Shown here: piece after piece, positions 1 through 64,000 of the stretch
Layout of the letters: each line of letters opens with the position of its first letter
Numbering within the stretch: the stretch's first letter is position 1
From: a virus
Taxonomy: Duplodnaviria; Caudoviricetes
DNA length: 64,000 nt
Virus record (IMG/VR): IMGVR_UViG_3300014775_001868
Span: 3,061-67,060 of that record
Direction: 5' to 3' (one strand)
Translations under genes and position numbers: made by a program
The notes under the pieces: model-generated
What the model was told of the DNA's origin: nothing
The model's input: the letters and a program-made list of their open reading frames with translations, nothing else
The model's database searches: none

Positions 1-126
1 ATTATAAAGAAACAATTATCTAGAATTCAATTACAAGATCAGCGGGGTTATATTTATGAATTTTCTATTGAAGCTATAGGAGATACTTTAACTCCTGTAT
101 GGAAAGATATTTATTTAAATAAATAA
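1..126 (+). CDS. 3' end of a gene truncated by the window edge (hypothetical)
   Basis: Frame 1 is open from base 1 (IIKKQLSRIQLQDQRGYIYEFSIEAIGDTLTPVWKDIYLNK) to TAA at 124-126, directly before the ATG at 129. Confidence 0.6.
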   Translation: MIKKQLSRIQLQDQRGYIYEFSIEAIGDTLTPVWKDIYLNK

Positions 127-128
127 TA

Positions 129-503
129 ATGTTAGAAATAAAACCAAAATCAATAATAGATAAAGGATTTGCAATATATCAACCCGCTTATTTTAATAAT
201 TTTAATTCTTATATAAAAATAGAATTAACTTATTATAAGAGTGATCCTCGTTATATTTGGACTGATTGTGATCCTAATGGATATATATTATTAAAAAATA
301 CTACCTCTATAAATAAAGATGGTAATTTATTTATTTATAATAATAATTTAGAAAAAGGTTTTTATAAAATATATATTGAACAAATAGATTTAGGTAATAC
401 AAGTATTTCTGGAAGTTTAATATTAGGATTTAAAAAAGAGCCTACTGAAGCTATTATTATAGGTTTACCTTATTCTATATATCCACCAATAAATTTATTA
501 TGA
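129..503 (+). CDS. hypothetical protein, probably virion structural
   Basis: 124-aa ORF coupled by ATGA overlap to the baseplate genes; no recognisable motif. Confidence 0.6.
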   Translation: MLEIKPKSIIDKGFAIYQPAYFNNFNSYIKIELTYYKSDPRYIWTDCDPNGYILLKNTTSINKDGNLFIYNNNLEKGFYKIYIEQIDLGNTSISGSLILGFKKEPTEAIIIGLPYSIYPPINLL

Positions 504-910
504 TTGATATTTCTTTAAGAGATGGAGATATAAAAATAATAACATCTAATAAAAGTAATGAAAAAACTTATTATGATATTGAAGTAGAAGAAGTTAATAT
601 ATCTGATATTTTAAAAAGAGTTTTATTAACTCCATTAGGTTACATAAGAGTTAGTTTAATAGAAAATCAGACTTTAGTATTTAAAGATGGTGAATATGGA
701 AGTGAATTATATAATTTATTAGCATCACCGTTAAATTATAATTGGTCAACAAAGATTAAACAAGTTATAGAAGATACTATTAATTCTTTAAATATTGTTT
801 CTCTTACAATCACTAATATTGAATTAGCAATGCCAGATTTAAGAACTATAACAGCTAAATTAAGTTATAGCTATAAAAATAAAAATGACTCTGTGATTAT
901 AGAAGTATGA
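500..910 (+). CDS. baseplate wedge protein, gp25/GPW-like
   Basis: 136 aa; DISLRDGDI, ILKRVLLTPLG and YGSELYNLL resemble gp25-like proteins; lies immediately upstream of a baseplate-J-like gene. Confidence 0.6.
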   Translation: MIDISLRDGDIKIITSNKSNEKTYYDIEVEEVNISDILKRVLLTPLGYIRVSLIENQTLVFKDGEYGSELYNLLASPLNYNWSTKIKQVIEDTINSLNIVSLTITNIELAMPDLRTITAKLSYSYKNKNDSVIIEV

Positions 911-1965
911 GAACTTTAGAACAAATTATAAACTCTATAAAATTAGAATTAAGAAATTCTAATAGTTCCTTAGCTAACTTTAATAAATTTTCTAATTTAT
1001 ATATTATTTTTAGAACAATAGCTAAGAGTATATTAGAGGTAGAATCTTTTATAGAATCTGAAAATAGTATTAAATATATAAATAATTTATCTGGTTCTGA
1101 TTTAGATATTAAAGCTAGAGAATTTGGTTTATCTAGAAAAACTACAGGGATAAAAGCATATGGTTCTGTTTTATATAGTTCTAATACAACTGTTACAGTA
1201 CCATCTAATACTGTCTTAACTGATCCTATATCTAAAGAACAATTTATTATTAATCAAACTCTTATATCTAATAATGTAGAACAAGTAACTAATATAACAG
1301 CAGTTACTGCTAAAAATATAGCGATACCAGCAGGAAGAGAATTATATAGTTCTTTATATTCTAATGTAAGTTTTACTATAGGTTCCTCTAGAGATACTAT
1401 AAATAATGAAGCTATAGGAGATATTATAGGAGGAGCTTCAGCTGAAACTGATGAATCATTAAGAAGAAGAATATTAAGTAGAATGAGTATAAGTTATTCA
1501 TCTACTAATAATGGATTAATATCAGCTATCTTAGAAGAAGAAGCAATATCAATAGCATTCATAAAAAATAATATTCCTTTTACAGGATATTTATCTATTT
1601 TTATTAATTCAAATAATTCTGTTGTTAGAGATAGAGTAAAAAGAATTATTGAAAATAATATAGCAGCTGGTACTAATTATTTTTTATATCCAATAAGAAC
1701 TATAAATATAGAAGTATATTTATCTATTAAAGTAAATACTTCTGTTAATTTAAATGAAATAGAAGAAAAAGTTTTATTTATATTAGGTGATTATATAGAA
1801 AATATAGAATTAGGTGGTGTTATTAAATTTAATACTATGGTAGGTTTAGTTTTAAATTTAAATGGGATTTTAGATGTTAATTTTTCTAGCCCATTAGAAG
1901 ATATTCAATTAGAACAAGATCAATTAGCTTTCTTACAAAATGCATATTTATCAATAAATACATAA
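907..1965 (+). CDS. baseplate J-like wedge protein
   Basis: Typical J-family motifs SGSDLDIKAREFGLSRK..KAYGSV and IIGGASAETDESLRRRI. Confidence 0.85.
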   Translation: MRTLEQIINSIKLELRNSNSSLANFNKFSNLYIIFRTIAKSILEVESFIESENSIKYINNLSGSDLDIKAREFGLSRKTTGIKAYGSVLYSSNTTVTVPSNTVLTDPISKEQFIINQTLISNNVEQVTNITAVTAKNIAIPAGRELYSSLYSNVSFTIGSSRDTINNEAIGDIIGGASAETDESLRRRILSRMSISYSSTNNGLISAILEEEAISIAFIKNNIPFTGYLSIFINSNNSVVRDRVKRIIENNIAAGTNYFLYPIRTINIEVYLSIKVNTSVNLNEIEEKVLFILGDYIENIELGGVIKFNTMVGLVLNLNGILDVNFSSPLEDIQLEQDQLAFLQNAYLSINT

Positions 1966-1966
1966 T

Positions 1967-2551
1967 ATGTCTATATTTAAATTTAATGAACCTTTATCTA
2001 TAAGAAATGAATTTATTTTAAATTATTTAAATAAGAATGAATTTTTTATAGTATTAGGAAAAACTTCATCTTGGGATGATACTTGGGGTGATAATACAAA
2101 TGATTCAAATCCACCTTTACCTTCTTTATATTTAGATAAAATTCCTGAACCTTTTATATATAAAAGATGTGAAGTAGTAAATCCTATTATTGAATCTTCT
2201 TGTAAAGCAGGAGATTTATCATTTAATGAATGTGATAAATTTGAATTAAATGGAAAAATATGGATTGAAATAGATTATAAAAATGAAGAATTTATTCGTT
2301 CTTTAGAATATAAGATTAGAAATTATATAGTAAAAGTAGATATAACTGAGTTAGAACTTGTAGGTATAAATAAATTTAGAGCTTTAGGTTTATTAATAAA
2401 TCCTATTTTAGAAGAAGGTGTTTCATCTAATTTAATTACATATAGAGTAGATCAAATAAAAGAAGCGGGTCAATTAAAATTAGTTTCTTTTTTTACACCT
2501 ATAACTAATAATGGTCAAATAATTAATTTTTCATTTATAGATAGCATATGA
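1967..2551 (+). CDS. baseplate wedge subunit, T4 gp8-like
   Basis: N-terminal FFIVLGKTSSWDD...DSNPPLP resembles gp8-like wedge proteins; baseplate context. Confidence 0.5.
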   Translation: MSIFKFNEPLSIRNEFILNYLNKNEFFIVLGKTSSWDDTWGDNTNDSNPPLPSLYLDKIPEPFIYKRCEVVNPIIESSCKAGDLSFNECDKFELNGKIWIEIDYKNEEFIRSLEYKIRNYIVKVDITELELVGINKFRALGLLINPILEEGVSSNLITYRVDQIKEAGQLKLVSFFTPITNNGQIINFSFIDSI

Positions 2552-5500
2552 GTTTAACTAATACACCTTCAGAATATATAGATAGATTTGATCCAAATTC
2601 TAATTGGATAAAAGTTTTATTTAAAGATAGTAGATTTTTACAATCGGGAGAATTAATAGAATTACAATCTATAATTCAGAATCAATTAAAAAGAGGATTT
2701 GATTCTATATATAAAAATGGATCTATTATAAAAGGTTTAATTATATCTATAGAATCAGAGACAGATTCTGAATATTTATTATCTATTAGTGAAGGTGAAA
2801 TATATATAAATGGTTTAATTATAAAAATAGATGCAGATTCTATTTCAGTACCTAAAGTAGGTTTATATAATATAGGTATTCTTTTTGAATCTAATGTTAT
2901 AAATGAATTTGATGATTTTTCATTAAGGGATCCTAATACAGGTGGTACTAGATATGGTACTGAAGGGGCCCATAGATTAATTGTTAATTATAGTTTTGTT
3001 ATAAATAATGAAGCGGCTGTTAATATAGCTAGAATATCTAATGGAGCTTTATATCAAAAACAAAGAAATCCTTATGAAAAATTAGAAGATATTTTAGCTA
3101 ATTATATATATGATAAATCTGGAAATTTTTGTGTTAATGGTTTAAATGTTTCTCAAGTACCATTAGAAAAGAATACAGTAACTGATACTACTAAATATAA
3201 AAATATATTAGAATCTCTTCAAACAATAGAATCAGAATATTTAGAAGCTTTAAATTCTACAAATGAATCAAAAGAAATCTTAGATAATTTTATATTAGAG
3301 TTAGAAGAAGCAAAAAGTAATTATCAAATATCTCCTTCTGAATCTAATTTAATTAATGTAAATCTTTTACAAGATCAAGTAGATAGAGCAGATTCTTTTT
3401 ATGAAAGAAAATTAAATGTTTTACAAACAGCTCAAAGTAAATATTTAAAAATACAAGAAGAATATGAAAAGGTAGAAGCTTTTTTAATTGAAAAAGTTAG
3501 ATTTTCTATAGAACCAGGGATTGCTTATATTTTAGGTAAAAGAGTAAATTTAGCAACGGCTGGTTATTTAGATATAAGTAAAGAATTGGGAGAAGAAACA
3601 GTAGATTCTGCTGTATTTACTTATAGTGGTAGTATTGCTTCTACTGTTAAAACTTTATCTTTAGGGACTAATATCACTATTCAAAATTTAAAAGATCAAA
3701 AAGTTGAATTAAAATTTGATTTTAATAAAATTTTATATAAACAAGAATTCTCTGATATTTCTATAACTTTCGATCTTAGTATTATTCCTTTCATTTCTAT
3801 AGATTCTTTATTAGATTTTATAGTTTTAGAATTAAATAAATTAAGTGGAGATGATATTAGTAATGGTGTTGATATAACTTCTGCTACAACTGATTTACCA
3901 AAATTAGAATTAAGAAATATACTTAAATCTAATTTAATTATTTCTAAAAATACTAGTGATTCTCTTTTATTTGAAGCGACTTCATTATCATTAGAAGCTA
4001 ATCAAATAGAAATTATTACTAGAGCATATATAGATAATATAATTACATCTAATTTAGAAGTAGATATTCCTTCATCTACATTAACGGGAGCGTCTAGAAA
4101 TTCTGATTTTCAATTAGGATTTAGACCAGTTAAAGAAGTTTTAAGTGTTGTAGCTGATTTAGAAGATAATCAAAGACCTATAATAAGAGGTCAAACTCCT
4201 GGTACAGCAGATGTATTAGGAGATGATTCTATTTTTAGAATAGTAAAAGTAAATCAAGGTAGTACTACTTTTATAGAAGATATTGATTATACTCTTATTA
4301 ATCAATCTGAATTATTATGGTTAGAAGCAAATGAACCTGCTGCTGGTACTACTTATTTTGTAACTTATATTTATACACAACCTTTAGGAAAAGGTACAGA
4401 TTATATATTAGATACCACTACAGATTCTATTGTTTTTGTAGGCCAAACTCCTGCTAGAAATCAAACATTTAGAGTTACTTATACTTATTATTTATCTAGA
4501 GAAGGAATTATTTATTTAGATAGTAATGGTTTACTTAATTATGTAATATCTAATTCTTCTAGAGAACCTATTAGTCCTAAACCATCTGATGATGTATTAC
4601 CTTTAGCTAAATTTAGATTATATAAAGATTCAGTTGATTTAATTAATTATAATTGTAAAGCTTTTTCTTTTGAAGATATTAGAGAATTAATTAAAATTAC
4701 AAAAACTAATTTAATTAATTTAGAAAAATTAAAATTATCTAATAATGCTTTATTATCTTCTATTAGATATTTATCTTATATTAATAAAAGTGAAACAGAA
4801 CCATTAGCTATTGAATCTAATAATTATTCTGATTTAGAAAAAATTGATTTAAATAATAGTGAATCTAATTTTGCTTTTTCTTTTATATCTAATTTAATAA
4901 CAACTAATTATACTTATATAGATAAAGAAGTTGAATATCTATTAGGTGGTACTGTTGAATCTAATATAAATGATGAACCTTATTTTGTATATTTAGGTGG
5001 AACTCCTTTATTATTTATAGAACAAGAAAAAAGTTCTTCTTATTTAACAATTAATAAAATTATTAATGAAAAAGCAAGAGGGAAATTATTTATAACAGAT
5101 CAATATTCTTTTTCAAATAAAGAATTAAAACAAATAACCGCTTGTGATTATTTATTATCAAATTCATCTTTAGCGTTAAGAAATAATAGTTCTAATACAT
5201 ATTTTTCTAATAATTTAGAATTAATTAAAAATCAACTTAATTCTGTATTAGAAGATGTTGTAAATAATAATATTGAAGGATTACCAACTACAGTAATAGA
5301 TGATGCTAACTCTTTATTAAATTTAGTTAGTAAGATTGGTTTAAGTTCTAATAAAAGTATAACTATACATATAGAAGATTTAATACCAAATACTAATAGT
5401 TATAAAGTATATGTTGGTGGTATTGAAATAAAAAATTTCACTTTAATTAATGGTACCAATTATTCCAATATAGATACTGAAACTATAAGAGCTAAAGATG

Positions 5501-6855
5501 ATGGAACTATTGATTTAAAATTAAATTTACCTGATTTAAATTATGGATCTCATACTATAGAAATAAAAGGTCCTAATGGTTATGCTAAAACTAGTATTTA
5601 TATTTTTAATAATCTTTTAAATCACATATTATTTTTAGCAGCTAGACAATTTAATTTACCTATTAGTACAGGTTTAAAAAATGAAGAATTATTTCCAATA
5701 ATAAAAGGGGATAATCCAATTCAAATTATTACTATTAATAATGATGTTTTAAATCCTGGTGCTATTCCTTATATTAATAGTTATGAAAATGAAGACTTTT
5801 TAGATATATTAGAACCTATTCATCAAAGTTTTTCTGTACCTATTTATTGTCATTTAACTAGAATAAGTTTAAAATTTAGAGCGGTTTCAAATGATTCTAA
5901 TATTAAATTAATATTGAGAGAAGTAATAGATGGAATACCACAAAGAATAATACATGGTATTGCAAGATTAGATACTTTAAATATTTCTTCTAATGCTTCT
6001 TTATGGTCTAATTTTAATTTTGATTATCCTATTATTTTATCTCCCTTAAAAGAATATTGTTTTTCAATTTATTCTGAAGATGAAAATTATGATATTTTTG
6101 TTTCAAAAATAAATGAACCTGATATTAATACAGGAATAGAAATAGGAGATCAATTATATTTAAGTGGAGATTTATATTTATCAAAAGATGGAATAAGATT
6201 TCAAAGAGTTTATGATACTGATTTAACTTATAGATTATATGTAGAAAAATTTAATAATTTAAATACAACTGTTAGTTTAGGTAATTATACTTTAGGATCT
6301 TCTTTTAATTCTTTCTGTTTAAATATAAGAGATATAGAACCAGCAGGAACTAATATTTCTTATGAATATAGAGAATTAGGGGGAGAATGGAAATCTTTAG
6401 ATTCTAATTTAGTTACTTGTTTAAATACAAAAGTAAATAGTATTAAATTAAGAGCGACTTTAAATTCATCAAATGAATTAATTAGTCCCTATGTTTTATT
6501 ACAAGGAGCTACTGTTTCTTTTTATGAAAGTGATACAACAGGTAGTATTATTTCAACAAGAGAAACTTATACAGATTCTTACTCTAATGCAGTTGTATAT
6601 ATACAAGTATTAGATGATGAAGATTTTGAATATAAAGTATATATACATGATAAATCTACTGAATCTCTCGATTGGGTTGAATTAACTAAAGATATTGATT
6701 ATGTAAATATAATAGATGCTGGCTTAAGTATTAAAGAATATAGATATATTATTAATGGAACCTTTAATAAATATTTCACATATAAAATAGAATTTTCTTC
6801 TAATAATATAAATAAACAACCAATAATAATTAATTCATATAATTTCGTATGGTAA
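2548..6855 (+). CDS. large baseplate/tail protein, DUF4815-like (paralog 1)
   Basis: N-terminus YIDRFDPNSNWIKVLFKDSRFLQSGELIELQSI, plus GAHRL, SGNFCVNG and IEPGIAYILG, match the DUF4815-type architecture. Confidence 0.75.
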   Translation: MSLTNTPSEYIDRFDPNSNWIKVLFKDSRFLQSGELIELQSIIQNQLKRGFDSIYKNGSIIKGLIISIESETDSEYLLSISEGEIYINGLIIKIDADSISVPKVGLYNIGILFESNVINEFDDFSLRDPNTGGTRYGTEGAHRLIVNYSFVINNEAAVNIARISNGALYQKQRNPYEKLEDILANYIYDKSGNFCVNGLNVSQVPLEKNTVTDTTKYKNILESLQTIESEYLEALNSTNESKEILDNFILELEEAKSNYQISPSESNLINVNLLQDQVDRADSFYERKLNVLQTAQSKYLKIQEEYEKVEAFLIEKVRFSIEPGIAYILGKRVNLATAGYLDISKELGEETVDSAVFTYSGSIASTVKTLSLGTNITIQNLKDQKVELKFDFNKILYKQEFSDISITFDLSIIPFISIDSLLDFIVLELNKLSGDDISNGVDITSATTDLPKLELRNILKSNLIISKNTSDSLLFEATSLSLEANQIEIITRAYIDNIITSNLEVDIPSSTLTGASRNSDFQLGFRPVKEVLSVVADLEDNQRPIIRGQTPGTADVLGDDSIFRIVKVNQGSTTFIEDIDYTLINQSELLWLEANEPAAGTTYFVTYIYTQPLGKGTDYILDTTTDSIVFVGQTPARNQTFRVTYTYYLSREGIIYLDSNGLLNYVISNSSREPISPKPSDDVLPLAKFRLYKDSVDLINYNCKAFSFEDIRELIKITKTNLINLEKLKLSNNALLSSIRYLSYINKSETEPLAIESNNYSDLEKIDLNNSESNFAFSFISNLITTNYTYIDKEVEYLLGGTVESNINDEPYFVYLGGTPLLFIEQEKSSSYLTINKIINEKARGKLFITDQYSFSNKELKQITACDYLLSNSSLALRNNSSNTYFSNNLELIKNQLNSVLEDVVNNNIEGLPTTVIDDANSLLNLVSKIGLSSNKSITIHIEDLIPNTNSYKVYVGGIEIKNFTLINGTNYSNIDTETIRAKDDGTIDLKLNLPDLNYGSHTIEIKGPNGYAKTSIYIFNNLLNHILFLAARQFNLPISTGLKNEELFPIIKGDNPIQIITINNDVLNPGAIPYINSYENEDFLDILEPIHQSFSVPIYCHLTRISLKFRAVSNDSNIKLILREVIDGIPQRIIHGIARLDTLNISSNASLWSNFNFDYPIILSPLKEYCFSIYSEDENYDIFVSKINEPDINTGIEIGDQLYLSGDLYLSKDGIRFQRVYDTDLTYRLYVEKFNNLNTTVSLGNYTLGSSFNSFCLNIRDIEPAGTNISYEYRELGGEWKSLDSNLVTCLNTKVNSIKLRATLNSSNELISPYVLLQGATVSFYESDTTGSIISTRETYTDSYSNAVVYIQVLDDEDFEYKVYIHDKSTESLDWVELTKDIDYVNIIDAGLSIKEYRYIINGTFNKYFTYKIEFSSNNINKQPIIINSYNFVW

Positions 6856-9587
6856 GAGATATAAACCATTGGGAAAAAGTATTGTTTCTTCCTAATAGGA
6901 AACTACAAACTTTAGAATTAAATGAAACACAAGATGTTTTAAGAAAACAGATAACTTCTAATTTTGAATCTTTTTATGATGTAAATTATTCTGTCATAAA
7001 TGGATTCGAAATTAATTATCTTAATTTTATAGATGATAAATATATATTTTATATAAGTAGTGGTTTATTAAAATATAAAGATAATAATGGTATATCTCAT
7101 TTTTTAAGAGTTAAAGAGCGAACTATTTCTATAGAAAAAGAAGCTCGCTCTTTTATTAACCTTAAAATATCAGAAGAATATATAACAGAAATAAAAGATG
7201 AAATTGATGGTTCTTTTTTATTTGGATCAATAGGTTCTGATAGATTATCTTATTCTATTTCTTCTACCATTAATAATGATGGTTGGCCTTTAGCTATTAT
7301 AGATACCTTCAATAATATTCCTTATATTTATAATTTCTTTGAAAAAAAATATGAGAGAGATTTTTTATTAACAAGATTCCCTCAAAGAATTTTAGATAAA
7401 ATTTATAAAATATTTTATGAACAGAGTGGTAATTTTATAGCTAACGGTCTTGAATTATTATTAGATGATAGACCTAATCAAATACCAATATTAAAAGTAC
7501 AAGAAGGTGTCGCATATATTGATGGTAAAAGAGTCGCTTTAAATACAACTAAATATTTTAGATTAACAGAAACTATTCATCCTGAAGGTACTAATATATA
7601 TATCTATTTAGATAGACGAGGTTCTGTTTTTTATAGAAATTATTTATTATCTAATAAAACTAGAAATTGGTTTTTATTAGGTTCTGTTTCTTATAGAGGT
7701 AGAACTCGTATTGTAAATTTAAGTAAATCGAGAAAATTAACTAACACTGATATTCAAAATATAGAAGATTTAAATAATAAATTAAAAATAGATTATCAAA
7801 ATTTAGCTTTAAGTTATAGAAATATAGGTATCAATAGAGTAAATTTATTGGATACATTTATAGCTTCTTTTTCTGATTTAACACAATCAGATATATATAA
7901 TTATTTATTTGATTGTAGTATTTCTAATGAATTAGAATATTGTTCATTACCAAAACAATCTAGAATATTTAATTTAAATGATTTAACAATCATAGAAAAT
8001 AAAAATGTAATCAAATATAATAATCATTTCATTCCAGCGTTTACCGAATTTAAAGTTTTAAATCAGAGTCAATCAACAGAATGGATAGAACTTAGTATTA
8101 ATAATACTAAAAAAGGAAATATAAAAATAACTCCTAATTTTGCTTATCCTAATGTAGATAGTTTAGAATATAAAGTTTTATATGAAGGTAATAGTAAAGT
8201 ATTGTTAAATGCATTAGAAGTAGAAGTAGAAGGAACCGGATTTTTAAATGAAAGTAATTTATCAGTTATATTTGGAAATGTTGTAATTACTGATTTAGAA
8301 GTAATAATAGGGACTATATCAAATACTGATAATACTATTATTCCTAGAAATGATGGTTATTTAAAAATTAAATTTAAGATACCAAATAATTTAGATTCAG
8401 GAAATTATGTAGTTGAGATTAAGAATGAAAATATAAGTGCGGCTGCTATATTTAGAAGTATTAATAAACCAACTATTAGTCCTATTGAAAGTACTATTGA
8501 TTTAGAAGTAACAGATACTGTTATAGCTCAATCTTTTAATATTAATAGTGGAACTATTATTAAAGGTGGTGAATTATTTTTTAGAACAGTTAATAATTCT
8601 GATGTAAGAGAAATAATAGGTCAAATACATATATCTCCTATTATTTCTAATAAAATACAAAATATATCAATAGCATCATCTTATTTATATGCGACTGATA
8701 TTAAAACTACATCTAATGGTTCTTTAGGTTCTAAATTTAATTTTGAAACACCTTTATATTTAAAGAAAGGAAAATATGCAATAGTATTTTCTTCTTATGT
8801 TTCTAATTTAGAGATATATACAGCAACTGCAAATGAATCTTTATTATCAGGAAATTCAAATGCTATAGATGTTATAGATGGTAATTTATTTACATATTCA
8901 AATAACACTTGGATTCCTCAATTAGATAAAGATTTAACTTTTAATTTAACTTCATTTAATTTCACACAATTAGATAGTTCTATTTCATTTAGATTAAATA
9001 ATCCATTTGAAGAATTTAAAGTTTTAACTTCTTATATAAATTACATAAGACCCACAGGAACTATTATAGAAATATTATATAAAGAAGAAGGTCAAGGAAA
9101 TTTTAATACTTTAAATCCTAATATAACTTTTACTAAGAATTTATCTTATGTAGATATACAATTAAGATTTAAATCTTCAAGTTATTTAGCTCCTTTTATT
9201 AATGATAAATATTATTTTGTAACAAATTCATTTAAAGAAAAAGGAATTTGGATTTCTAAAACAGTAGAAATGCAAAGTTATTATTCTGAAGTAAATTTAG
9301 AATTAGATCTTTATTTACCAGATAGGAGTGAAATAGATATATACATTTCATCTAATAACACTCAAACTTGGGTTAAATTAGAAAAACAATCTGAAAAATT
9401 AATTAATGGAAGTATCCCACTATATAGAGTTAAATATAGTAAAGATGTAGGAGAAACCGAATTATTTTATATCAATAATAAGAGTACAACATTTAAAAGA
9501 AAGAATTTAACAATAAGAGTAGATTTAAAATCTTCTAATATTAGTTCTTTACCTTATTTTAGAAATATAATTGCTAATGTATTATGA
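6849..9587 (+). CDS. large baseplate/tail protein, DUF4815-like (paralog 2)
   Basis: WEKVLFLPNRKLQTLELNETQ, GSDRL, SGNFIANG and VQEGVAYIDG parallel the motifs of the upstream gene. Confidence 0.7.
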   Translation: MVRDINHWEKVLFLPNRKLQTLELNETQDVLRKQITSNFESFYDVNYSVINGFEINYLNFIDDKYIFYISSGLLKYKDNNGISHFLRVKERTISIEKEARSFINLKISEEYITEIKDEIDGSFLFGSIGSDRLSYSISSTINNDGWPLAIIDTFNNIPYIYNFFEKKYERDFLLTRFPQRILDKIYKIFYEQSGNFIANGLELLLDDRPNQIPILKVQEGVAYIDGKRVALNTTKYFRLTETIHPEGTNIYIYLDRRGSVFYRNYLLSNKTRNWFLLGSVSYRGRTRIVNLSKSRKLTNTDIQNIEDLNNKLKIDYQNLALSYRNIGINRVNLLDTFIASFSDLTQSDIYNYLFDCSISNELEYCSLPKQSRIFNLNDLTIIENKNVIKYNNHFIPAFTEFKVLNQSQSTEWIELSINNTKKGNIKITPNFAYPNVDSLEYKVLYEGNSKVLLNALEVEVEGTGFLNESNLSVIFGNVVITDLEVIIGTISNTDNTIIPRNDGYLKIKFKIPNNLDSGNYVVEIKNENISAAAIFRSINKPTISPIESTIDLEVTDTVIAQSFNINSGTIIKGGELFFRTVNNSDVREIIGQIHISPIISNKIQNISIASSYLYATDIKTTSNGSLGSKFNFETPLYLKKGKYAIVFSSYVSNLEIYTATANESLLSGNSNAIDVIDGNLFTYSNNTWIPQLDKDLTFNLTSFNFTQLDSSISFRLNNPFEEFKVLTSYINYIRPTGTIIEILYKEEGQGNFNTLNPNITFTKNLSYVDIQLRFKSSSYLAPFINDKYYFVTNSFKEKGIWISKTVEMQSYYSEVNLELDLYLPDRSEIDIYISSNNTQTWVKLEKQSEKLINGSIPLYRVKYSKDVGETELFYINNKSTTFKRKNLTIRVDLKSSNISSLPYFRNIIANVL

Positions 9588-9976
9588 TGACTGATTTATA
9601 TTCTATATATTATAAAATACCTAATGATCATTTTATTTCTAAAGAATCTTTAAGAGGAGATAATTTAGAGGTTACCTATTTAGAATTAAAAAATAGAATA
9701 GGTAATTTTATAGATGATAATCAGTTAAAGTTATTAGCTATTTTATTATCTGGATTAGATTTAAATTCTTTTACAAATGAAGAAATTATATCGTTATTAA
9801 AAATAAATTGGGGCTTTTTAGAATTACGTAGTCTACATAAAAAAATAGAAAAGTTTAATCCATTTATTCCTTATTTTCATTCTAATAAAGGATATAACTA
9901 TTTTGTTAATTCTTTTATTTTAAAAAGAAAAGTAGTAAGTATAAAACAATATATAGGAGAATATTTAAATGCCTGA
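9584..9976 (+). CDS. hypothetical protein
   Basis: 130-aa ORF overlapping both neighbours. Confidence 0.55.
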   Translation: MMTDLYSIYYKIPNDHFISKESLRGDNLEVTYLELKNRIGNFIDDNQLKLLAILLSGLDLNSFTNEEIISLLKINWGFLELRSLHKKIEKFNPFIPYFHSNKGYNYFVNSFILKRKVVSIKQYIGEYLNA

Positions 9977-12164
9977 TGCTTTAAATGACGTTTCTACTTC
10001 AGTAGATAATACACCTAGTAATTTTAGACCTCAAGATCCTATTGCTTTTTATTCATCAATTTTAAAAGATATAAATGGTCTTAAATTAGAAGTATCTAAA
10101 TTAGAAGATAATTCATTTAATATATCTGATATAAAAAAAATAATTTTAGAAAAAAATGATGCTTCCTCTTTTTCTATTAATAGCGATGGTAGAGTTTTAA
10201 CTGCTAACGAACCTTCTTTAACTACTATTGTTTATTCTAGTTTAGAAAATTTAGGTTTTTTAATATATGGTACAAAAAAAGATTTAGAACTTATTACTTC
10301 TAATGTTAATTATTCTAATTTAGATTTTATTAAAGTAACTGATGGTGAAAGAACTATAGATTTAACTCTAGAAAAATTTGAAGATATTTTAATTCAATAT
10401 CTACAAAATGAACCTCAAGAACTTGAGTTACCTTCTAATATTAGTTCTAATATAATTAGTTCAAAAGGCTATCTAATAAAAAATTCTGCCCTTCCTTATT
10501 TTTTTGATAGACCTGATATAGGGTCTACAAGTCACCCATTTGAATATTATTTAATTAAGGAAAATAATAATTTAATACAAGTATTTGAGGGAAAAGACAA
10601 ACAAATAAAAACAGTAGAAGATATTAATATACCTAAATTAGAAGTAATTGAAAGAACGACTATAAACGGTTTAACTTTTTTTAAAGTAGTTAAAGGAGAT
10701 TCAAATAAATGGATATTAAACGCAGACTTTATAACAATAGATGATATTAAAAATTTCTTAAATGAATCTCCATCAGATGCTGATACTTTAGAAGAAGAAG
10801 TATTACAAACAGTAAAACAAGATACTAATTTTGTTAAAAAACAAAAAAAACCTCTATTAGATTTAAATGAATCTAAAGAAAGACAAATAGGAATGAGAGT
10901 CCAAAGTGCTTATAGTACTGTAAAAAGTAGCGCCGCTAAATTTGATTTTTATTTAGCACCAGCTATGCAATCTACTTTTAGAATGCCAGGAGGTTTAGAT
11001 GTACCAAATGCATTACCAGGTGGTTTAAATATAAGAATAATTCCTAATATAGGAAAAGTAAGAATACCTGGATCAAAACCTATTTATCAGAATTTAGGAA
11101 TAGATTCAGTTACTGTAACTGTTATAGGAGCCTTTACTGGAGGAAATATAACAGGGACTTTCTTTCAAGAAAATACTGCTGATATAGGTAATAATCCTAA
11201 TGAAGATTTAGATACTTATAGAGATTATAATGAATTTATTAAATTAATTGATTTAGGTGAAGAATTAGATGTTGAAATAAATTTACAACAACATAATCAA
11301 GATAATATTAATTTTTTAAATTCAGAGGGAGATATTCCTATAACAAGAGTAGCCGCATTAAATCCTATTGAAAGATTTAGTGAAAAAGCTAAAAGAGAGT
11401 TTTATGGAGAAGGTACATATAGTGATAATGCTATTACTTATTTAAGACAAAGAAATGGAAATCCTAGATTTAGAGGATTTCTTAGAGATATGCAATATTC
11501 ATTTAGAAGAAAAAATATTGCATATTATGTTATGCAATTTGAAATAACTGATTTTGATGATGGTACTGAAGAAGAAGTTTGTATAGATTATAAACCTGCT
11601 AAATTATTTGAACCTTTGGATAGCTTCACAAATGATGAAAATGACATAACTGAAACATCAGGTGTTTATTTTTTACAAAGTTTTGGATTTAGCGAACTAA
11701 CAAATAGAAAAGATATCTATATCTATAAAAAAGAAGTAGATAAAGATGATATACAAGAATTAGAGAATGCCGGTATATTTGATGAATATTCTTTTAGAGT
11801 AGGACCACCTGAAAATATTGCTAATGCTAAATATATATTATTATTGGCTGCTACAGAAGTTGATGAAAATACAATAAGATTAATACCTATATCTAAAGAC
11901 GATCCTTCTTCATTTAAATTTAAGGTATATTATGTAGGAACTAAACAATTTATTATTTCTGATAATAAAATTATAGAAGGTGGCTCTCAAGGAAAAAGGA
12001 TATTTTATTTAAAAGATCAACAAAATTCAGAAGAAGAACCCATACCTGATCATGTTGTAGAACAAAAAAGTATAACTTTATATTTAAGTAATGACGAAGA
12101 AGCTTTAAAAAATTATGAATCAGAAATTAATTATAATGTTAATTTAAATCAAGTTTTAATTTAA
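9969..12164 (+). CDS. hypothetical virion protein (possibly tail tube initiator/hub-associated)
   Basis: 731 aa in the tail operon; central segment IGKVRIPGSKPIYQNLGIDSVTVTVIGAFTG loosely recalls tube-initiator proteins. The function is inference only. Confidence 0.4.
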   Translation: MPDALNDVSTSVDNTPSNFRPQDPIAFYSSILKDINGLKLEVSKLEDNSFNISDIKKIILEKNDASSFSINSDGRVLTANEPSLTTIVYSSLENLGFLIYGTKKDLELITSNVNYSNLDFIKVTDGERTIDLTLEKFEDILIQYLQNEPQELELPSNISSNIISSKGYLIKNSALPYFFDRPDIGSTSHPFEYYLIKENNNLIQVFEGKDKQIKTVEDINIPKLEVIERTTINGLTFFKVVKGDSNKWILNADFITIDDIKNFLNESPSDADTLEEEVLQTVKQDTNFVKKQKKPLLDLNESKERQIGMRVQSAYSTVKSSAAKFDFYLAPAMQSTFRMPGGLDVPNALPGGLNIRIIPNIGKVRIPGSKPIYQNLGIDSVTVTVIGAFTGGNITGTFFQENTADIGNNPNEDLDTYRDYNEFIKLIDLGEELDVEINLQQHNQDNINFLNSEGDIPITRVAALNPIERFSEKAKREFYGEGTYSDNAITYLRQRNGNPRFRGFLRDMQYSFRRKNIAYYVMQFEITDFDDGTEEEVCIDYKPAKLFEPLDSFTNDENDITETSGVYFLQSFGFSELTNRKDIYIYKKEVDKDDIQELENAGIFDEYSFRVGPPENIANAKYILLLAATEVDENTIRLIPISKDDPSSFKFKVYYVGTKQFIISDNKIIEGGSQGKRIFYLKDQQNSEEEPIPDHVVEQKSITLYLSNDEEALKNYESEINYNVNLNQVLI

Positions 12165-15100
12165 ATGAAATATCCTAAAATAACTTCTGCTACATCAGTA
12201 CCAATAGTGTATAACAGAACAATTCAAGAGTTAGCAAATGATGTTAACGCTATGAATTATAGATTTATTGGGAGTAGATATATATCACCTATTGTTTTTA
12301 ATAGAAAAAAATTAGAACCAATTTATTGTTTTGGTTTTACAAATAACCCTTTTGGTACTTTAATAGAAAATAGATCTTATATTTATATACCAGTAGAAAA
12401 TTTAGATTTAGTAAAAGAAAAAGTATTAAATTATGAAGTTATTAATATATTAGAAAATACAAGAGAAATAAAATATCCTATAGCACCAACTTTTTTTAGA
12501 CACTCAATAGAAAGATATGAATTTGTTTATTATTCTAATATAGATAGAAATTATGAATTACCACAAGAAATAAGATCTTATGATGATCTATCCCCTTTAT
12601 CTCATCCTTTTTATCCTTCTTTATTTTTTACTGGTAAAACAGCTATATTACATAATAAAGAAATAATATATGAATATGTTGAATTAAGTGATTGGTTTGA
12701 ATTAGAAGGAAACTTATATGTTAGTCCTATAAGACCTAAAGGATTAGATAATTTCTTTCCTGAGTCTATTTTAGATTATACTTCTATTTCTACTATCTAT
12801 AATAGAGATGATGTATGTAGTGATTTATATTGTTTAATATCAAAAAATAATTTAATTATTAATCAAACAGTATCTTCTATTATCACTGAATTAAGTGATT
12901 ATGAGATAGGTATTCCTGAAATTGATATTCAATATTGTGATACTAGTGATAATGTTTCTATTATAAAAATAAATAATGTTATTTATGAATCTAAAGAAGG
13001 TCCTATTTCATATAAAAGACCGGCTGAAAATATAATTGAAATATATGATTCAACAGGATTAATAAAAACAGTTAATTTAGATGAATATAAATTAGAAAAA
13101 AGAATAGAAGGAGCTAATGAAAATCAAACTTATTTTGATTCTTCTTATATATTAACTACATTATTAGTACAAGATAAATCTGTTACTTTAAATAATTCTA
13201 GTATTAGATATTTAATAGAACCTCAATATGGTGATTATAAATATATAAAATATTCAGAAATAGGAATAATAAATAAATTATATGAATCAGATTGTCAGAT
13301 AGATATTATTTATGATAATGGTACTAAAAGTGTTTCCACTACAAATGGTCCTTTATCTTATGAATTAGTATCAGAAACTAATGATGGTTGTGATGTAGAT
13401 TTTAAAGGTAACTTTATAGAATCTATAAGTTATTCAGGAAAGAAAAATAGTTATACTTATCCATCTTTTAGTTTTGTAGGAGGGAAAGCTTATACTATTA
13501 TTGCTAAAGGTAGTTACACTTTTAGTTCTAATCCTAATTGGGGGGCTGATGGTAATTATCATTTTAATAATGGCACTTTAAATGGAAGTAGTGGCGGTTT
13601 AAGAAATACACTTGGTATTGAATTTTATAATCCTAATCTTCCTTATAATTCGGAACATATATATCAACATTGTTTCATTTCTCCTATTTCAGGTAGTATA
13701 GGATTTAAATGTGGTGATTCCTCTTATGGTGATAATACAGGAGGAATGACAGTAGAATTTTATGAAGGTAGACAACTATTAGGTAATCAAATAAATATTT
13801 ATGATGATACAGGTTTAATTCAATCAGAATATATAGCTGATAATTCTAATATTTTAATTAATACTTATGAATGTATCCCCACTCAAAATAAAATAATTAT
13901 TGATTGGGGAAATGATGATATAGAAGTTATTAACGGTGGAACTTATTATACTTTTAATCTAACTTTAGGTGGTTGGTGGATTTTATATCAAGAGACTTTA
14001 GAAAATTGTGATAAAAGAACAGTTATTATTAAAGTAAATCCAGATGGAACTTTATCACTTAATAAAGAAATAGTTGATCCAATTAATTATCAATATTTAT
14101 CTTTTAATAGTATAGATTGGGAAAAAGAAGGATTAGGAGTTTTATTAAATAATTTAGATGATGATTATTTTATAAATATATTAAAAGATGGTCCCGCTGA
14201 TATAAATGATATATCTATAAATAATATTACTAATGATACGATAGATAATGCTTTATTAGCGACTAATAGTACTATTAAAGATAATATATATTATTTAAAT
14301 TTAAATAAAGTTTCTAATATAGATGGTACTACTGAATTCTTTAGTAATTTAAATGGTTTTATATCTAAATGTGATGGTACTGGAAATATAAAAGATATAT
14401 ATAGAAATAATGAAAGAATAGATTCTTATGAAGTTATTTATACAGATTCATTAGATTATAGTCAACCTATATTTCAATATATAGTTAGACAATATACAGT
14501 AGTTGTATCTTTAGAAACACAAGAAACATCTATAAGATATATAGAAGATAAAAATCAATTAGGAGATGGTTTCTCTTATCTTTCTGTCCCATTATCAGAA
14601 CTTTTAATTCCAAATATAACTACTGATATTTCCCCTAGTGCTTATGAGTTAGATGTATTTGGAGATACAGGTTTAGAAGAAAAATTAGTATTTGAAAATG
14701 AACCTGGAACAGTTACAGTAGAAGCTTATAAATATTTACTTGATATCTTTTATGAATGTAAAAAATATACTGAAAGATTAGTATTTACAGAAAAACCTGT
14801 ATTAGTAGAAGAATTACCTAAATTAAATTATAGTTTAGTTTTTGAATCTATATTAGAAGAATATCCATATTTAATGGAAAGAGAATATGTAGGAAAATTT
14901 ACAGGTAATTATTTATATAAAGATGGTGTTTATTTCTTTGAATTTGATAGAAAAGATGATTCTACTTTTTTAGTTCCTTATTATCCTAAATTAAAAGCAA
15001 AAGAATTTTATAATTTTTATAATGGATCAGATCCAGATTTAATACCGACTTATATAGATATAAATAGTTCTGAAAAAGATTTATATTTACATTCAGATTT

Positions 15101-15749
15101 TCATAGAGAAATAAAAACCTATGAAGAAAGTTCTATCATAGATGATTTAAATTTAGGACAAGTTTTAGTATATTCAGATCCTACTCCTGTGACTTCTTTA
15201 ATAGGAGGGACTATTGCAGATGGAGATGAAACAACAATTCATTTTCATGATGAGGTAGGTTTATTAGAAGTAGGAGAGATACCTTTAGAAGAATGTAAAG
15301 GTGTAATAGAATTTGATTTATCATCTATTAATATAATAAATCCTGTATTTATATTAGAATTAGAAGTTTATAAAGAAGGTGGTCTATTTAATACTTTAAA
15401 TAATAGATTATCAGATACTACTATAAAAGTTTTATTATATGAAGGGGATCTTTCTTTAACTGAAAGTGATTTTAATATAACAACAATAGATTTAAATTAT
15501 ACATTTACTACTAGTAATTTAACTGAAGGTCAATTTGTCACTTTAGATATATCTGATGGTATTAATACTATTAGAAATAATACAGATATTATTGGTATAA
15601 GATTAGAAGATCAAAGAGAAATATTAGGAGAATGTACTCAAGATACTTGCACAGCTATTACTTTCAAAAATGTTAGAGTATTAGTGGTAGATAATCAAGG
15701 AACATATGTTCCGATAGATTCTTTAAATTATGATTTAATAATTAGTTAA
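12165..15749 (+). CDS. large virion/fibre-associated protein with possible carbohydrate-binding module
   Basis: 1194 aa, beta-rich; contains GDSSYGDNTGGMTVEFY, reminiscent of the LecA/PA-IL lectin motif. Confidence 0.45.
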   Translation: MKYPKITSATSVPIVYNRTIQELANDVNAMNYRFIGSRYISPIVFNRKKLEPIYCFGFTNNPFGTLIENRSYIYIPVENLDLVKEKVLNYEVINILENTREIKYPIAPTFFRHSIERYEFVYYSNIDRNYELPQEIRSYDDLSPLSHPFYPSLFFTGKTAILHNKEIIYEYVELSDWFELEGNLYVSPIRPKGLDNFFPESILDYTSISTIYNRDDVCSDLYCLISKNNLIINQTVSSIITELSDYEIGIPEIDIQYCDTSDNVSIIKINNVIYESKEGPISYKRPAENIIEIYDSTGLIKTVNLDEYKLEKRIEGANENQTYFDSSYILTTLLVQDKSVTLNNSSIRYLIEPQYGDYKYIKYSEIGIINKLYESDCQIDIIYDNGTKSVSTTNGPLSYELVSETNDGCDVDFKGNFIESISYSGKKNSYTYPSFSFVGGKAYTIIAKGSYTFSSNPNWGADGNYHFNNGTLNGSSGGLRNTLGIEFYNPNLPYNSEHIYQHCFISPISGSIGFKCGDSSYGDNTGGMTVEFYEGRQLLGNQINIYDDTGLIQSEYIADNSNILINTYECIPTQNKIIIDWGNDDIEVINGGTYYTFNLTLGGWWILYQETLENCDKRTVIIKVNPDGTLSLNKEIVDPINYQYLSFNSIDWEKEGLGVLLNNLDDDYFINILKDGPADINDISINNITNDTIDNALLATNSTIKDNIYYLNLNKVSNIDGTTEFFSNLNGFISKCDGTGNIKDIYRNNERIDSYEVIYTDSLDYSQPIFQYIVRQYTVVVSLETQETSIRYIEDKNQLGDGFSYLSVPLSELLIPNITTDISPSAYELDVFGDTGLEEKLVFENEPGTVTVEAYKYLLDIFYECKKYTERLVFTEKPVLVEELPKLNYSLVFESILEEYPYLMEREYVGKFTGNYLYKDGVYFFEFDRKDDSTFLVPYYPKLKAKEFYNFYNGSDPDLIPTYIDINSSEKDLYLHSDFHREIKTYEESSIIDDLNLGQVLVYSDPTPVTSLIGGTIADGDETTIHFHDEVGLLEVGEIPLEECKGVIEFDLSSINIINPVFILELEVYKEGGLFNTLNNRLSDTTIKVLLYEGDLSLTESDFNITTIDLNYTFTTSNLTEGQFVTLDISDGINTIRNNTDIIGIRLEDQREILGECTQDTCTAITFKNVRVLVVDNQGTYVPIDSLNYDLIIS

Positions 15750-15756
15750 ATATAAT

Positions 15757-16239
15757 ATGTTATCAACTTATTGTACAGAAATCACAACTGCTATTTTATC
15801 TGACTATATTCGAGTTAATCTAATAGCAATTCTTATTAATGATGAAGATTTAGGATATACAGATGAACCTACTCCTTTAGAATTATATAATCGAAAATTA
15901 TTAACTATGGATTATATAATCACAAAAGAGTTAACTTTAAATGGAGGATATAGTCGAGCTATATGTACTATAGATTCTATTGAATTAGAGAGTGAAAATA
16001 ATAGAGCAAGATTATTTACAAGAGCTGAATTTAATCCTACAGGACAATATGATCCAGCTACTCATGTTGTATATGTTTGTAGAGCTAATTTAGTAGGGGC
16101 TGATCCTATTATTAATGGTAATAATAGAGGAGATAATATAGGAAAAGTTATTAAAGTAGTCCCTTTAGAAAATGCTCCTATAACTCTTATTACTCCTATT
16201 CCTTATATTTATTTAGCCGATATTTCTATTAGATTCTAA
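15757..16239 (+). CDS. hypothetical structural protein
   Basis: 160-aa ORF in the tail operon. Confidence 0.55.
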   Translation: MLSTYCTEITTAILSDYIRVNLIAILINDEDLGYTDEPTPLELYNRKLLTMDYIITKELTLNGGYSRAICTIDSIELESENNRARLFTRAEFNPTGQYDPATHVVYVCRANLVGADPIINGNNRGDNIGKVIKVVPLENAPITLITPIPYIYLADISIRF

Positions 16240-17099
16240 TGACTATTTTAGATAAATATGATGTATTAAATAATTATGGTGTTATAAAAGCTACCTTTGG
16301 AGATATAGGTAGATTTTTATTAAATTATAATTTATCTTATTCAAGTGAATATGAGTTATATAAATTACTTCAATTTCCTAATATAGATGTTCATATTATA
16401 AATAATAATAAATTAGGTTTTAATTTAGTTAAATATAAAGCCGGTGTTATAGATATTGATTCTATTTTATTAGATGAACCTTATGTTGTATCTAATATGA
16501 GAGGAGAAGTTTTATATAAAGTTTCAGAACATGTTGGTTATTTTGGAAGAAGTAATTATGATAAATATTTAATTACTAACTCTGGAGTTATAGGTTTATA
16601 TCTATTAGAATATCCAACTCATTCCGGCTATAAAATAAAAGTTTTAATTGTAGATAATACTTATGATATCTTACCAAAATTAGAATTTAAACCTAATTTA
16701 AATACGGAAGTTAATTTAGAAAATGTTACAAGAAATAGTAATTCTATCCATATTAATTCTGATAGTTACTTTGAAGTATTTTATTTAAATAAACCGATTA
16801 CTAATTTTATATCAGTTAATTTAATTGAGAATAATCCAGATACAGAAATATATAATTCTGATAAATTTTTAACATTTATACCTAAAGAATCTGGTTGGAT
16901 AATATTTAAAAAAGATGGTTTATATGTAACTTATAATTCCATAAATGGAAATGGATTAGATAGATTAATTCAAATAGATTCAATAGATCCTATTTATTAT
17001 GTATTTATAGGAAATTCATTTAATAAATCTTATTTAAATAGATTAAAAGGATATTCAACTTTTTCTAAAGCATCTATTCAAGCCAAAATTAATTTATAA
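16239..17099 (+). CDS. hypothetical protein
   Basis: 286-aa ORF with TAATG coupling to the upstream gene. Confidence 0.55.
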   Translation: MTILDKYDVLNNYGVIKATFGDIGRFLLNYNLSYSSEYELYKLLQFPNIDVHIINNNKLGFNLVKYKAGVIDIDSILLDEPYVVSNMRGEVLYKVSEHVGYFGRSNYDKYLITNSGVIGLYLLEYPTHSGYKIKVLIVDNTYDILPKLEFKPNLNTEVNLENVTRNSNSIHINSDSYFEVFYLNKPITNFISVNLIENNPDTEIYNSDKFLTFIPKESGWIIFKKDGLYVTYNSINGNGLDRLIQIDSIDPIYYVFIGNSFNKSYLNRLKGYSTFSKASIQAKINL

Positions 17100-17101
17100 A
17101 T

Positions 17102-18889
17102 ATGAGAGTAAGCCAAAAAAATATTGATGATATATCTTTTGATTTTTTATTAAATAATTTATTATCAGAAACTTTAACAGCAGAAGATGTAGCTAATATG
17201 GATATAGCTACTTTTGCAGAAGAAGTAATATTTAATGGAGAAAGTAAATTATATCCAACTCAAAGTGCTGTATTAAAAGCATATAGAGGATGTAAATTAA
17301 CAAAAGAAGAAGAAGATATATTAAATATTTGGAAAGAAGAAGGAAGAACAACTTGGGTTAAAGGTAGAAAATATACAAATTTAGTAATGAGTATAGGACG
17401 TAGAGGATCTAAATCTACATTATGTGCTTTTATTCTTTTATATGAATTTATAAAATTAGTTTTAATGAAAGCGCCTGCTAAAGAATTTGGTTTATTACCA
17501 GGTGATGCAATAGGTTTATTTTGTACAGGTTTAACTGAAAAACAAATATTAGATACAACCTTTGCTAAAATAAGAGGTTATGCAAAAAATTCTAATTTTA
17601 TTAGATCATTAGAAGAAAAAAAATTAATAGAAATAATGACAGGAGAAATTAGATGTGTAGAAAAAAATATTATTTTAAAAGCCACGCATTCAGCTTCTAA
17701 TAGTGATTCTCTTCGTGGATATGCTCTTAAAACATTATTATTAGATGAAGCTGCTTTTTTTGGTAAAGATGAATTTGGAAGATATAAAGCAGATAAGATT
17801 TATTCAGAAGTAGGTATGGCTTGTAGAACATTTGGTCCTGAAGGTTTAAAGGTAGCCATATCTTCACCTGAAGGAACAGGAGATTATATAGAACATTTAT
17901 ATGAAGTATCTAAAAAAGATCCTAATACTATTGGTTTTAATTTAAGAACTTGGGATTTAAATTTAGGAGCTGATGTTTCTGAAGAAGCTATTAAAAGTTC
18001 AGAAGAATATTTAAGAGATCCAGTTAGAGCGGCTTTAGAATTTGAAGGTATAAGAACAGGATCTAAAGGAGAATTTATAAGTAAAGATTTAATAGATAAA
18101 GCTGAAAGAGGAATATCAGTATGGGATGCTATACCTATTCCTTTAAATGTAAAAAGTTCTTCTGGAGAAATGAGATATTATGTAGGATTAGATTTAACTA
18201 GGATAGAAAAAGCACATCCATCTACTCAATCATTTATTCATATAGATTTTGGTGTAAAAAAAGATAGCGCCGCTTTATGTTGTTGTTCTCCTAAAAAAGA
18301 AAATGATATATGGAAAATAAATATAGATGGTTATTTATTATGGAAACCTTATAAATCAAGTGAGAATGGAAAAACAAGACATAGATTAGTTAGCTTTTTA
18401 GATATAGAAGAAAAAATAATAAAAATAGCAGAAAGTAGATATGCTAATACTGTATCCTTTGATATTTTTCAATCTCAAAGTTCTATACAAAGATTACATA
18501 TGTTAGGAATTAATACACTTGAAATGGGTGTATCTAGACAAAAACAAGAATTATATTTTTCTATTCTTAGACAAATGTTAGCGGAAGATAAATTAATAAT
18601 GCCAAGAGATAATAGATGGCAAACAAAAGCTACATTAGAGTTAATAAATTTAATACAATTACCTAATGGAAAAATAACTCATCATACAGAAGATAAAGAT
18701 TTAGCTGATGCTATCGCTAACTCTGTATATCAATGTTATATTTATATGTCTACTAATAGAATGTTATCTTCTTCTAATGTATTTATTTCTTTTAAACCTA
18801 GTTTAATTACATCTGAATTTAGACAAAATTTATCTAATAAAAAAGATATAAAACAAATTAGAACTATCAAAGATAGCGGCTTATTTTAA
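17102..18889 (+). CDS. terL: terminase large subunit
   Basis: Walker A SIGRRGSKSTL, Walker B LLLDEAAF, coupling motif ISSP, and RNase H-like nuclease residues IHIDFGVKKD and KDLADAIAN. Confidence 0.92.
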   Translation: MRVSQKNIDDISFDFLLNNLLSETLTAEDVANMDIATFAEEVIFNGESKLYPTQSAVLKAYRGCKLTKEEEDILNIWKEEGRTTWVKGRKYTNLVMSIGRRGSKSTLCAFILLYEFIKLVLMKAPAKEFGLLPGDAIGLFCTGLTEKQILDTTFAKIRGYAKNSNFIRSLEEKKLIEIMTGEIRCVEKNIILKATHSASNSDSLRGYALKTLLLDEAAFFGKDEFGRYKADKIYSEVGMACRTFGPEGLKVAISSPEGTGDYIEHLYEVSKKDPNTIGFNLRTWDLNLGADVSEEAIKSSEEYLRDPVRAALEFEGIRTGSKGEFISKDLIDKAERGISVWDAIPIPLNVKSSSGEMRYYVGLDLTRIEKAHPSTQSFIHIDFGVKKDSAALCCCSPKKENDIWKINIDGYLLWKPYKSSENGKTRHRLVSFLDIEEKIIKIAESRYANTVSFDIFQSQSSIQRLHMLGINTLEMGVSRQKQELYFSILRQMLAEDKLIMPRDNRWQTKATLELINLIQLPNGKITHHTEDKDLADAIANSVYQCYIYMSTNRMLSSSNVFISFKPSLITSEFRQNLSNKKDIKQIRTIKDSGLF

Positions 18890-18915
18890 TCTCACTATTA
18901 TAAATATATATATGT

Positions 18916-18953
18916 AAGTATTAGGTATACATCTATCTAATACTTCTTTTTTT
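18916..18953 (+). terminator. intrinsic terminator after terL
   Basis: Stem AAGTATTAG(18916-24)/CTAATACTT(18937-45), extendable by 3 bp, followed by a T run at 18947-18953. Confidence 0.6.
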
Positions 18954-18959
18954 GATTTT

Positions 18960-19757
18960 ATGTATACTCCAATTTATATAGATTTTCAACCCATATTTAA
19001 ACCTCAACCTATTAAAACATTACCTATAGATCAAAATGATTTAGATACTTTGGGTAAAACTGTTTTAACAGATTTTAATTATATATTAGAAATAGAACCA
19101 CCTCGTAATGCTAATTCTAATATAGGTATAATAGAACCCTTTGAAGTTAGATTAAATAGATTATATAATTATGATCTTAAATTAAGATTAGAATTACCTG
19201 TTTCTCCTCTCAATAATAAATTTACTTATAATGATTGTTATAAAGTTTCTTATTATAGTTGGTATAAAGTTTTATCTCCATTAACAAGACAGATAGTATT
19301 ACCTAATACTGTTCATAAAAAATATCTGCATACAGAATATTGGTATATCTGGGATACAAGAAAATATATAGAAGAAAATATAACCTTTTTAAAAGATTAT
19401 TCTTATGGTTATTGGATTCAATATTTAAATCTTATTGTTAATGACAATATGGAATTAGTTAAAGAAGTAAAAATTCCATATAGTCAAAATATAGATTTAA
19501 CAGCTTATCCTCAAATTATAAAAATAGAATCTATTAAACATGAAGGAGGTGAAATAGAAGGTTATCAAATTAATGACACTTCTCTTCAATATATACCTAC
19601 ATTTTTAGATATAGATCCTTTATATCCTTTTACATTAGAATTAGATTTTTCAGCAGCTACTAACACTCCTGTAGATGGTACTGAAATAACTATAAGTTAT
19701 ATAGAACCTTTAAATCTGGATAATATATTAGTTAATTATTATAACAATGAGTATTAA
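18960..19757 (+). CDS. hypothetical protein
   Basis: 265-aa ORF overlapping the start of the giant gene. Confidence 0.55.
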   Translation: MYTPIYIDFQPIFKPQPIKTLPIDQNDLDTLGKTVLTDFNYILEIEPPRNANSNIGIIEPFEVRLNRLYNYDLKLRLELPVSPLNNKFTYNDCYKVSYYSWYKVLSPLTRQIVLPNTVHKKYLHTEYWYIWDTRKYIEENITFLKDYSYGYWIQYLNLIVNDNMELVKEVKIPYSQNIDLTAYPQIIKIESIKHEGGEIEGYQINDTSLQYIPTFLDIDPLYPFTLELDFSAATNTPVDGTEITISYIEPLNLDNILVNYYNNEY

Positions 19758-22700
19758 TATTTATGGTACTAATTATGGAAGAATCATTTATAATGATGAT
19801 GCTGATTCATTTGAAGTAGAAATAAATAAACAAAAAATAAATGTCCAAGTAATGGGTGTTGATGCCCCCGAACCTCCAAAACCTTTAGATCATAGAGATT
19901 TTGAAAATTACAGTCTTTTAAGAAAGTTAAAAGTATCTTTAGGTCAACCAGAAGGTCAAAGATCTACTGAAATAGGTAGAAAAATTATTAGTGAAAATGG
20001 GGGTTTTGATAATGTAAGAATAGATTTAAGTGGAGTAGATAGTTTTAATACTTATGGAGCACAAATATTTTTAAAGGGAAAAGATGGTTGGATTAGCTAT
20101 AATAGTGAGCTAGTAAAAAATAATGCTGCTTATATTATTTTTGAATCTTATTTCCGAGACTTTGTTCCAGATGAATCTGTAATAGAACATTTTAATGAAC
20201 AATTAAGAAATCATAGTGCTGGTAAAGGAAAAGGTATATATTCTTCTGATGCTAGAGTACCTTCATTTTTTAGACGAGGTGAAGATGAAAATTTAGATTT
20301 TTATAAACAATCACCATCTTATAGTGAATATATACGTAAAAAAAGATTTGAAGAAAGTAGTATAAAAAATTCAAAGATATTAGCTGTTTTTGATAGAGAA
20401 AGAAATAGAAGTGGATTTTTAATATCTTCTAGATATACAGGTTCTTATTTTTATAATATTGCATTATATAATGCTACTCAAAGAAAATTAGGGAAAGAAG
20501 TACATTCTTTTACTTCAGATGGTATGGCTACTAAAGCATACTTCTTAAGTAAAGCTTCTAATAATGAAGATACTACCATTTCTGGTATCACTAAATTTAT
20601 ATTAAAAACTTTTGATTCTTCAGTTCAAAGACCTGGATTAGGTAATTGGTTAAATGAACATGTATTCCTTCCTGCTGGAATGGGGAGAATATATAAAGAA
20701 GAATTAGGTGCTTTAGGTTCTTTAGCAGGTTTAGTAGGTAGAGTATTAGATCAAACAGTTAACTTTTTTAGTACGAATGAATTTTATAGATTACATCCAG
20801 AATTAACTTTAGCACCATTAGATTTACAAACTACTGCGTTAGAACAAGAAAGAAGAACAGGATTTTTTGAAACAGCTTTACCAGCAGTTGTAGGTTTTGG
20901 TTTAACTACTATTGCTTCTTTAGGTACATATTTTGCTTTAGAAGTTCCTTTAGGTTATTTTACAGCTGATTTAACAAGAGAAAGTATAAATTATTTATTA
21001 AAAGAAGGATTTACACCACCAGCAAGTAATTCTAAATTTACTTCTGGTATAAAATCTTTTTTTAGAGCTTCAGCTATAGATGCTTTTCATGTTTTTTCTT
21101 CTATAACAGATATACAAAAAGAAATAGAAGGTTTATATGGTGATGTAATAGATTATTCTACTACAGGTACTAAAACAATGAACCTTCCTGATTACTTAAT
21201 GAAAGGTGTATCATTAAGTAGTTTTACTAATAATTTTTATAGAAAAACAGGGGCTTATTTAACTGAAACAGTAATCTTAAATTTTGTAAATACTTTCTTA
21301 AATCCATATAGACCGGGATCTCCAGCTCATAAACATTTTTTAAATACTCAAAGAGAATTAGTAGAAGCTATTGCAAAACCAATAGAATTGCAAATGGAAT
21401 ATACTATTCTTGATCCTAAAAATCCTGATCCAGATAAACCTAAAGTATTTAAATTAAATAAATTAGAAATAGATCCTAATACTTTAGGTTATGACAGAAA
21501 TGTAGCAATTGTAAGAAAGATGCAAGATATTATGGATTTAATTCCATTAAATCCACTTAATTGGGGTATCGGTAGTTTAAATAAAGGTTTAGGTTATATA
21601 GATGATACTAAAAATATTTATACTCTTGGAGATGTCTTAAATTTTGAAGATCTTACTTTACAATTTCATAATATCTTTTTAGATAATAGAATAATAAGAA
21701 GAGTAAATATTAGAAATCGTCTTTTACCTGCGACTCCTTTTAATATATTAAAACAAGCTTTATATAAACCTATAAATTATTTATTATCAGTAAAAGATAT
21801 CATACAGGCCGATTTAGCAAGACATCAAGAAATTAATAAAATAGATGGATTCGGTGTAAGAGATAGAAATATAAGAAACTTAAAATTAAATTTTAAAGCA
21901 GCTGGACTTTTTAATGATAATCCTCTTGTTAGTCCTAGTGGTAATACTTCTACAAAAATAAATGTAGAAAAAACTATAAATTTAACTAAAGATACTAGTG
22001 GGGATTTAATAGATAATGTAATCGAATTTATTGTTGAATCTGAAGTACAAAGTTATAAAGTAAGAGAGACATATAAGAAATATAATCCTTCTATTCCGGG
22101 AGAAGTTTCATATGGAAATATGAAATATTATGCTTCTTCTAATCAAATAAAAGAAAGAAATATATTAAAAACAGCACGATTAAGAAAACAAGGTAAATTA
22201 ACAGAATTAGTAATAGATAATTTAACTTTTAAAAGAGGTATCTATTCTGTTGCTGTTGGTTATTTACTTATTGATAGTATATTTAATCCTTCTAAAGGGG
22301 CGGGTTTATTAGAACAAGTAGCAGTAGATTATGTCTTATGGGGAGAAGGATCTCCTGATTATCAAGCTAATGGTTTAATTTCTGGTAATGTATATTGGCA
22401 ATTAACAGCAACAACAGCTACTATTGCTACAAGTATTTATGTAGGTACTTCTAGAACTCATTATACTGAAAGTGTTACTACTGTTAAAAATCTCCCTGTT
22501 GAAAAACGAAATTTATTAAAAGATAGAATAAGAACAGCTATTGATGCTAATTTATTACCTAAAGTTGATGGTAATGTTTATTCAATAATAAGTAAAAGTG
22601 GTAATGATTATGATATTAAATTAAATCAAGATATAGCAGTTAAAACTCCAAGAAAATATGGAGATGTATATAGTAATATTTTAGGAACTTATATAGCTCT

Positions 22701-25700
22701 TAGAGGGGGCTTTTTTGTTCTTAATCAATTAGGATCTGGTTTAGGTAGAATAAAAAATGCCATTGTAGGAAGAGCAGATAAATTAAATTATGATGTAGTA
22801 ACTGTAGGAGAAATAGCACAATTTAAAGAAGCTCTTTTAAAAAGTTTAGATAAAGAAGGAGAAGCTTCTAGTTCTACTACTTTAAGATTAGCTGGAATAT
22901 TTAGTGCAGATAGTTTAATACAAACTTTAAATATAGTAGAAGATGAAAAACCTATTGCTAAAAAAACAAGCATGTTTGTTTTACAAGCAACATCACAAAT
23001 GTTTCAATTCTTTTTAGGTTTTAGTACTGAAACTATATTTAGAAATGAAGAAGTTAAAAAAGTAATAGGACTTAAATTTGGTTTTCAAGGACCTCCTGTT
23101 ACAGGTATCAATTATTTATTTGAAGCTCCTATTTCTTTTATTCCAACTGGTTTAAAAGGAAAAGGTATTCTTAATGGTGATACATATTTTGTACAAAGAC
23201 AAGAAGGTATGGGATTATTACAATGGTCTCAAGCTCTTGGTGATTTTACTTTTCAAAGTTTAGTAGCTTTAAGTTTCATTTATGGGGTATCTGCGACAGT
23301 AGGACTTACAAGTGATTTTGCTAAAAGTATAAATAATAAAAATACAGGAATAATAAATGAAACTTTAGATGCAATAAGTATTTCATCTAGAAATGTTCAA
23401 AATATGGTTATGTCATTAACCAAAGCCGGAACACAAGGTTTAAGTTGGTTAGATACAACCGCTGATAATTTTTCTAATGCAGTTATAAGTTTTACTAAAT
23501 TACCTTATAAAACATATGAAGGTTTAAGAAATTCTGTATTAGCTAGAAATAATTTAAAAAATAATAATACAAAATTAAGAGGAAAATTCTTAAGAGGTAT
23601 TGTTTTAGGATATTTATTATTTTCTGCTGTAGACAAAGGGCAAAATTTATTAAGTGATACTTTATTTGGAGAAGAAAGTCCAGGGGCTTTAAATATAGCT
23701 AAATATATTCTCCCTACTACTGCTGCTACCGCTGGTATAAGTTATTCTTTCTTAAAAGATAATAATGCTATAGTTAATACTCTTAAAACTAAAAGCACTA
23801 TTTTTAATAACTCTTTTAATAAGTTAGCAAAGATTGCAAATACTATTGATAGTACAGCTATAACTAGAAATATAAAAATAAGAAAATCAACAGCTTTTAT
23901 TGTTGCTACTTCTGTAATATATAACTGGTTTAAAACCGATTCTAATTTTGGTTTTGCTGTTGATATGGATACTGATACTACTCAAAGAATAATGAGTGTA
24001 GGATTAGCAGGTGGTTTAACAGGAACTGCTTTTGCTTTAGGTAGAAACTTAGCAGTAGAACCTGGAGATATATTAAATGCTTATTTAAAAACTCAAAGTT
24101 TAGAAGAAGTAACTAATAATGCAACTAGTTTTAATTTAAAAAAAATCAAACAAGAAATGTTAAAGGTAGCTAAACCTTTTACTAATGTAGTAGCAGAAGC
24201 TTATAAAAGTTATATTAATTATAAAACGACTCGTTATGCTGCAAATTATATAGAATTTTTAGATAGTTTAAATACTCCTAATGGAGTCTTAATATCTAAA
24301 GAATTAGATAAATATAAAATAAAAGAATTACAAGCTGGAGATACTAAATTTAAATATACAGAAGAAGATGGAGTTATAAAATTTACAGATGAAACAATAG
24401 ATTTTATTAAAGAGTCTAGAAAAAAAGCACAAATAATAGTTAATAAAAGAGCAGATCAACTTGTAGATTTTATTAGAAATGAAAGACAAGCTATAAATAC
24501 TGTAGCTTCGGGTAATAAAAAGAATATTAATTTATTAAGAGATGCCTTTGAAGATAAAGCATTTAGTAATTATTTAAGTCATAAAGGACTTAAAGGGAAA
24601 GGATTAATATTAGGTTTTGTAGGAGTAGCGGCGCTTACAACTATAACAACAGCGGTTGTAAATATTTATGGAGGTATAACCAAAAAAGGTTATATAGATG
24701 GTTCTAATAAAGATAATTTCTTTGGAGCTTTAGATGGTACACCTCTTGAATTTTTAGCAGATACTGTTCGTTTAATAACAGGTACTGATAGAAGTGTAAG
24801 TCCTTCTATATATGAAGGTGGACTTCAAGGAGAACAAATAGCTCAAAGTGTTAAATTATTAAAGAATACTGATAATGACACTAATACATTATTAAGAGCT
24901 ACTGAAGCTTTAATGACTCCTTTACTTATTAATGCTTCTAATGTTTTTATAACAACAGGATCTGTAGGTATAAGTATAAGAAGTGCTGAAGAAGGACCTA
25001 AAGTAACTACATATGCTCAATTTCAAACAGCAGGTTTTGATATATCTACTGCTACTTACGAATTAGTTAAAAAATATAATATTGGTTATGGTTATAAAAA
25101 TGCTAAAACTAATATGATAATTCAAAGAGAATTAAAGAAAATATCTAATGGAGTTCAATTAAATAATGATACTTTATTAGATTATGGAGCTGTAACATTA
25201 ACTAGAGTATCTGCTTATGTAGATCCTTTAGTTGGTAAAGAAAAAAGAAAAGTATCTAAAATATTAGAAACATATCAAACTGCTAATGTAACTTCAAGTC
25301 CAATTGTATCTATTATTTTAAAAAGTAGAATAAGAGATACAAAACAATTTGTTAATCAACCTTTAGAATCTATTATAGCGAGATCAACTTCAGTTACTGA
25401 TATATCTATTTATAATGTTTTATCTGAAAAAGTTGTAAGTGATTTAGCTTTAAGTAATGGAGTTGAATCATTCTTAACAGATGAAAATAGTAAAAGATTA
25501 GTTTTTATTCGTTTAGGATATCATTTAAAAAACGCATTTAATAAAGAAGCTAGATTAACTGCTTTATTTTTTAGTAATAAACAATTAAAAGCTACAGGAC
25601 CTTTAACAGAAGAAGCTATATCTAGTTTTGAATTACAAGTAGCAGAAAAGAATGAAGTTCAAAATGGATTTTTAAAAGTAGTATCAAGTCTATTTACTGA

Positions 25701-28380
25701 TTGGTTTTCTTTAGTTAATAATTTAACGAAATTTGCTGGCTTAGGTAGCCCCGCAACTTTCTTAATAATGAGTTTTACAACTTTAGGTTTATTATCAGTA
25801 GGATATGCTACTTTAAGTAAATTAACTAGTTTTAAAGGGGCTAGAGAATTTAGAATGTTAGACAATATGTTTAACATTAAAGGTGCTAATGAAACTGAAA
25901 GAATATTTTCTTTTAGTAGATTATTAACTGAAAATTCTAATAGAAATGGAGTTATATATATAGAAAATCAGGCTAATATATTTTCAAATCAATTATCAAA
26001 TCCTTTATTATCAATAGAATTAACTGAAGCTTATAGTTCTATTGGTATAGAGAAAAAAATACAATTAGGTATAAATATAGAAAAAAGTTTAAATAGTGTA
26101 TTTAGAATTGTAGATGATAGTAATCACACTTTATTAAGAAGTATTTATAATTTTGGTGATGAAGCTAAAATAGGTGAATTTTTTATATCTGATCCTGAGC
26201 TTTTAAATAACTTAAATAAACGTTTTAATATTAAAAATCAAACAACTGTCTTTTTAGAATTAGATGTATTTAAAACAAATGTTGTTCAAGTTTTAGATCA
26301 ATATTATGATTCTATTTTTGAAGCAATAGAAAAAGCAGAAGTTTTAATAGGAGAATCAAAAGTAACTTTAACAGAAGTAATAAAAATAGAAGAGTTAAAT
26401 ACAATAAGAACAGCTTTAAGGGATAATGCAGAAACTATTATAGAGACTTTCTTTACGCAAAAATTAACAAATCAGATAGAGATAGATAAACAAAAAATAG
26501 CAAAAGTAAATTTAGGTAAGAATCAAAAAGACACTATTTTAGATTTACTTTCAATATTATTTGATGATTATTTAGATGATGAACTATTAGCGATACAAAG
26601 ATATTTATATGTATTAAATCCTGCTGATGAAGGTATTATTAAAAATTTAACAAGAGCTTTAAGAACTATAGCAAGAGAAAATGGAGGTATTTTAAATGTA
26701 AAAAATAATCCATTTATGAAATCTATATTTACTGGTAGATCTGTTACAATTAGAGATTTAAATTTACCTGAAGATATTAAATTAAGAAGAACGCAAGAAC
26801 CATTTCAGAAAAGATTTAGAAAAGGATTAAATAAAACTTGGAAAGTAGCAGGTGGTGTATTTAATACTATTAATATAGGTGCTGATGTTATAGATACTTT
26901 TGGATTTTTATCTAGATATGGATATGCATCTTATGATGGAAGTTTCACCGAAGCTGAATTAGATTATTTAGCATTAGAAGCTGCTAATGCTCAAGTAGGA
27001 GCTATTCTATTTGCTAATATGATTAGTCTAACTTTTAAAGGTTATTATATACCACAGTTATTAAAACTTAGTACTAAAGCGCCTGTAATAGGTGGAGCTG
27101 CAAAAGGTATAGCTGGGGTTGTAAGTAATATAAGTAAAACTCTACAAGGTGTACCAGCACCGATAAAAGTAGGTGCTATATTATTAGGAGTAATAGGAAT
27201 AAGTGTAGCAGCAACTAGAAAAAATAAATATAATGAAAGTTTCTTAGATAAAAGTTTAAATGCATTAGAGAATACTTTTAGAACGATATCTAAAACAGTT
27301 TCACCTACTATAGCTAAAGCACAAAAATCAATTATCAATTTAATTGATAATCCTACTTGGAAAGATTTTGCTACAGGGGGTCTTTCTGGATTCGCTTTTG
27401 GTTTAACTTTAGCGACATTTTTAGCGGGAACTATAGCTGCTGCTGTTACTGCTCCTGTATGGGGTACTGCTTTAGCTATAATAGGTATTAGTACATTAGT
27501 CTTTGCTACTATTAATGTTACCCCTTTAGGTAAATTTATAAGTGATAGATTATTTGATTTTAATAGATGGGCTAGTAAAGTACCTATTCTTAATTTCTTT
27601 TTCACTTCAGAAGGATCTAGTTTATATTTATTAGATGATCATACTAGTGGTCCTATATTTTTCGCTTCATCTAGACAAGCAGTAGAAGCTACTATTGAAA
27701 AATATTATTCATTAGAAGATGATGTAGGAAATACCATAACTATGAATTATTTATTTGGACCTTCTTTAAATAATCAAAGAAATACATCAAGTAGTCAAGT
27801 TCCTGGATTAGAAAAAGGTCCTATACAAACAAATAATTCTAATATTGTAAATGCGATATTAATGTCTAGATCTAAATATTTTAGACAACAAATAGTAGGA
27901 ACTTCTATATATTTAAGAGTAATAGAAAATTATAAAAATCAAAATAAATTAAAAGAACAATTAATAAAAGATGCTTTAGATAAAGAAACTGCTATTAAAT
28001 TAAATAAAGAAGCTGAAAATCTTCGAGAAACAGATCAAAAAAATATAGCATCAATATTAACTAAACCTAATAAAGATTTTACAGATGAAGCTGTTATTAT
28101 TGCTTTAGGAGCTTCTGGTAATAATGATAATGAAATCCCTGATACTTCCAAAAGAACTGAAACAAGTATAATAGTAAGTAGAACAGATTTTCATAATCCT
28201 GTTTTAGAATTCAATAATGAATCTATTTCTAGACAAGCTTCAAGAGAGATGATAGTAGCTACTAAACTTGGAGTTTCTAAAGAAAATAATAAAATAAAAT
28301 TAAACGAAAGTATATCAACTAATAATGATTTATTATTAAGTGTAATACCTGAATATGTATCTTTTAGAGCTACTGTATAA
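19747..28380 (+). CDS. giant tape-measure-like/ejection protein with N-terminal thermonuclease (SNase)-like domain
   Basis: 2877 aa, Gly/Ala/Thr-rich helical character with several hydrophobic segments. Residues ~10-180 align by eye with staphylococcal nuclease (DADS, GVDAPE, QPEG, NSELVKNNAA, KGIYS). Confidence 0.6.
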   Translation: MSINIYGTNYGRIIYNDDADSFEVEINKQKINVQVMGVDAPEPPKPLDHRDFENYSLLRKLKVSLGQPEGQRSTEIGRKIISENGGFDNVRIDLSGVDSFNTYGAQIFLKGKDGWISYNSELVKNNAAYIIFESYFRDFVPDESVIEHFNEQLRNHSAGKGKGIYSSDARVPSFFRRGEDENLDFYKQSPSYSEYIRKKRFEESSIKNSKILAVFDRERNRSGFLISSRYTGSYFYNIALYNATQRKLGKEVHSFTSDGMATKAYFLSKASNNEDTTISGITKFILKTFDSSVQRPGLGNWLNEHVFLPAGMGRIYKEELGALGSLAGLVGRVLDQTVNFFSTNEFYRLHPELTLAPLDLQTTALEQERRTGFFETALPAVVGFGLTTIASLGTYFALEVPLGYFTADLTRESINYLLKEGFTPPASNSKFTSGIKSFFRASAIDAFHVFSSITDIQKEIEGLYGDVIDYSTTGTKTMNLPDYLMKGVSLSSFTNNFYRKTGAYLTETVILNFVNTFLNPYRPGSPAHKHFLNTQRELVEAIAKPIELQMEYTILDPKNPDPDKPKVFKLNKLEIDPNTLGYDRNVAIVRKMQDIMDLIPLNPLNWGIGSLNKGLGYIDDTKNIYTLGDVLNFEDLTLQFHNIFLDNRIIRRVNIRNRLLPATPFNILKQALYKPINYLLSVKDIIQADLARHQEINKIDGFGVRDRNIRNLKLNFKAAGLFNDNPLVSPSGNTSTKINVEKTINLTKDTSGDLIDNVIEFIVESEVQSYKVRETYKKYNPSIPGEVSYGNMKYYASSNQIKERNILKTARLRKQGKLTELVIDNLTFKRGIYSVAVGYLLIDSIFNPSKGAGLLEQVAVDYVLWGEGSPDYQANGLISGNVYWQLTATTATIATSIYVGTSRTHYTESVTTVKNLPVEKRNLLKDRIRTAIDANLLPKVDGNVYSIISKSGNDYDIKLNQDIAVKTPRKYGDVYSNILGTYIALRGGFFVLNQLGSGLGRIKNAIVGRADKLNYDVVTVGEIAQFKEALLKSLDKEGEASSSTTLRLAGIFSADSLIQTLNIVEDEKPIAKKTSMFVLQATSQMFQFFLGFSTETIFRNEEVKKVIGLKFGFQGPPVTGINYLFEAPISFIPTGLKGKGILNGDTYFVQRQEGMGLLQWSQALGDFTFQSLVALSFIYGVSATVGLTSDFAKSINNKNTGIINETLDAISISSRNVQNMVMSLTKAGTQGLSWLDTTADNFSNAVISFTKLPYKTYEGLRNSVLARNNLKNNNTKLRGKFLRGIVLGYLLFSAVDKGQNLLSDTLFGEESPGALNIAKYILPTTAATAGISYSFLKDNNAIVNTLKTKSTIFNNSFNKLAKIANTIDSTAITRNIKIRKSTAFIVATSVIYNWFKTDSNFGFAVDMDTDTTQRIMSVGLAGGLTGTAFALGRNLAVEPGDILNAYLKTQSLEEVTNNATSFNLKKIKQEMLKVAKPFTNVVAEAYKSYINYKTTRYAANYIEFLDSLNTPNGVLISKELDKYKIKELQAGDTKFKYTEEDGVIKFTDETIDFIKESRKKAQIIVNKRADQLVDFIRNERQAINTVASGNKKNINLLRDAFEDKAFSNYLSHKGLKGKGLILGFVGVAALTTITTAVVNIYGGITKKGYIDGSNKDNFFGALDGTPLEFLADTVRLITGTDRSVSPSIYEGGLQGEQIAQSVKLLKNTDNDTNTLLRATEALMTPLLINASNVFITTGSVGISIRSAEEGPKVTTYAQFQTAGFDISTATYELVKKYNIGYGYKNAKTNMIIQRELKKISNGVQLNNDTLLDYGAVTLTRVSAYVDPLVGKEKRKVSKILETYQTANVTSSPIVSIILKSRIRDTKQFVNQPLESIIARSTSVTDISIYNVLSEKVVSDLALSNGVESFLTDENSKRLVFIRLGYHLKNAFNKEARLTALFFSNKQLKATGPLTEEAISSFELQVAEKNEVQNGFLKVVSSLFTDWFSLVNNLTKFAGLGSPATFLIMSFTTLGLLSVGYATLSKLTSFKGAREFRMLDNMFNIKGANETERIFSFSRLLTENSNRNGVIYIENQANIFSNQLSNPLLSIELTEAYSSIGIEKKIQLGINIEKSLNSVFRIVDDSNHTLLRSIYNFGDEAKIGEFFISDPELLNNLNKRFNIKNQTTVFLELDVFKTNVVQVLDQYYDSIFEAIEKAEVLIGESKVTLTEVIKIEELNTIRTALRDNAETIIETFFTQKLTNQIEIDKQKIAKVNLGKNQKDTILDLLSILFDDYLDDELLAIQRYLYVLNPADEGIIKNLTRALRTIARENGGILNVKNNPFMKSIFTGRSVTIRDLNLPEDIKLRRTQEPFQKRFRKGLNKTWKVAGGVFNTINIGADVIDTFGFLSRYGYASYDGSFTEAELDYLALEAANAQVGAILFANMISLTFKGYYIPQLLKLSTKAPVIGGAAKGIAGVVSNISKTLQGVPAPIKVGAILLGVIGISVAATRKNKYNESFLDKSLNALENTFRTISKTVSPTIAKAQKSIINLIDNPTWKDFATGGLSGFAFGLTLATFLAGTIAAAVTAPVWGTALAIIGISTLVFATINVTPLGKFISDRLFDFNRWASKVPILNFFFTSEGSSLYLLDDHTSGPIFFASSRQAVEATIEKYYSLEDDVGNTITMNYLFGPSLNNQRNTSSSQVPGLEKGPIQTNNSNIVNAILMSRSKYFRQQIVGTSIYLRVIENYKNQNKLKEQLIKDALDKETAIKLNKEAENLRETDQKNIASILTKPNKDFTDEAVIIALGASGNNDNEIPDTSKRTETSIIVSRTDFHNPVLEFNNESISRQASREMIVATKLGVSKENNKIKLNESISTNNDLLLSVIPEYVSFRATV

Positions 28381-28383
28381 TAA

Positions 28384-28788
28384 ATGGCTAGAGCAAATCC
28401 TAGATTTAATCGATTAAATTTATATTTTAAAGAAGAATTCCCTTGGCAAAATAATTTATATATACAAGACGTATTTACAAAAAGAGACTTATATAACTTT
28501 TGGTGTAAATTTATTTTATATAAAAAAGATTCAAAAGTTTTATGGTTAATTTTTATAAAAGAATTTACGGTAGAGTTTTCTTATAAAGAAGTAAAAAATA
28601 TTTTAAAAGAATTAAAAGAGAAAGAATTAAAATTATTTAGAGTATATCAATATATGTGGTTATCCTATCAAAAAAGGATAAAAAAATCAGAAGCATTATA
28701 TTGTGACAGTTCTACCTTCAAAAGAACATGTGATAAAGCTTGTATATTTATATTAAAAAAATTATTTAAATTAAAGAAATATGACTAA
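28384..28788 (+). CDS. putative HTH (sigma region 4/RinA-like) transcription factor
   Basis: C-terminal KSEALYCDSSTFKRTCDKACIFIL fits an HTH recognition-helix pattern. Confidence 0.35.
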   Translation: MARANPRFNRLNLYFKEEFPWQNNLYIQDVFTKRDLYNFWCKFILYKKDSKVLWLIFIKEFTVEFSYKEVKNILKELKEKELKLFRVYQYMWLSYQKRIKKSEALYCDSSTFKRTCDKACIFILKKLFKLKKYD

Positions 28789-29110
28789 TCCGTTATTAAT
28801 ATATTTAAGACATCAATCAAAAGATAAAGAATATTGGGAATATAAAGGAAATGTTATATCTATTTATGAGATAAAAGAAGTTATAAATAAGATAGCCATT
28901 ACAGATCCTTTATTATATAGAAATATAATACAAATATTCAATCCCACTAATACTAAAATAATAGCCGAACAAATATTAAATGTAGAGAAACCAACTTTAT
29001 TTAGAAATTGGGAAAAAGCGGCTAATTTAATTATGAATAGAATTTTAAATAAAGATGTTATAATTCCTATGACAGGTATTGATGTTTTACAGAGAGATAC
29101 AATAGTCTAA
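28781..29110 (+). CDS. putative HTH protein, possible paralog of the upstream gene
   Basis: IIAEQILNVEKPTLFRNWEKAANLIM fits an HTH pattern. Confidence 0.35.
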   Translation: MTNPLLIYLRHQSKDKEYWEYKGNVISIYEIKEVINKIAITDPLLYRNIIQIFNPTNTKIIAEQILNVEKPTLFRNWEKAANLIMNRILNKDVIIPMTGIDVLQRDTIV

Positions 29111-29814
29111 TGGAATATAAAAATGTTTTACAGCTATACAAAAATCAGTGTGAAAAATTAAAAAAATTATTAATAGATACTTCATTAATAGGAATTGAAG
29201 AATGGTCCATATTATTAGAAGAATTTTTTGAATTAGAAGAATTATTAAGTGATCCAATTATTTCAGAACCTTTAGATAATGTAAAATTAGAAGTTAAATC
29301 ACCTGTTGATAAATATGGTGTAGGTTCTTATGTTTTAGCTTTATATGAAGATGGTGTATCAGTTGATAATATTACAAAACAATTAGAGTTACAAAATATA
29401 TATATTGATACTATTGATTTAACCAATTGGATTATTGAAATAAATAAACAATCTATTATTGATAGAACAACAAATAGATATGGAAGTGTATTTGATACAA
29501 CCAGTCAATTACAAAATACATTAAATAGATTAGAAGAATTAGCTATAAAAGTAGAAAATGAAAATAATTTATCTAATTTTAAAAAGACATCAAAGTATGA
29601 AGTATTATTGAGTGTAATATCAGAAATTAGAAAAACAATTAAAGATGGGCATGAATTTACAAAAACAATTCAAGCTTTACAAAAGATAGACAAATTTCAA
29701 CAATATGTTATTGAAGAAATAAAACAAGAATCCCCTGAATGTGCTCAGAGGATTTTTAGAAGATTATCTAATTTAGCTACTGTATTTAGTTCTATGGATT
29801 TAAAGGGATTTTAA
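29110..29814 (+). CDS. hypothetical helical protein, possible terminase small subunit
   Basis: HTH-like LYEDGVSVDNITKQL followed by a helical oligomerisation-like region; last gene of the + strand block. Confidence 0.3.
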   Translation: MEYKNVLQLYKNQCEKLKKLLIDTSLIGIEEWSILLEEFFELEELLSDPIISEPLDNVKLEVKSPVDKYGVGSYVLALYEDGVSVDNITKQLELQNIYIDTIDLTNWIIEINKQSIIDRTTNRYGSVFDTTSQLQNTLNRLEELAIKVENENNLSNFKKTSKYEVLLSVISEIRKTIKDGHEFTKTIQALQKIDKFQQYVIEEIKQESPECAQRIFRRLSNLATVFSSMDLKGF

Positions 29815-30921
29815 CATTTCTTCTATAGACATATTTTTATTTAATTCTTGTTGTGTTTCGGGATAACAATAATTTAAATAAGGACATATTTTACCATAAT
29901 TATCTAAACATTTAGAATATTTACTATCAGGAGAATGTTCTTTATAGAACATTCTTTCTTCTATCATTTTTACTCTAAAAAAGAAATTCTCTACTATATC
30001 TTTCATTCTTTTTTTATCTACTTTTACTAAATTTAAATTTTGATATTTTATATTTTCAATCCCTATAAATTTAACTTCTTTTCCTGTTAATTTTTCATAT
30101 GCGTAAGCATATATATATAATTGTTCATTATTAGATACATGTAATAAATCCATTTCAGAAGCTGAAGATTTATAATCTATAATACCGATACCAGTTTCAC
30201 CTTCATATGAATAAATTCCAATTTTATCAATATAAGCTCTTAATAAATATTTTTCATTATCTGTTATATAACAAGGATTTAAAATTTCTTGGGTTTCTTT
30301 ATCTAAATGACTTAGACCAAATTCTACAAATAATACTTCTTGTTCTTCTTCTGGTTTTTTATAAATAGATAACCAACGAAATGATTCCGCATATAATTCA
30401 CTTATTTCAAATTCAAAATTTGTTTGTGAATATTTTTGAAAATAACTATTTATATTTTCTTTTAATTCATCTAAATTTAATTTTTTAACTTCATTTTTCC
30501 AATCAGTAGTAAAGGTAGGATTCTTTGCAATTCCGCCATCTTTTTTTCTAATAGCATCTTTTTCATTATAATCTTTAGATGCTCTTGTATATAAAGTTTG
30601 AATATGTTTATTATATTCTTTTAAATGTTCAATAATATCTTGATTAATAGAATCTTCTATAACACCACTTGAAATTAAAGTATCTATAAATACTAAATCT
30701 AAACATTCTAATAAATCTTTATTTTCAAGATTCATTAATTCTAAACTATTATGACATATACTTCCTAAAAGGGTAGAATAAGAAAAAGAATATTCCCTTA
30801 ATCCTAATACATATTGATATTCATAATATTTAGAACAAAGGGAATATGATTTTAATTTACTTACTGAAAAGGTTTCCTGATTACTATATGGAATCCTTTT
30901 AATAGCATAAGAGGGTTGCAT
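29800..30921 (-). CDS. PD-(D/E)XK exonuclease, Cas4/RecB-like
   Basis: SVSKLKSYSLC, GSICH, EFGL, RAYIDKI, IIDYKS, QLYIYAYA, and C-terminal C-x7-C-x5-C Fe-S-type cysteines. Confidence 0.88.
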   Translation of the reverse strand: MQPSYAIKRIPYSNQETFSVSKLKSYSLCSKYYEYQYVLGLREYSFSYSTLLGSICHNSLELMNLENKDLLECLDLVFIDTLISSGVIEDSINQDIIEHLKEYNKHIQTLYTRASKDYNEKDAIRKKDGGIAKNPTFTTDWKNEVKKLNLDELKENINSYFQKYSQTNFEFEISELYAESFRWLSIYKKPEEEQEVLFVEFGLSHLDKETQEILNPCYITDNEKYLLRAYIDKIGIYSYEGETGIGIIDYKSSASEMDLLHVSNNEQLYIYAYAYEKLTGKEVKFIGIENIKYQNLNLVKVDKKRMKDIVENFFFRVKMIEERMFYKEHSPDSKYSKCLDNYGKICPYLNYCYPETQQELNKNMSIEEMLKSL

Positions 30922-30977
30922 ATAAATACATTTTTTTTATTTTTACCCTCTAATTATATCACATATATACTCCTGCG

Positions 30978-31511
30978 TTATATTGAATAAATAAAATTAT
31001 TAACATAATAATTAATTAATAAACTATCAGCTATACCATCTGAATATTCTGTTTTTCTTTTTATATGTAAATTATATTTATTAGACCAATAAATATTAGA
31101 TAAATTTACATTAGGAAATAGAGTTTTGCATATTAATAAATTTCTATATTTATTATCTTTTAATTTTTTTAAATAAGTTGTATTTTTAGGTATTTTAGAT
31201 TTAATAGATATTTTTTTTAATTTACTAGACCAAGTGGAAGGATGAATTTCATATAATTCAAAATTTAAAGTCATCAAGATACCTTTCAAAATACCACAAT
31301 GTTCTATAGTTTTTGAATTTAAATATTGTGATTCTATATAACAAATATAATTTTTATTTTTATATTTTTTTAAGATACCAATAATAAAAAAATAATCTAT
31401 TTTATATTTTTTATTTTCTCTTTTTACTGGCATAGGATATATATAATATCTTGTATTAGTTTGAATACAGATAGCGCCTTCATATCCTGGATCTATTGTT
31501 ATTAAATGCAT
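30978..31511 (-). CDS. RuvC-like Holliday junction resolvase
   Basis: ITIDPG, YIESQ and DGIADSLLI acidic catalytic motifs. Confidence 0.75.
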   Translation of the reverse strand: MHLITIDPGYEGAICIQTNTRYYIYPMPVKRENKKYKIDYFFIIGILKKYKNKNYICYIESQYLNSKTIEHCGILKGILMTLNFELYEIHPSTWSSKLKKISIKSKIPKNTTYLKKLKDNKYRNLLICKTLFPNVNLSNIYWSNKYNLHIKRKTEYSDGIADSLLINYYVNNFIYSI

Positions 31512-31860
31512 AGTTAAACTTCTTACTGCGTATTTTTATATCCCAGTATGTAGTAACTATAGCGTATAAAGAATCATTTTGTTTAAGAGAAACTACAGAT
31601 AAACCTCTTAATTTATCAATATAAGGTTCATAAATAGTATTTAAAAGACATCTATCAGTAATAATATGTTTTTTAGCTCCATGAGAATGAAAAGATTTAC
31701 CATATATAATAGCTATCTTTAACATTTCATGTGTAATAGCTCTTTGAGCTTTTCTTTTTTCTACATGATTTTTTTCAATTCCATCTATATAAATTAAATT
31801 ACAATTTATCTTTTTATCATTTTTAGCAAGAGTATCAATTTTTCTCTTGCTTTTATCCAC
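31480..31860 (-). CDS. DUF4258-like protein
   Basis: HVEKRKAQRAIT...AIIYG and C-terminal IVTTY match the DUF4258 pattern (H...R...R.I). Confidence 0.65.
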   Translation of the reverse strand: MDKSKRKIDTLAKNDKKINCNLIYIDGIEKNHVEKRKAQRAITHEMLKIAIIYGKSFHSHGAKKHIITDRCLLNTIYEPYIDKLRGLSVVSLKQNDSLYAIVTTYWDIKIRSKKFNYAFNNNRSRI

Positions 31861-32221
31861 TTGTTTTAAATTCCTCCGATAATTCTAAAATGTTAGGATA
31901 GAATTCGTTATAAAAACTAATTTTATAATTTAAAAATTTGGGAAGAACTTTAATATTTAATTTTTCTATTTTGTCAGATAGAAAAATATTTTGATACATT
32001 TTATTTAACTTAGATAGATCTATTTTATTACTAATCATATAAGAGATATCCTTATAAAATTCAGTAACTTCTTCTATATTAATTTTATTTAAATCTTTCT
32101 CAGCGGCTAAAAGTTCAGAAACTTTAAAATCAATTACCATAAAGCCTTCAAGAGTAGTTAAATCTTTTTCTCTTAAAGAAAAACTAACATTAGAAAGAAT
32201 ATTAAATAATAAGCTTTTCAT
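31853..32221 (-). CDS. hypothetical protein
   Basis: 122-aa ORF overlapping its neighbours. Confidence 0.5.
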   Translation of the reverse strand: MKSLLFNILSNVSFSLREKDLTTLEGFMVIDFKVSELLAAEKDLNKINIEEVTEFYKDISYMISNKIDLSKLNKMYQNIFLSDKIEKLNIKVLPKFLNYKISFYNEFYPNILELSEEFKTSG

Positions 32222-32729
32222 ATTCGGTCTCCCATTTAGGTTTTTTAATTTTAGATAATAAGAATCTTCTTCTATAAAAAGAAGGTAAATAAGATAAATC
32301 TTTTATTATTTTTTTATGAGATTTAGTTAATACACCTCTATTTTGTAATAATTCTAAATTAGGAAAAAATTTATTATATGATCTTAAATGAAAATCTCGA
32401 AAATATTGATAAATCAAATTTCCCATTTTAAATTCAATAGATCTACGATTATTTATTTCATATTCAATATCATATAAAGTATAAATTTTTTCTTTTAATT
32501 TTTGAATACATAATTCTAATCCATAAGTTTCTCCTTCTTTATTTGATATTAATTCCATTTCAAATTGCATTCCTTTTATAGTATGTAAATAATTATCTAT
32601 ACAATATGAAGTATTTACAGCTGTACTTAAGGTTTGTCTTTTCCAAGTTTTAAAATTTAAAATTAATATTGGAAAAGGATATACAACATTTGTATATATA
32701 TAAGGTGATATATATAATAAACCTTTCAT
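32202..32729 (-). CDS. hypothetical protein
   Basis: 175-aa ORF coupled to the primase gene. Confidence 0.5.
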   Translation of the reverse strand: MKGLLYISPYIYTNVVYPFPILILNFKTWKRQTLSTAVNTSYCIDNYLHTIKGMQFEMELISNKEGETYGLELCIQKLKEKIYTLYDIEYEINNRRSIEFKMGNLIYQYFRDFHLRSYNKFFPNLELLQNRGVLTKSHKKIIKDLSYLPSFYRRRFLLSKIKKPKWETEYEKLII

Positions 32730-33958
32730 ACTAATTTCATTAAATAATCAATACAACTATAATCTTTAGGAATAACTTCAGTTAAAATACTCAAATCTTT
32801 ATCTTTTAATTTACATAATTTTGCTAATTCTATATGTTTACTAAAATCATATTTATATTCTTCTATCAAAAAATCTAACAAATCAATAGAAGAATTATAG
32901 ATATTTTTTATAGCTTTTTTATAAGAATAATTAAGAAAATAATCATTAATATCTTTACCTAATTCAGGAGGGACCATCCATACTTTAAAATTAAGATTAG
33001 GTAACATATGTTGTAAATTTATCAATTCAGGTAAAATCCTACTCCAACTTTTATATTGATTAGGATATATAGGATGATCTAAAGGAAATCTATCATTATC
33101 AAAGACACATATTATTTGTTTTAAATCTTTAAATTTAAAATAATGACTTGATAATTTTTCTATACCTAACATACCTAAAACAGGAATACCATATTGATAT
33201 AAAGTGAATGAATCAGTACATCCTTCAGTTAAAATTACTGTTTTTTTATTTTTATAATTATTTAAATTATTTTCAAATAATAAATATTGAGTAATTTTTG
33301 TTTTATAAGTTTTAGAACATTTATATCTAGAGATTAAGTCTTCACCTGTATCATCTTTAGGAATATCATTTATATATCTACCATTAAGATGAACTAATTT
33401 ATTATTTCTAGAATAGATAGGAAAAATTATTCTATTTCTAAAATAATCATTTCCATATTCATCTACTAAGTTATGTTTTTTTAATAATGTTTTATCTACA
33501 TCATACAGTTTTAATAAATTAAAAGAAGGGGCGTAACCTATCATATAAGTTTCTAAAAATTCAGATAAAAATCCTCTTTTTTTCAAATAGTTAATAGCTA
33601 CTTTCCCTTCTTTAGAAAATAAATAATTATTATAAATAGAAATAATATGAGTTAAGAATTCATTTCTTTCATCATAAATTTTAGAATTATTAATACCAGC
33701 ATTATTTTCTAATTCTAATAAAGCTTCATTATAAGAATAATTATTTCTATAAGCATAGAAATTAATAATATCTTTAAATTTATTTAAAGAACATTTTGTA
33801 GAAAAACATTTAACGCCAGTATCATATAGATAAAATTTATTTCTTTTATGACATTCTGGACAAGTATTAGCTCCTTTTTTTAAATCAGGAAATAATGAAT
33901 TACCAGAATAAATATTTAAAATATTTTGAATTCGTTGTTTATATTCTTCATTAAGCAC
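32726..33958 (-). CDS. dnaG: DnaG-type primase
   Basis: N-terminal Zn ribbon CPEC...CFSTKC; YLKKRG, IGYAP, FRNRIIFPI, GR; TOPRIM motifs TEGCTD and VFDND. Confidence 0.92.
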   Translation of the reverse strand: MLNEEYKQRIQNILNIYSGNSLFPDLKKGANTCPECHKRNKFYLYDTGVKCFSTKCSLNKFKDIINFYAYRNNYSYNEALLELENNAGINNSKIYDERNEFLTHIISIYNNYLFSKEGKVAINYLKKRGFLSEFLETYMIGYAPSFNLLKLYDVDKTLLKKHNLVDEYGNDYFRNRIIFPIYSRNNKLVHLNGRYINDIPKDDTGEDLISRYKCSKTYKTKITQYLLFENNLNNYKNKKTVILTEGCTDSFTLYQYGIPVLGMLGIEKLSSHYFKFKDLKQIICVFDNDRFPLDHPIYPNQYKSWSRILPELINLQHMLPNLNFKVWMVPPELGKDINDYFLNYSYKKAIKNIYNSSIDLLDFLIEEYKYDFSKHIELAKLCKLKDKDLSILTEVIPKDYSCIDYLMKLV

Positions 33959-35150
33959 TTTTACATTTCCTTTCTAACTCCTTAATAAAATTAATATATT
34001 TAGGTTCAATAAAACAAGCTTTAATAAAATCATCTTTAGTTCCAATTAATCTTAAACCTTGAGGTGATCTAACTCTAGATAAAGCGACTGCTAATCCTCC
34101 ACTAAGTCTAGAAAGAAAATTTTCTTTTAAATATACTTGAGCTTTATCAATAGTTAAACCTTGTGTTCTATGTACGGTTAAAGCGGAACCTAATCTTAAA
34201 GGTAAATATTCTATTTTACCTATTCTTCCATTTTTACCTATAACATTACTATAACGAGTAGTTGTAGATATAATCTTTTCACTATTATCTCTTAATAAAG
34301 TGACAATAACAAAATTATCTCCACATTCTTTTATATGTCCTAAATCACCATTTACATAACCTTGTTGTTTATTATTATTTAATAAAACAACAAGAGCATT
34401 CTTTTTTAAAATAATTTCATTAGGAATATTTTTCCAATCACTTAATTGAGGACCCGTTCTTATAGATTTATAAGAATATTCTTTCCCTGCTAATTCTTTC
34501 AATTTTTTATAATTAAAAGTATCTACTTTATTATTAGTACTAAAAAAAGTAGAACCATCAAAATTTTCATCTATTCTTTGACTAAATTCTATATTTTCAA
34601 AAAACCAATCAGCTATATCTTTTGCTTTTCCTAATCTAATTTGATTTAAAGCTTCAATAAAATCTTGATTTTCTTGTCTATAAATTTTTGTTCTATATTC
34701 TACTTCAAATAAATTCCAAGCAGGGACTTCAAAAAAAGAAGGTGTTTTATTATTTTTACTAATAACAGGTAATTGTCCTGGATCACCTAAACATAAAAGA
34801 GATAACGGTGAATTATTATTTTTATTAAAACGTAATAATTCTTGAATAATAAGAGTAAAAGAGATTCCATCCATCATAGATATTTCATCTAAAGCTATCC
34901 CTTTAAATTCTTTAGAAATCTCTTTAAATTTTTGAAATAAATAATTTGAATTTTTCAATAATTTAGAATATAAATCTTGAGCATTATAATATTGTAAAAG
35001 ACTATTAATAGTACAGCCACCAACATTTAAAGCACTAATACCAGTGGTAGAAGTAACAACAGCATAAGTAGGATCTTCTTCAATTAATTGATTTAAGGTA
35101 TAACTTTTACCACAACCAGGTGGACCAATAATAGCATTAAAAGTGTTCAT
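33951..35150 (-). CDS. Pif1/RecD-like SF1B helicase
   Basis: GPPGCGKS, LDEISM, GDPGQLP, YRQ, TNNKVD, ALTVHRTQGLT, VALSRVRS. Confidence 0.92.
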   Translation of the reverse strand: MNTFNAIIGPPGCGKSYTLNQLIEEDPTYAVVTSTTGISALNVGGCTINSLLQYYNAQDLYSKLLKNSNYLFQKFKEISKEFKGIALDEISMMDGISFTLIIQELLRFNKNNNSPLSLLCLGDPGQLPVISKNNKTPSFFEVPAWNLFEVEYRTKIYRQENQDFIEALNQIRLGKAKDIADWFFENIEFSQRIDENFDGSTFFSTNNKVDTFNYKKLKELAGKEYSYKSIRTGPQLSDWKNIPNEIILKKNALVVLLNNNKQQGYVNGDLGHIKECGDNFVIVTLLRDNSEKIISTTTRYSNVIGKNGRIGKIEYLPLRLGSALTVHRTQGLTIDKAQVYLKENFLSRLSGGLAVALSRVRSPQGLRLIGTKDDFIKACFIEPKYINFIKELERKCKSA

Positions 35151-36606
35151 GTATTTCTTCCTCTGAAGTTGTAATTACATAATCATAATTTTCTTTACAT
35201 ATTTTTTTTCTATTACTACTTTGTTTAGAAAAATAACCTTCATCTTCAAAATCTATAAAATAAGGTCTTAGATTTTTATTTCTATTTCTAATCAATCTAC
35301 CTAATTGTTGAATAATTTGATTTTGATTATTACCAGCGGCTACATTAATAGCAGCAGCTAAAGCATTAATAGAAATACCATCACTAAATATCTTTTCAGA
35401 AGCTAAACAAATATCACAATCATTATGTTCTAATTCTTTAATTATTTTATTTCTATCTGATACTTTTATATCTCCATGTATTATTCTAATTTCAAAATTA
35501 CATTCTGATAATAATTCTAATAATATTTCAGCATGTTCTTTTCTTTTAAATAAAATTAAAATAGGACCTTCTTCTAAATAAATTAATTTTTTAGCTAATC
35601 TTATAATTAAACTATTTCTATATTTATTTCTTACTATTAAATTTGTATAAGCTATGTTATATAATTTATGTGAATATTGACCTTGTAATCTAGTTAAAAC
35701 TTTAGGTGAACAAAAACAAGTTGGTGCTTTTATAAATAAAATCTTAGGATTTTCAATATAATTTTTTTGAATTCCTTCTTGTTGTTCAAATTTAATTAAT
35801 TTAGGTCCATAAACACATTCATTAAAAAAAGGTAATTTTACATTAGGAGTAGCAGAAGTAGCTAATTTATATTCAGCATTAATACAATTATTAATTACAC
35901 TAGCTCCTGTAGGATTACAATGTTTGTGTAATTCATCAATAATTAATACTTCTACTTTTTCTAAATAATCTAAAACTTTTTTTGAATTTGTTTTTAATTT
36001 AGAATAAATAGTATTAGGAATACAAATAGTAATAGGTTTAATATTAAAATTATTATTTCCTATAATTCCTATTTCTGATTTATCTATATTTAAATAAGTA
36101 GATAAATCTTTTTGAAATTGAATTAATAAATCAATAGTAGGAACCATTACTAAACGAATGGTATCTTTTTTAAAATGATTTAAAATTTCACTTATACAAT
36201 AAGATTTACCAAAAGAAGTAAAAGCTTGTAAATAACCTCTTTTTTTTTCTAAAGCTTTTTTTACATATTTAACTTGTTCAGGTCTTAATAATTCTTGTAA
36301 TTGATGTTCTTCTTTTAATTGAACTTTAGAATAAGTTCTTTCAAATTGAATATCATGATATTGATTAAAAAATTTTAAAAGAGGTGGTAATAATCCTGTT
36401 GGATAATATAAAACTTCATCCTTTTCTGAATATTCAAAAGGACTATAATAAAATTCATTTATTTTAGTAAGAACAGGATAACAATCTTTTATTAAACTTT
36501 TTGATTCTTCATCTATAAAAAAAGAGTAAGCATTTATAATAGTTTTAGCTTCTTCTTTTTTTATATTTACAGAACCTATTGTTGCATTAAATTTAAAAGT
36601 AACCAT
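35137..36606 (-). CDS. SF2 helicase, UvsW-like
   Basis: TSFGKS, VPTIDL, IIDELH, SATP, IHG, DGIS, QQLGRLIR. Confidence 0.88.
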   Translation of the reverse strand: MVTFKFNATIGSVNIKKEEAKTIINAYSFFIDEESKSLIKDCYPVLTKINEFYYSPFEYSEKDEVLYYPTGLLPPLLKFFNQYHDIQFERTYSKVQLKEEHQLQELLRPEQVKYVKKALEKKRGYLQAFTSFGKSYCISEILNHFKKDTIRLVMVPTIDLLIQFQKDLSTYLNIDKSEIGIIGNNNFNIKPITICIPNTIYSKLKTNSKKVLDYLEKVEVLIIDELHKHCNPTGASVINNCINAEYKLATSATPNVKLPFFNECVYGPKLIKFEQQEGIQKNYIENPKILFIKAPTCFCSPKVLTRLQGQYSHKLYNIAYTNLIVRNKYRNSLIIRLAKKLIYLEEGPILILFKRKEHAEILLELLSECNFEIRIIHGDIKVSDRNKIIKELEHNDCDICLASEKIFSDGISINALAAAINVAAGNNQNQIIQQLGRLIRNRNKNLRPYFIDFEDEGYFSKQSSNRKKICKENYDYVITTSEEEIHEHF

Positions 36607-36614
36607 AAATAAAT

Positions 36615-36646
36615 AAAGAGGAGGGTTTAATATCCTCCTCTTTTTT
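36615..36646. terminator. intrinsic terminator downstream of the SSB-like gene
   Basis: GAGGAGG(36618-24)/CCTCCTC(36634-40) stem flanked by A and T runs. Confidence 0.7.
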
Positions 36647-36666
36647 AAACTATATTTGCTTTATTT

Positions 36667-37920
36667 TTAATCTTCATCAAAAGGATTTACATCATCATCA
36701 TCTTCTTCTTCTACGACTACAGTTCTAAGAGGAGGTAAATCATTATCATAAACTACAGTTTGAGTATTTTCTAATTCAGAATTAGGAATAACTACATATT
36801 CAGCAGTCTTTTTAACTTCTTGTACTAACTCTTGTACTTTTTTCAATAAAGCTACATTAGGAGCATTAGCTTCAAAATGAAGATAATTCTTAGGTTGACC
36901 TGGAGCAATAAAAATACTTATTTCATTAAAATAAGGAATTTTACGAAGAGGATTATTTTGAATTTCAGGATTTTTAGATTTAGCTAGACTACTACAAAGA
37001 GTAGCATAACCTTCAACTTCTCTTACTTTTTCTTGACTATTCCATACACCAGATAAACCAGATTTTTTAGCTAGATTAATTTTTAGAAGAATAAAATCTT
37101 CATTTTCCAAATCTTCATTATCTTTTGCTAAATCAGAAATATCATAATGAGTAGTAATTATTTCTGGTTCATTTTTAGGATTTTTTTTATCTATTTTAAT
37201 AGTAGTAGTTTCAAAAGCAGTTACAGCAAAAATGATATAACTATTTTTGATATCACAAGTAACAGGTTTATTATTTACAGGATCAATATAAACTTCACCA
37301 TCTATTTTTAATACATTATCCCCTCGTTTAATGCACTCAGAACAGAGTCCATTTTTAGAACCAAACATACCTAACTTTTCTACCAAAGGGTTAGGTTTAC
37401 GAGGATTATAACCACCTACATAACTATTTCCTTTACTATCAGTAGCTTCATAATTATTATCCCATTGATATAATTGTTTCAATGGTTGAATATCAGGTTT
37501 TTTAGTAATATATTCATTTTGACTTTTATAACCAACTAAACGACAAGAAGTTTTATAAGATTCAGAATTTCCATCCCATTTACCCCATTTACTAGCAGCG
37601 GCTCCAATAGAAGCATGAGCAATATAACCAATAAGTTTGGTAATAGTACCTTTAATATTATCTAATTCTTCTGTAAAATCTTTATTATCAGGAAGAGACC
37701 ATTGAAATTCTCCATTATCATTTAACCATTTATTAGAAGATAGATAACGAATATTTTCAAATTGAGGTTCTTTACCATAAGATACTGTATTAGTATTAGC
37801 ACTCTCTTCAATATCTTCTAATAAATTATTAATCATATCTGCTGATAGCAGATCACTTCCCAATAAAGAATTAAGATTTTCTTGTGTTACAATTTCATTA
37901 CTCATAATAAATTTAACCAA
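36667..37920 (-). CDS. probable single-stranded DNA-binding/recombination protein
   Basis: Acidic C-terminal tail EEEDDDDVNPFDED; candidate Zn ligands (TSC, CSEC, VTC); replication cluster; flanked by hairpins. Confidence 0.5.
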   Translation of the reverse strand: MVKFIMSNEIVTQENLNSLLGSDLLSADMINNLLEDIEESANTNTVSYGKEPQFENIRYLSSNKWLNDNGEFQWSLPDNKDFTEELDNIKGTITKLIGYIAHASIGAAASKWGKWDGNSESYKTSCRLVGYKSQNEYITKKPDIQPLKQLYQWDNNYEATDSKGNSYVGGYNPRKPNPLVEKLGMFGSKNGLCSECIKRGDNVLKIDGEVYIDPVNNKPVTCDIKNSYIIFAVTAFETTTIKIDKKNPKNEPEIITTHYDISDLAKDNEDLENEDFILLKINLAKKSGLSGVWNSQEKVREVEGYATLCSSLAKSKNPEIQNNPLRKIPYFNEISIFIAPGQPKNYLHFEANAPNVALLKKVQELVQEVKKTAEYVVIPNSELENTQTVVYDNDLPPLRTVVVEEEDDDDVNPFDED

Positions 37921-37944
37921 TATTTTAATTTTTTTATAGGATAT

Positions 37945-37973
37945 TTTTTATATAGCCAAAGACTATATAAAAT
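37945..37973. promoter_or_regulatory. inverted repeat upstream of the SSB-like gene
   Basis: TTTTTATATAG-ccaaaga-CTATATAAAAA, a perfect 11-bp AT-rich inverted repeat with no clear U-tail on the - strand. Confidence 0.3.
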
Positions 37974-38021
37974 ACAGGCCTCTTTTAAAGAAATATAATT
38001 TAAATATATTGCTTGTTTAAG

Positions 38022-38684
38022 CTATAAAAGACCTTGTAAAAATTCAGGTTGTTCTTTCTTTTTAATAAAGAAATTTTCTAAAGTAGATGGATAAGAACCT
38101 TTATCTATAAAGAAAGACCATAATTCAGCTGAATTAGAATTTTTTACTAAATTTAAAAATTCTAAAGTACCTATTTTATTTAATTTATATTGTAATTTCC
38201 CTTCAATAGAAATCTCATATAAATTAATTAAATCTTCTATAGATACTTTCTTTTTATTTAATTTAACAAAAATAAGAATATTTGTTAATTCAGAATTTAA
38301 TTTAGTGGGATTATCTTTAAATTTATTCCAAAAATATTCAGCAGCTTCTAATTCAAATAAAGATTTTAATTTTTGATAATTATTAGAATATAATTTATTA
38401 TCTATATTTAATAATTCAACCCAATCTTTTTTAAATAAATTATTTTTAATAGATTTAGATGAAGTATTTAAATAAATAGTATTAAACTTATTTTTACTTT
38501 GTATATCTAAAATTTTATTTCCTATATATGAAATAAGATATACAGGTTTATTTAAAGGAGAACCTAATAATAATAAATTATAAACTTCTGTAGGATTATC
38601 TAATTCAATATAATTATAATTAATATTTTTTACTCTTAAATGATGTTTGAGTAATAAAATATTTTGTGTATTTAAATAAATCAC
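38022..38684 (-). CDS. possible clamp-loader small subunit (HolA/delta-like)
   Basis: ATGA-coupled to the DnaX-like gene; ELEAAEYFWNKF..NPTKLNSELTNI resembles the delta lid region. Confidence 0.4.
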   Translation of the reverse strand: MIYLNTQNILLLKHHLRVKNINYNYIELDNPTEVYNLLLLGSPLNKPVYLISYIGNKILDIQSKNKFNTIYLNTSSKSIKNNLFKKDWVELLNIDNKLYSNNYQKLKSLFELEAAEYFWNKFKDNPTKLNSELTNILIFVKLNKKKVSIEDLINLYEISIEGKLQYKLNKIGTLEFLNLVKNSNSAELWSFFIDKGSYPSTLENFFIKKKEQPEFLQGLL

Positions 38685-39808
38685 AATAAACTTAAAAGTT
38701 CATCAAAAGTTTGAGCTTGTAAGACATTTTTCTTTTCTAAGAAATCATCCATTTGTTTAATAGTTACTTCTGATTTTGGCTTTATTTTTTTTATCTTAGT
38801 TAACTTTTTATTTAAATAAATAGATAATAAACTTTTAATAGGATAACTATTAACTAAAGTTTTATATCTTAAAAGATCAGATAATAAAGAAATTCCATCT
38901 TCAGTTAAATAAGAGACTCCTTCAGTTAAAAAATCTATAAGGACAGAAGTAAGAATAGAATAATCTAAATCATCTATTTCTAAAGATAATCCGCTTTCTA
39001 AATTATTAATAATAGATTTAGCTACACTTTTATCTATACCTTTATATAAATAATCAGTTACTAATTCAGTAGTAATAGAACCGATACTTTCTAATTGAGA
39101 TACTGTATTCCAAGATTCTCTAAAGTTTTTTTTATTTTTTGCTATTAAATAAGCGGCATCATATTCTATTTCTCTTTGTTCAGAAATAGTTTCAGCTATT
39201 TGATTATAAGTATAAGGTTCCATTTTATAATGAACACATCTACTAACAATAGCTTCAGCCACAGCTGCATTTAATCTATATAATTTTTCTAAATCCATAG
39301 AAATTAGAATCCAAGTAGTAGTATCAATACTATGTTCTAAAGGTTCTAATAATTTAGAAATTAATTGATGACTCATTAATTCTGCTTCATCAATAATTAT
39401 AAATTTTCTATATTGATCTGGTCTTACATCTTTTGCTATAGGTAATGTTTTAGATTCTTCAATAAATTTATCTAAGACATTTTTAGCTTCTGTTAAATCA
39501 GAAATTGTGTAATATAAAATATTTGAAGTATCTTTACCTATACAAACATCACAATGACCACAACCTAAGTAACTACCTTCGGGTCTATTTTTACATAAAG
39601 TAGATCTAGCATAAATTAAAGTAGTAATAGATTTACCAACAGAGGGAGGCCCTGAAAATAACATACTACCAAAAGATAAATTAGCATCTATAGAATTCTT
39701 TTTACTATGTAAATTATTAGCTATTACTTGTTTTAAACTATTAGTTACTAAAGGTTGCCATTTTATTTCATCTAAATTTTTAGGGGCGTAATGTTTAAAT
39801 AGACTCAT
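38681..39808 (-). CDS. dnaX: clamp loader ATPase, DnaX (gamma/tau)-like
   Basis: HYAPKNLDEI, FSGPPSVGKS, Zn motif C...CGHCDVC, IIDEAE, LE..., IVSRC. Confidence 0.88.
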   Translation of the reverse strand: MSLFKHYAPKNLDEIKWQPLVTNSLKQVIANNLHSKKNSIDANLSFGSMLFSGPPSVGKSITTLIYARSTLCKNRPEGSYLGCGHCDVCIGKDTSNILYYTISDLTEAKNVLDKFIEESKTLPIAKDVRPDQYRKFIIIDEAELMSHQLISKLLEPLEHSIDTTTWILISMDLEKLYRLNAAVAEAIVSRCVHYKMEPYTYNQIAETISEQREIEYDAAYLIAKNKKNFRESWNTVSQLESIGSITTELVTDYLYKGIDKSVAKSIINNLESGLSLEIDDLDYSILTSVLIDFLTEGVSYLTEDGISLLSDLLRYKTLVNSYPIKSLLSIYLNKKLTKIKKIKPKSEVTIKQMDDFLEKKNVLQAQTFDELLSLL

Positions 39809-40568
39809 TTATAAATTCAAGAATAAGATTTTTAGTATTTTCTAAATCTTGTTTAAAGAAATAGTTAGACATACCAAAAGACATAGGATAATTTTTAGTA
39901 TTAATTAAATTATCTAACATTTCTTCTTTTCTTTTCATACTTGCTTTAGATTTTAAAACAATAGCAACTTGTTTATAAATATTTTCATAATTTCCATTTA
40001 ATTTTTTAATTAAACCTCTCTCAATATTAATAGGATTTTCACACACTGTTACAGGATGTTGTTTATAAAAAAGAATTTTATTTCTATTAGCAAATATAGT
40101 TTCTGATTCTCCAAATAAAGATTTAATAGGATCAGAACCCGCTAATAAAATAGGAGTTTTAGGATTAAATAAAGTTAACTCTTTATCTAACCAAGTTTTT
40201 TTACATATTTGTCTATGTTTATCTTCTATTGTTATATTTCTTTTTTTACATTTAATTGCGTTAGTAAAATAAGTATATTTTTCAAACGGTTTAAATTTAT
40301 CATCTAATTCAGAACAATTATCAAAGATATATTTAAAACATCTTCTAATAAAAACACCAGCTGGAGTTTGATTATTTTTTCCTTTTCTATAAGTTTCAGG
40401 AGCTAAACTAAGATTATATTTTTCTTCAGCATTACCTGGATAAGAACTAATAACAATTAATTTAACTTGTTGAAAAGGAACTTCTGATTGTCCTGTTACA
40501 GATTTACCTGTAAATAAATTACATTTATTACATTTTCTATTTAAATCAAATTTGTAATAATAAGTCAT
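39795..40568 (-). CDS. uracil-DNA glycosylase family 4-like protein
   Basis: CNKC...TNAIKC...C (4Fe-4S pattern). Motif A reads SSYPG rather than GEAPG. Confidence 0.7.
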   Translation of the reverse strand: MTYYYKFDLNRKCNKCNLFTGKSVTGQSEVPFQQVKLIVISSYPGNAEEKYNLSLAPETYRKGKNNQTPAGVFIRRCFKYIFDNCSELDDKFKPFEKYTYFTNAIKCKKRNITIEDKHRQICKKTWLDKELTLFNPKTPILLAGSDPIKSLFGESETIFANRNKILFYKQHPVTVCENPINIERGLIKKLNGNYENIYKQVAIVLKSKASMKRKEEMLDNLINTKNYPMSFGMSNYFFKQDLENTKNLILEFINESI

Positions 40569-41737
40569 GATTGTTGAACAATACTATAAAAGAATAATCT
40601 TAATTTTAAATTATTAGATAATTCTTCTTCTATAACAAAATATAAAATAGGTTCATCATCTCCTTCTAACATTAATTTACATTGATAAATATCAATAATA
40701 GTAGATTCTTTATATTTAGTTAAATTAGTGGCAATATTTAAAATTGAATAATTAATATCACTTTCAATAAAGTCACCTACTTCAATACAATTAATTTTAG
40801 CAGGATCTTTACTTTCATTTCCTTTTATTAACAAAAATTCGCCATCTACTTGTAAATTAATAGAATCGGAAACTCCTAAATTAAAAGATTGAAATAATAA
40901 AGCTGATTCTAATTGATTCTGAGGAATAGATATTTGAGAGTTATTATTCTCTTCTTTTAATTCAATTAAAGAATTTACTGTTTGTAATTCTTCATTTCTA
41001 TATTCTGTATTTCTAATAATTACGATTCCTAATTCATCTTGAATATATAAACTATTTATATCTTCTAAGAAAGTAAAAATAGGATTATTGAAAGATTTAA
41101 TAAAATTAAATTTAGAACATTCTGCTGTTATAGCAAAATTATTCATATCAATTAAAGGTGAACTTTCATCTGTAGATGAACAAACACTATTTAAAGTGAA
41201 AAAAGAACTAACTTCAAATAAACCAGAAATATTTACTGTTTGATTTTTATGATTAAATTCAAATAATAATTGATTATTTTGATAAGGAATTTTCTTAGAA
41301 AGAATATTCCATTCATTAATTTTAAAAGTTGCTGGTATAGGAGTATTAAGTTCAATTAATCTCATATTTTCATGAGCTTCTTGATTATTATATAAATCTA
41401 ATACTACGGAACCATTTATTTCACTTTTAATATTTAAAGCATTATTAATAATAAATAAATTCAATCTTTCATCTTCTTTAAGAACCTTTCTTAATCTTTC
41501 TAATTGAAAAAATAAAATATAAAAATCATTATTTTCTTCTTGAGGTTTATTATTCGAAAGGATATCTACAAAAAAACATATTTGAAATTGTTGATTTTTT
41601 ACAGCTTCAATTAATAATTTATTTCCTCTAATAGAAAAGAGAATTGCTTTTTCATCATCTCTTGTTACTAAATCTTTAATAGGAATAACTTTTTGTAAAA
41701 CTCTATCAAACTCTTTAGAATTAATAATAATATCCAT
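40565..41737 (-). CDS. dnaN: sliding clamp, DnaN (beta)-like
   Basis: 390 aa; N-terminus MDIIINSKEFDRVLQKV...AILFSIRGNKLLIEA resembles the beta clamp; adjacent to the clamp loader. Confidence 0.6.
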   Translation of the reverse strand: MDIIINSKEFDRVLQKVIPIKDLVTRDDEKAILFSIRGNKLLIEAVKNQQFQICFFVDILSNNKPQEENNDFYILFFQLERLRKVLKEDERLNLFIINNALNIKSEINGSVVLDLYNNQEAHENMRLIELNTPIPATFKINEWNILSKKIPYQNNQLLFEFNHKNQTVNISGLFEVSSFFTLNSVCSSTDESSPLIDMNNFAITAECSKFNFIKSFNNPIFTFLEDINSLYIQDELGIVIIRNTEYRNEELQTVNSLIELKEENNNSQISIPQNQLESALLFQSFNLGVSDSINLQVDGEFLLIKGNESKDPAKINCIEVGDFIESDINYSILNIATNLTKYKESTIIDIYQCKLMLEGDDEPILYFVIEEELSNNLKLRLFFYSIVQQS

Positions 41738-41762
41738 AAGTATTTATTTCCTTTTTATTAAT

Positions 41763-41795
41763 AAAAAAATAGATCTCTATTTTAATTAGAGATCT
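41763..41795 (-). terminator. intrinsic terminator
   Basis: AGATCTCTA(41771-79)/TAGAGATCT(41787-95) stem; the A run at 41763-69 gives a U tail on the - strand. Confidence 0.65.
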
Positions 41796-41817
41796 TTAAT
41801 AATATATATATAATTTT

Positions 41818-42330
41818 TTAATTATCGTTATTATTTTCTTCTGAATCATCTTCAGGATTATCTGAAAAACAATCATTAATTAATTTTTTCATTTGTTCTA
41901 AATTAACACTTTCAGAAGAAGTATCAGTTGATAAAGATATTCGTTCAGATATTAATTTAATTAAATTAGTAATAAAAGTAATATTTTCAGAGAATTCTTG
42001 AATATTTTGATCTAAATCAGCATTAATACCAAAATAATAAATATAAGAAATAATTAAATTATTTAAATCTATTCCATGAGAGATATTAATAAAACCGATA
42101 TCAATTTGTTCTTCAATAGTTTTAAAGGCTTGAGCTTTAGTTAAATCTGTAATAGGAAGTTGAACTAATTCAATATCTATAGTTACAGTTTCTTGTAATT
42201 TATCTATTCTAACTGTTGTATTTTCATCTAAATAAAAAGAACACATAGATTTAAAAGCTTCTAAACTAAACATATCTTCTAATTTAGTTAAGATAGTTTT
42301 AGTTTTATTTATAAATTCATTATTATTCAT
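41818..42330 (-). CDS. hypothetical protein (possible YbjN/T3SS-chaperone fold)
   Basis: 170 aa; apparent alpha-beta3-alpha-beta2-alpha pattern; acidic. Confidence 0.3.
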   Translation of the reverse strand: MNNNEFINKTKTILTKLEDMFSLEAFKSMCSFYLDENTTVRIDKLQETVTIDIELVQLPITDLTKAQAFKTIEEQIDIGFINISHGIDLNNLIISYIYYFGINADLDQNIQEFSENITFITNLIKLISERISLSTDTSSESVNLEQMKKLINDCFSDNPEDDSEENNNDN

Positions 42331-42337
42331 AATTAAG

Positions 42338-43378
42338 TTAATGTTTCCAAAATTGAGACCATTCTACTTCAACTTTTGAAGGTAATTCAAAATTTAATTT
42401 TTGTTCAAATATATAATTCAAAGAATTTTCCATTTCTTGTTTAACTACAGTACCATAATCTAAAGCCATTTCAAATTCTTCTAATTCAGTACCTATACAA
42501 CCATTAGGAATATTAGAAGTTGAATAACGAGATTTATCTAATACAGTTTTTGGTAATTTAAAATCAGGATCTTTTTTATCTGAAATAAAATCTAATTTTA
42601 TAAAGCCAGGAACTATTACATTAATTTCATCATGACTAAGATTACATATTTCAGCTTTTCTATTATTTTTTAAAAGATGTTTATATTTTTGATTTAAGGA
42701 TTCAAATTTATCTAAAGTTAAATTAACAAAAGCTAATTTAGTAGCATCGCTACCACAGCCTTGTATTTTAGCATTAATACCTTTTCTAGCGGCTGTATTT
42801 ATATCTCCTAAACCTTTAGCATTAGTTTCAAAACAATTAATAATTCTTCCCATAGGAGTATAAGAAGTTCTTGTTCTTTTAATTATTTCTACATTAACAT
42901 CTAACCATTCTTTTAATTTCCAAAAACCATTAGGATAACTAAAATATTTATCTAATAGATCTTGAGAATCTTCTACTGATATATTTAATTGTTGAGCGAT
43001 ACCTTCAGCACTACCCAAAAAAATAACTCTAAAATTTAAAGTTTTACCTTTAGGTCTAAATTCTTTTACTAAAGGATGAGATTTATTACATAACCAAGGA
43101 GTTTCCTCATATAATTTTTTTAAATCTGGATGAAAATTAGAAGCAGCTACAATATGAGAATCACATTTAGGATCTTCATATTCTTTTCCATTAGGATCTA
43201 TTGGTTTAGGTATTTCTCCTGTTTCATATTTATGTTGAAGTCTATAGATATTAGCTAATACTTCATCTTGACTACAAGCAGCTGCAATATAACTTTCCAT
43301 AGCACTATAATCAGCAGATACCCAAGTATATCCTTTAGGTGCTTGAAATATATGTCTTAAAGAAATATTAGTTTTCAT
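42338..43378 (-). CDS. polA: DNA polymerase family A, C-terminal (catalytic) part
   Basis: Motif A ADYSAME, DSH, motif B RPKGKTLNF, NAKIQGCGSD, motif C SHDE. Confidence 0.9.
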   Translation of the reverse strand: MKTNISLRHIFQAPKGYTWVSADYSAMESYIAAACSQDEVLANIYRLQHKYETGEIPKPIDPNGKEYEDPKCDSHIVAASNFHPDLKKLYEETPWLCNKSHPLVKEFRPKGKTLNFRVIFLGSAEGIAQQLNISVEDSQDLLDKYFSYPNGFWKLKEWLDVNVEIIKRTRTSYTPMGRIINCFETNAKGLGDINTAARKGINAKIQGCGSDATKLAFVNLTLDKFESLNQKYKHLLKNNRKAEICNLSHDEINVIVPGFIKLDFISDKKDPDFKLPKTVLDKSRYSTSNIPNGCIGTELEEFEMALDYGTVVKQEMENSLNYIFEQKLNFELPSKVEVEWSQFWKH

Positions 43379-44658
43379 AAAATTTTAGCATTACAATTAC
43401 AAAATTCTTCTTCTGTTATTTCTACAACTACATTTCTTTTTGCTAAAGATTGAGCATTAAATTTACTAGCATCTTCAGTTCCTGAAGAACTACTCATTCT
43501 ACCAGTACTAGCACCAATAGTATTAAAATTTGGATGAATACATCCTGAAATAGGATTAATTAATTTATCCCAATTTTTATCTACTAGTTTAGATAAATTT
43601 TTATATAAAATAATATTAGAAATTAATTCTTTTTTTTTTGTATTATCTTCTAATAAATTTAATAAAGAAGAAAAAGTTTCAGCGGAAGTATCTTCAATTT
43701 CTAAAAGATCTTCTGTATCAAGATTTTTAAAATAATCATTAATCATTTTTTTTAATTGAATAGGACTATTCAAACTTTTAGTAACATCTTTTGATACAAA
43801 TTTAATTCTTTTAAAAATACCAGGTTTTATTTGAGTTACCTTTTGTCTTATTTCTAATTTAAATTCTTCTGCTATAGAAACTTTTAAATTTTCAATTTCA
43901 TTATTAGTATTAATCAATAATTTATCTAATACCGTTTTATTAATTGGCATTCCAATATATTCTACTTTAGATATAGCAGCCATTGTTTTTTGTTCTAATT
44001 CAAATATATCTTTCATATCATATTGATTAATTATTAAATCTTTTAAGATGTAATAACCTTCAATAAGATAACTTTTATGATTTGTATTTTTAATAGCACC
44101 TACATCTAAAGCAGCATATTGTAATTGAGATTCTGTTTTTGTTAAAGAAGCCCAATTGGAAGTACCTTCAGATTTGTCTAAATGAATCTTAAATAAATCT
44201 CTACAAAAAGCTTTATAATTAAATTTTCTAATTTTAGCGGCTTTAAATCCAGTAGCTCCAGATAAAAGCCATAAAGCTACTTGTACACAATGAGTATTTT
44301 TTAAAAAAATATTATAAGAAGACATTATTTGTTGAATATCAAATTTAGCATTAAATGCTATTACTAAATAATTAGAATTTATATATTCAACTATAGGTTT
44401 AGTTTTTTCAAAACCTAAGATACTAACATCTATAAGAATAGGAAAATCCCATTCTAGAGTCATTAATTGAATCATTTCTACTTTTGAAGTGTGTCTATCT
44501 AAAGCAGAACTATTTTCAATCTCTAAAATAGGAGCTGTTTCTGTATCTAATCCTATAATTTTTTCTTTTGTATTTTTTAATAAATCTAGAGTTTCTTTTA
44601 AATCTTTTTCATTTTTAACATAATTACATTTTATAAGATCAGTTTCTATTAAATTCAT
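43375..44658 (-). CDS. polA: DNA polymerase family A, N-terminal part (3'-5' exonuclease, thumb, start of palm)
   Basis: ExoI GLDTET, ExoII FNAKFD, ExoIII YAALDV; LNSPIQL; IHPNFNTIGASTGRMSS...NAQSL. Confidence 0.9.
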   Translation of the reverse strand: MNLIETDLIKCNYVKNEKDLKETLDLLKNTKEKIIGLDTETAPILEIENSSALDRHTSKVEMIQLMTLEWDFPILIDVSILGFEKTKPIVEYINSNYLVIAFNAKFDIQQIMSSYNIFLKNTHCVQVALWLLSGATGFKAAKIRKFNYKAFCRDLFKIHLDKSEGTSNWASLTKTESQLQYAALDVGAIKNTNHKSYLIEGYYILKDLIINQYDMKDIFELEQKTMAAISKVEYIGMPINKTVLDKLLINTNNEIENLKVSIAEEFKLEIRQKVTQIKPGIFKRIKFVSKDVTKSLNSPIQLKKMINDYFKNLDTEDLLEIEDTSAETFSSLLNLLEDNTKKKELISNIILYKNLSKLVDKNWDKLINPISGCIHPNFNTIGASTGRMSSSSGTEDASKFNAQSLAKRNVVVEITEEEFCNCNAKIL

Positions 44659-44660
44659 TT

Positions 44661-44846
44661 TTAAGTATTTTTAATTGTTTTAATATTTCTAGAATAATCT
44701 ATTCTAAATTGTGATTCACATTCAGAACACATATATTCTAAATCATTAATTTTAATTAAACTTGAATTTAAACAATTTAAACATTTATAAGATTTTAATT
44801 GTCTTAATTTTTTTCTATTTTCTAATTCATCATTCCAATGTTTCAT
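44661..44846 (-). CDS. small Zn-ribbon protein
   Basis: CLNC...CSEC in 61 aa. Confidence 0.6.
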   Translation of the reverse strand: MKHWNDELENRKKLRQLKSYKCLNCLNSSLIKINDLEYMCSECESQFRIDYSRNIKTIKNT

Positions 44847-44869
44847 TTTTTATAAATTTAATAATATAT

Positions 44870-45604
44870 TTAATCAATATTATCAACAGATCTAAGCGCA
44901 GCTAATATAGAAGATATCATAGGATTTCTTACAATATCATGATCATTAAAGAATATACTTTTCACATCAGGTAAATCATTTAAAGACATAGCTACTCTAC
45001 GACATAAATCTGATTTATTACTTTTATAAAAAAGATCTGATTGTTCTGGATCTCCTAATAATACCATTTTAGAAGAAGATTCAAATCTAGTTAAAATAGT
45101 TCTAAAAGCATGTAAAGTAAAATTTTCTATTTCATCTGCTATAACAATAGCATTTCTAAAACTTCTACCTCTTAAGTAAGTTAAAGTTTCGGTTTCTATT
45201 TTTGAAAATTCAAAAAGACTTTTTATTTCAGAATAAGACATTATATTTAATAATGCATCTATTAAAGGTTTAGCCAAAGGAGCTACTTTTTCTTCAAAGT
45301 CACCTTTCAAAGCACCTATTGATTGTTCATCTTTAGTAGGTACATTAGAACGTATATAAATTATTCTATTAAAATCATTAGAAGTATTATTAATTAAATG
45401 ACATGCTGTTTGAGCTGCTAATGTAGTTTTACCAGTACCAGCAGGTCCAATACAAAAAGTAATATTATTATGTAATATACTATTTTTAAATATTCTATGA
45501 TTTTCAGTAGCAGGTCTTATAAATCTTTCTGTTTTTATACAAGAAAAGGCAGCTGGAGATACAGCTGCCTGTTTCATATTTTGACGAGACTTTTTCTTAC
45601 TCAT
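44870..45604 (-). CDS. phoH: PhoH family ATPase
   Basis: GPAGTGKT, GALKGDFEEK, YLRGRSF, IADE, LTRF, LGDPEQSD, DIVRN. Confidence 0.95.
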   Translation of the reverse strand: MSKKKSRQNMKQAAVSPAAFSCIKTERFIRPATENHRIFKNSILHNNITFCIGPAGTGKTTLAAQTACHLINNTSNDFNRIIYIRSNVPTKDEQSIGALKGDFEEKVAPLAKPLIDALLNIMSYSEIKSLFEFSKIETETLTYLRGRSFRNAIVIADEIENFTLHAFRTILTRFESSSKMVLLGDPEQSDLFYKSNKSDLCRRVAMSLNDLPDVKSIFFNDHDIVRNPMISSILAALRSVDNID

Positions 45605-45679
45605 TATAGATAATAAAAAATTTAATAATTTATTACCTATAAATGATTATATATTTTTAAATATAAAAAGTAGTCATTT

Positions 45680-46084
45680 TTAATAAGAAGGTATTAAACC
45701 TTCTACTTCACCATCTTCCATCATTTCTTCTACTTCATCATCAAGAACTACAGCTTCATCTATTTCATCTAATTCATCTTCAAGTTCTTCAATTCCTTCT
45801 AGAACTTCGGTTTCAACATTATCAGGTACGATAACATTAAATTCAACACCTTGTTCCACTAAAGAATCAAAAGTACTTTTAGTCATAAAAGTTAAAACAG
45901 GTACTACATCTTCTTCAGGAACAGAAGAATTTACTTTTTGATTAAAAGTATTTACTTTATATTCAATACTTCCATCTCTTTTTCTTTTTACATGATTAAC
46001 TGGACCTACCTTAATGGATAATCCATTGGTAGCTTCTTTAGAATAAATAAGAAGATCGCCTTTGGCTAAAGTAGTATTAAACAT
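45680..46084 (-). CDS. hypothetical protein with strongly acidic C-terminus
   Basis: Start reassigned to ATG at 46084 (MFNTTLAKGD), just after the upstream stop; the ORF-track extension to 46216 overlaps the previous gene. Confidence 0.6.
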   Translation of the reverse strand: MFNTTLAKGDLLIYSKEATNGLSIKVGPVNHVKRKRDGSIEYKVNTFNQKVNSSVPEEDVVPVLTFMTKSTFDSLVEQGVEFNVIVPDNVETEVLEGIEELEDELDEIDEAVVLDDEVEEMMEDGEVEGLIPSY

Positions 46085-46085
46085 A

Positions 46086-46607
46086 TTAAGTATTACCTTT
46101 AGTTTCCTTTTTAGTTTCTGTTGATTTTGGTTTATTAGTTTTTGAACTTTTTGTAGTTTTTGAAGAACTACTTCTTTTTGGTGTAAGGGTTTGTGGTTCT
46201 TGGGGTTCAACTGCATTAATAAAGCCCCTTTTATTTTCTGGTGTAACTAAATTAACAGAAGGTTCTTTATAATAAGAACTTTCTTGTGGATTTAATGCTT
46301 CTATTGTATCACCATCTTCTAATTGTATCTTAGTATCTTTAGATTTATTTTCTAAAATAGATAAATCAGCTGGTTTATGTACTGGAATATCATTAAATGA
46401 AGTTTCAATAGTAGAAGAAGAATAATTATGAGGTGGTACTGTTTTTAATTTTGGAGAAGAATTAAAAGGTAAAAGTTCATTAATTACTTCATTCAAATTT
46501 TCTAAAGTATTTAATGTTGTAGTTTTTAAATTATTTAATTCTTCTAAATTTAATTTTTTTATTTCTTCTTTTGTCCAACCTTTTATATTTCGTTTTCTAT
46601 TAGTCAT
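46086..46607 (-). CDS. hypothetical protein, low-complexity Ser/Thr/Lys tail
   Basis: 173-aa ORF following recA. Confidence 0.55.
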   Translation of the reverse strand: MTNRKRNIKGWTKEEIKKLNLEELNNLKTTTLNTLENLNEVINELLPFNSSPKLKTVPPHNYSSSTIETSFNDIPVHKPADLSILENKSKDTKIQLEDGDTIEALNPQESSYYKEPSVNLVTPENKRGFINAVEPQEPQTLTPKRSSSSKTTKSSKTNKPKSTETKKETKGNT

Positions 46608-46610
46608 AAG

Positions 46611-47621
46611 TTATAGTAAAGATTTTACTTCTTGTGTTAATTGATTTTGAAATTCAATATTATTTCTAAGTTCTAATTTCATATTATCTTTTCCTTGTGT
46701 TTTTATTTCATTTTCTTCACCTTTTTTATAAAAATACCAAGCACCACTTCTTTGAATTAAATCCAATTGAATAGCTATATTTAATAAATCAGAAACAATA
46801 TCTATTCCAGCTATAATTTCTCCATTAGGAGTAGTAACACCAGAACAAATTTCAATATAACCTGTTCTCAATTTAGGACCTAATGAATTCTTTGTAACTT
46901 TAATTAAAGAAGTAGAAGAATCTATAGTATCTTTTTGTTTATCTCTTTTTAATTCAAGAATCATACTTGCATAAAAAGCGATTGCATTACCACTAGTTTT
47001 AACCGTACCACCACCATAAGAACTAATATTACTTCTTAATTGATTAATTAAAACAATAGTACATTTATTATTATCTGCGGTAGATGATATTTCTCTTAAT
47101 ACTCTAGAGTAAGCTTTAGCTACTATACCCATAGTATGTTCTTCCATAGATTTTTCTATTTCAGCTTTAGGTGCTAATGCAGCTACTGAATCTAAAACTA
47201 CCATCCCAAATTTATTAGAATTAATAGATTTTCTTAAAAAATCTAATCCATCTTCTAAATTTTTAGGTTCTTGTAATGCAAAATTATCTAAATCTAATCC
47301 TGATTGTTGTGCAAATCCAGGATCAAATTTACATTCAGCATCTAATAATAAAGGAGGTCTACCAGATTTTTGAACCGCTTTCATAAATTGAACAGCTAAA
47401 GTTGTTTTACCTGAACTTTCCCATCCAAATAATTCTATTATTTTACCTTCTGGAATACCTCCACCTAAACAATAATCTATAGTCATTACTCCTGTAGATA
47501 AAAAAGTAGGTAAAGGTTTCTCTTTATTAACTGTAATACCTTTATAATTAGGATTCTCCCTTAAAATAGATTTTTCAAAATTTTCTAATTCTGTTAATTC
47601 TTCTTGAGTATAATTTATCAT
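46611..47621 (-). CDS. recA: RecA/UvsX recombinase
   Basis: STG...LGGGIPEGKIIELFGWESSGKTT, LDAE, VLDSVAAL, INQLR, GNAIAFYAS, GAWY. Confidence 0.96.
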   Translation of the reverse strand: MINYTQEELTELENFEKSILRENPNYKGITVNKEKPLPTFLSTGVMTIDYCLGGGIPEGKIIELFGWESSGKTTLAVQFMKAVQKSGRPPLLLDAECKFDPGFAQQSGLDLDNFALQEPKNLEDGLDFLRKSINSNKFGMVVLDSVAALAPKAEIEKSMEEHTMGIVAKAYSRVLREISSTADNNKCTIVLINQLRSNISSYGGGTVKTSGNAIAFYASMILELKRDKQKDTIDSSTSLIKVTKNSLGPKLRTGYIEICSGVTTPNGEIIAGIDIVSDLLNIAIQLDLIQRSGAWYFYKKGEENEIKTQGKDNMKLELRNNIEFQNQLTQEVKSLL

Positions 47622-47640
47622 TTGTTTATAAATAAGAAAT

Positions 47641-47676
47641 AAAAAAAGGCTATATATAAAACTATATAACCTTTTT
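47641..47676 (-). terminator. intrinsic terminator
   Basis: The - strand reads GGTTATATA-gtttta-TATATAGCC (one G.U pair) followed by a T7 run. Confidence 0.6.
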
Positions 47677-47748
47677 ATATTTTTAATTGAAAGTTAATTT
47701 TTATTTTAATCTTCTATATTACAATCTGTATTCTTCTATATTATTAAA

Positions 47749-50301
47749 CTAATCTGTATTAACAGTAGTGGTACTAATTCCTGCTACATCAGTAATAAAT
47801 CCACTAGGAGCAAAAGTTGTATCTTCTGATTTATCTGACTCTATTATATCTTTTTTATCAGAAATAACAGGTTCAATTAAATTTTCTTTTATTTCTTTCC
47901 ATTCATAGGGTTCTTTTATATAATTAGAAGATTCTGTTGTATCACTAGAGTCTATATTTTTTATATCTGAATTTATAGTTTTAATTATTTGTTCTTTTAA
48001 TTCATTATTATCAAATAGATTAAACTCATTATTAATTTCAAATATTTGAACTATAGAATATAGTGTTCTATATATTCCAGATATAATAAGATCTCCAGCT
48101 ATATGATATGTACGTCTAATATCCTTAAATAATTCATAATTTACTTCATTATTAATTAAACATAATTTAGAAATAATTTCTTTAAATAATTCATCTTTAT
48201 TATCTATAAAATATTCATTTAATTTAAAAAGAATTAAAGTAAACTCAAAGAAATTTAAAATATATTTTATAAATTTTTCTTCCGATCTATAAGAATATTT
48301 TAATAAGAAAGGAAAAGCACTATAATAAGTTTTATCTGAAGTAGTTATACCTTTATACCAAAAAGGTATATGAGTAGAACTAGAAAAAGACTTTGAGCTT
48401 AATACTTTTTTATTTATTTCATCTATCTCATAATTTTCTTCTAATAAATATTCTAAATTTTTAAAATCTTTTTTAAGATCATCTAAAATAATTTCATGTA
48501 TCTCTAAGTTCAAAAAACCTTCATTTAAAATAATACTTCTTGTATAAGTTAAATATCTTTTAAATTCTGATTTTGACTTAAACTTATTATCTAAAATATT
48601 ATTTTCTAATTTATTAAAAGAAATATTAGAATTAAGAGTTATAGCAAAACCATCTCCATTTGTTTTTAAATCTAATTGATTTTTATCATTATTATTATTT
48701 TTATTATTAATAAATAATAAATTAGATTTAAAGGATAATAATTCTCTTGAAGGTCTCTTATAAAAGAAAGTATTAAAACCTTCTCCTATTCTAGAAGTTC
48801 CATCTAATTTACTTATTGAATATTTTTTAACTACATCTAAATTATAAGTATTATGATATGAAATATTATTAGATTCTTTTAAATATTTTAATAGATCAAT
48901 AGGGATAAATACTTCTTTATTTTCAATTTCTGTAGCAACTACTTTATTTTTATATAATTCAGAAGTTCCCGACTCATTTATTTCTTTTAAACTACCATTT
49001 TTTCTATTAAAATGAAGATCAAAATGTTTAAAATTATCATTTAAAACACTATAAATTAAATATAATTTATCATTTTCTCTTAATGATAAAGATAAATGAG
49101 GAAAAGTACTAATAGTGTAAATATCAAATTTATCAAAATCTATATTTTCAATATTAAATAATTGAAAACTTTTATTAATTATAGAATTTAAATATTCTAA
49201 TTCTTTTGAATCTTTATCAATATCTTTTAAATGAGTAAACCAAGAGATTTCACCTAAAATATCAGTATTTTCTTTATTTAAATTAGAATCTAATGTATCA
49301 GATAACATTAAATATAATTCATCATTAATAGAATTATTAAAATAATTTAAAGTCTTTTTATTTACAATAGTGTAATTAAAATTAAATATATCGGTTAAAA
49401 CTTCTTTATAAGTATAATCATCATAATCATAATTATCAAATTTACTTTTAAATAAATTAATTTGTTTTAATAATTTATTTAAATTAAATTTAGAAGCTTG
49501 ATCATATAAGAATTCATATTCAGGGAAAGAATAATCAGCAGCTTTTACTTTTATATGTACTTGATCACATAAATCAGAATTAATAGTTTTAGAAATTAAT
49601 ATTCCTTCTTTTTTTAATTCAAAAATATAATCATTTGCAAAAAAACTAAAAAATAGATTTAAATTTTCTTTAATAGTATTTAGATATAAATAACTTTTAT
49701 TAGAAATATAAGAGTGATTTAAATTTAATTTAATAGAATTTTTATATAAAGATTCATTTTCAAATAACTCAAATTCAAATAAAAAGAAAAAATCATTATT
49801 TGAACTTATTAAATAAAGATTATAATCATTATTAGATCTTTCTAAATATTTTAAAGAGTCAAAGGTTCTATTAAATAAATCATCTTCAATTTTATCTAAA
49901 AAATAAAAATTAAAATTATTTAGATAAATATGAATAGTATCTTCATCAATAATTTTTTTATTAAAAGAAAAAGGTAATAATCTATTATCTACTTCTTCTT
50001 GTCTAATAATATTAATAGAATTTTCAGAATGTTTTAAACGATAATTATTTAATTTTTTTACTTCAATAAGTAAATTATAAATTTTATCAGTTTTAAATTT
50101 ACTATTATTATTAATATTTAAATCTAAATTATTATTATTAATATAGACAGGGACTATATCTATATCAGAATCAAAGTCAAAATTTCTAAAAAAACTACTA
50201 TTATAATTTTTAAAAAGATTTTTAACTTCATTTACAGAATTTAAAACAGGAGTAATAGCTGCTCCATTTTTTTTATATAAACCTAAATATTTAACATCCA
50301 T
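47749..50301 (-). CDS. large hypothetical protein (Asn/Phe/Leu-rich)
   Basis: 850-aa ORF with no motif I recognise. Confidence 0.65.
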   Translation of the reverse strand: MDVKYLGLYKKNGAAITPVLNSVNEVKNLFKNYNSSFFRNFDFDSDIDIVPVYINNNNLDLNINNNSKFKTDKIYNLLIEVKKLNNYRLKHSENSINIIRQEEVDNRLLPFSFNKKIIDEDTIHIYLNNFNFYFLDKIEDDLFNRTFDSLKYLERSNNDYNLYLISSNNDFFFLFEFELFENESLYKNSIKLNLNHSYISNKSYLYLNTIKENLNLFFSFFANDYIFELKKEGILISKTINSDLCDQVHIKVKAADYSFPEYEFLYDQASKFNLNKLLKQINLFKSKFDNYDYDDYTYKEVLTDIFNFNYTIVNKKTLNYFNNSINDELYLMLSDTLDSNLNKENTDILGEISWFTHLKDIDKDSKELEYLNSIINKSFQLFNIENIDFDKFDIYTISTFPHLSLSLRENDKLYLIYSVLNDNFKHFDLHFNRKNGSLKEINESGTSELYKNKVVATEIENKEVFIPIDLLKYLKESNNISYHNTYNLDVVKKYSISKLDGTSRIGEGFNTFFYKRPSRELLSFKSNLLFINNKNNNNDKNQLDLKTNGDGFAITLNSNISFNKLENNILDNKFKSKSEFKRYLTYTRSIILNEGFLNLEIHEIILDDLKKDFKNLEYLLEENYEIDEINKKVLSSKSFSSSTHIPFWYKGITTSDKTYYSAFPFLLKYSYRSEEKFIKYILNFFEFTLILFKLNEYFIDNKDELFKEIISKLCLINNEVNYELFKDIRRTYHIAGDLIISGIYRTLYSIVQIFEINNEFNLFDNNELKEQIIKTINSDIKNIDSSDTTESSNYIKEPYEWKEIKENLIEPVISDKKDIIESDKSEDTTFAPSGFITDVAGISTTTVNTD

Positions 50302-50306
50302 AATAA

Positions 50307-50825
50307 TTAACCTCCTAAAGATTTAATAATATCCAAAAATAGATCTAATTCCATACAAATAAAATCACCTTGAGATTTACTTGAGGTGATAAAAAAATGT
50401 ATAAATTGTTTTTTAGCTTTAAGCCACTCTTTAAGAGTAGGTCCAAATAAATTTCTATTAGATCTTTTTTTTATTTCAATATTATAAGAATAGTTATTAA
50501 TAGTTAAAGTCATATCACCATCTTGAAATAAAGAACCTGATAGACTTGTTTTTTTATTTTTCATATTTTTTTTATTGAACTTTTTTTTTATATTATTTTC
50601 TATTTTTCTACCATCTTTATTATTTTGAACTATAGTATTTTCTTTTATTTCTGTTTTAGAGAAAGAAAACATAGGATGTTTTCCTATATTTTTTATAGGT
50701 TTATAATTATATTCAATTAAGTCTTCTGATTTTCCTTTACAAGTACTACAATATTTTCCATAATTTTCACAATTATTTTTAAATATAGGGGGGCAATTTT
50801 TTAATTGCTCATGTTTTATTAACAT
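50307..50825 (-). CDS. PD-(D/E)XK nuclease, Hjc-like resolvase
   Basis: GRKIE, SGS...GD and IEIK motifs; N-terminal Cys cluster. Confidence 0.65.
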   Translation of the reverse strand: MLIKHEQLKNCPPIFKNNCENYGKYCSTCKGKSEDLIEYNYKPIKNIGKHPMFSFSKTEIKENTIVQNNKDGRKIENNIKKKFNKKNMKNKKTSLSGSLFQDGDMTLTINNYSYNIEIKKRSNRNLFGPTLKEWLKAKKQFIHFFITSSKSQGDFICMELDLFLDIIKSLGG

Positions 50826-50867
50826 ATTAAATTATTATTTAAATAAAAAAATAAAAGGTTAATTTAA

Positions 50868-51239
50868 ATGAATGCGAATTATTTTTATTCAATAGTTATT
50901 ACAGATAATGAAAGTTTAACTTCATATTTAAATGATGAAGTATTAGAATCTAAAATAAATAACACCATTGTAGGAGATACTTATAAATTTACTAGAATGG
51001 ATATTAAATTATTACCATTAGCTAGTAAAAGTATAGATACTAATTTAATAAATATAGAATTATTATCAATAAATTCAGATATACCACTTAAAATAGAAAT
51101 CGATACTTCTGTAATAGAAAGTATCGATAATTTAGTATTAAAAAATAGTAATAAAATACAAACAGGTATTATAACTTTTACTTCTTTAGATGATACACAA
51201 ATTACAAATATTGAATTAATAGCAATAGGAGAACAATAA
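50868..51239 (+). CDS. hypothetical protein
   Basis: 123-aa + strand ORF within the - strand block. Confidence 0.55.
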   Translation: MNANYFYSIVITDNESLTSYLNDEVLESKINNTIVGDTYKFTRMDIKLLPLASKSIDTNLINIELLSINSDIPLKIEIDTSVIESIDNLVLKNSNKIQTGIITFTSLDDTQITNIELIAIGEQ

Positions 51240-51241
51240 AA

Positions 51242-51472
51242 TTAAAAATCTTTATCTACAACATCAAGAGATATATATTCTAATACATCTTTTATTATAT
51301 AAGGAGTCGGTTTAATTTTTAAATCATTAGGTAATTCAACTTGAATACGAATAGATTCTTGAGGTTTTAAAACGATACCATTAATATTTTCAGTAGTATA
51401 ATCACTTAAATCACCTTTAATACTAATATTATTAGGAGCTGTATTTGTAATAATACATTCTGTTGTTAACAT
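51242..51472 (-). CDS. hypothetical protein
   Basis: 76-aa ORF. Confidence 0.45.
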   Translation of the reverse strand: MLTTECIITNTAPNNISIKGDLSDYTTENINGIVLKPQESIRIQVELPNDLKIKPTPYIIKDVLEYISLDVVDKDF

Positions 51473-51840
51473 GATATTTCTCTTAATAAATAATTTTTAA
51501 TATGAGGATATTCTTGAATAAATTCCTCATCTTTATATAATATAGAAAAATCAATTAATTTTATGTTCATTGTTTTTGGATTACCATAAGCAGCTATATA
51601 TTTCCAATCAGTAGAAATAGGGGCACTTTTTTTTACTATATCCCATATTTTTGTATTTCTATTAGACACTTTTGTTCTAACACTATATAAAATAGCATTT
51701 ATAGTTTTATAAGGAATATCTTTTTGATATCGTTTATTATATTTCAAAAAGTGTTCTAATTTAATTATTTTTAATAAACCGGGATATCTATTATATTGTT
51801 TATTTGCTTTTAATAATTGTAATTTTAAATGCCCACTCAT
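51466..51840 (-). CDS. hypothetical basic protein
   Basis: Start reassigned to ATG at 51840 (MSGHLK) to avoid a head-to-head overlap with the fibre gene. Confidence 0.5.
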   Translation of the reverse strand: MSGHLKLQLLKANKQYNRYPGLLKIIKLEHFLKYNKRYQKDIPYKTINAILYSVRTKVSNRNTKIWDIVKKSAPISTDWKYIAAYGNPKTMNIKLIDFSILYKDEEFIQEYPHIKNYLLREISC

Positions 51841-51891
51841 AATTAAATTATATTTTTTAATATTTAATAATTCTAGATATATATAAACATT

Positions 51892-53127
51892 ATGGCTATA
51901 GTATATGCTGGTCAAGTAGCAAGACCTCTTACTTGTTCAGAATTTGATAATAATTTTAAAGAAGTATTAAAAAGAGAAAATCATACAGGATTTATACCCG
52001 CTACTCAAATATCTAATTTAGAAGAAGTAGTAGAACAATTTTCTTTTTTTACTGATTTACAAACCTGTTGTAGTTCTCTTACCCAAAGATTAAATTCATT
52101 AGAAGATGACCTTTTTGGTAATGGTCAATTATCTCAAATAATTGCAGATTTACAAGCACAATTAGATCAAATTCTTAATGATTTAGAAAGTTTTCTAAAT
52201 GCAAGTACTATAATTAATAATTTAAAAGATTGTTGTGATGATCATGAATTAAGAATAACTACTATTGAAAATGATATTATAGATCTTCAATCTGATATTA
52301 TTAATTTAAATAATAGTATTAATACAAAAGTTAGTTTATCTGGTGATGTAATGACAGGATATTTAGAACATCCTACATTACCAATAAATTATACTAATTT
52401 AACAACAAAAGGTACTACTAGTGTAACCATTGATTTCTTATTAAATTTTTTACCAATAGGTATAGTATTACCTTATTCAGCTGATTCTATAAATATAGAA
52501 GGTTGGGTTATAGCTGATGGTAGAGAAATATCTAGAACAACTTATAGTGATTATTATACTTTAGTTGGTACTACTTATGGGGTTGGAGATGGTATTACCA
52601 CTTTTAATGTCCCTGATTTAACCAATAGTTCTCCTATAGGATTTGATAATGTTAAAACTTTTGGTAGTAGTGGAGGAAGTGAAACACATACTTTAACAGA
52701 AGCTGAATTACCAAGTCATACGCATGATACTATTAATCATACTCATACTATAGGTAACCATACACATGTAGTACCAAGTCATAGTCATGGTGCTAGTCAA
52801 GAAGCTCATAGACATTCTATTTGGTCATCTACTGGTGCAAGAAGAGATGATCATTGTGATGGTATGACTTATGGAAATACAGGAGTTGGTGGTAAAAATG
52901 ATAGAGGTTTAGGTTATATAACAACAACTGGTAGTGGAACTAATATTATTACTGCTGTTACTCCTCGTGTTTCTGTAGGCGGTTCAGGTAACTTAGGAAC
53001 TACTGCTAATGGTGCTACAACTACTAGTTCTAATGGTGCTGCAACTACTACTGGAACTGGAAATGATATAGCTCATAATAATATGTCTCCTTATGTTGTA
53101 ATGTATTATATAGTAAAAATTCTTTAA
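51892..53127 (+). CDS. tail fibre with phage tail-collar domain and His-rich tip
   Basis: N-terminal LTCSEFDNNF; coiled coil; collar PIGIVLPY..GWVIADG..SRTTY..GDGITTFNVPDL; repeated HxH motifs; C-terminal HNNMSPYVVMYYIVK. Confidence 0.9.
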   Translation: MAIVYAGQVARPLTCSEFDNNFKEVLKRENHTGFIPATQISNLEEVVEQFSFFTDLQTCCSSLTQRLNSLEDDLFGNGQLSQIIADLQAQLDQILNDLESFLNASTIINNLKDCCDDHELRITTIENDIIDLQSDIINLNNSINTKVSLSGDVMTGYLEHPTLPINYTNLTTKGTTSVTIDFLLNFLPIGIVLPYSADSINIEGWVIADGREISRTTYSDYYTLVGTTYGVGDGITTFNVPDLTNSSPIGFDNVKTFGSSGGSETHTLTEAELPSHTHDTINHTHTIGNHTHVVPSHSHGASQEAHRHSIWSSTGARRDDHCDGMTYGNTGVGGKNDRGLGYITTTGSGTNIITAVTPRVSVGGSGNLGTTANGATTTSSNGAATTTGTGNDIAHNNMSPYVVMYYIVKIL

Positions 53128-53133
53128 ATTATT

Positions 53134-53880
53134 ATGTCTGAATTTGCTTATCGTTATTTAAATGAATCTGATGAATATGAAATATCTATCTATAATATAA
53201 ATATAGGTTTTTTAACTATACCAGAACCTATTTTTTCTATAATAGAATCTTCTTTTGTTAAACCTAATCCAACCATTAGTCAAATAACTTATCAATCAAA
53301 TCTTTTACATCAAGTTACATATTTTGATGGATCTTATGAAGAGTTAAGTCTTACTAATACAGAGTATGATAATTATATTAGTAATATAAGTAATTATAAA
53401 ATAGATTATGAAAATTATTTAAGTACACAAGATACTACAACTTTAGAACAAGAAAAAATAAATTTAATAGAATTAATTAAATTTAGAATTAAAGAATTAA
53501 TTGATAATATAATACCTACATCTTCTTCTTTTGAAAATAAAGAATGGTTTGATACTTTTTTACCAGAAGCTTTAGCATATGATATAACAGAAACAAATAC
53601 TGATGCTCCTAATTTAGTAGAACAACAATTAGTTATTTTAGATGATCCTCTTATAGATCAAAATGGGACTGTATTTAAAACAGCTTTAGGAGCTAGAGTA
53701 GATCAAATAGTAATAGATTATCAAAATTATTTAGCTGAAATGAATTTTTATATAGGTAAAAGAGAATATTGGGTTAACTATATAAATAATTTCACTCAAG
53801 GTGGTGGTGAAACTGAACAAGAAGCTATTGATAGATTAAAAGCAATTGATTGGGAATCTACTTTAGTTTATACTCCTTAA
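53134..53880 (+). CDS. probable tail fibre assembly/chaperone protein
   Basis: Directly downstream of the fibre gene; helical C-terminal half ending in AIDW. Confidence 0.5.
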   Translation: MSEFAYRYLNESDEYEISIYNINIGFLTIPEPIFSIIESSFVKPNPTISQITYQSNLLHQVTYFDGSYEELSLTNTEYDNYISNISNYKIDYENYLSTQDTTTLEQEKINLIELIKFRIKELIDNIIPTSSSFENKEWFDTFLPEALAYDITETNTDAPNLVEQQLVILDDPLIDQNGTVFKTALGARVDQIVIDYQNYLAEMNFYIGKREYWVNYINNFTQGGGETEQEAIDRLKAIDWESTLVYTP

Positions 53881-53898
53881 TTATTAATATATATCTAG

Positions 53899-53932
53899 AA
53901 AAAAAAGAGAGGAAATAACCTCTCTTTTTTTT
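53899..53932. terminator. bidirectional intrinsic terminator between convergent genes
   Basis: A8-GAGAGG-aaataa-CCTCTC-T8. Confidence 0.85.
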
Positions 53933-53935
53933 AAT

Positions 53936-54190
53936 TTAAATTAAAGCTTCTTGAAAGACTCTAACTTTTCTATTAGCATTAGCTAAACTTTTTCTAAAAT
54001 AGTTATTTAATTTTTCCTTTAAAGAATCATCTAAAGAATCAAAAGTTATTTTTTGATATTTTTGTTCTAATAAATAATCAGGAAAATTTTGTTTTATATA
54101 TTCTATATAATTATCTTGAATAGAAATATGTATTAAAGGTTCTGAATTAAATTTTAAAATTATATGATTATTTTTTTTATAAACATTCAT
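53936..54190 (-). CDS. hypothetical protein
   Basis: 84-aa ORF abutting nrdB. Confidence 0.5.
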   Translation of the reverse strand: MNVYKKNNHIILKFNSEPLIHISIQDNYIEYIKQNFPDYLLEQKYQKITFDSLDDSLKEKLNNYFRKSLANANRKVRVFQEALI

Positions 54191-55318
54191 TTATAATTCA
54201 TCCCAACCTGGAATAGCAGAAGCCATATTATAATCAACGATAGTAGTTTCAAAGAAATTATCTTTATTAACAGATACGCCTTCACCAGACATATCTTTTA
54301 AATGAGGATAAGGATTTTTGACATTTTCATATATAGGACCAATATTAAATACAGATAATCTTAGATTAGCTAAATATTTTGTATATTGTCCAATAGTTTG
54401 AGGTGTTATACCTAATATTTTATTATTTATAGTAGTAGACATAAATATAATTTCTTTTTCTACAGCTTCTTTAATCATTTCTATTAAAATAGGATAACCA
54501 TTTTCTATTTTTTCTTCTTTAATATAATGTTTAATTATTTTTTCATATAAAGCAACATGTAAATTTTCATCTATATTTATTTTCTTTATAACTTTTTCAG
54601 TACCAATCATAAGATTTCTAGAAGATAAAGTGTAAAAGAAAATAAAAGAATTATAAAAATAAATAGCTTCTAAAATATAATTAGCACATAAAGCTTTAAA
54701 GAAACTTTCTGGAGTTTGTTTATCTTGAAAGTCTTGATACCAATGACCTATATACAAAGTTCTTTCATATAAAGGTTTATAATTTTTAAATTTATTATAA
54801 GCTTTATCTTTTCGTTCATCGCTATCAAATATAGTATTTAAAATATATTGATAAGATTGAGAGTGGATTTCTTCAAAGAATGCTTGAGTAGCAAAAGCTG
54901 TTACTACTTCTGATGCTGTAAAATAACCACTAAAATTAGCTGAAATGTTACAAGTTTGTATTGAATCTAAAAAAATAAGAAAAGATAAAATAATTTCATA
55001 GACTTCTTTTTCATCAGATGTTAAAACATTGTTATAACATTCTTTATCCATAGTAATGTCAATCTTTTCTGGTCTCCAGAAATTATCTAACATTACTGTA
55101 TTTATAGTATAAATATCTTTATATTTAATTCTATTTAATTGAATTAAATTAGTAGTAGGAGCACCAATTAATCTTTTTTGAGTATCATCTCCATCTGGAT
55201 TAAATATTTTTCTTTTTTTAACTTTAGGGGTAATTTCATTAATCATAATATTTAACAATTTAATAATTATAAAAAGGAAGTATAAAAGGGAGTATATATA
55301 ATATTCTCTCTTTTTCAT
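54191..55318 (-). CDS. nrdB: ribonucleotide reductase class I beta subunit
   Basis: FWRPE, FLDSIQ, EEIHSQSY (radical Tyr), LEAIYFYNSF, DENLH, FFE. The true start is possibly the internal Met (MINEIT). Confidence 0.95.
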   Translation of the reverse strand: MKKREYYIYSLLYFLFIIIKLLNIMINEITPKVKKRKIFNPDGDDTQKRLIGAPTTNLIQLNRIKYKDIYTINTVMLDNFWRPEKIDITMDKECYNNVLTSDEKEVYEIILSFLIFLDSIQTCNISANFSGYFTASEVVTAFATQAFFEEIHSQSYQYILNTIFDSDERKDKAYNKFKNYKPLYERTLYIGHWYQDFQDKQTPESFFKALCANYILEAIYFYNSFIFFYTLSSRNLMIGTEKVIKKINIDENLHVALYEKIIKHYIKEEKIENGYPILIEMIKEAVEKEIIFMSTTINNKILGITPQTIGQYTKYLANLRLSVFNIGPIYENVKNPYPHLKDMSGEGVSVNKDNFFETTIVDYNMASAIPGWDEL

Positions 55319-55324
55319 ATATAG

Positions 55325-57517
55325 TTAAGAACTACACATAGCACAATCAGCTTCAGTAACAGCTTTGGTTCTTATATAATATAAAGTTTTACCACCATTT
55401 CTCCATAAATCAAAGATACATTCTTTAATATAAGGAGCTGTTACATCTGGATTATTTAAATCAAATGCTAATTCAAAAGAGATACCAGTATCAATATAAG
55501 GTTGAATCAATTTAGTCATAATATTAACTAAATCTTTCTGTGGGAAAGATAAATTAGATTGATAATAATAGATTCTATCTTCTATATAATAAGGCATAAT
55601 AGGGGCTCTATTTGAAGATACATCTCTACTAAAAATAGAATAAGGAGGAAATATAGAAGCTGTACAACCTTGTAATAAACTAGTAGAAGTAGTTGGCATT
55701 AAAGCAGTAACTTGAGAATTTCTAATACCACTTTTCAATAATCTTTCTTTTAATTGTATCCATTTATTAGGATATTTAGAATTTTTTTCAAACCAACTTA
55801 TATCTTTACCTATTAATTTACCTTGAGCCCATAATGAATTTTCATAAGCTTCAAAAGGTTTTAAACCTTTTTCACATAATTCAATAGAAGCTTCAGTACA
55901 ACTATAACCAAAAGTTTCAAATAATTCAGCTATAATTTCTTTTCCAGTATTATAATTTTTCCTATGAAAAGCTAAATAATCTGCTAAACCTAAAACACCT
56001 ACTCCAATAGTTCTATATTTATCATTATGTTTTTTACCTAATTCTGTAGGTACTTCAGTTATATTTATTAAAGCATCTACAAAATATACTGCTAATTTAG
56101 CTATTGCCATTACTTCTTCTAAAGTAGTTGTTCTAGATAAATTAACAGCAGCTAAATTACAAACATGTATAAGTTCATCTGCTATTGTATTACTAAATGA
56201 TTCTACACAAAGATTAGCATTTTTAATCATGCCATCTAATTTATTAGGATTAACTTTATTAGCATTATCAATAAAGAAAATATAAGGTAATCCAGTCTCA
56301 ATTTGTATTTGCATTATACGCACAAATAATGAATGTGCATTTAACACTTTAACCATTTTTAAATTATCAGCATGAGCTTTCAAAAAAGTTAAAGCTTCAT
56401 CTAATTTTTCTCCCCATAAATTAGGAAGATCAATATTATAAATTTCTTTTACTTCATGAGGACAGAACACATACCAATTTTCTTTTTTTTCTACAGCCCT
56501 CATAAATTTATCACAAGCTATAACTTGAGGAAAAATATCAAAACTTTTATTTCTAAGGTCACCTTCTTCTGTTTGAATTTCTATAAATTCTTCAATATCA
56601 TAATGCCAAGTACTGTTAGAAACAGTAATAGCGCCTTTTCTAGCTCCTAATTGATTACAAGAAACAGAAGAATCATTAATTAATTTAATCCAAGGTGTAA
56701 CACCATTAGAACGTCCATAATAACCTTGAATCGAAGAACCTCTAGCTCTTATAGAAGATACATCTATACCTACACCACCACCATTTTTAGAAATAAAAGC
56801 GGCTCTTTTTAAATTATCATAAATGGAATCTAAAGAATCATCCATTACTAAAGTAAAACAAGAACTTAAATTTCCTTTAGGTCTTCTTAAATTTAAAAGG
56901 ATTGGTGTAGCAGCTGATAATTTTAATGTACTAAAAGCTGTATAAAATTGTTTATATAATTTAATTCCTATATTTTTTTCTATTTCTAACCCCGCAATAA
57001 TACTAATAGTTAAAAATAATTCTTGTGGTAATTCTAAAGGCATTAAATATTTCTTTTCTAATTGTTGGGCTCCAGCATAATCATAAAGAAAATCTCTTTG
57101 AATATCGAATCCAACTTCATTAAAAATTTCTTTAATTTTTTTCTTTGTTGCTAATTCAAATATATCTATATATTTATTTTCCCTAATCATCATTTCTAAA
57201 AAAGAAATATAGCCTTCTGCGGTTCCATATTCTATATCTTCTCTTTTTAAGAATGCATTCTTCCAAATAGATTGCATTAATAATTTACCAGCTACTTTTC
57301 TCCAACTAGGTTCTTCTAAACTAATAAAAGATTTAGCATGATAGATTAAATTATTATGAATGTCACTTGTTTTTACTCCATCAGTTAATATAGTATCTAA
57401 AGAAGATTCTAATCTTATTGGATTTGCATTTTCTTTTTCACAAGCCCACTCTACTACTTTTCTTATTTTTTGAAGATCATATTCTTCTTTAGAGCCATTC
57501 TTTTTGGTTACTAGCAT
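55325..57517 (-). CDS. nrdA: ribonucleotide reductase class I alpha subunit with ATP cone
   Basis: ATP cone VTKKNG; ATPIL, LSSC, GGGVG, NLCVE, CNL, GVGVLG, MPTTSTS, LYY, C-terminal CAMC. Confidence 0.96.
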   Translation of the reverse strand: MLVTKKNGSKEEYDLQKIRKVVEWACEKENANPIRLESSLDTILTDGVKTSDIHNNLIYHAKSFISLEEPSWRKVAGKLLMQSIWKNAFLKREDIEYGTAEGYISFLEMMIRENKYIDIFELATKKKIKEIFNEVGFDIQRDFLYDYAGAQQLEKKYLMPLELPQELFLTISIIAGLEIEKNIGIKLYKQFYTAFSTLKLSAATPILLNLRRPKGNLSSCFTLVMDDSLDSIYDNLKRAAFISKNGGGVGIDVSSIRARGSSIQGYYGRSNGVTPWIKLINDSSVSCNQLGARKGAITVSNSTWHYDIEEFIEIQTEEGDLRNKSFDIFPQVIACDKFMRAVEKKENWYVFCPHEVKEIYNIDLPNLWGEKLDEALTFLKAHADNLKMVKVLNAHSLFVRIMQIQIETGLPYIFFIDNANKVNPNKLDGMIKNANLCVESFSNTIADELIHVCNLAAVNLSRTTTLEEVMAIAKLAVYFVDALINITEVPTELGKKHNDKYRTIGVGVLGLADYLAFHRKNYNTGKEIIAELFETFGYSCTEASIELCEKGLKPFEAYENSLWAQGKLIGKDISWFEKNSKYPNKWIQLKERLLKSGIRNSQVTALMPTTSTSLLQGCTASIFPPYSIFSRDVSSNRAPIMPYYIEDRIYYYQSNLSFPQKDLVNIMTKLIQPYIDTGISFELAFDLNNPDVTAPYIKECIFDLWRNGGKTLYYIRTKAVTEADCAMCSS

Positions 57518-57660
57518 CTTTACAGGTTTATCCTTTTCAAAAATTAAATTATAAGTTTAAAAAATTTATCATATATTTTCTTTTCTATTTTAGGCAACTA
57601 AATATTAAAAAAGAGAGAGAACTGACTATCTCTTTTCTATTAGAAATATTAATAAAAGAT

Positions 57661-57969
57661 TTACATATAATCTTTTATTTTTTCTTTAAAAGATTCTATG
57701 AAAGCTTGTCTATCACTGTTTTTCAAGAGATTAGAAAGACTAAATTTAATGGTATAAAATAAACCTATAAGTGCTAAGAAATCATCTAAGAAAGGGATAG
57801 CATGAATAACAGCGATAGTAGTAATTAAAACTTGTAAAGATACAAGAACTAAAATGATATAAAAAGTTTGCTTGATTTTAATACTTTTGATAAAAGAAGA
57901 AACAGAAGCTAAATATTTTTTATATTCATCAAAAATATCTTCAGTTTGATTTTCTTTAGTATTTTCCAT
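57661..57969 (-). CDS. curT: CAAD/CURT1-family thylakoid curvature membrane protein
   Basis: VSLQVLITTIAVIHAIPFLDDFLALIGLFYTIKFSLSNLLKNSDRQAF matches the CAAD consensus ISVKILIAVLDAINDIPLL..LQLIG.GYT.WF..RYL.KA..R.EL. Confidence 0.82.
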   Translation of the reverse strand: MENTKENQTEDIFDEYKKYLASVSSFIKSIKIKQTFYIILVLVSLQVLITTIAVIHAIPFLDDFLALIGLFYTIKFSLSNLLKNSDRQAFIESFKEKIKDYM

Positions 57970-58031
57970 TTTTTAATTAGTTAAATTTAATTTAATATAA
58001 AAACAAAAGAAATAAATTCTTTTTTTTTGAT

Positions 58032-59594
58032 TTAATTACGATCAAAGAATTGTTCTCTATTAGTAACTTCTACTGAGGGACCTTTAATAGAAGGAAATAA
58101 AAGATTTTTATAAGATTCAGATAATAATCTATAATTAATATGTCCGCCTGGTCTTGAACGTAATTTATAAAAATAATTCATAGTTTTAAAATTGAAACCC
58201 ATTTCAGTATAAGTTTCATAACCATGAGGTAACAAATGTTTTATCCATTCAATTACAGTTAAATTTTGTAATTCTTCTTTTCTTATATCTAAATAATTAA
58301 GAATATTATAATGTAATTCTTTTATTCTTTTTAATAAAGAAATAGCTTGATCTTGTAATTCAAAATCTTTATAATATAAAGCTTGAATAAAATTATATTT
58401 TATATCTAAGAAATAATAATCTTCTAATAAAGGACTAAATCTAGAGATAGATCTATGTCTATTAAAATCTTTTAAAGAACCTATATCTAATTTACTACAA
58501 ATAGTATATTGAGAAAAATCAGCTATATTATTTATTTCATTATGATGATTACAATTATTATTTATAATACTTTCAATAAGAGATAAAGATATATCTTTTA
58601 AAGGCCAAGTTTCAAAAGAATAATCTAATAAAAGAGAAAGATATCTATCTAATAAATTTTTATTAATAGTTTTATATAATTTACTACTATTTTTATATTC
58701 AGATCCAACATATTCAAATTCATCAAAGTTAGGATTTTGCATTAATAAAAATTCTCTAACTTGAATAAAGGTATCCCTAATATGATATTTAGGATCACTA
58801 TGTCTAATAAGAGTAGGAGCTTCAGGTATATAACCTAATTCATTTAATTCTTCACAGCCCGCTAATAATTTTAATAATATTAATCCTATTCTTCTATTTA
58901 TATATTCATTAGAACCTCTTAATTCAGATATAACTCTACTCCATAAGCGAGCATTAGTATTTATTAAACCATTAGTGGTACAACCTATAGGTAAAAAATG
59001 TCTAGCACAATCTAATGCTCTTTTAGCTAAACCTGTTTTTTCTTTTTTTGTTTCAGGTTGAAACATTATATTTAATCTATTAGTATAAATATCAATAGAT
59101 TTTTTATATAAATCCATCCAAGAATTAAGAATATTTACATATTCTTCTTGTAATTTAGAATTTAAATTTAAAACTTTAGGTTCTACATAATTCCAATCAT
59201 CAAAAGTAATATATCTAGAACTATTTTCTTGACCCGCTAATACTGGAATTTGATAAAATAATTTCATCATATTTATCATAGGAATATTTTCAAAGAATAC
59301 AAATATTCCTGAAGCCATATCTCCCACTGAAGCATGTCCATATCCATGAAATATAGCTTCCATTTTTTTATTAGCATCTATATTTTTTTGATAAATAGAA
59401 TCTACTATTTGTTCTAAAGGTTTATTATCTCTAGATAATCGGGCTCCAATATAAGCTAATTGAGCTGATCTACTTTGATTTTGTATTGTTAAAATACAAT
59501 TAATTTTAATTCCTGTTTTTTTATCAGTTATAGAAGCAATTCCATATTCAGGATCATATGAAAAATTTAAGAGAGAATCTTTAATATCTAACAT
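58032..59594 (-). CDS. thyX: flavin-dependent thymidylate synthase, tandem two-domain type
   Basis: GHASVGD, QENSSRY and ARHFLP...TNAR in the N-half; FNRHRS, HLLP and LRSRPGGH in the C-half. Confidence 0.88.
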   Translation of the reverse strand: MLDIKDSLLNFSYDPEYGIASITDKKTGIKINCILTIQNQSRSAQLAYIGARLSRDNKPLEQIVDSIYQKNIDANKKMEAIFHGYGHASVGDMASGIFVFFENIPMINMMKLFYQIPVLAGQENSSRYITFDDWNYVEPKVLNLNSKLQEEYVNILNSWMDLYKKSIDIYTNRLNIMFQPETKKEKTGLAKRALDCARHFLPIGCTTNGLINTNARLWSRVISELRGSNEYINRRIGLILLKLLAGCEELNELGYIPEAPTLIRHSDPKYHIRDTFIQVREFLLMQNPNFDEFEYVGSEYKNSSKLYKTINKNLLDRYLSLLLDYSFETWPLKDISLSLIESIINNNCNHHNEINNIADFSQYTICSKLDIGSLKDFNRHRSISRFSPLLEDYYFLDIKYNFIQALYYKDFELQDQAISLLKRIKELHYNILNYLDIRKEELQNLTVIEWIKHLLPHGYETYTEMGFNFKTMNYFYKLRSRPGGHINYRLLSESYKNLLFPSIKGPSVEVTNREQFFDRN

Positions 59595-59615
59595 AATTAA
59601 ATCGATTTTTAATAT

Positions 59616-59661
59616 AAAAAAAAATCCAACTTTTTATTTAAATTATAAAAGTTGGATTTTT
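59616..59661. terminator. terminator closing the ubiquitin-like cassette
   Basis: Perfect 15-bp stem AAAAATCCAACTTTT/AAAAGTTGGATTTTT; the A run at 59616-24 gives a U tail on the - strand. Confidence 0.75.
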
Positions 59662-59681
59662 AATATTATTGATAATTAAAC

Positions 59682-60428
59682 TTATATAATAGTAGGTATT
59701 TCTTTAATTTTAATTAAAGTTCCTGTAGGAGTTCTTTTTCCTATTAAATTAAATCCTACATAATTCATAAAGGATTTATCTAAAAGTACTTGAGTAACTT
59801 GAGCTAAAGTAGCACTAGCAGCCATCATATTTGTAGCTAATAATTGGGGTGCATTAACACTATTATAACTACAACTACCAGGATTTAAAGATGGATTAGC
59901 ATTTACTAATTGTGGATATAATTTTAAAGGAGATGGTGTAATTTCTTGATTTTTATCTTTTAACCAACTAATAACTTGACCATCTAATTCAGCATTACCT
60001 GGACTCATAAATAATACCCATTTATTTTGAGATTCTATTGCTTCAATAATTTCTTTTCTAGCATGATCATTATCTACAGCCGCTATACATAAAGTCTTAC
60101 TTCTACGTCCACTTCTTGTATTTAATAACATATAATAATCATTTTTCTTTATATAATTATTGATCGTATTGATAGAAAAATTCTTTTTAATAATTTCTTT
60201 TTCAAATTGTTCAATAATTTTATCTTTTATATATTCAACTTTATATTTAGAAACACCCTCATTTTCAAAACCTCTTTCTATATTTTTATCTTCAATAATA
60301 TCCCCATCAATCAAATTGATTTCTAAATTATTAGGAATAGATTCATTATATAAAAATAATCTAATTAAATTAGTAATTAGATTTGATCCCGTTCCACCTA
60401 AACCAATAATATCTACATGTGTGAACAT
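59682..60428 (-). CDS. ThiF/E1-like activating enzyme (PRTRC ThiF-like)
   Basis: IIGLGGTGS, IDGDIIEDKNIER, AVDNDHAR, PGN..DGQV, candidate catalytic Cys in GSCS, QLLATNMMAA. Confidence 0.9.
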   Translation of the reverse strand: MFTHVDIIGLGGTGSNLITNLIRLFLYNESIPNNLEINLIDGDIIEDKNIERGFENEGVSKYKVEYIKDKIIEQFEKEIIKKNFSINTINNYIKKNDYYMLLNTRSGRRSKTLCIAAVDNDHARKEIIEAIESQNKWVLFMSPGNAELDGQVISWLKDKNQEITPSPLKLYPQLVNANPSLNPGSCSYNSVNAPQLLATNMMAASATLAQVTQVLLDKSFMNYVGFNLIGKRTPTGTLIKIKEIPTII

Positions 60429-61255
60429 TATACTAACTCCTTAAAAAAATCTGAATTATAATAATAATTTAAATTGTGTGGTAAATATATATTTAAAAAA
60501 TCATTTGTATTAAAATTATTTTTTCCATTTACTTTAGTTATAAAATTATATACAAAATTTTTATTAAAACTATAATGTAAATTATTTACATAATTGGGTA
60601 TATCAATACTTATATTTAAAGTTTTTTTATAAAAATCTATTATTTCGTTTAAATGATATAAATTTGTATTTAATACATCAAAAGGTTTTGATCGATCAAA
60701 AAAAAGATATTGATAAAAATCATATATTCTACAATCTTTATAATCAGTATTAAACGGACTATTTAAAATTTTGTTATATATAAATAAATGATTATTAGGA
60801 TCATTAATATAACCTAAACAAAAAGAACCACTATAATCAGTATTAGGTATATTATTTAATAATAAAATTTTATTAGTTTTAGGATCTTCAATAAAGATTT
60901 TAATTTTAGTATTTGTAATATATAACCAATGTTTTGGTAATTTTAAATTAAATTTTAATAAATAATTTTCATCTACTAAATCAAAATCAAAATTACTAAA
61001 ATAATAATAATAGTAATTGCCTCCATATTCAAAACCATAAGATTCTAAATCAACTATTTCAGTAATTTCTTCATCATCTTCTACTTCTATATATGCCTCA
61101 TAATCATCTTCATTCTCATTTCTGACTAAAAAAGTCATAGGATAAATAGTAGGTTCAAATTCATAAAAAAAAGAAAAATGACCATCAATGTAAGTCATTT
61201 TTCTTTTAGAACATAAATTAGAAGGTATTAAATTAATTTTTATTAAATCTTCCAT
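60428..61255 (-). CDS. prokaryotic E2-like protein (family D-like)
   Basis: IPNTDYSGSFCLG...NSPFNTD, i.e. the PN...G.hC.G...S.FN.D signature. Confidence 0.7.
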   Translation of the reverse strand: MEDLIKINLIPSNLCSKRKMTYIDGHFSFFYEFEPTIYPMTFLVRNENEDDYEAYIEVEDDEEITEIVDLESYGFEYGGNYYYYYFSNFDFDLVDENYLLKFNLKLPKHWLYITNTKIKIFIEDPKTNKILLLNNIPNTDYSGSFCLGYINDPNNHLFIYNKILNSPFNTDYKDCRIYDFYQYLFFDRSKPFDVLNTNLYHLNEIIDFYKKTLNISIDIPNYVNNLHYSFNKNFVYNFITKVNGKNNFNTNDFLNIYLPHNLNYYYNSDFFKELV

Positions 61256-61260
61256 TTAAT

Positions 61261-62292
61261 TTATAAAAAATAAAAAGGGTCTCTATAATCTTTATTAATT
61301 TTTCCATTTAATCTTTCTTTTAAATTTTCTTTAAATAAATTAACTATTTTATTTTCATCTAATAAATTTGTATCTATATTTAAATCTTCACAAAAAATAA
61401 TCAAATCTGAAATTGTATCTTGAATATATTTTTCAAGTTGAATATTTTTATCTGTTTTTTGATTAACGTTTGGTTTAAAAGAACTAAAGAAAAAGTCTTC
61501 TGAAGGTTCATCAGAATCGCCGGAATATACAAGAGTATTAAATTCATCAAAATAAAAGTCATCATAAAATTCATCTGAATAAAAAGAAGTGTGATGACTT
61601 GTATAATTATTTTTAAATTTAATTTTTTGAGGTAATCTATTTATAAATCTAGATACTTGTTTAATACAATTAGGATGAAAAGAGGTATCACTTTCAGTAT
61701 CCAAATCTATTAATTCAGAAGCTTCTACATAATTTCTTTCTTTATCCCAAACAATAGAACCTGTAATAACATAAGTTCTTTTTTTTAGATTAATATTACT
61801 AACTAAGATATGTACTCCTTCTTTATTTAATTCTTCTTTATCATCAGTACCTGAAAAATTACTAAGAGTTAATTTTCCATGACTATGACTACTACCAAAG
61901 TTTATCCAATTTTGAAGCTCTAAATCTTTTTCTGGATTAAAAGTTTCTCCTGTCAATATATCAATTTGATTTGTTTGATCTTGATGAGTAACAGAACCAG
62001 TAGTTACTTGTTGTTTAGGTACACCTACTTTCCATTCATTAGTATTTTTTTCTTTATAAAATTCAACTCTCACTTCGCTATCAAATTCTTTAGCAAAATG
62101 AAAATATAAATCAACAATAGCTGACCATAAATCAGCTGGAATTTTTTTTCTATTATCTAAGAATTTAATATCTCTTAAATTTTTTTTAGGAACTTGAGGA
62201 TTTAAATTAACAGTTTTTTTAAATACTTGACATAAATCTCCTATATTTTTAATAGCTACAAAAGTGGTATCAGTAGTAAAAACATTATTCAT
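61261..62292 (-). CDS. JAB/MPN metalloprotease (Prok-JAB, PRTRC protein A-like)
   Basis: KIPADLW, SEV (catalytic Glu), VPKQQVT..SV, GSSHSH...FSGTDD. Confidence 0.88.
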   Translation of the reverse strand: MNNVFTTDTTFVAIKNIGDLCQVFKKTVNLNPQVPKKNLRDIKFLDNRKKIPADLWSAIVDLYFHFAKEFDSEVRVEFYKEKNTNEWKVGVPKQQVTTGSVTHQDQTNQIDILTGETFNPEKDLELQNWINFGSSHSHGKLTLSNFSGTDDKEELNKEGVHILVSNINLKKRTYVITGSIVWDKERNYVEASELIDLDTESDTSFHPNCIKQVSRFINRLPQKIKFKNNYTSHHTSFYSDEFYDDFYFDEFNTLVYSGDSDEPSEDFFFSSFKPNVNQKTDKNIQLEKYIQDTISDLIIFCEDLNIDTNLLDENKIVNLFKENLKERLNGKINKDYRDPFYFL

Positions 62293-63514
62293 TATCAGGT
62301 AACCTCTCTAATTTAAAATAAAATTCATCTTCTTCTTTAAAAACGTTAATAGGTATTCTTTTATTTTTTTCTATATCTTTAAAATAAAAATCATTTTCAT
62401 CGATATGAATATAAGAATTATATTCTTTAGAAACACCTACAATATTTTTATCTAATATTTTTCCTTTAGTAATATTTGAATAATCATCATTTAACCAATT
62501 AATTATTTCTGTTTTTATTATTTCACAAAGTTCTTCATGTTCAGAAAAAGAGGCTTTACTATTATAAATAGTTCTAAAATCATCTCCATAGCTTTTTTTT
62601 ATACTAACATCTGCATTTACATTCCCACTTAAATCATCATTAAAAAAGCTTTCCCAGAAATAATTATAAATAAGATGTCCGCTAAAACTAGAATAATTAC
62701 CTAAACATATAGCACCATTTTTATAACAATTAGGAGTAGGTATATAAAAATTATTATAATTTTTATCAAAAGCTAAAATACTATACTTACTATTAATTAA
62801 ATTTTCTATAAATATATGTTGTTCTAAATGAATATCTTTTTTTCTAGTATTAGAATCATGACCTTTTGGACATTGACGATCATAAAAAATAGGAACACCT
62901 GAACAGAAATTTCTTTTATATGAAGCTCTTTTATATTCTTTAATAGTTTCTCTATATAATCTTTTTAATTGAGTAATATCATAAGATAATTGAGTTAAAT
63001 AATTTCTTATAAAATTTAATTTAGTTTTATCATTATCTTTTGCTTTTACATCTATAAGAATTAAATTTTTAATAATAGAAGCTTCTGATAATTTTTTTAT
63101 TATAGATTCTAAATAAATTTCAATTTTTTCTTTAGAGATATTTCGTTTTTGTTCTATCGCTGCTTTAGAAAAAATAGGAAGCGGCTTTAAAAGATTATAT
63201 AAATGAGATATTAATAATGAAGAGACTTGTATATCTAATGATTCAAATTCTTTTTGTAAATCATAAATATTTAATTTTATACAAGGGATTTTAGTTTCTT
63301 TATGATAAAAATAATTAAATTTAGATAAATCTATTTTAAAATTAAAAGGATAATCAAGATTAAGTTCACATTTATTGCAAGGAATTATAGAATCCGAATA
63401 GAATTTAATTTCTTTAGAAAAAGATCCAAATTTATGAATAAAGAATTTATCTTCTATAGCATAAGTATCTATTCTTTCTGTTGGAAATAATTTAAATTTA
63501 CTAATTATAGACAT
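62285..63514 (-). CDS. prokaryotic E2-like protein (family D-like) with long N-terminal extension
   Basis: YIPTPNCYKNGAICLG...FWESFFNDDL in the C-terminal third. Confidence 0.75.
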   Translation of the reverse strand: MSIISKFKLFPTERIDTYAIEDKFFIHKFGSFSKEIKFYSDSIIPCNKCELNLDYPFNFKIDLSKFNYFYHKETKIPCIKLNIYDLQKEFESLDIQVSSLLISHLYNLLKPLPIFSKAAIEQKRNISKEKIEIYLESIIKKLSEASIIKNLILIDVKAKDNDKTKLNFIRNYLTQLSYDITQLKRLYRETIKEYKRASYKRNFCSGVPIFYDRQCPKGHDSNTRKKDIHLEQHIFIENLINSKYSILAFDKNYNNFYIPTPNCYKNGAICLGNYSSFSGHLIYNYFWESFFNDDLSGNVNADVSIKKSYGDDFRTIYNSKASFSEHEELCEIIKTEIINWLNDDYSNITKGKILDKNIVGVSKEYNSYIHIDENDFYFKDIEKNKRIPINVFKEEDEFYFKLERLPDNE

Positions 63515-63537
63515 TTTTATTAACTATAAATTATAAT

Positions 63538-63571
63538 AAAAAAGAGAAATATATATTTTATATTCCTCTTT
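63538..63571 (-). terminator. attenuating terminator/stabilising hairpin between Ubl and E2
   Basis: The - strand reads AAAGAGGAATATA-aaata-TATATTTCTCTTT (13 bp, one G.U pair) followed by more T. Confidence 0.55.
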
Positions 63572-63590
63572 CAAGTTTAAGAATTTAATA

Positions 63591-63884
63591 TTAACCTTTA
63601 TCACCCATATTAGTTAGAATATTATAAGTAACTCCAGCTTCAGCGATAGTATCACCTGGAATAACAATATAATTACCATCTTCATATTTACGATAGGTAG
63701 TAATAGTAGATGCATTAATACCTAAAGTATCTTCATTTTCTTGAAAGAGTTCAGCTACTGTTTGTCCTTCCTCAAAAGGAACTTGAGTTTTACTAACAAT
63801 TTCAAGAAATACCGTATCATTATCATTAAGATCGTTGTCAACAGATTGATTAAGTTGAGAAGCTAATTGATCAAAAATACTCAT
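63591..63884 (-). CDS. ubiquitin-like (beta-grasp) protein, Prok_Ub/PRTRC protein C-like
   Basis: 97 aa; GQTVAELF helix; ends ...YNILTNMGDKG-stop; heads the E2-JAB-E2-E1 cluster. Confidence 0.75.
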   Translation of the reverse strand: MSIFDQLASQLNQSVDNDLNDNDTVFLEIVSKTQVPFEEGQTVAELFQENEDTLGINASTITTYRKYEDGNYIVIPGDTIAEAGVTYNILTNMGDKG

Positions 63885-63931
63885 AATAATTACCTTTGTT
63901 TTTGTTTGTTGTTTATTGTGTAAAAAAAGAC

Positions 63932-63959
63932 AAAAGCTGACTAAATTTAGTCAGCTTTT
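63932..63959. promoter_or_regulatory. 28-bp perfect palindrome upstream of the Ubl gene (terminator or operator)
   Basis: AAAAGCTGACTAAATTTAGTCAGCTTTT is its own reverse complement. Confidence 0.6.
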
Positions 63960-64000
63960 TTTAATGTTAAAAAATAGCATATTATTTTTATTTATTAGTT

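Follow-up and report, generated by a model that had tools for sequence, protein, structure and literature searches.

A gene on the minus strand of an uncultured phage fragment (57661–57969, stop codon included) encodes a protein of 102 aa, P0001, which sequence tests identify as a true, free-standing member of the CAAD/CurT/CURT1 family (Pfam PF14159). CurT and CURT1 are the membrane proteins that bend the photosynthetic membranes of cyanobacteria and chloroplasts. The phage protein probably acts as a CurT-type hairpin in the thylakoid of a cyanobacterial host and would keep or reshape membrane curvature during infection, and this points to a direct action of some cyanophages on the architecture of thylakoids. 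All positions refer to the window, that is, the whole 64-kb stretch of DNA that was analyzed. The window belongs to a 67,060-bp IMG/VR record of a tailed phage, a fragment estimated by CheckV to be ~40% complete.

Family assignment and architecture of the phage protein

An earlier note had read the gene as a phage-encoded CurT and had suggested an HMM search as a check. The protein matched the Pfam CAAD model with an E value of 1e-16 and 61 bits (cut-off 30.7), the match spanning residues 31–100, and the same model searched on the DNA gave an E value of 1.2e-17. CAAD was the sole significant Pfam family; the note had allowed that the model might not match at all or that holins might match best, and neither was found. 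No PHROG family and no holin family (Pfam and PHROGs) matched the protein, and NCBIfam contains no family for the CAAD phage proteins. A match to Pfam GP41 (E = 0.013, under its cut-off) was discarded as a bias of helical and transmembrane (TM) composition. A profile search of the PDB, where the CAAD family is without a solved structure, found no relative and returned only chance matches to gp41 (E values of at least 0.02). Fold searches with the protein in BFVD and structure searches in the ESM Atlas found no match.

The PF14159 model exceeded its cut-off in one of 14 control genomes, that of Synechococcus elongatus, the sole cyanobacterium among the controls, and in 135 of the 301 genomes sampled from the GTDB phylum Cyanobacteriota. 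The non-carriers in this phylum, many of them with small genomes, are presumably largely non-photosynthetic. All six phage homologues scored above the cut-off (42–66 bits). In an alignment of 12 CAAD proteins, consisting of P0001 and 11 phage or cellular sequences, G69 and R87 occur in every sequence, and the conservation of P59, F76, and L81 reaches at least 90%; I58 and P59 are invariant among the phage homologues. The hallmark residues of the family, namely the loop Pro, the TM2 Gly, and the Phe, Leu, and Arg after TM2, are thus all present in the phage protein. Since the match to PF14159 begins at position 13 of the model, the segment before TM1 appears to have diverged.

According to the ORF list, the gene starts with ATG at 57969 and ends with TAA at 57663–57661, and no ORF of 40 aa or longer overlaps it on the opposite strand. 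The start codon is supported by the N-terminus, MEN/MEQ/MET...ENQT, which is common to the nearest homologues. The motifs quoted in the earlier note were all located (IHAIPFL at residues 55–61, LIGLFYT at 67–73, and LLKNSDRQAF at 81–90), and the architecture described there, an amphipathic N-terminal helix followed by a two-TM hairpin and a C-terminal helix, was borne out by hydropathy, moment analysis, and AlphaFold2. The hydropathy profile displayed one unbroken hydrophobic region divided by the loop AIPFLDD into TM1 (residues 35–56) and TM2 (63–79), and the amphipathic moment peaked at residues 10–20, 77–88, and 90–100. The AlphaFold2 model, calculated from a 12-sequence alignment, has four helices (residues 8–29, 32–57, 61–81, and 84–101) with a mean pLDDT of 79.

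The predicted N-terminal cytoplasmic helix (residues 8–29; 57883–57948, minus strand, as are all the following segments) is partly amphipathic, with a hydrophobic moment of 0.60 at residues 10–20, and carries the basic stretch KSIKIK at its end, ahead of TM1. The first TM helix (57802–57867) is an uncharged hydrophobic stretch covered by the modeled helix 32–57 with a pLDDT of 84–93. It is followed by the short acidic loop AIPFLD (residues 57–62; 57784–57801), which contains the I-P motif of the family, and by the second TM helix (57733–57783), which carries the conserved Gly69 and Phe76 and corresponds to the modeled helix 61–81. The C-terminal soluble or amphipathic helix (residues 84–101; 57667–57720), supported by the model and by the last two moment peaks, comes after NLLKNSDRQ, the stretch that holds the invariant Arg87. 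The outer boundaries of both TM helices carry Lys and Arg, whereas the loop between them is acidic and contains no basic residue. On the positive-inside rule, this distribution of charges predicts that both termini are cytoplasmic and that the loop faces the lumen (N-in/C-in). The soluble parts comprise only ~34 and 23 residues with no fused domain, and stop codons lie at both bounds of the frame. A CAAD domain fused to an aminoacyl-tRNA synthetase (aaRS) was considered and ruled out, as the ORF is free-standing with intergenic DNA on both sides; the phage protein shares with such synthetases the Pfam domain, which serves there as a thylakoid-anchoring hairpin, but has no catalytic domain.

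The same arrangement is found in cellular members of the family. CurT homologues have a four-helix layout, with an amphipathic N-terminal helix, a TM hairpin, and a C-terminal helix (PMC12462475). The phage protein resembles CurT of Synechocystis (slr0483) and Synechococcus elongatus and CURT1 of plants and algae in matching the same family model, in the four-helix layout and stand-alone form, and in the I-P loop, the TM2 Gly, and the Phe, Leu, and Arg after TM2. What sets it apart from cellular CurT is that it is encoded by a phage, has diverged in the segment before TM1, has an N-terminal part that is shorter than in most cellular proteins, and falls into a separate clade. The phage copies have 97–116 aa, whereas the cellular open frames mostly have 123–181 aa, and the identity of the phage proteins to cellular ones is 24–34%.

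The phage, its host, and the neighborhood of the gene

The phage context claimed in the earlier note was recovered. The contig carries structural genes (baseplate J, DUF4815 tail proteins, and a tail-collar protein), a terminase, and replication genes (a split family A DNA polymerase, a primase, helicases, a DnaX-like clamp loader, UDG, PhoH, and RecA), together with genes for a PD-(D/E)XK nuclease, NrdA, NrdB, a 520-aa ThyX, and a ThiF-like enzyme. No tRNA genes were found in the contig. The polymerase is split over two adjoining genes (42338–44658, minus strand) whose stop and start codons overlap, one encoding the exonuclease and the N-terminal part of the polymerase (427 aa) and the other the C-terminal part (346 aa). 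A 2877-aa ORF without a significant Pfam family (19747–28380, plus strand) lies after the terminase gene and a 265-aa gene, and a giant protein, either structural or ejected, may be its product.

The large terminase (TerL; 17102–18889, plus strand) was used as a lineage marker. Over 91% of its length, it was 44% identical to the terminases of the Microcystis phages Ma-LMM01 and MaMV, and it displayed 41% identity to that of Microcoleus phage My-WqHQDG, the next-best match being at ~21%. Among GenBank phages, the long ThyX showed 32% identity to the Ma-LMM01/MaMV proteins and 28% to the Microcoleus phage protein over ~76–78% of its length, and the only other match, to four Vibrio phages of 278–291 kb, covered about one third of its length. 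A 1435-aa tail protein aligned end to end with the Ma-LMM01-type protein (27%) and with that of the Microcoleus phage (32%). Judged from these identities, the phage is an uncultured myovirus and a distant relative of Microcystis phage Ma-LMM01. All isolates of the lineage defined by TerL, ThyX, and the tail protein infect cyanobacteria, so that a cyanobacterial host is likely even if the CAAD gene is disregarded. The host proposed in the earlier note, a cyanobacterium, therefore remains the most likely one and is supported by three markers other than the CAAD gene. As the CAAD family is confined to oxygenic phototrophs, the gene should in turn be a useful host marker for uncultured phages.

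Photosynthesis genes of the psbA, hli, and nblA types were not found on the fragment, and the nblA and hli models had no match on the 67-kb record. The GC content is 23.5% over the whole window, and GC3 is 7–15% in the coding genes. To our knowledge, a GC content of ~23% is lower than that of any known cyanobacterial genome, which bears on the host assignment. Among the CAAD-bearing relatives described below, the GC content is 30% in contig L004 and 32–37% in the other CAAD phage contigs.

The neighbors of the CAAD gene were placed as the earlier note had listed them, namely ThyX at 58032–59594, NrdA at 55325–57517, and NrdB at 54191–55318. The upstream gene, thyX (minus strand), ends 62 nt before the CAAD start codon, and its assignment was confirmed by Pfam Thy1 (5e-16) and phrog_36506 (2e-50). 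The encoded ThyX is unusually long, and the Thy1 match falls into two stretches, the best of them at residues 42–226. The downstream gene (minus strand, 730 aa) was taken from the ORF list and named NrdA by reading of the sequence, without a family search. A weak hairpin running into a U-run (57606–57639, minus strand; −11.7 kcal/mol, z = −1.9 versus shuffles) begins 22 nt past the CAAD stop codon; it is marginal, and it possibly marks the end of a transcription unit. A scan for consensus terminators called none, either at this hairpin or in the gap between thyX and the CAAD gene, and promoter-like sites were no commoner than in shuffled sequences. No RNA datasets were listed for the stretch from thyX through the CAAD gene to nrdA.

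Directly upstream of thyX lies a cassette (59682–63884, minus strand) encoding a Ubl-like protein of 97 aa, an E2-like protein of 409 aa with a weak Prok-E2_D match, a 343-aa product labeled JAB, a 275-aa protein, and a ThiF/E1-like enzyme (59682–60428, minus strand; Pfam ThiF, 1.8e-10). The counterpart in L004, a contig of 10.6 kb that carries the homologue P0004, occupies 3654–7601. The gene order of L004 (Ubl, E2, JAB, ThiF, ThyX, CAAD, a 77-aa gene, and NrdA) is that of the window. The identities between the two are 35% for Ubl, 29% for E2, 56% for JAB, 49% for ThiF, 41% for ThyX, ~29–31% for CAAD, and 42% for the partial NrdA. The same local order was also seen on the fragments L067 and L070. 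The order shared with L004, L067, and L070 indicates that the CAAD gene has held its position during a time in which the identity between the core enzymes fell to 40–56%.

Distribution, selection, and phylogeny of phage CAAD genes

A full HMMER scan of 1.8 billion representative sequences yielded only 15 proteins at E values of 1e-3 or lower, and a word-based protein search yielded only seven phage-type CAAD clusters. The nearest relatives of the protein are P0002 and P0003 (40–42% identity), followed by P0004 and then P0005. The gene for P0002 is located on contig L002, where it adjoins genes for an intein-bearing UvsW helicase, a gp44-type clamp loader, and an Mre11-like protein; the best matches of the clamp loader are to T4-like Synechococcus phages (45%). 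The UvsW-type helicase gene of L002 (320–2542) contains a Hint/homing-endonuclease (intein) domain. P0005 is encoded on contig L005 amid small early-type genes, a T4-type RNA ligase gene, and a gene for a 723-aa protein whose relatives are almost exclusively from cyanomyoviruses (33%). Since L002 and L005 are T4-like and the window is Ma-LMM01-like, phage CAAD genes are present in at least two unrelated, cyanobacteria-linked myovirus lineages. In the ESM Atlas, clusters of ~96-aa CAAD proteins with 87 and 81 members are labeled mostly viral, which agrees with a recurrence of CAAD genes in viral metagenomes and is taken only as a lead.

The phage copies are under purifying selection. Comparison of the CAAD genes of L004 and L067 revealed 30 synonymous and 35 non-synonymous differences (dN/dS = 0.21), and L005 differed from L006/L007 by six synonymous and no non-synonymous changes. 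The GC content (23%) and GC3 (15%) of the gene in the window are like those of its neighbors and of the phage background. On these sequence features, the gene is a retained auxiliary gene of a cyanophage and not a stray capture.

The phylogeny against cyanobacterial CurT that the earlier note had called for was calculated by maximum likelihood from 100 columns of the CAAD domain. The phage proteins formed a clade of their own and were nested in no sampled cyanobacterial clade. A quick tree united six phage proteins with an SH-aLRT support of 95, and a careful tree united all seven with moderate support (78/70). The phage clade falls outside two clades of picocyanobacterial paralogues and also outside the large clade formed by CurT of other cyanobacteria (98/94). 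The donor lineage of the phage genes is not nameable from this tree because of the long branches and few columns. The two paralogue clades of small-genome (pico)cyanobacteria (loci L015, L016, and L047–L061) are deeply separated; one consists of short stand-alone proteins with open frames of 123–167 aa, and in the other the CAAD domain is often at the C-terminus of open frames of 220–515 aa.

Searches of isolates were blank. With four CAAD queries, tblastn retrieved nothing from 50,697 GenBank phage records at E values up to 0.1 or 0.01; this method is weak for membrane domains of 70 aa at ~30% identity, and the blank result is therefore not proof of absence. With the PF14159 profile, no CAAD was found in the six isolates Ma-LMM01, MaMV-DH01, the Microcoleus phage, DSL-LC02, S-CREM2, and S-CAM3. 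Ma-LMM01 and MaMV (Fukuivirus) and My-WqHQDG, the closest isolates by TerL, ThyX, and the tail protein, thus differ from the present phage in having no CAAD by the Pfam profile, and their gene order around ThyX is also different. The nearest isolates being without it, the gene appears dispensable for these lineages, and phage CAAD belongs to the accessory genes of uncultured lineages. No confirmed relative emerged from pattern scans of IMG/VR with P0001–P0005, one CAAD alignment, and a ThyX alignment, and two scans of JGI metagenome contigs gave nothing. In a full-text literature search for CurT, CURT1, CAAD, or PF14159 together with phage or cyanophage, no phage-encoded member was described.

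Possible role in infection and competing explanations

We presume that the CAAD gene is transcribed together with the nucleotide-metabolism genes, thyX upstream and nrdAB downstream, because it lies so close to thyX with no called terminator between them and with the marginal hairpin after it. The protein would then enter the thylakoid membrane of the host as an N-in/C-in hairpin with the acidic loop on the lumenal side. There the N-terminal helix and the hairpin could serve as a wedge, either alone or in mixed oligomers with host CurT, and curved regions such as margins, biogenesis zones, or convergence zones would be maintained or reshaped during infection. Such an effect might keep photosystem repair and the energy supply running, or it might fold the thylakoids away and make room for virion assembly. 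The earlier note had likewise named support of photosystem biogenesis, space for assembly, and the tethering of proteins as possible functions. From its sequence, the phage protein could either promote or antagonize curvature.

Known auxiliary genes of cyanophages affect photosynthetic content, that is, reaction-centre proteins, photoprotection, electron carriers, and phycobilisome breakdown. The CAAD gene is, like psbA, hli, and nblA of Ma-LMM01, a thylakoid-associated gene of a host family situated among metabolic genes. The products of those genes function in the reaction centre, in photoprotection, and in phycobilisome degradation, whereas the phage CurT belongs to a membrane-shaping family. 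If the proposed role is true, phages also influence the shape of thylakoids, or else the CurT-linked way in which thylakoids are partitioned when the cell divides. Invagination of thylakoids in the course of cyanophage infection has been documented (PMC8523472, citing Sherman and Haselkorn 1970), and no phage effector responsible for it is named in the literature examined. A bolder and tentative proposal is that the phage-specific clade of minimal CurT proteins, exchanged between the unrelated Ma-LMM01-like and T4-like cyanomyovirus lineages, is a dedicated effector that resculpts thylakoids by co-assembling with or antagonizing host CurT and could cause the invagination seen since 1970. A minimal, naturally diverged CurT could also help to delimit the parts of the family that curvature and oligomerization require; mutants and knock-downs of curT are available in Synechocystis and S. 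elongatus.

Phages often block host division, and a phage CurT mimic might bind the divisome (FtsZ or its partners) or displace septal host CurT, so that the division of cells and thylakoids is blocked or misplaced. CurT of Synechocystis and Synechococcus is reported to bind FtsZ physically and to be required for symmetric division and thylakoid partitioning (PMC12462475), and the predicted structure of the phage protein keeps the full CurT layout. Against this, the N-terminal part of the phage protein is short and diverged, and the region of CurT that contacts FtsZ is left undefined in the literature examined. We regard interference with division as unlikely.

The hairpin might instead serve only as a tether, holding at the thylakoid some partner from phage or host to which the short soluble helices bind. 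CAAD domains tether aaRSs to thylakoids, and a membrane-anchored ValRS associates with the ATP synthase (PMC4893482); the CAAD gene is moreover part of a conserved block beside ThyX and the Ubl/E2/JAB/E1 cassette. The soluble parts of the phage protein are, however, short and carry no fused domain, and its neighbors are wholly different in the T4-like contigs, so that no constant partner gene is evident. A role as a mere anchor or scaffold consequently seems quite improbable. A function in lysis or exclusion, as a class II holin, an antiholin, or a superinfection-exclusion factor in the cytoplasmic membrane, is very unlikely. Class II holins have a similar size and two-TM topology, and a holin family appears among the ESM Atlas structures as a weak neighbor of P0005 (TM score 0.42), but the phage protein matched no holin family and conserves the specific CAAD motifs. 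Furthermore, no endolysin or lysin domain was found in the 64-kb window, and the gene is flanked by thyX and nrdA in two diverged phages and surrounded by small early-type genes in L005. The CurT-type function in the thylakoid is the explanation that we prefer.

That the gene is a piece of cellular DNA joined to a viral contig by faulty assembly, or a passenger in decay, is hardly credible despite the blank profile search of isolate relatives and the blank tblastn search of GenBank phages, given its phage-like GC and GC3, the phage genes on both sides on one strand, the synteny and purifying selection in other phage contigs, and the recovery of the locus from sequencing runs. A single contig in run X1, possibly from the source sample, covers the 4.4-kb stretch around the gene in full with six differences, and identical or near-identical pieces over part of the CAAD ORF were found in runs of two other studies, one aquatic and one marine. 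Among the matches listed, there were no differences within the CAAD ORF. DNA nearly identical to positions 55300–59700 of the window was thus present in aquatic and marine runs of three separate studies (2019, 2023, and 2024), which indicates that the virus is recurrent in nature.

Follow-up and report, generated by a model that had tools for sequence, protein, structure and literature searches.

A phage-borne variant of the PRTRC-type E1/E2/JAB/Ubl module that probably encodes a ubiquitin-like protein conjugation system

The only functionally characterised operons for ubiquitin-like (Ubl) protein conjugation in bacteria are those of Bil and type II CBASS, and both are anti-phage systems (PMC11601596). 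A further bacterial set, Bub (formerly 6E/DUF6527), comprises diverged Ubl, E1 and E2 proteins, with a JAB protein in type I (PMC11601596). The PRTRC system (ParB-related, ThiF-related cassette; NCBIfam TIGR03734-03742), carried on plasmids and integrative elements, belongs with the E1/E2/JAB/Ubl operons described by Iyer et al. 2006 (PMC1779556) and is itself uncharacterised. Ubl conjugation kits have so far been studied in bacteria only, mostly as anti-phage defence, whereas the kit described here is encoded by a phage, and no published description of a phage-borne cassette was found in the literature searched.

The window, i.e., the whole stretch of 64,000 nucleotides analysed, comes from an IMG/VR contig with 22% GC, and the viral origin proposed in an initial annotation of this DNA is confirmed by that record and by genes for baseplate, terminase and helicase proteins. 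RecA, PhoH, a tail collar protein, ribonucleotide reductase (RNR) and ThyX are encoded on the same contig. The initial annotation had also described five co-oriented genes with tightly spaced enzyme genes, and all five open reading frames are present on the minus strand between positions 63884 and 59682, in the order tag, E2a, JAB, E2b, E1, flanked by two terminator-like hairpins. The features are as follows.

63932-63959, minus strand: terminator-like hairpin at the 5′ cassette boundary (12-bp stem and T tract; z -3.9)
63591-63884, minus strand: ubiquitin-like tag, 97 aa (AF2 and Foldseek; C-terminal Lys-Gly conservation)
63540-63572, minus strand: hairpin and U tract downstream of the tag gene, ahead of E2a (z -3.0)
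62285-63514, minus strand: E2-like protein a (E2a), 409 aa (Prok-E2_D family matches; motif; Cys pattern)
61261-62292, minus strand: JAB/JAMM metallopeptidase, 343 aa (invariant E73, H136-x-H138, S147 and D150)
60428-61255, minus strand: E2-like protein b (E2b), 275 aa (motif PNTDYSGSFCLG...FNTD)
59682-60428, minus strand: minimal E1 with a ThiF/UBA5-type adenylation domain, 248 aa (ThiF profile; invariant residues; UBA5 match)
59620-59661, minus strand: terminator-like hairpin closing the cassette before ThyX (15-bp stem, U9; z -3.6)

The E2a and JAB genes overlap by 8 nt, the JAB and E2b genes are separated by 5 nt and the E2b and E1 genes overlap by 1 nt, and this tight coupling together with the flanking terminators supports an operon. 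Of the two boundary elements reported initially, the palindrome is a terminator-like hairpin that ends the upstream transcription unit and marks the 5′ limit of the cassette, and the terminator after E1 is likewise a terminator-like hairpin, which a simple scan missed because it has few G-C pairs. The hairpin in the gap between tag and E2a is probably a partial terminator (attenuator); three relatives (L002, L007 and L009) have a hairpin and U tract in the equivalent gap although the sequences are unrelated. Downstream, the cassette is flanked by ThyX, a CAAD protein and RNR. As the window ends where the contig ends, just 116 bases are visible upstream of the tag gene and further partners may be encoded there; in the syntenic relative L002 this upstream region holds small unrelated genes. 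Neither an E3 nor a conjugation target is identifiable.

The product of the first gene ends in GDKG, as originally read, and this end directly abuts the stop codon. An acidic, disordered N-terminus of about 22 aa precedes a beta-grasp core, and this fold, on which the initial annotation had made its reading depend, is supported by an AF2 model (pLDDT 79) with the order beta-beta-alpha-beta-beta-beta. The top Foldseek matches are the Raf RBD, TtuB, ubiquitin, NEDD8 and SUMO, together with viral ubiquitins; the best matches are all beta-grasp proteins, and the probability is 1.00 for ubiquitin, NEDD8, SUMO and TtuB. Among the tag homologues (n=11), K96 is invariant, G97 is nearly so and the ...KG end is kept in 10; exactly one extra residue (I, N, C, S or R) follows Lys-Gly in seven, and none follows it in the window tag. 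With this fold and an exposed C-terminal Gly, the protein models as a beta-grasp ubiquitin-like modifier. No Pfam or NCBIfam match, including Prok_Ub and PRTRC_C, was obtained for the tag and 10 homologues.

The last gene encodes the E1, which matches Pfam ThiF (PF00899) with E 1.8e-10 and 40.8 bits, above the cut-off of 28.1. Its best NCBIfam match is PRTRC_ThiF (67.7 bits, E 9.3e-19), yet this score is under the 144.75-bit cut-off. The nucleotide- and Mg-binding residues and one cysteine (G9xG11G12, D41, D43, N49, R52, K63, D119, R124 and Cys186) are all invariant in the E1 and 12 relatives. The features expected of the E1 family are present (GxGxxG, the Arg finger, the Mg-binding Asp and a profile score above cut-off), and the GxGGxG and GSC cysteine from which a ThiF enzyme had been called hold up, GLGGTGS and the GSC Cys being invariant among the relatives. 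The best solved relative is UBA5, the UFM1-activating enzyme and minimal eukaryotic E1 (5e-15 over residues 5-225). Cys186 aligns with the cysteine of the UBA5 segment REGVCAAS, the sole cysteine in the UBA5 crossover loop, which we take to be the catalytic C250. At the sequence level, the window E1 has an intact adenylation site and a UBA5-equivalent cysteine, a conserved crossover-loop Cys as expected of a thioester-forming E1. Both enzymes are single adenylation domains; UBA5 has a four-Cys zinc site, whereas the window E1 has two cysteines only and therefore lacks such a site. It also differs in having no C-terminal UFM1/UFC1-binding extension and in its partner E2, which is of the Prok-E2_D kind and not UFC1.

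The solved relatives of the E1 further include MccB (1.6e-10) and PaaA (4e-7), as well as ThiF, MoeB and Uba4. The first two, and the Gly-Asn end of some tag homologues, would fit a peptide or small-molecule adenylation of the MccB/PaaA type, in which the C-terminus of the small protein is modified and not conjugated to proteins. This is very improbable, as the small protein has a beta-grasp fold, the N-terminal peptide clamp of MccB is missing from the 248-aa E1, and the residue after the Gly varies or is absent, which argues against an Asn-specific substrate.

Both proteins read as E2s in the initial annotation carry the motif on which that reading was based, PN..G..C.G...FN.D (noted there as PN..G.hC.G..S.FN.D). 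Among 779 open reading frames of the window and related loci this pattern, which was written after the E2-like sequences had been seen, is confined to the E2 family, with 0 occurrences in 50 shuffles. The candidate catalytic residue of E2a is Cys270 (N262-x7-C270-x-G272, F291-N292), and the N, C, G, F and N of the motif are invariant in its family. The Asn-Cys spacing expected of UBC enzymes, with the Cys eight residues beyond a conserved Asn, is seen in E2a (N262...C270, invariant) and, in a protein whose predicted fold has pLDDT 44, in E2b. Prok-E2_D is matched by 8 of 13 E2a-family members at E up to 0.05 (best 1.2e-6), with E2a itself at E 0.025 and 14.8 bits, under the cut-off of 25, and PRTRC_B is matched by one of the 13 (E 0.0068). 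Four cysteines lie ahead of the motif in E2a (46, 49, 204 and 215), with a helical insert separating the pairs. No match to PDB sequences was found for the E2 family. The assignment of E2a as an E2-type transfer enzyme of the Prok-E2_D kind is well supported by these family matches and conserved positions, and to that extent the initial two-E2 reading is backed. E2b, seen in the window clade only, is probably a second E2-like protein; it is indicated by the motif, by a profile-profile comparison of marginal score and by leads from a language model. BLASTP aligns it with E2a at the motif (E 0.003), hhalign gives E 0.0037 with a probability of just 9%, and Atlas leads connect it to Prok-E2_D clusters; an HMM built on the E2a core does not detect it. 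For the E2-like proteins, models in the Atlas reach pLDDT 0.46 and 0.36, besides the AF2 value given above for E2b.

The JAB protein satisfies the JAMM pattern E...HxH...S..D, and its E/HSH/S..D residues, initially called intact, are invariant in 58 relatives drawn from a family for which 383 representative homologues were found. HxH and S are one residue further apart than in the canonical x7 spacing, and the C-terminal portion comprises 120 aa beyond recognised function. Prok-JAB (PF14464) and PRTRC_A are each matched by 26 of the 58 relatives, PRTRC_A with E up to 2.1e-10, whereas the window protein matches neither a Pfam family nor NCBIfam PRTRC_A. Judged by these profiles, it is a relative of PRTRC_A and not a member.

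Compared with the described systems, the cassette is a phage-borne variant of the PRTRC-type E1/E2/JAB/Ubl module. The four core parts are common to both, the best named match of each window enzyme is the PRTRC one (partly via relatives), and the E1 is likewise small and single-domain. It is called a variant because every curated PRTRC cut-off was missed, the tag having no Prok_Ub or PRTRC_C match at all, and because no ParB gene was seen: neither ParB nor PRTRC D/E/F genes were seen in the window (downstream of the cassette) or in the longer relative L002, and no ParB Pfam match lies within 6 kb upstream in the L002 and P0005 contigs. It differs further in residing in lytic-type tailed phages beside nucleotide-metabolism genes and, in the window clade, in the additional E2-like gene. 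The initial comparison with tag, E1, E2 and JAB sets of the PRTRC, Bil or CBASS kind is backed for four of the five genes, the exception being the second E2. Bil (BilABCD, types I and II) resembles the cassette in its parts, Ubl, E2, JAB peptidase and E1, each a protein of its own, and a thioester cascade leading to a lysine isopeptide is presumably common to both. Bil is host-encoded whereas the cassette is virus-encoded, with a 248-aa E1 that has a crossover-loop Cys and with PRTRC-type families as its nearest relatives; membership was rejected, as this single adenylation domain does not have the BilD E1 architecture (PMC11601596). Type II CBASS Cap2/Cap3 also pairs E1 and E2 chemistry with a JAB peptidase, but in Cap2 the E2 and E1 are fused, and this protein conjugates the C-terminus of the cyclase itself without a separate Ubl, whereas the window has separate proteins and a dedicated beta-grasp tag. 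Membership of type II CBASS was rejected as well: E2 and E1 are separate genes, the weak E1-E2 matches given by PADLOC (8.6e-5) cover the E1 part alone, the flanking genes encode ThyX, CAAD and RNR, and the cassette proteins have no Pfam nucleotidyltransferase match that would indicate a CD-NTase. Bub forms oxyester intermediates on Ser and Tyr, its proteins are fused and its protease is of the DUF6527 kind; by contrast, the window E1 and E2a have an invariant Cys, the genes are separate and DUF6527 is lacking.

The survey of phage genomes proposed with the initial annotation recovered syntenic five-gene loci and, in distant phages, four-gene versions. Related phages of about 185 kb carry the cassette in synteny. 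L002 has all five genes in the equivalent position before ThyX and RNR, with an E1 55% identical, and the P0005 contig has five genes matched by gene sizes, with an E1 46% identical and a gene split or added before JAB. Four-gene versions are found in 10 further phage-like contigs with 30-67% GC. In every relative whose locus extends far enough, an E2-like protein with the invariant Cys and a JAB protein accompany the E1. These partners would be unneeded in a pure sulfur relay, in which the E1 would adenylate the beta-grasp protein to give a thiocarboxylate supplying sulfur for a thiolated nucleotide, tRNA base or cofactor (ThiS/ThiF, MoaD/MoeB, TtuB/TtuC). The tag model does match TtuB nearly as well as ubiquitin, the E1 resembles ThiF, MoeB and Uba4, the adjoining ThyX and RNR genes would suit a role in nucleotide metabolism, and some 4 kb upstream of the cassette in L002 lies a gene for a PP-loop ATPase (ATP_bind_3). 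The P0005 contig, however, has no PP-loop gene, and neither the cassette nor its immediate neighbourhood encodes a rhodanese, a cysteine desulfurase, a ThiG/MoaE/TtuA-type sulfur acceptor or an Fe-S enzyme, which leaves a sulfur-carrier system improbable.

The same distribution bears on two uses in conflicts with other systems. Host Bil tags phage tail proteins and JAB peptidases undo such tags (PMC11601596; 10.1101/2023.09.04.556158), and the phage JAB has every catalytic residue, so that the cassette might mainly neutralise host Ubl immunity (Bil, CBASS Cap2/Cap3), with JAB stripping host tags off phage proteins or a decoy tag occupying host enzymes. A deconjugase by itself would be enough for this, yet the full writer set of E1, E2 and tag is kept across distant phages with 22-67% GC, among whose hosts Bil is unlikely to be universal, and the phage proteins are nearest to PRTRC and not to Bil or Cap2/Cap3; counter-defence as the main role is thus unlikely. 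Alternatively, the cassette could be superinfection-exclusion cargo, a Bil-like defence that tags and disables competing phages in the same cell, given that defence systems are frequent on phages and that the characterised bacterial operons act against phages (PMC11601596). The fixed syntenic place among replication and nucleotide genes, with proteins 44-55% identical, instead suggests that a lytic-type lineage has long passed the cassette on vertically and that it is not a mobile cargo gene, and PADLOC gives nothing beyond the weak E1 similarity; this use is likewise improbable.

By analogy with related families, from which every step below is taken, the cassette likely serves the phage as its own system for ubiquitin-like protein conjugation and represents a viral branch of the PRTRC-type module that has diverged. 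The tag would be synthesised already Gly-terminated, and probably in excess, as some transcripts would end at the hairpin and U tract that follow its gene. The E1, presumably a homodimer as in ThiF, MoeB and UBA5, would adenylate the C-terminal Gly using ATP-Mg and then take over the tag as a thioester on Cys186. From there the tag would be handed on to Cys270 of E2a, whose active site N-x4-G-x2-C has the spacing of eukaryotic UBC enzymes, and E2a would place it on target lysines without a separate E3. E2b may be an additional carrier that serves other targets, or may add a second relay step. The JAB metallopeptidase would strip the tag from its targets and, in relatives with one extra residue after the tag Gly, would also expose the Gly.

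A wider and more tentative proposal, which we hold possible but doubtful as a whole, is that tailed phages infecting many different hosts possess a Ubl writer and eraser, specific to viruses, that covalently tags host or phage proteins during infection. It would include a two-E2 cascade in the window clade, with E2b as second carrier or E3-like relay, and target recognition by the four-Cys module of E2a, perhaps a zinc site. If true, this would be the first protein-conjugation cascade serving bacterial viruses instead of acting against them. As to purpose, tagging of host defence or photosynthesis proteins and interference with host Ubl immunity can be named as speculation; the linkage to a CAAD/CurT-type gene is a hint that the host of the window phage is a cyanobacterium. 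Partial versions of the cassette are carried by a cultured Bacillus jumbo phage and by a Clostridium linear plasmid.

The five open reading frames of the putative ubiquitin-like (Ubl) conjugation cassette are arranged head to tail on the window's minus strand (63884-59682), where the initial annotation had placed them, and encode in transcription order a tag (97 aa), E2a (409 aa), a JAB protein (343 aa), E2b (275 aa) and an E1 (248 aa). The tight coupling described for the enzyme genes is borne out, with an 8-nt overlap of E2a and JAB, a 5-nt spacer between JAB and E2b, and a 1-nt overlap of E2b and E1 (TAATG). The palindrome and terminator said to bound the cassette are hairpins with U tracts at its two ends, and a third such hairpin lies within it (z-scores -3.0 to -3.9 over all three).

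63932-63959, minus strand: hairpin and U tract, ending the gene upstream of the cassette
63540-63572, minus strand: hairpin and U tract, separating the tag gene from the enzyme genes
59620-59661, minus strand: hairpin and U tract, 3′ of E1

As a hairpin with a U tract is also found directly 3′ of the tag gene in the related loci L002, L007 and L009, with unrelated sequences and at very different G+C contents, it is reasonable to infer that this element is a partial terminator yielding tag message in excess of enzyme message.

The E1 scores above the Pfam ThiF cut-off, and of the NCBIfam models PRTRC_ThiF fits it best (E 9.3e-19, under that model's cut-off). The glycine motif and cysteine initially reported are present, with G9, G11, G12, D41, D43, N49, R52, K63, D119, R124 and C186 invariant across 12 relatives, a set that by sequence is a full adenylation site together with one cysteine. 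Among solved structures, human UBA5 is the closest in sequence (5e-15), ahead of SAE2, UBA6, MccB, TcdA, ThiF and MoeB, and Cys186 aligns with the cysteine of the REGVCAAS segment in UBA5, which we take to be the catalytic Cys250. As it has just two cysteines, the E1 is without the zinc site of ThiF, MoeB and UBA5.

The tag has no match in family databases. Its AlphaFold2 model (11-sequence alignment, pLDDT 79) consists of approximately 22 disordered N-terminal residues followed by a beta-beta-alpha-beta-beta-beta arrangement, and Foldseek against the PDB ranks only beta-grasp proteins at the top, namely the Raf RBD, TtuB, ubiquitin, NEDD8 and SUMO (probability 1.00; target-normalised TM reaching 0.7), in agreement with the beta-grasp fold originally proposed. 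Ubiquitins also make up nearly all named top matches in a viral structure library. Lys96 is invariant and Gly97 nearly invariant in the family alignment; the protein ends at Gly in the window, L002 and L009 and at Lys-Ala in L005, while seven of the 11 homologues extend exactly one residue beyond Lys-Gly (I, I, N, C, S, N, R).

Tag homologues with one residue after Lys-Gly
L008:2299-2586
L015:4447-4770
L007:7485-7772
L014
L016
L013
L011

These longer homologues are precursors that would require trimming, and the C-terminus of the tag behaves as expected for a modifier needing a free C-terminal Gly. A 95-aa protein in L003, a 135-kb phage-like contig, was considered as a tag and rejected for lack of homology to it.

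An exhaustive search returned 383 representative homologues of the JAB protein, and the catalytic residues E73, H136, H138, S147 and D150, initially reported as intact, are invariant in 58 homologues. Matches to Pfam Prok-JAB (best 7e-9) are found for 26 of these 58 relatives, as are matches to NCBIfam PRTRC_A for 26 of the 58 (best 2e-10); the window JAB has diverged too far to score against either model. The C-terminal third is variable and closes with a short aromatic motif. In the narrower of two family alignments (A2), these tails (61261-61290 of the window, minus strand) read DPFYFL, NYFV, MFYSEY or DPFYVYGGA and are preceded by a variable acidic region, and they may represent a docking peptide.

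By iterative searches of the related loci, the E2a family was recovered from every related cassette that reaches far enough, with N262, C270, G272, F291 and N292 invariant. Eight of its 13 members match Pfam Prok-E2_D (best 1.2e-6), and window E2a reaches E 0.025 over the catalytic segment. Its N-x4-G-x2-C-L motif is spaced like the HPN...C active site of eukaryotic E2s. Against PDB sequences the E2-family profile gave no significant match and short E2 core fragments only non-significant ones; the E2b core fragment had just two, likewise non-significant, both to eukaryotic E2s and aligned at HPN...C, which echoes this spacing and is suggestive only. E2a is best described as an E2-family protein with a putative UBC-like fold. 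Upstream of the catalytic core, seven of the 13 family proteins carry a CxxC and a C-x9-11-C, represented in window E2a (62285-63514, minus strand) by C46, C49, C204 and C215; in the window clade a helical insert of approximately 150 aa separates the two Cys pairs. This cysteine set is a possible zinc site.

Only part of the claim of two E2-like proteins with a shared motif could be upheld: the motif is common to E2a and E2b (BLASTP E 0.003), but an HMM of the E2a core misses E2b. As profile-profile comparison by hhalign is also marginal (E 0.0037, probability 9%), E2b is not called an E2 outright. A composite motif pattern, devised after seeing these proteins and so of limited weight, matches none of 779 ORFs other than the E2a family and E2b, and nothing in shuffles. 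The AlphaFold2 model of E2b from a 3-sequence alignment has low confidence (pLDDT 44). Results for E2b in the protein Atlas serve as leads only, with a feature score of 0.94 to viral clusters that have Prok-E2_D on 14-15% of members and a best structural neighbour in a Prok-E2_D cluster (TM 0.44/0.52). E2b is probably a paralogue of E2a. Copies are confined to the window clade, with one in the window, one in L002 and an incomplete one in L006, and word-based searches with the single protein and with the alignment found no homologues outside this clade. The gene is absent from the close relative L020, where JAB and E1 overlap directly (L020:42-1671; E1 45-46% identical), indicating that members of the clade can do without a second E2-like gene. 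A 306-aa gene upstream of E1 in L020, considered as a candidate E2b, proved to be JAB.

A thioester cascade is the most likely mechanism of the cassette and a probable one: the E1 would form tag-AMP and transfer the tag to its own Cys186, from which it would pass to Cys270 of E2a and then to a target Lys, with JAB acting as eraser or maturase of the tag. A sulfur-carrier system is unlikely, as the cassette lacks an accompanying gene for a sulfur donor or acceptor and has its E2 and JAB genes conserved with it. Possible purposes or alternatives, none with specific support, are counter-defence, superinfection exclusion and MccB-like chemistry.

Among known systems, PRTRC is the closest named family for each cassette enzyme, yet every curated cut-off is missed and the tag matches no Prok_Ub model. 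Neither ParB nor PRTRC D/E/F genes were seen in the window or the longer relatives; with the cut-offs missed and ParB not seen, the cassette is a relative rather than a member of PRTRC. To our knowledge, PRTRC and Bub have been left functionally uncharacterised to date. Membership of Bil was rejected because its E1 is multi-domain whereas that of the cassette has a different architecture, and identity with Cap2 of type II CBASS because Cap2 fuses E2 to E1 and has no tag of its own, in contrast to the unfused proteins and separate tag found here. Bub was rejected too, as its chemistry proceeds through Ser and Tyr oxyesters, with a DUF6527 protease (PMC11601596), whereas the cassette would use Cys. 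In the literature searched, which did not extend to subscription journals, phage-encoded E1/E2/JAB/Ubl cassettes are not described, including in PMC1779556, PMC11601596, PMC7824862 and 10.1101/2023.09.04.556158; bacterial and plasmid systems were found, together with the lambda-type TAPI/TAPK, a Ubl-JAB pair (PMC1779556). Bacterial Ubl conjugation characterised so far functions in host immunity against phages, as in Bil and type II CBASS (PMC11601596). A complete set conserved and inherited in lytic-type phage lineages would reverse these roles and make the virus the writer of the modification. Its targets, once found, could expose a novel way of taking over the host or of maturing virions and would offer a first functional foothold on PRTRC-type modules.

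L002 (E1 55% identical) has the five genes in the same order, again followed by ThyX and RNR, as does, by gene sizes and Pfam matches only, P0005, a 52-kb contig with a gene split or added before JAB; pieces of the arrangement occur in L006 and L017. In the more distant phage-like loci L005 and L007-L016 the order is tag-JAB-E2-E1 or tag-E2-JAB-E1, with neighbours including RNR, PIF1 helicase and RNA ligase, and their G+C contents of 30% to 67% indicate that the module is distributed among phages whose hosts differ widely. In L003 (10001-11925), a JAB-like gene (397 aa) and a weakly E2-like gene (243 aa) precede a longer E1 (380 aa), which is followed immediately by an RVT_1 reverse-transcriptase gene. 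Neither searching IMG/VR directly with E1 nor tblastn of JAB against 50,697 GenBank phages gave a match, and the E1 search of GenBank phages gave four records. Alignment A1 of the JAB family was too diverse for pattern searches, and scanning with A2 found one viral, no genome and eight metagenome loci, low counts that say little on rarity given the insensitivity of pattern scans.

Profile HMMs alone recognised a trio in the cultured Bacillus cereus jumbo phage vB_BceM_WH1 (LC597490.1 181723-184817), matching gp214 (E2a family, 3.7e-9), gp215 (JAB, 1.2e-16) and gp216 (E1, 1.6e-39), of which only gp216 carries an existing annotation, as ThiF; the flank of these genes yielded no tag. A 130-kb linear plasmid of Clostridium perfringens (NZ_CP075935.1 41151-44270) encodes an E2-like protein (core HMM 9e-7), a 127-aa protein ending ...FFNKG and an E1 (3e-39), and E1 has matches in 42 plasmid records, the majority of them large, non-mobilizable plasmids of Clostridium and Bacillus. 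These distant relatives in a cultured phage and in Clostridium linear plasmids make the question open to experiment in laboratory strains.

The source is a large tailed phage of lytic type, represented by a 67,060-base IMG/VR virus record of approximately 40% completeness (CheckV); as the window was taken as positions 3061-67060, its right end is the contig end. Its nearest relatives are on contigs of 184-197 kb. At 22-24% G+C throughout, the window encodes a baseplate wedge protein, large terminase, helicase, exonuclease, RecA, PhoH, a gp10-like tail-collar protein, both RNR subunits, a long ThyX and a CAAD/CurT-type membrane protein, and no tRNA genes were found in it.

58032-59594, minus strand: ThyX, 520 aa, with two Thy1 stretches (Pfam)
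57661-57969, minus strand: CAAD/CurT-type protein, 102 aa (Pfam CAAD 1e-16, above cut-off)

ThyX is about twice the usual length, matches the phage-specific family phrog_36506 (1.8e-50) and keeps its synteny with the cassette in all close relatives. The CAAD/CurT-type gene sits between ThyX and RNR, a position also held by a CAAD gene on the P0005 contig, and hints at a cyanobacterial host, but 22% G+C is unusually low for cyanobacteria. On P0005 (genes at 12884-16076) the RNR large subunit is interrupted by an HNH endonuclease gene, and the RNR of L007 contains an intein.
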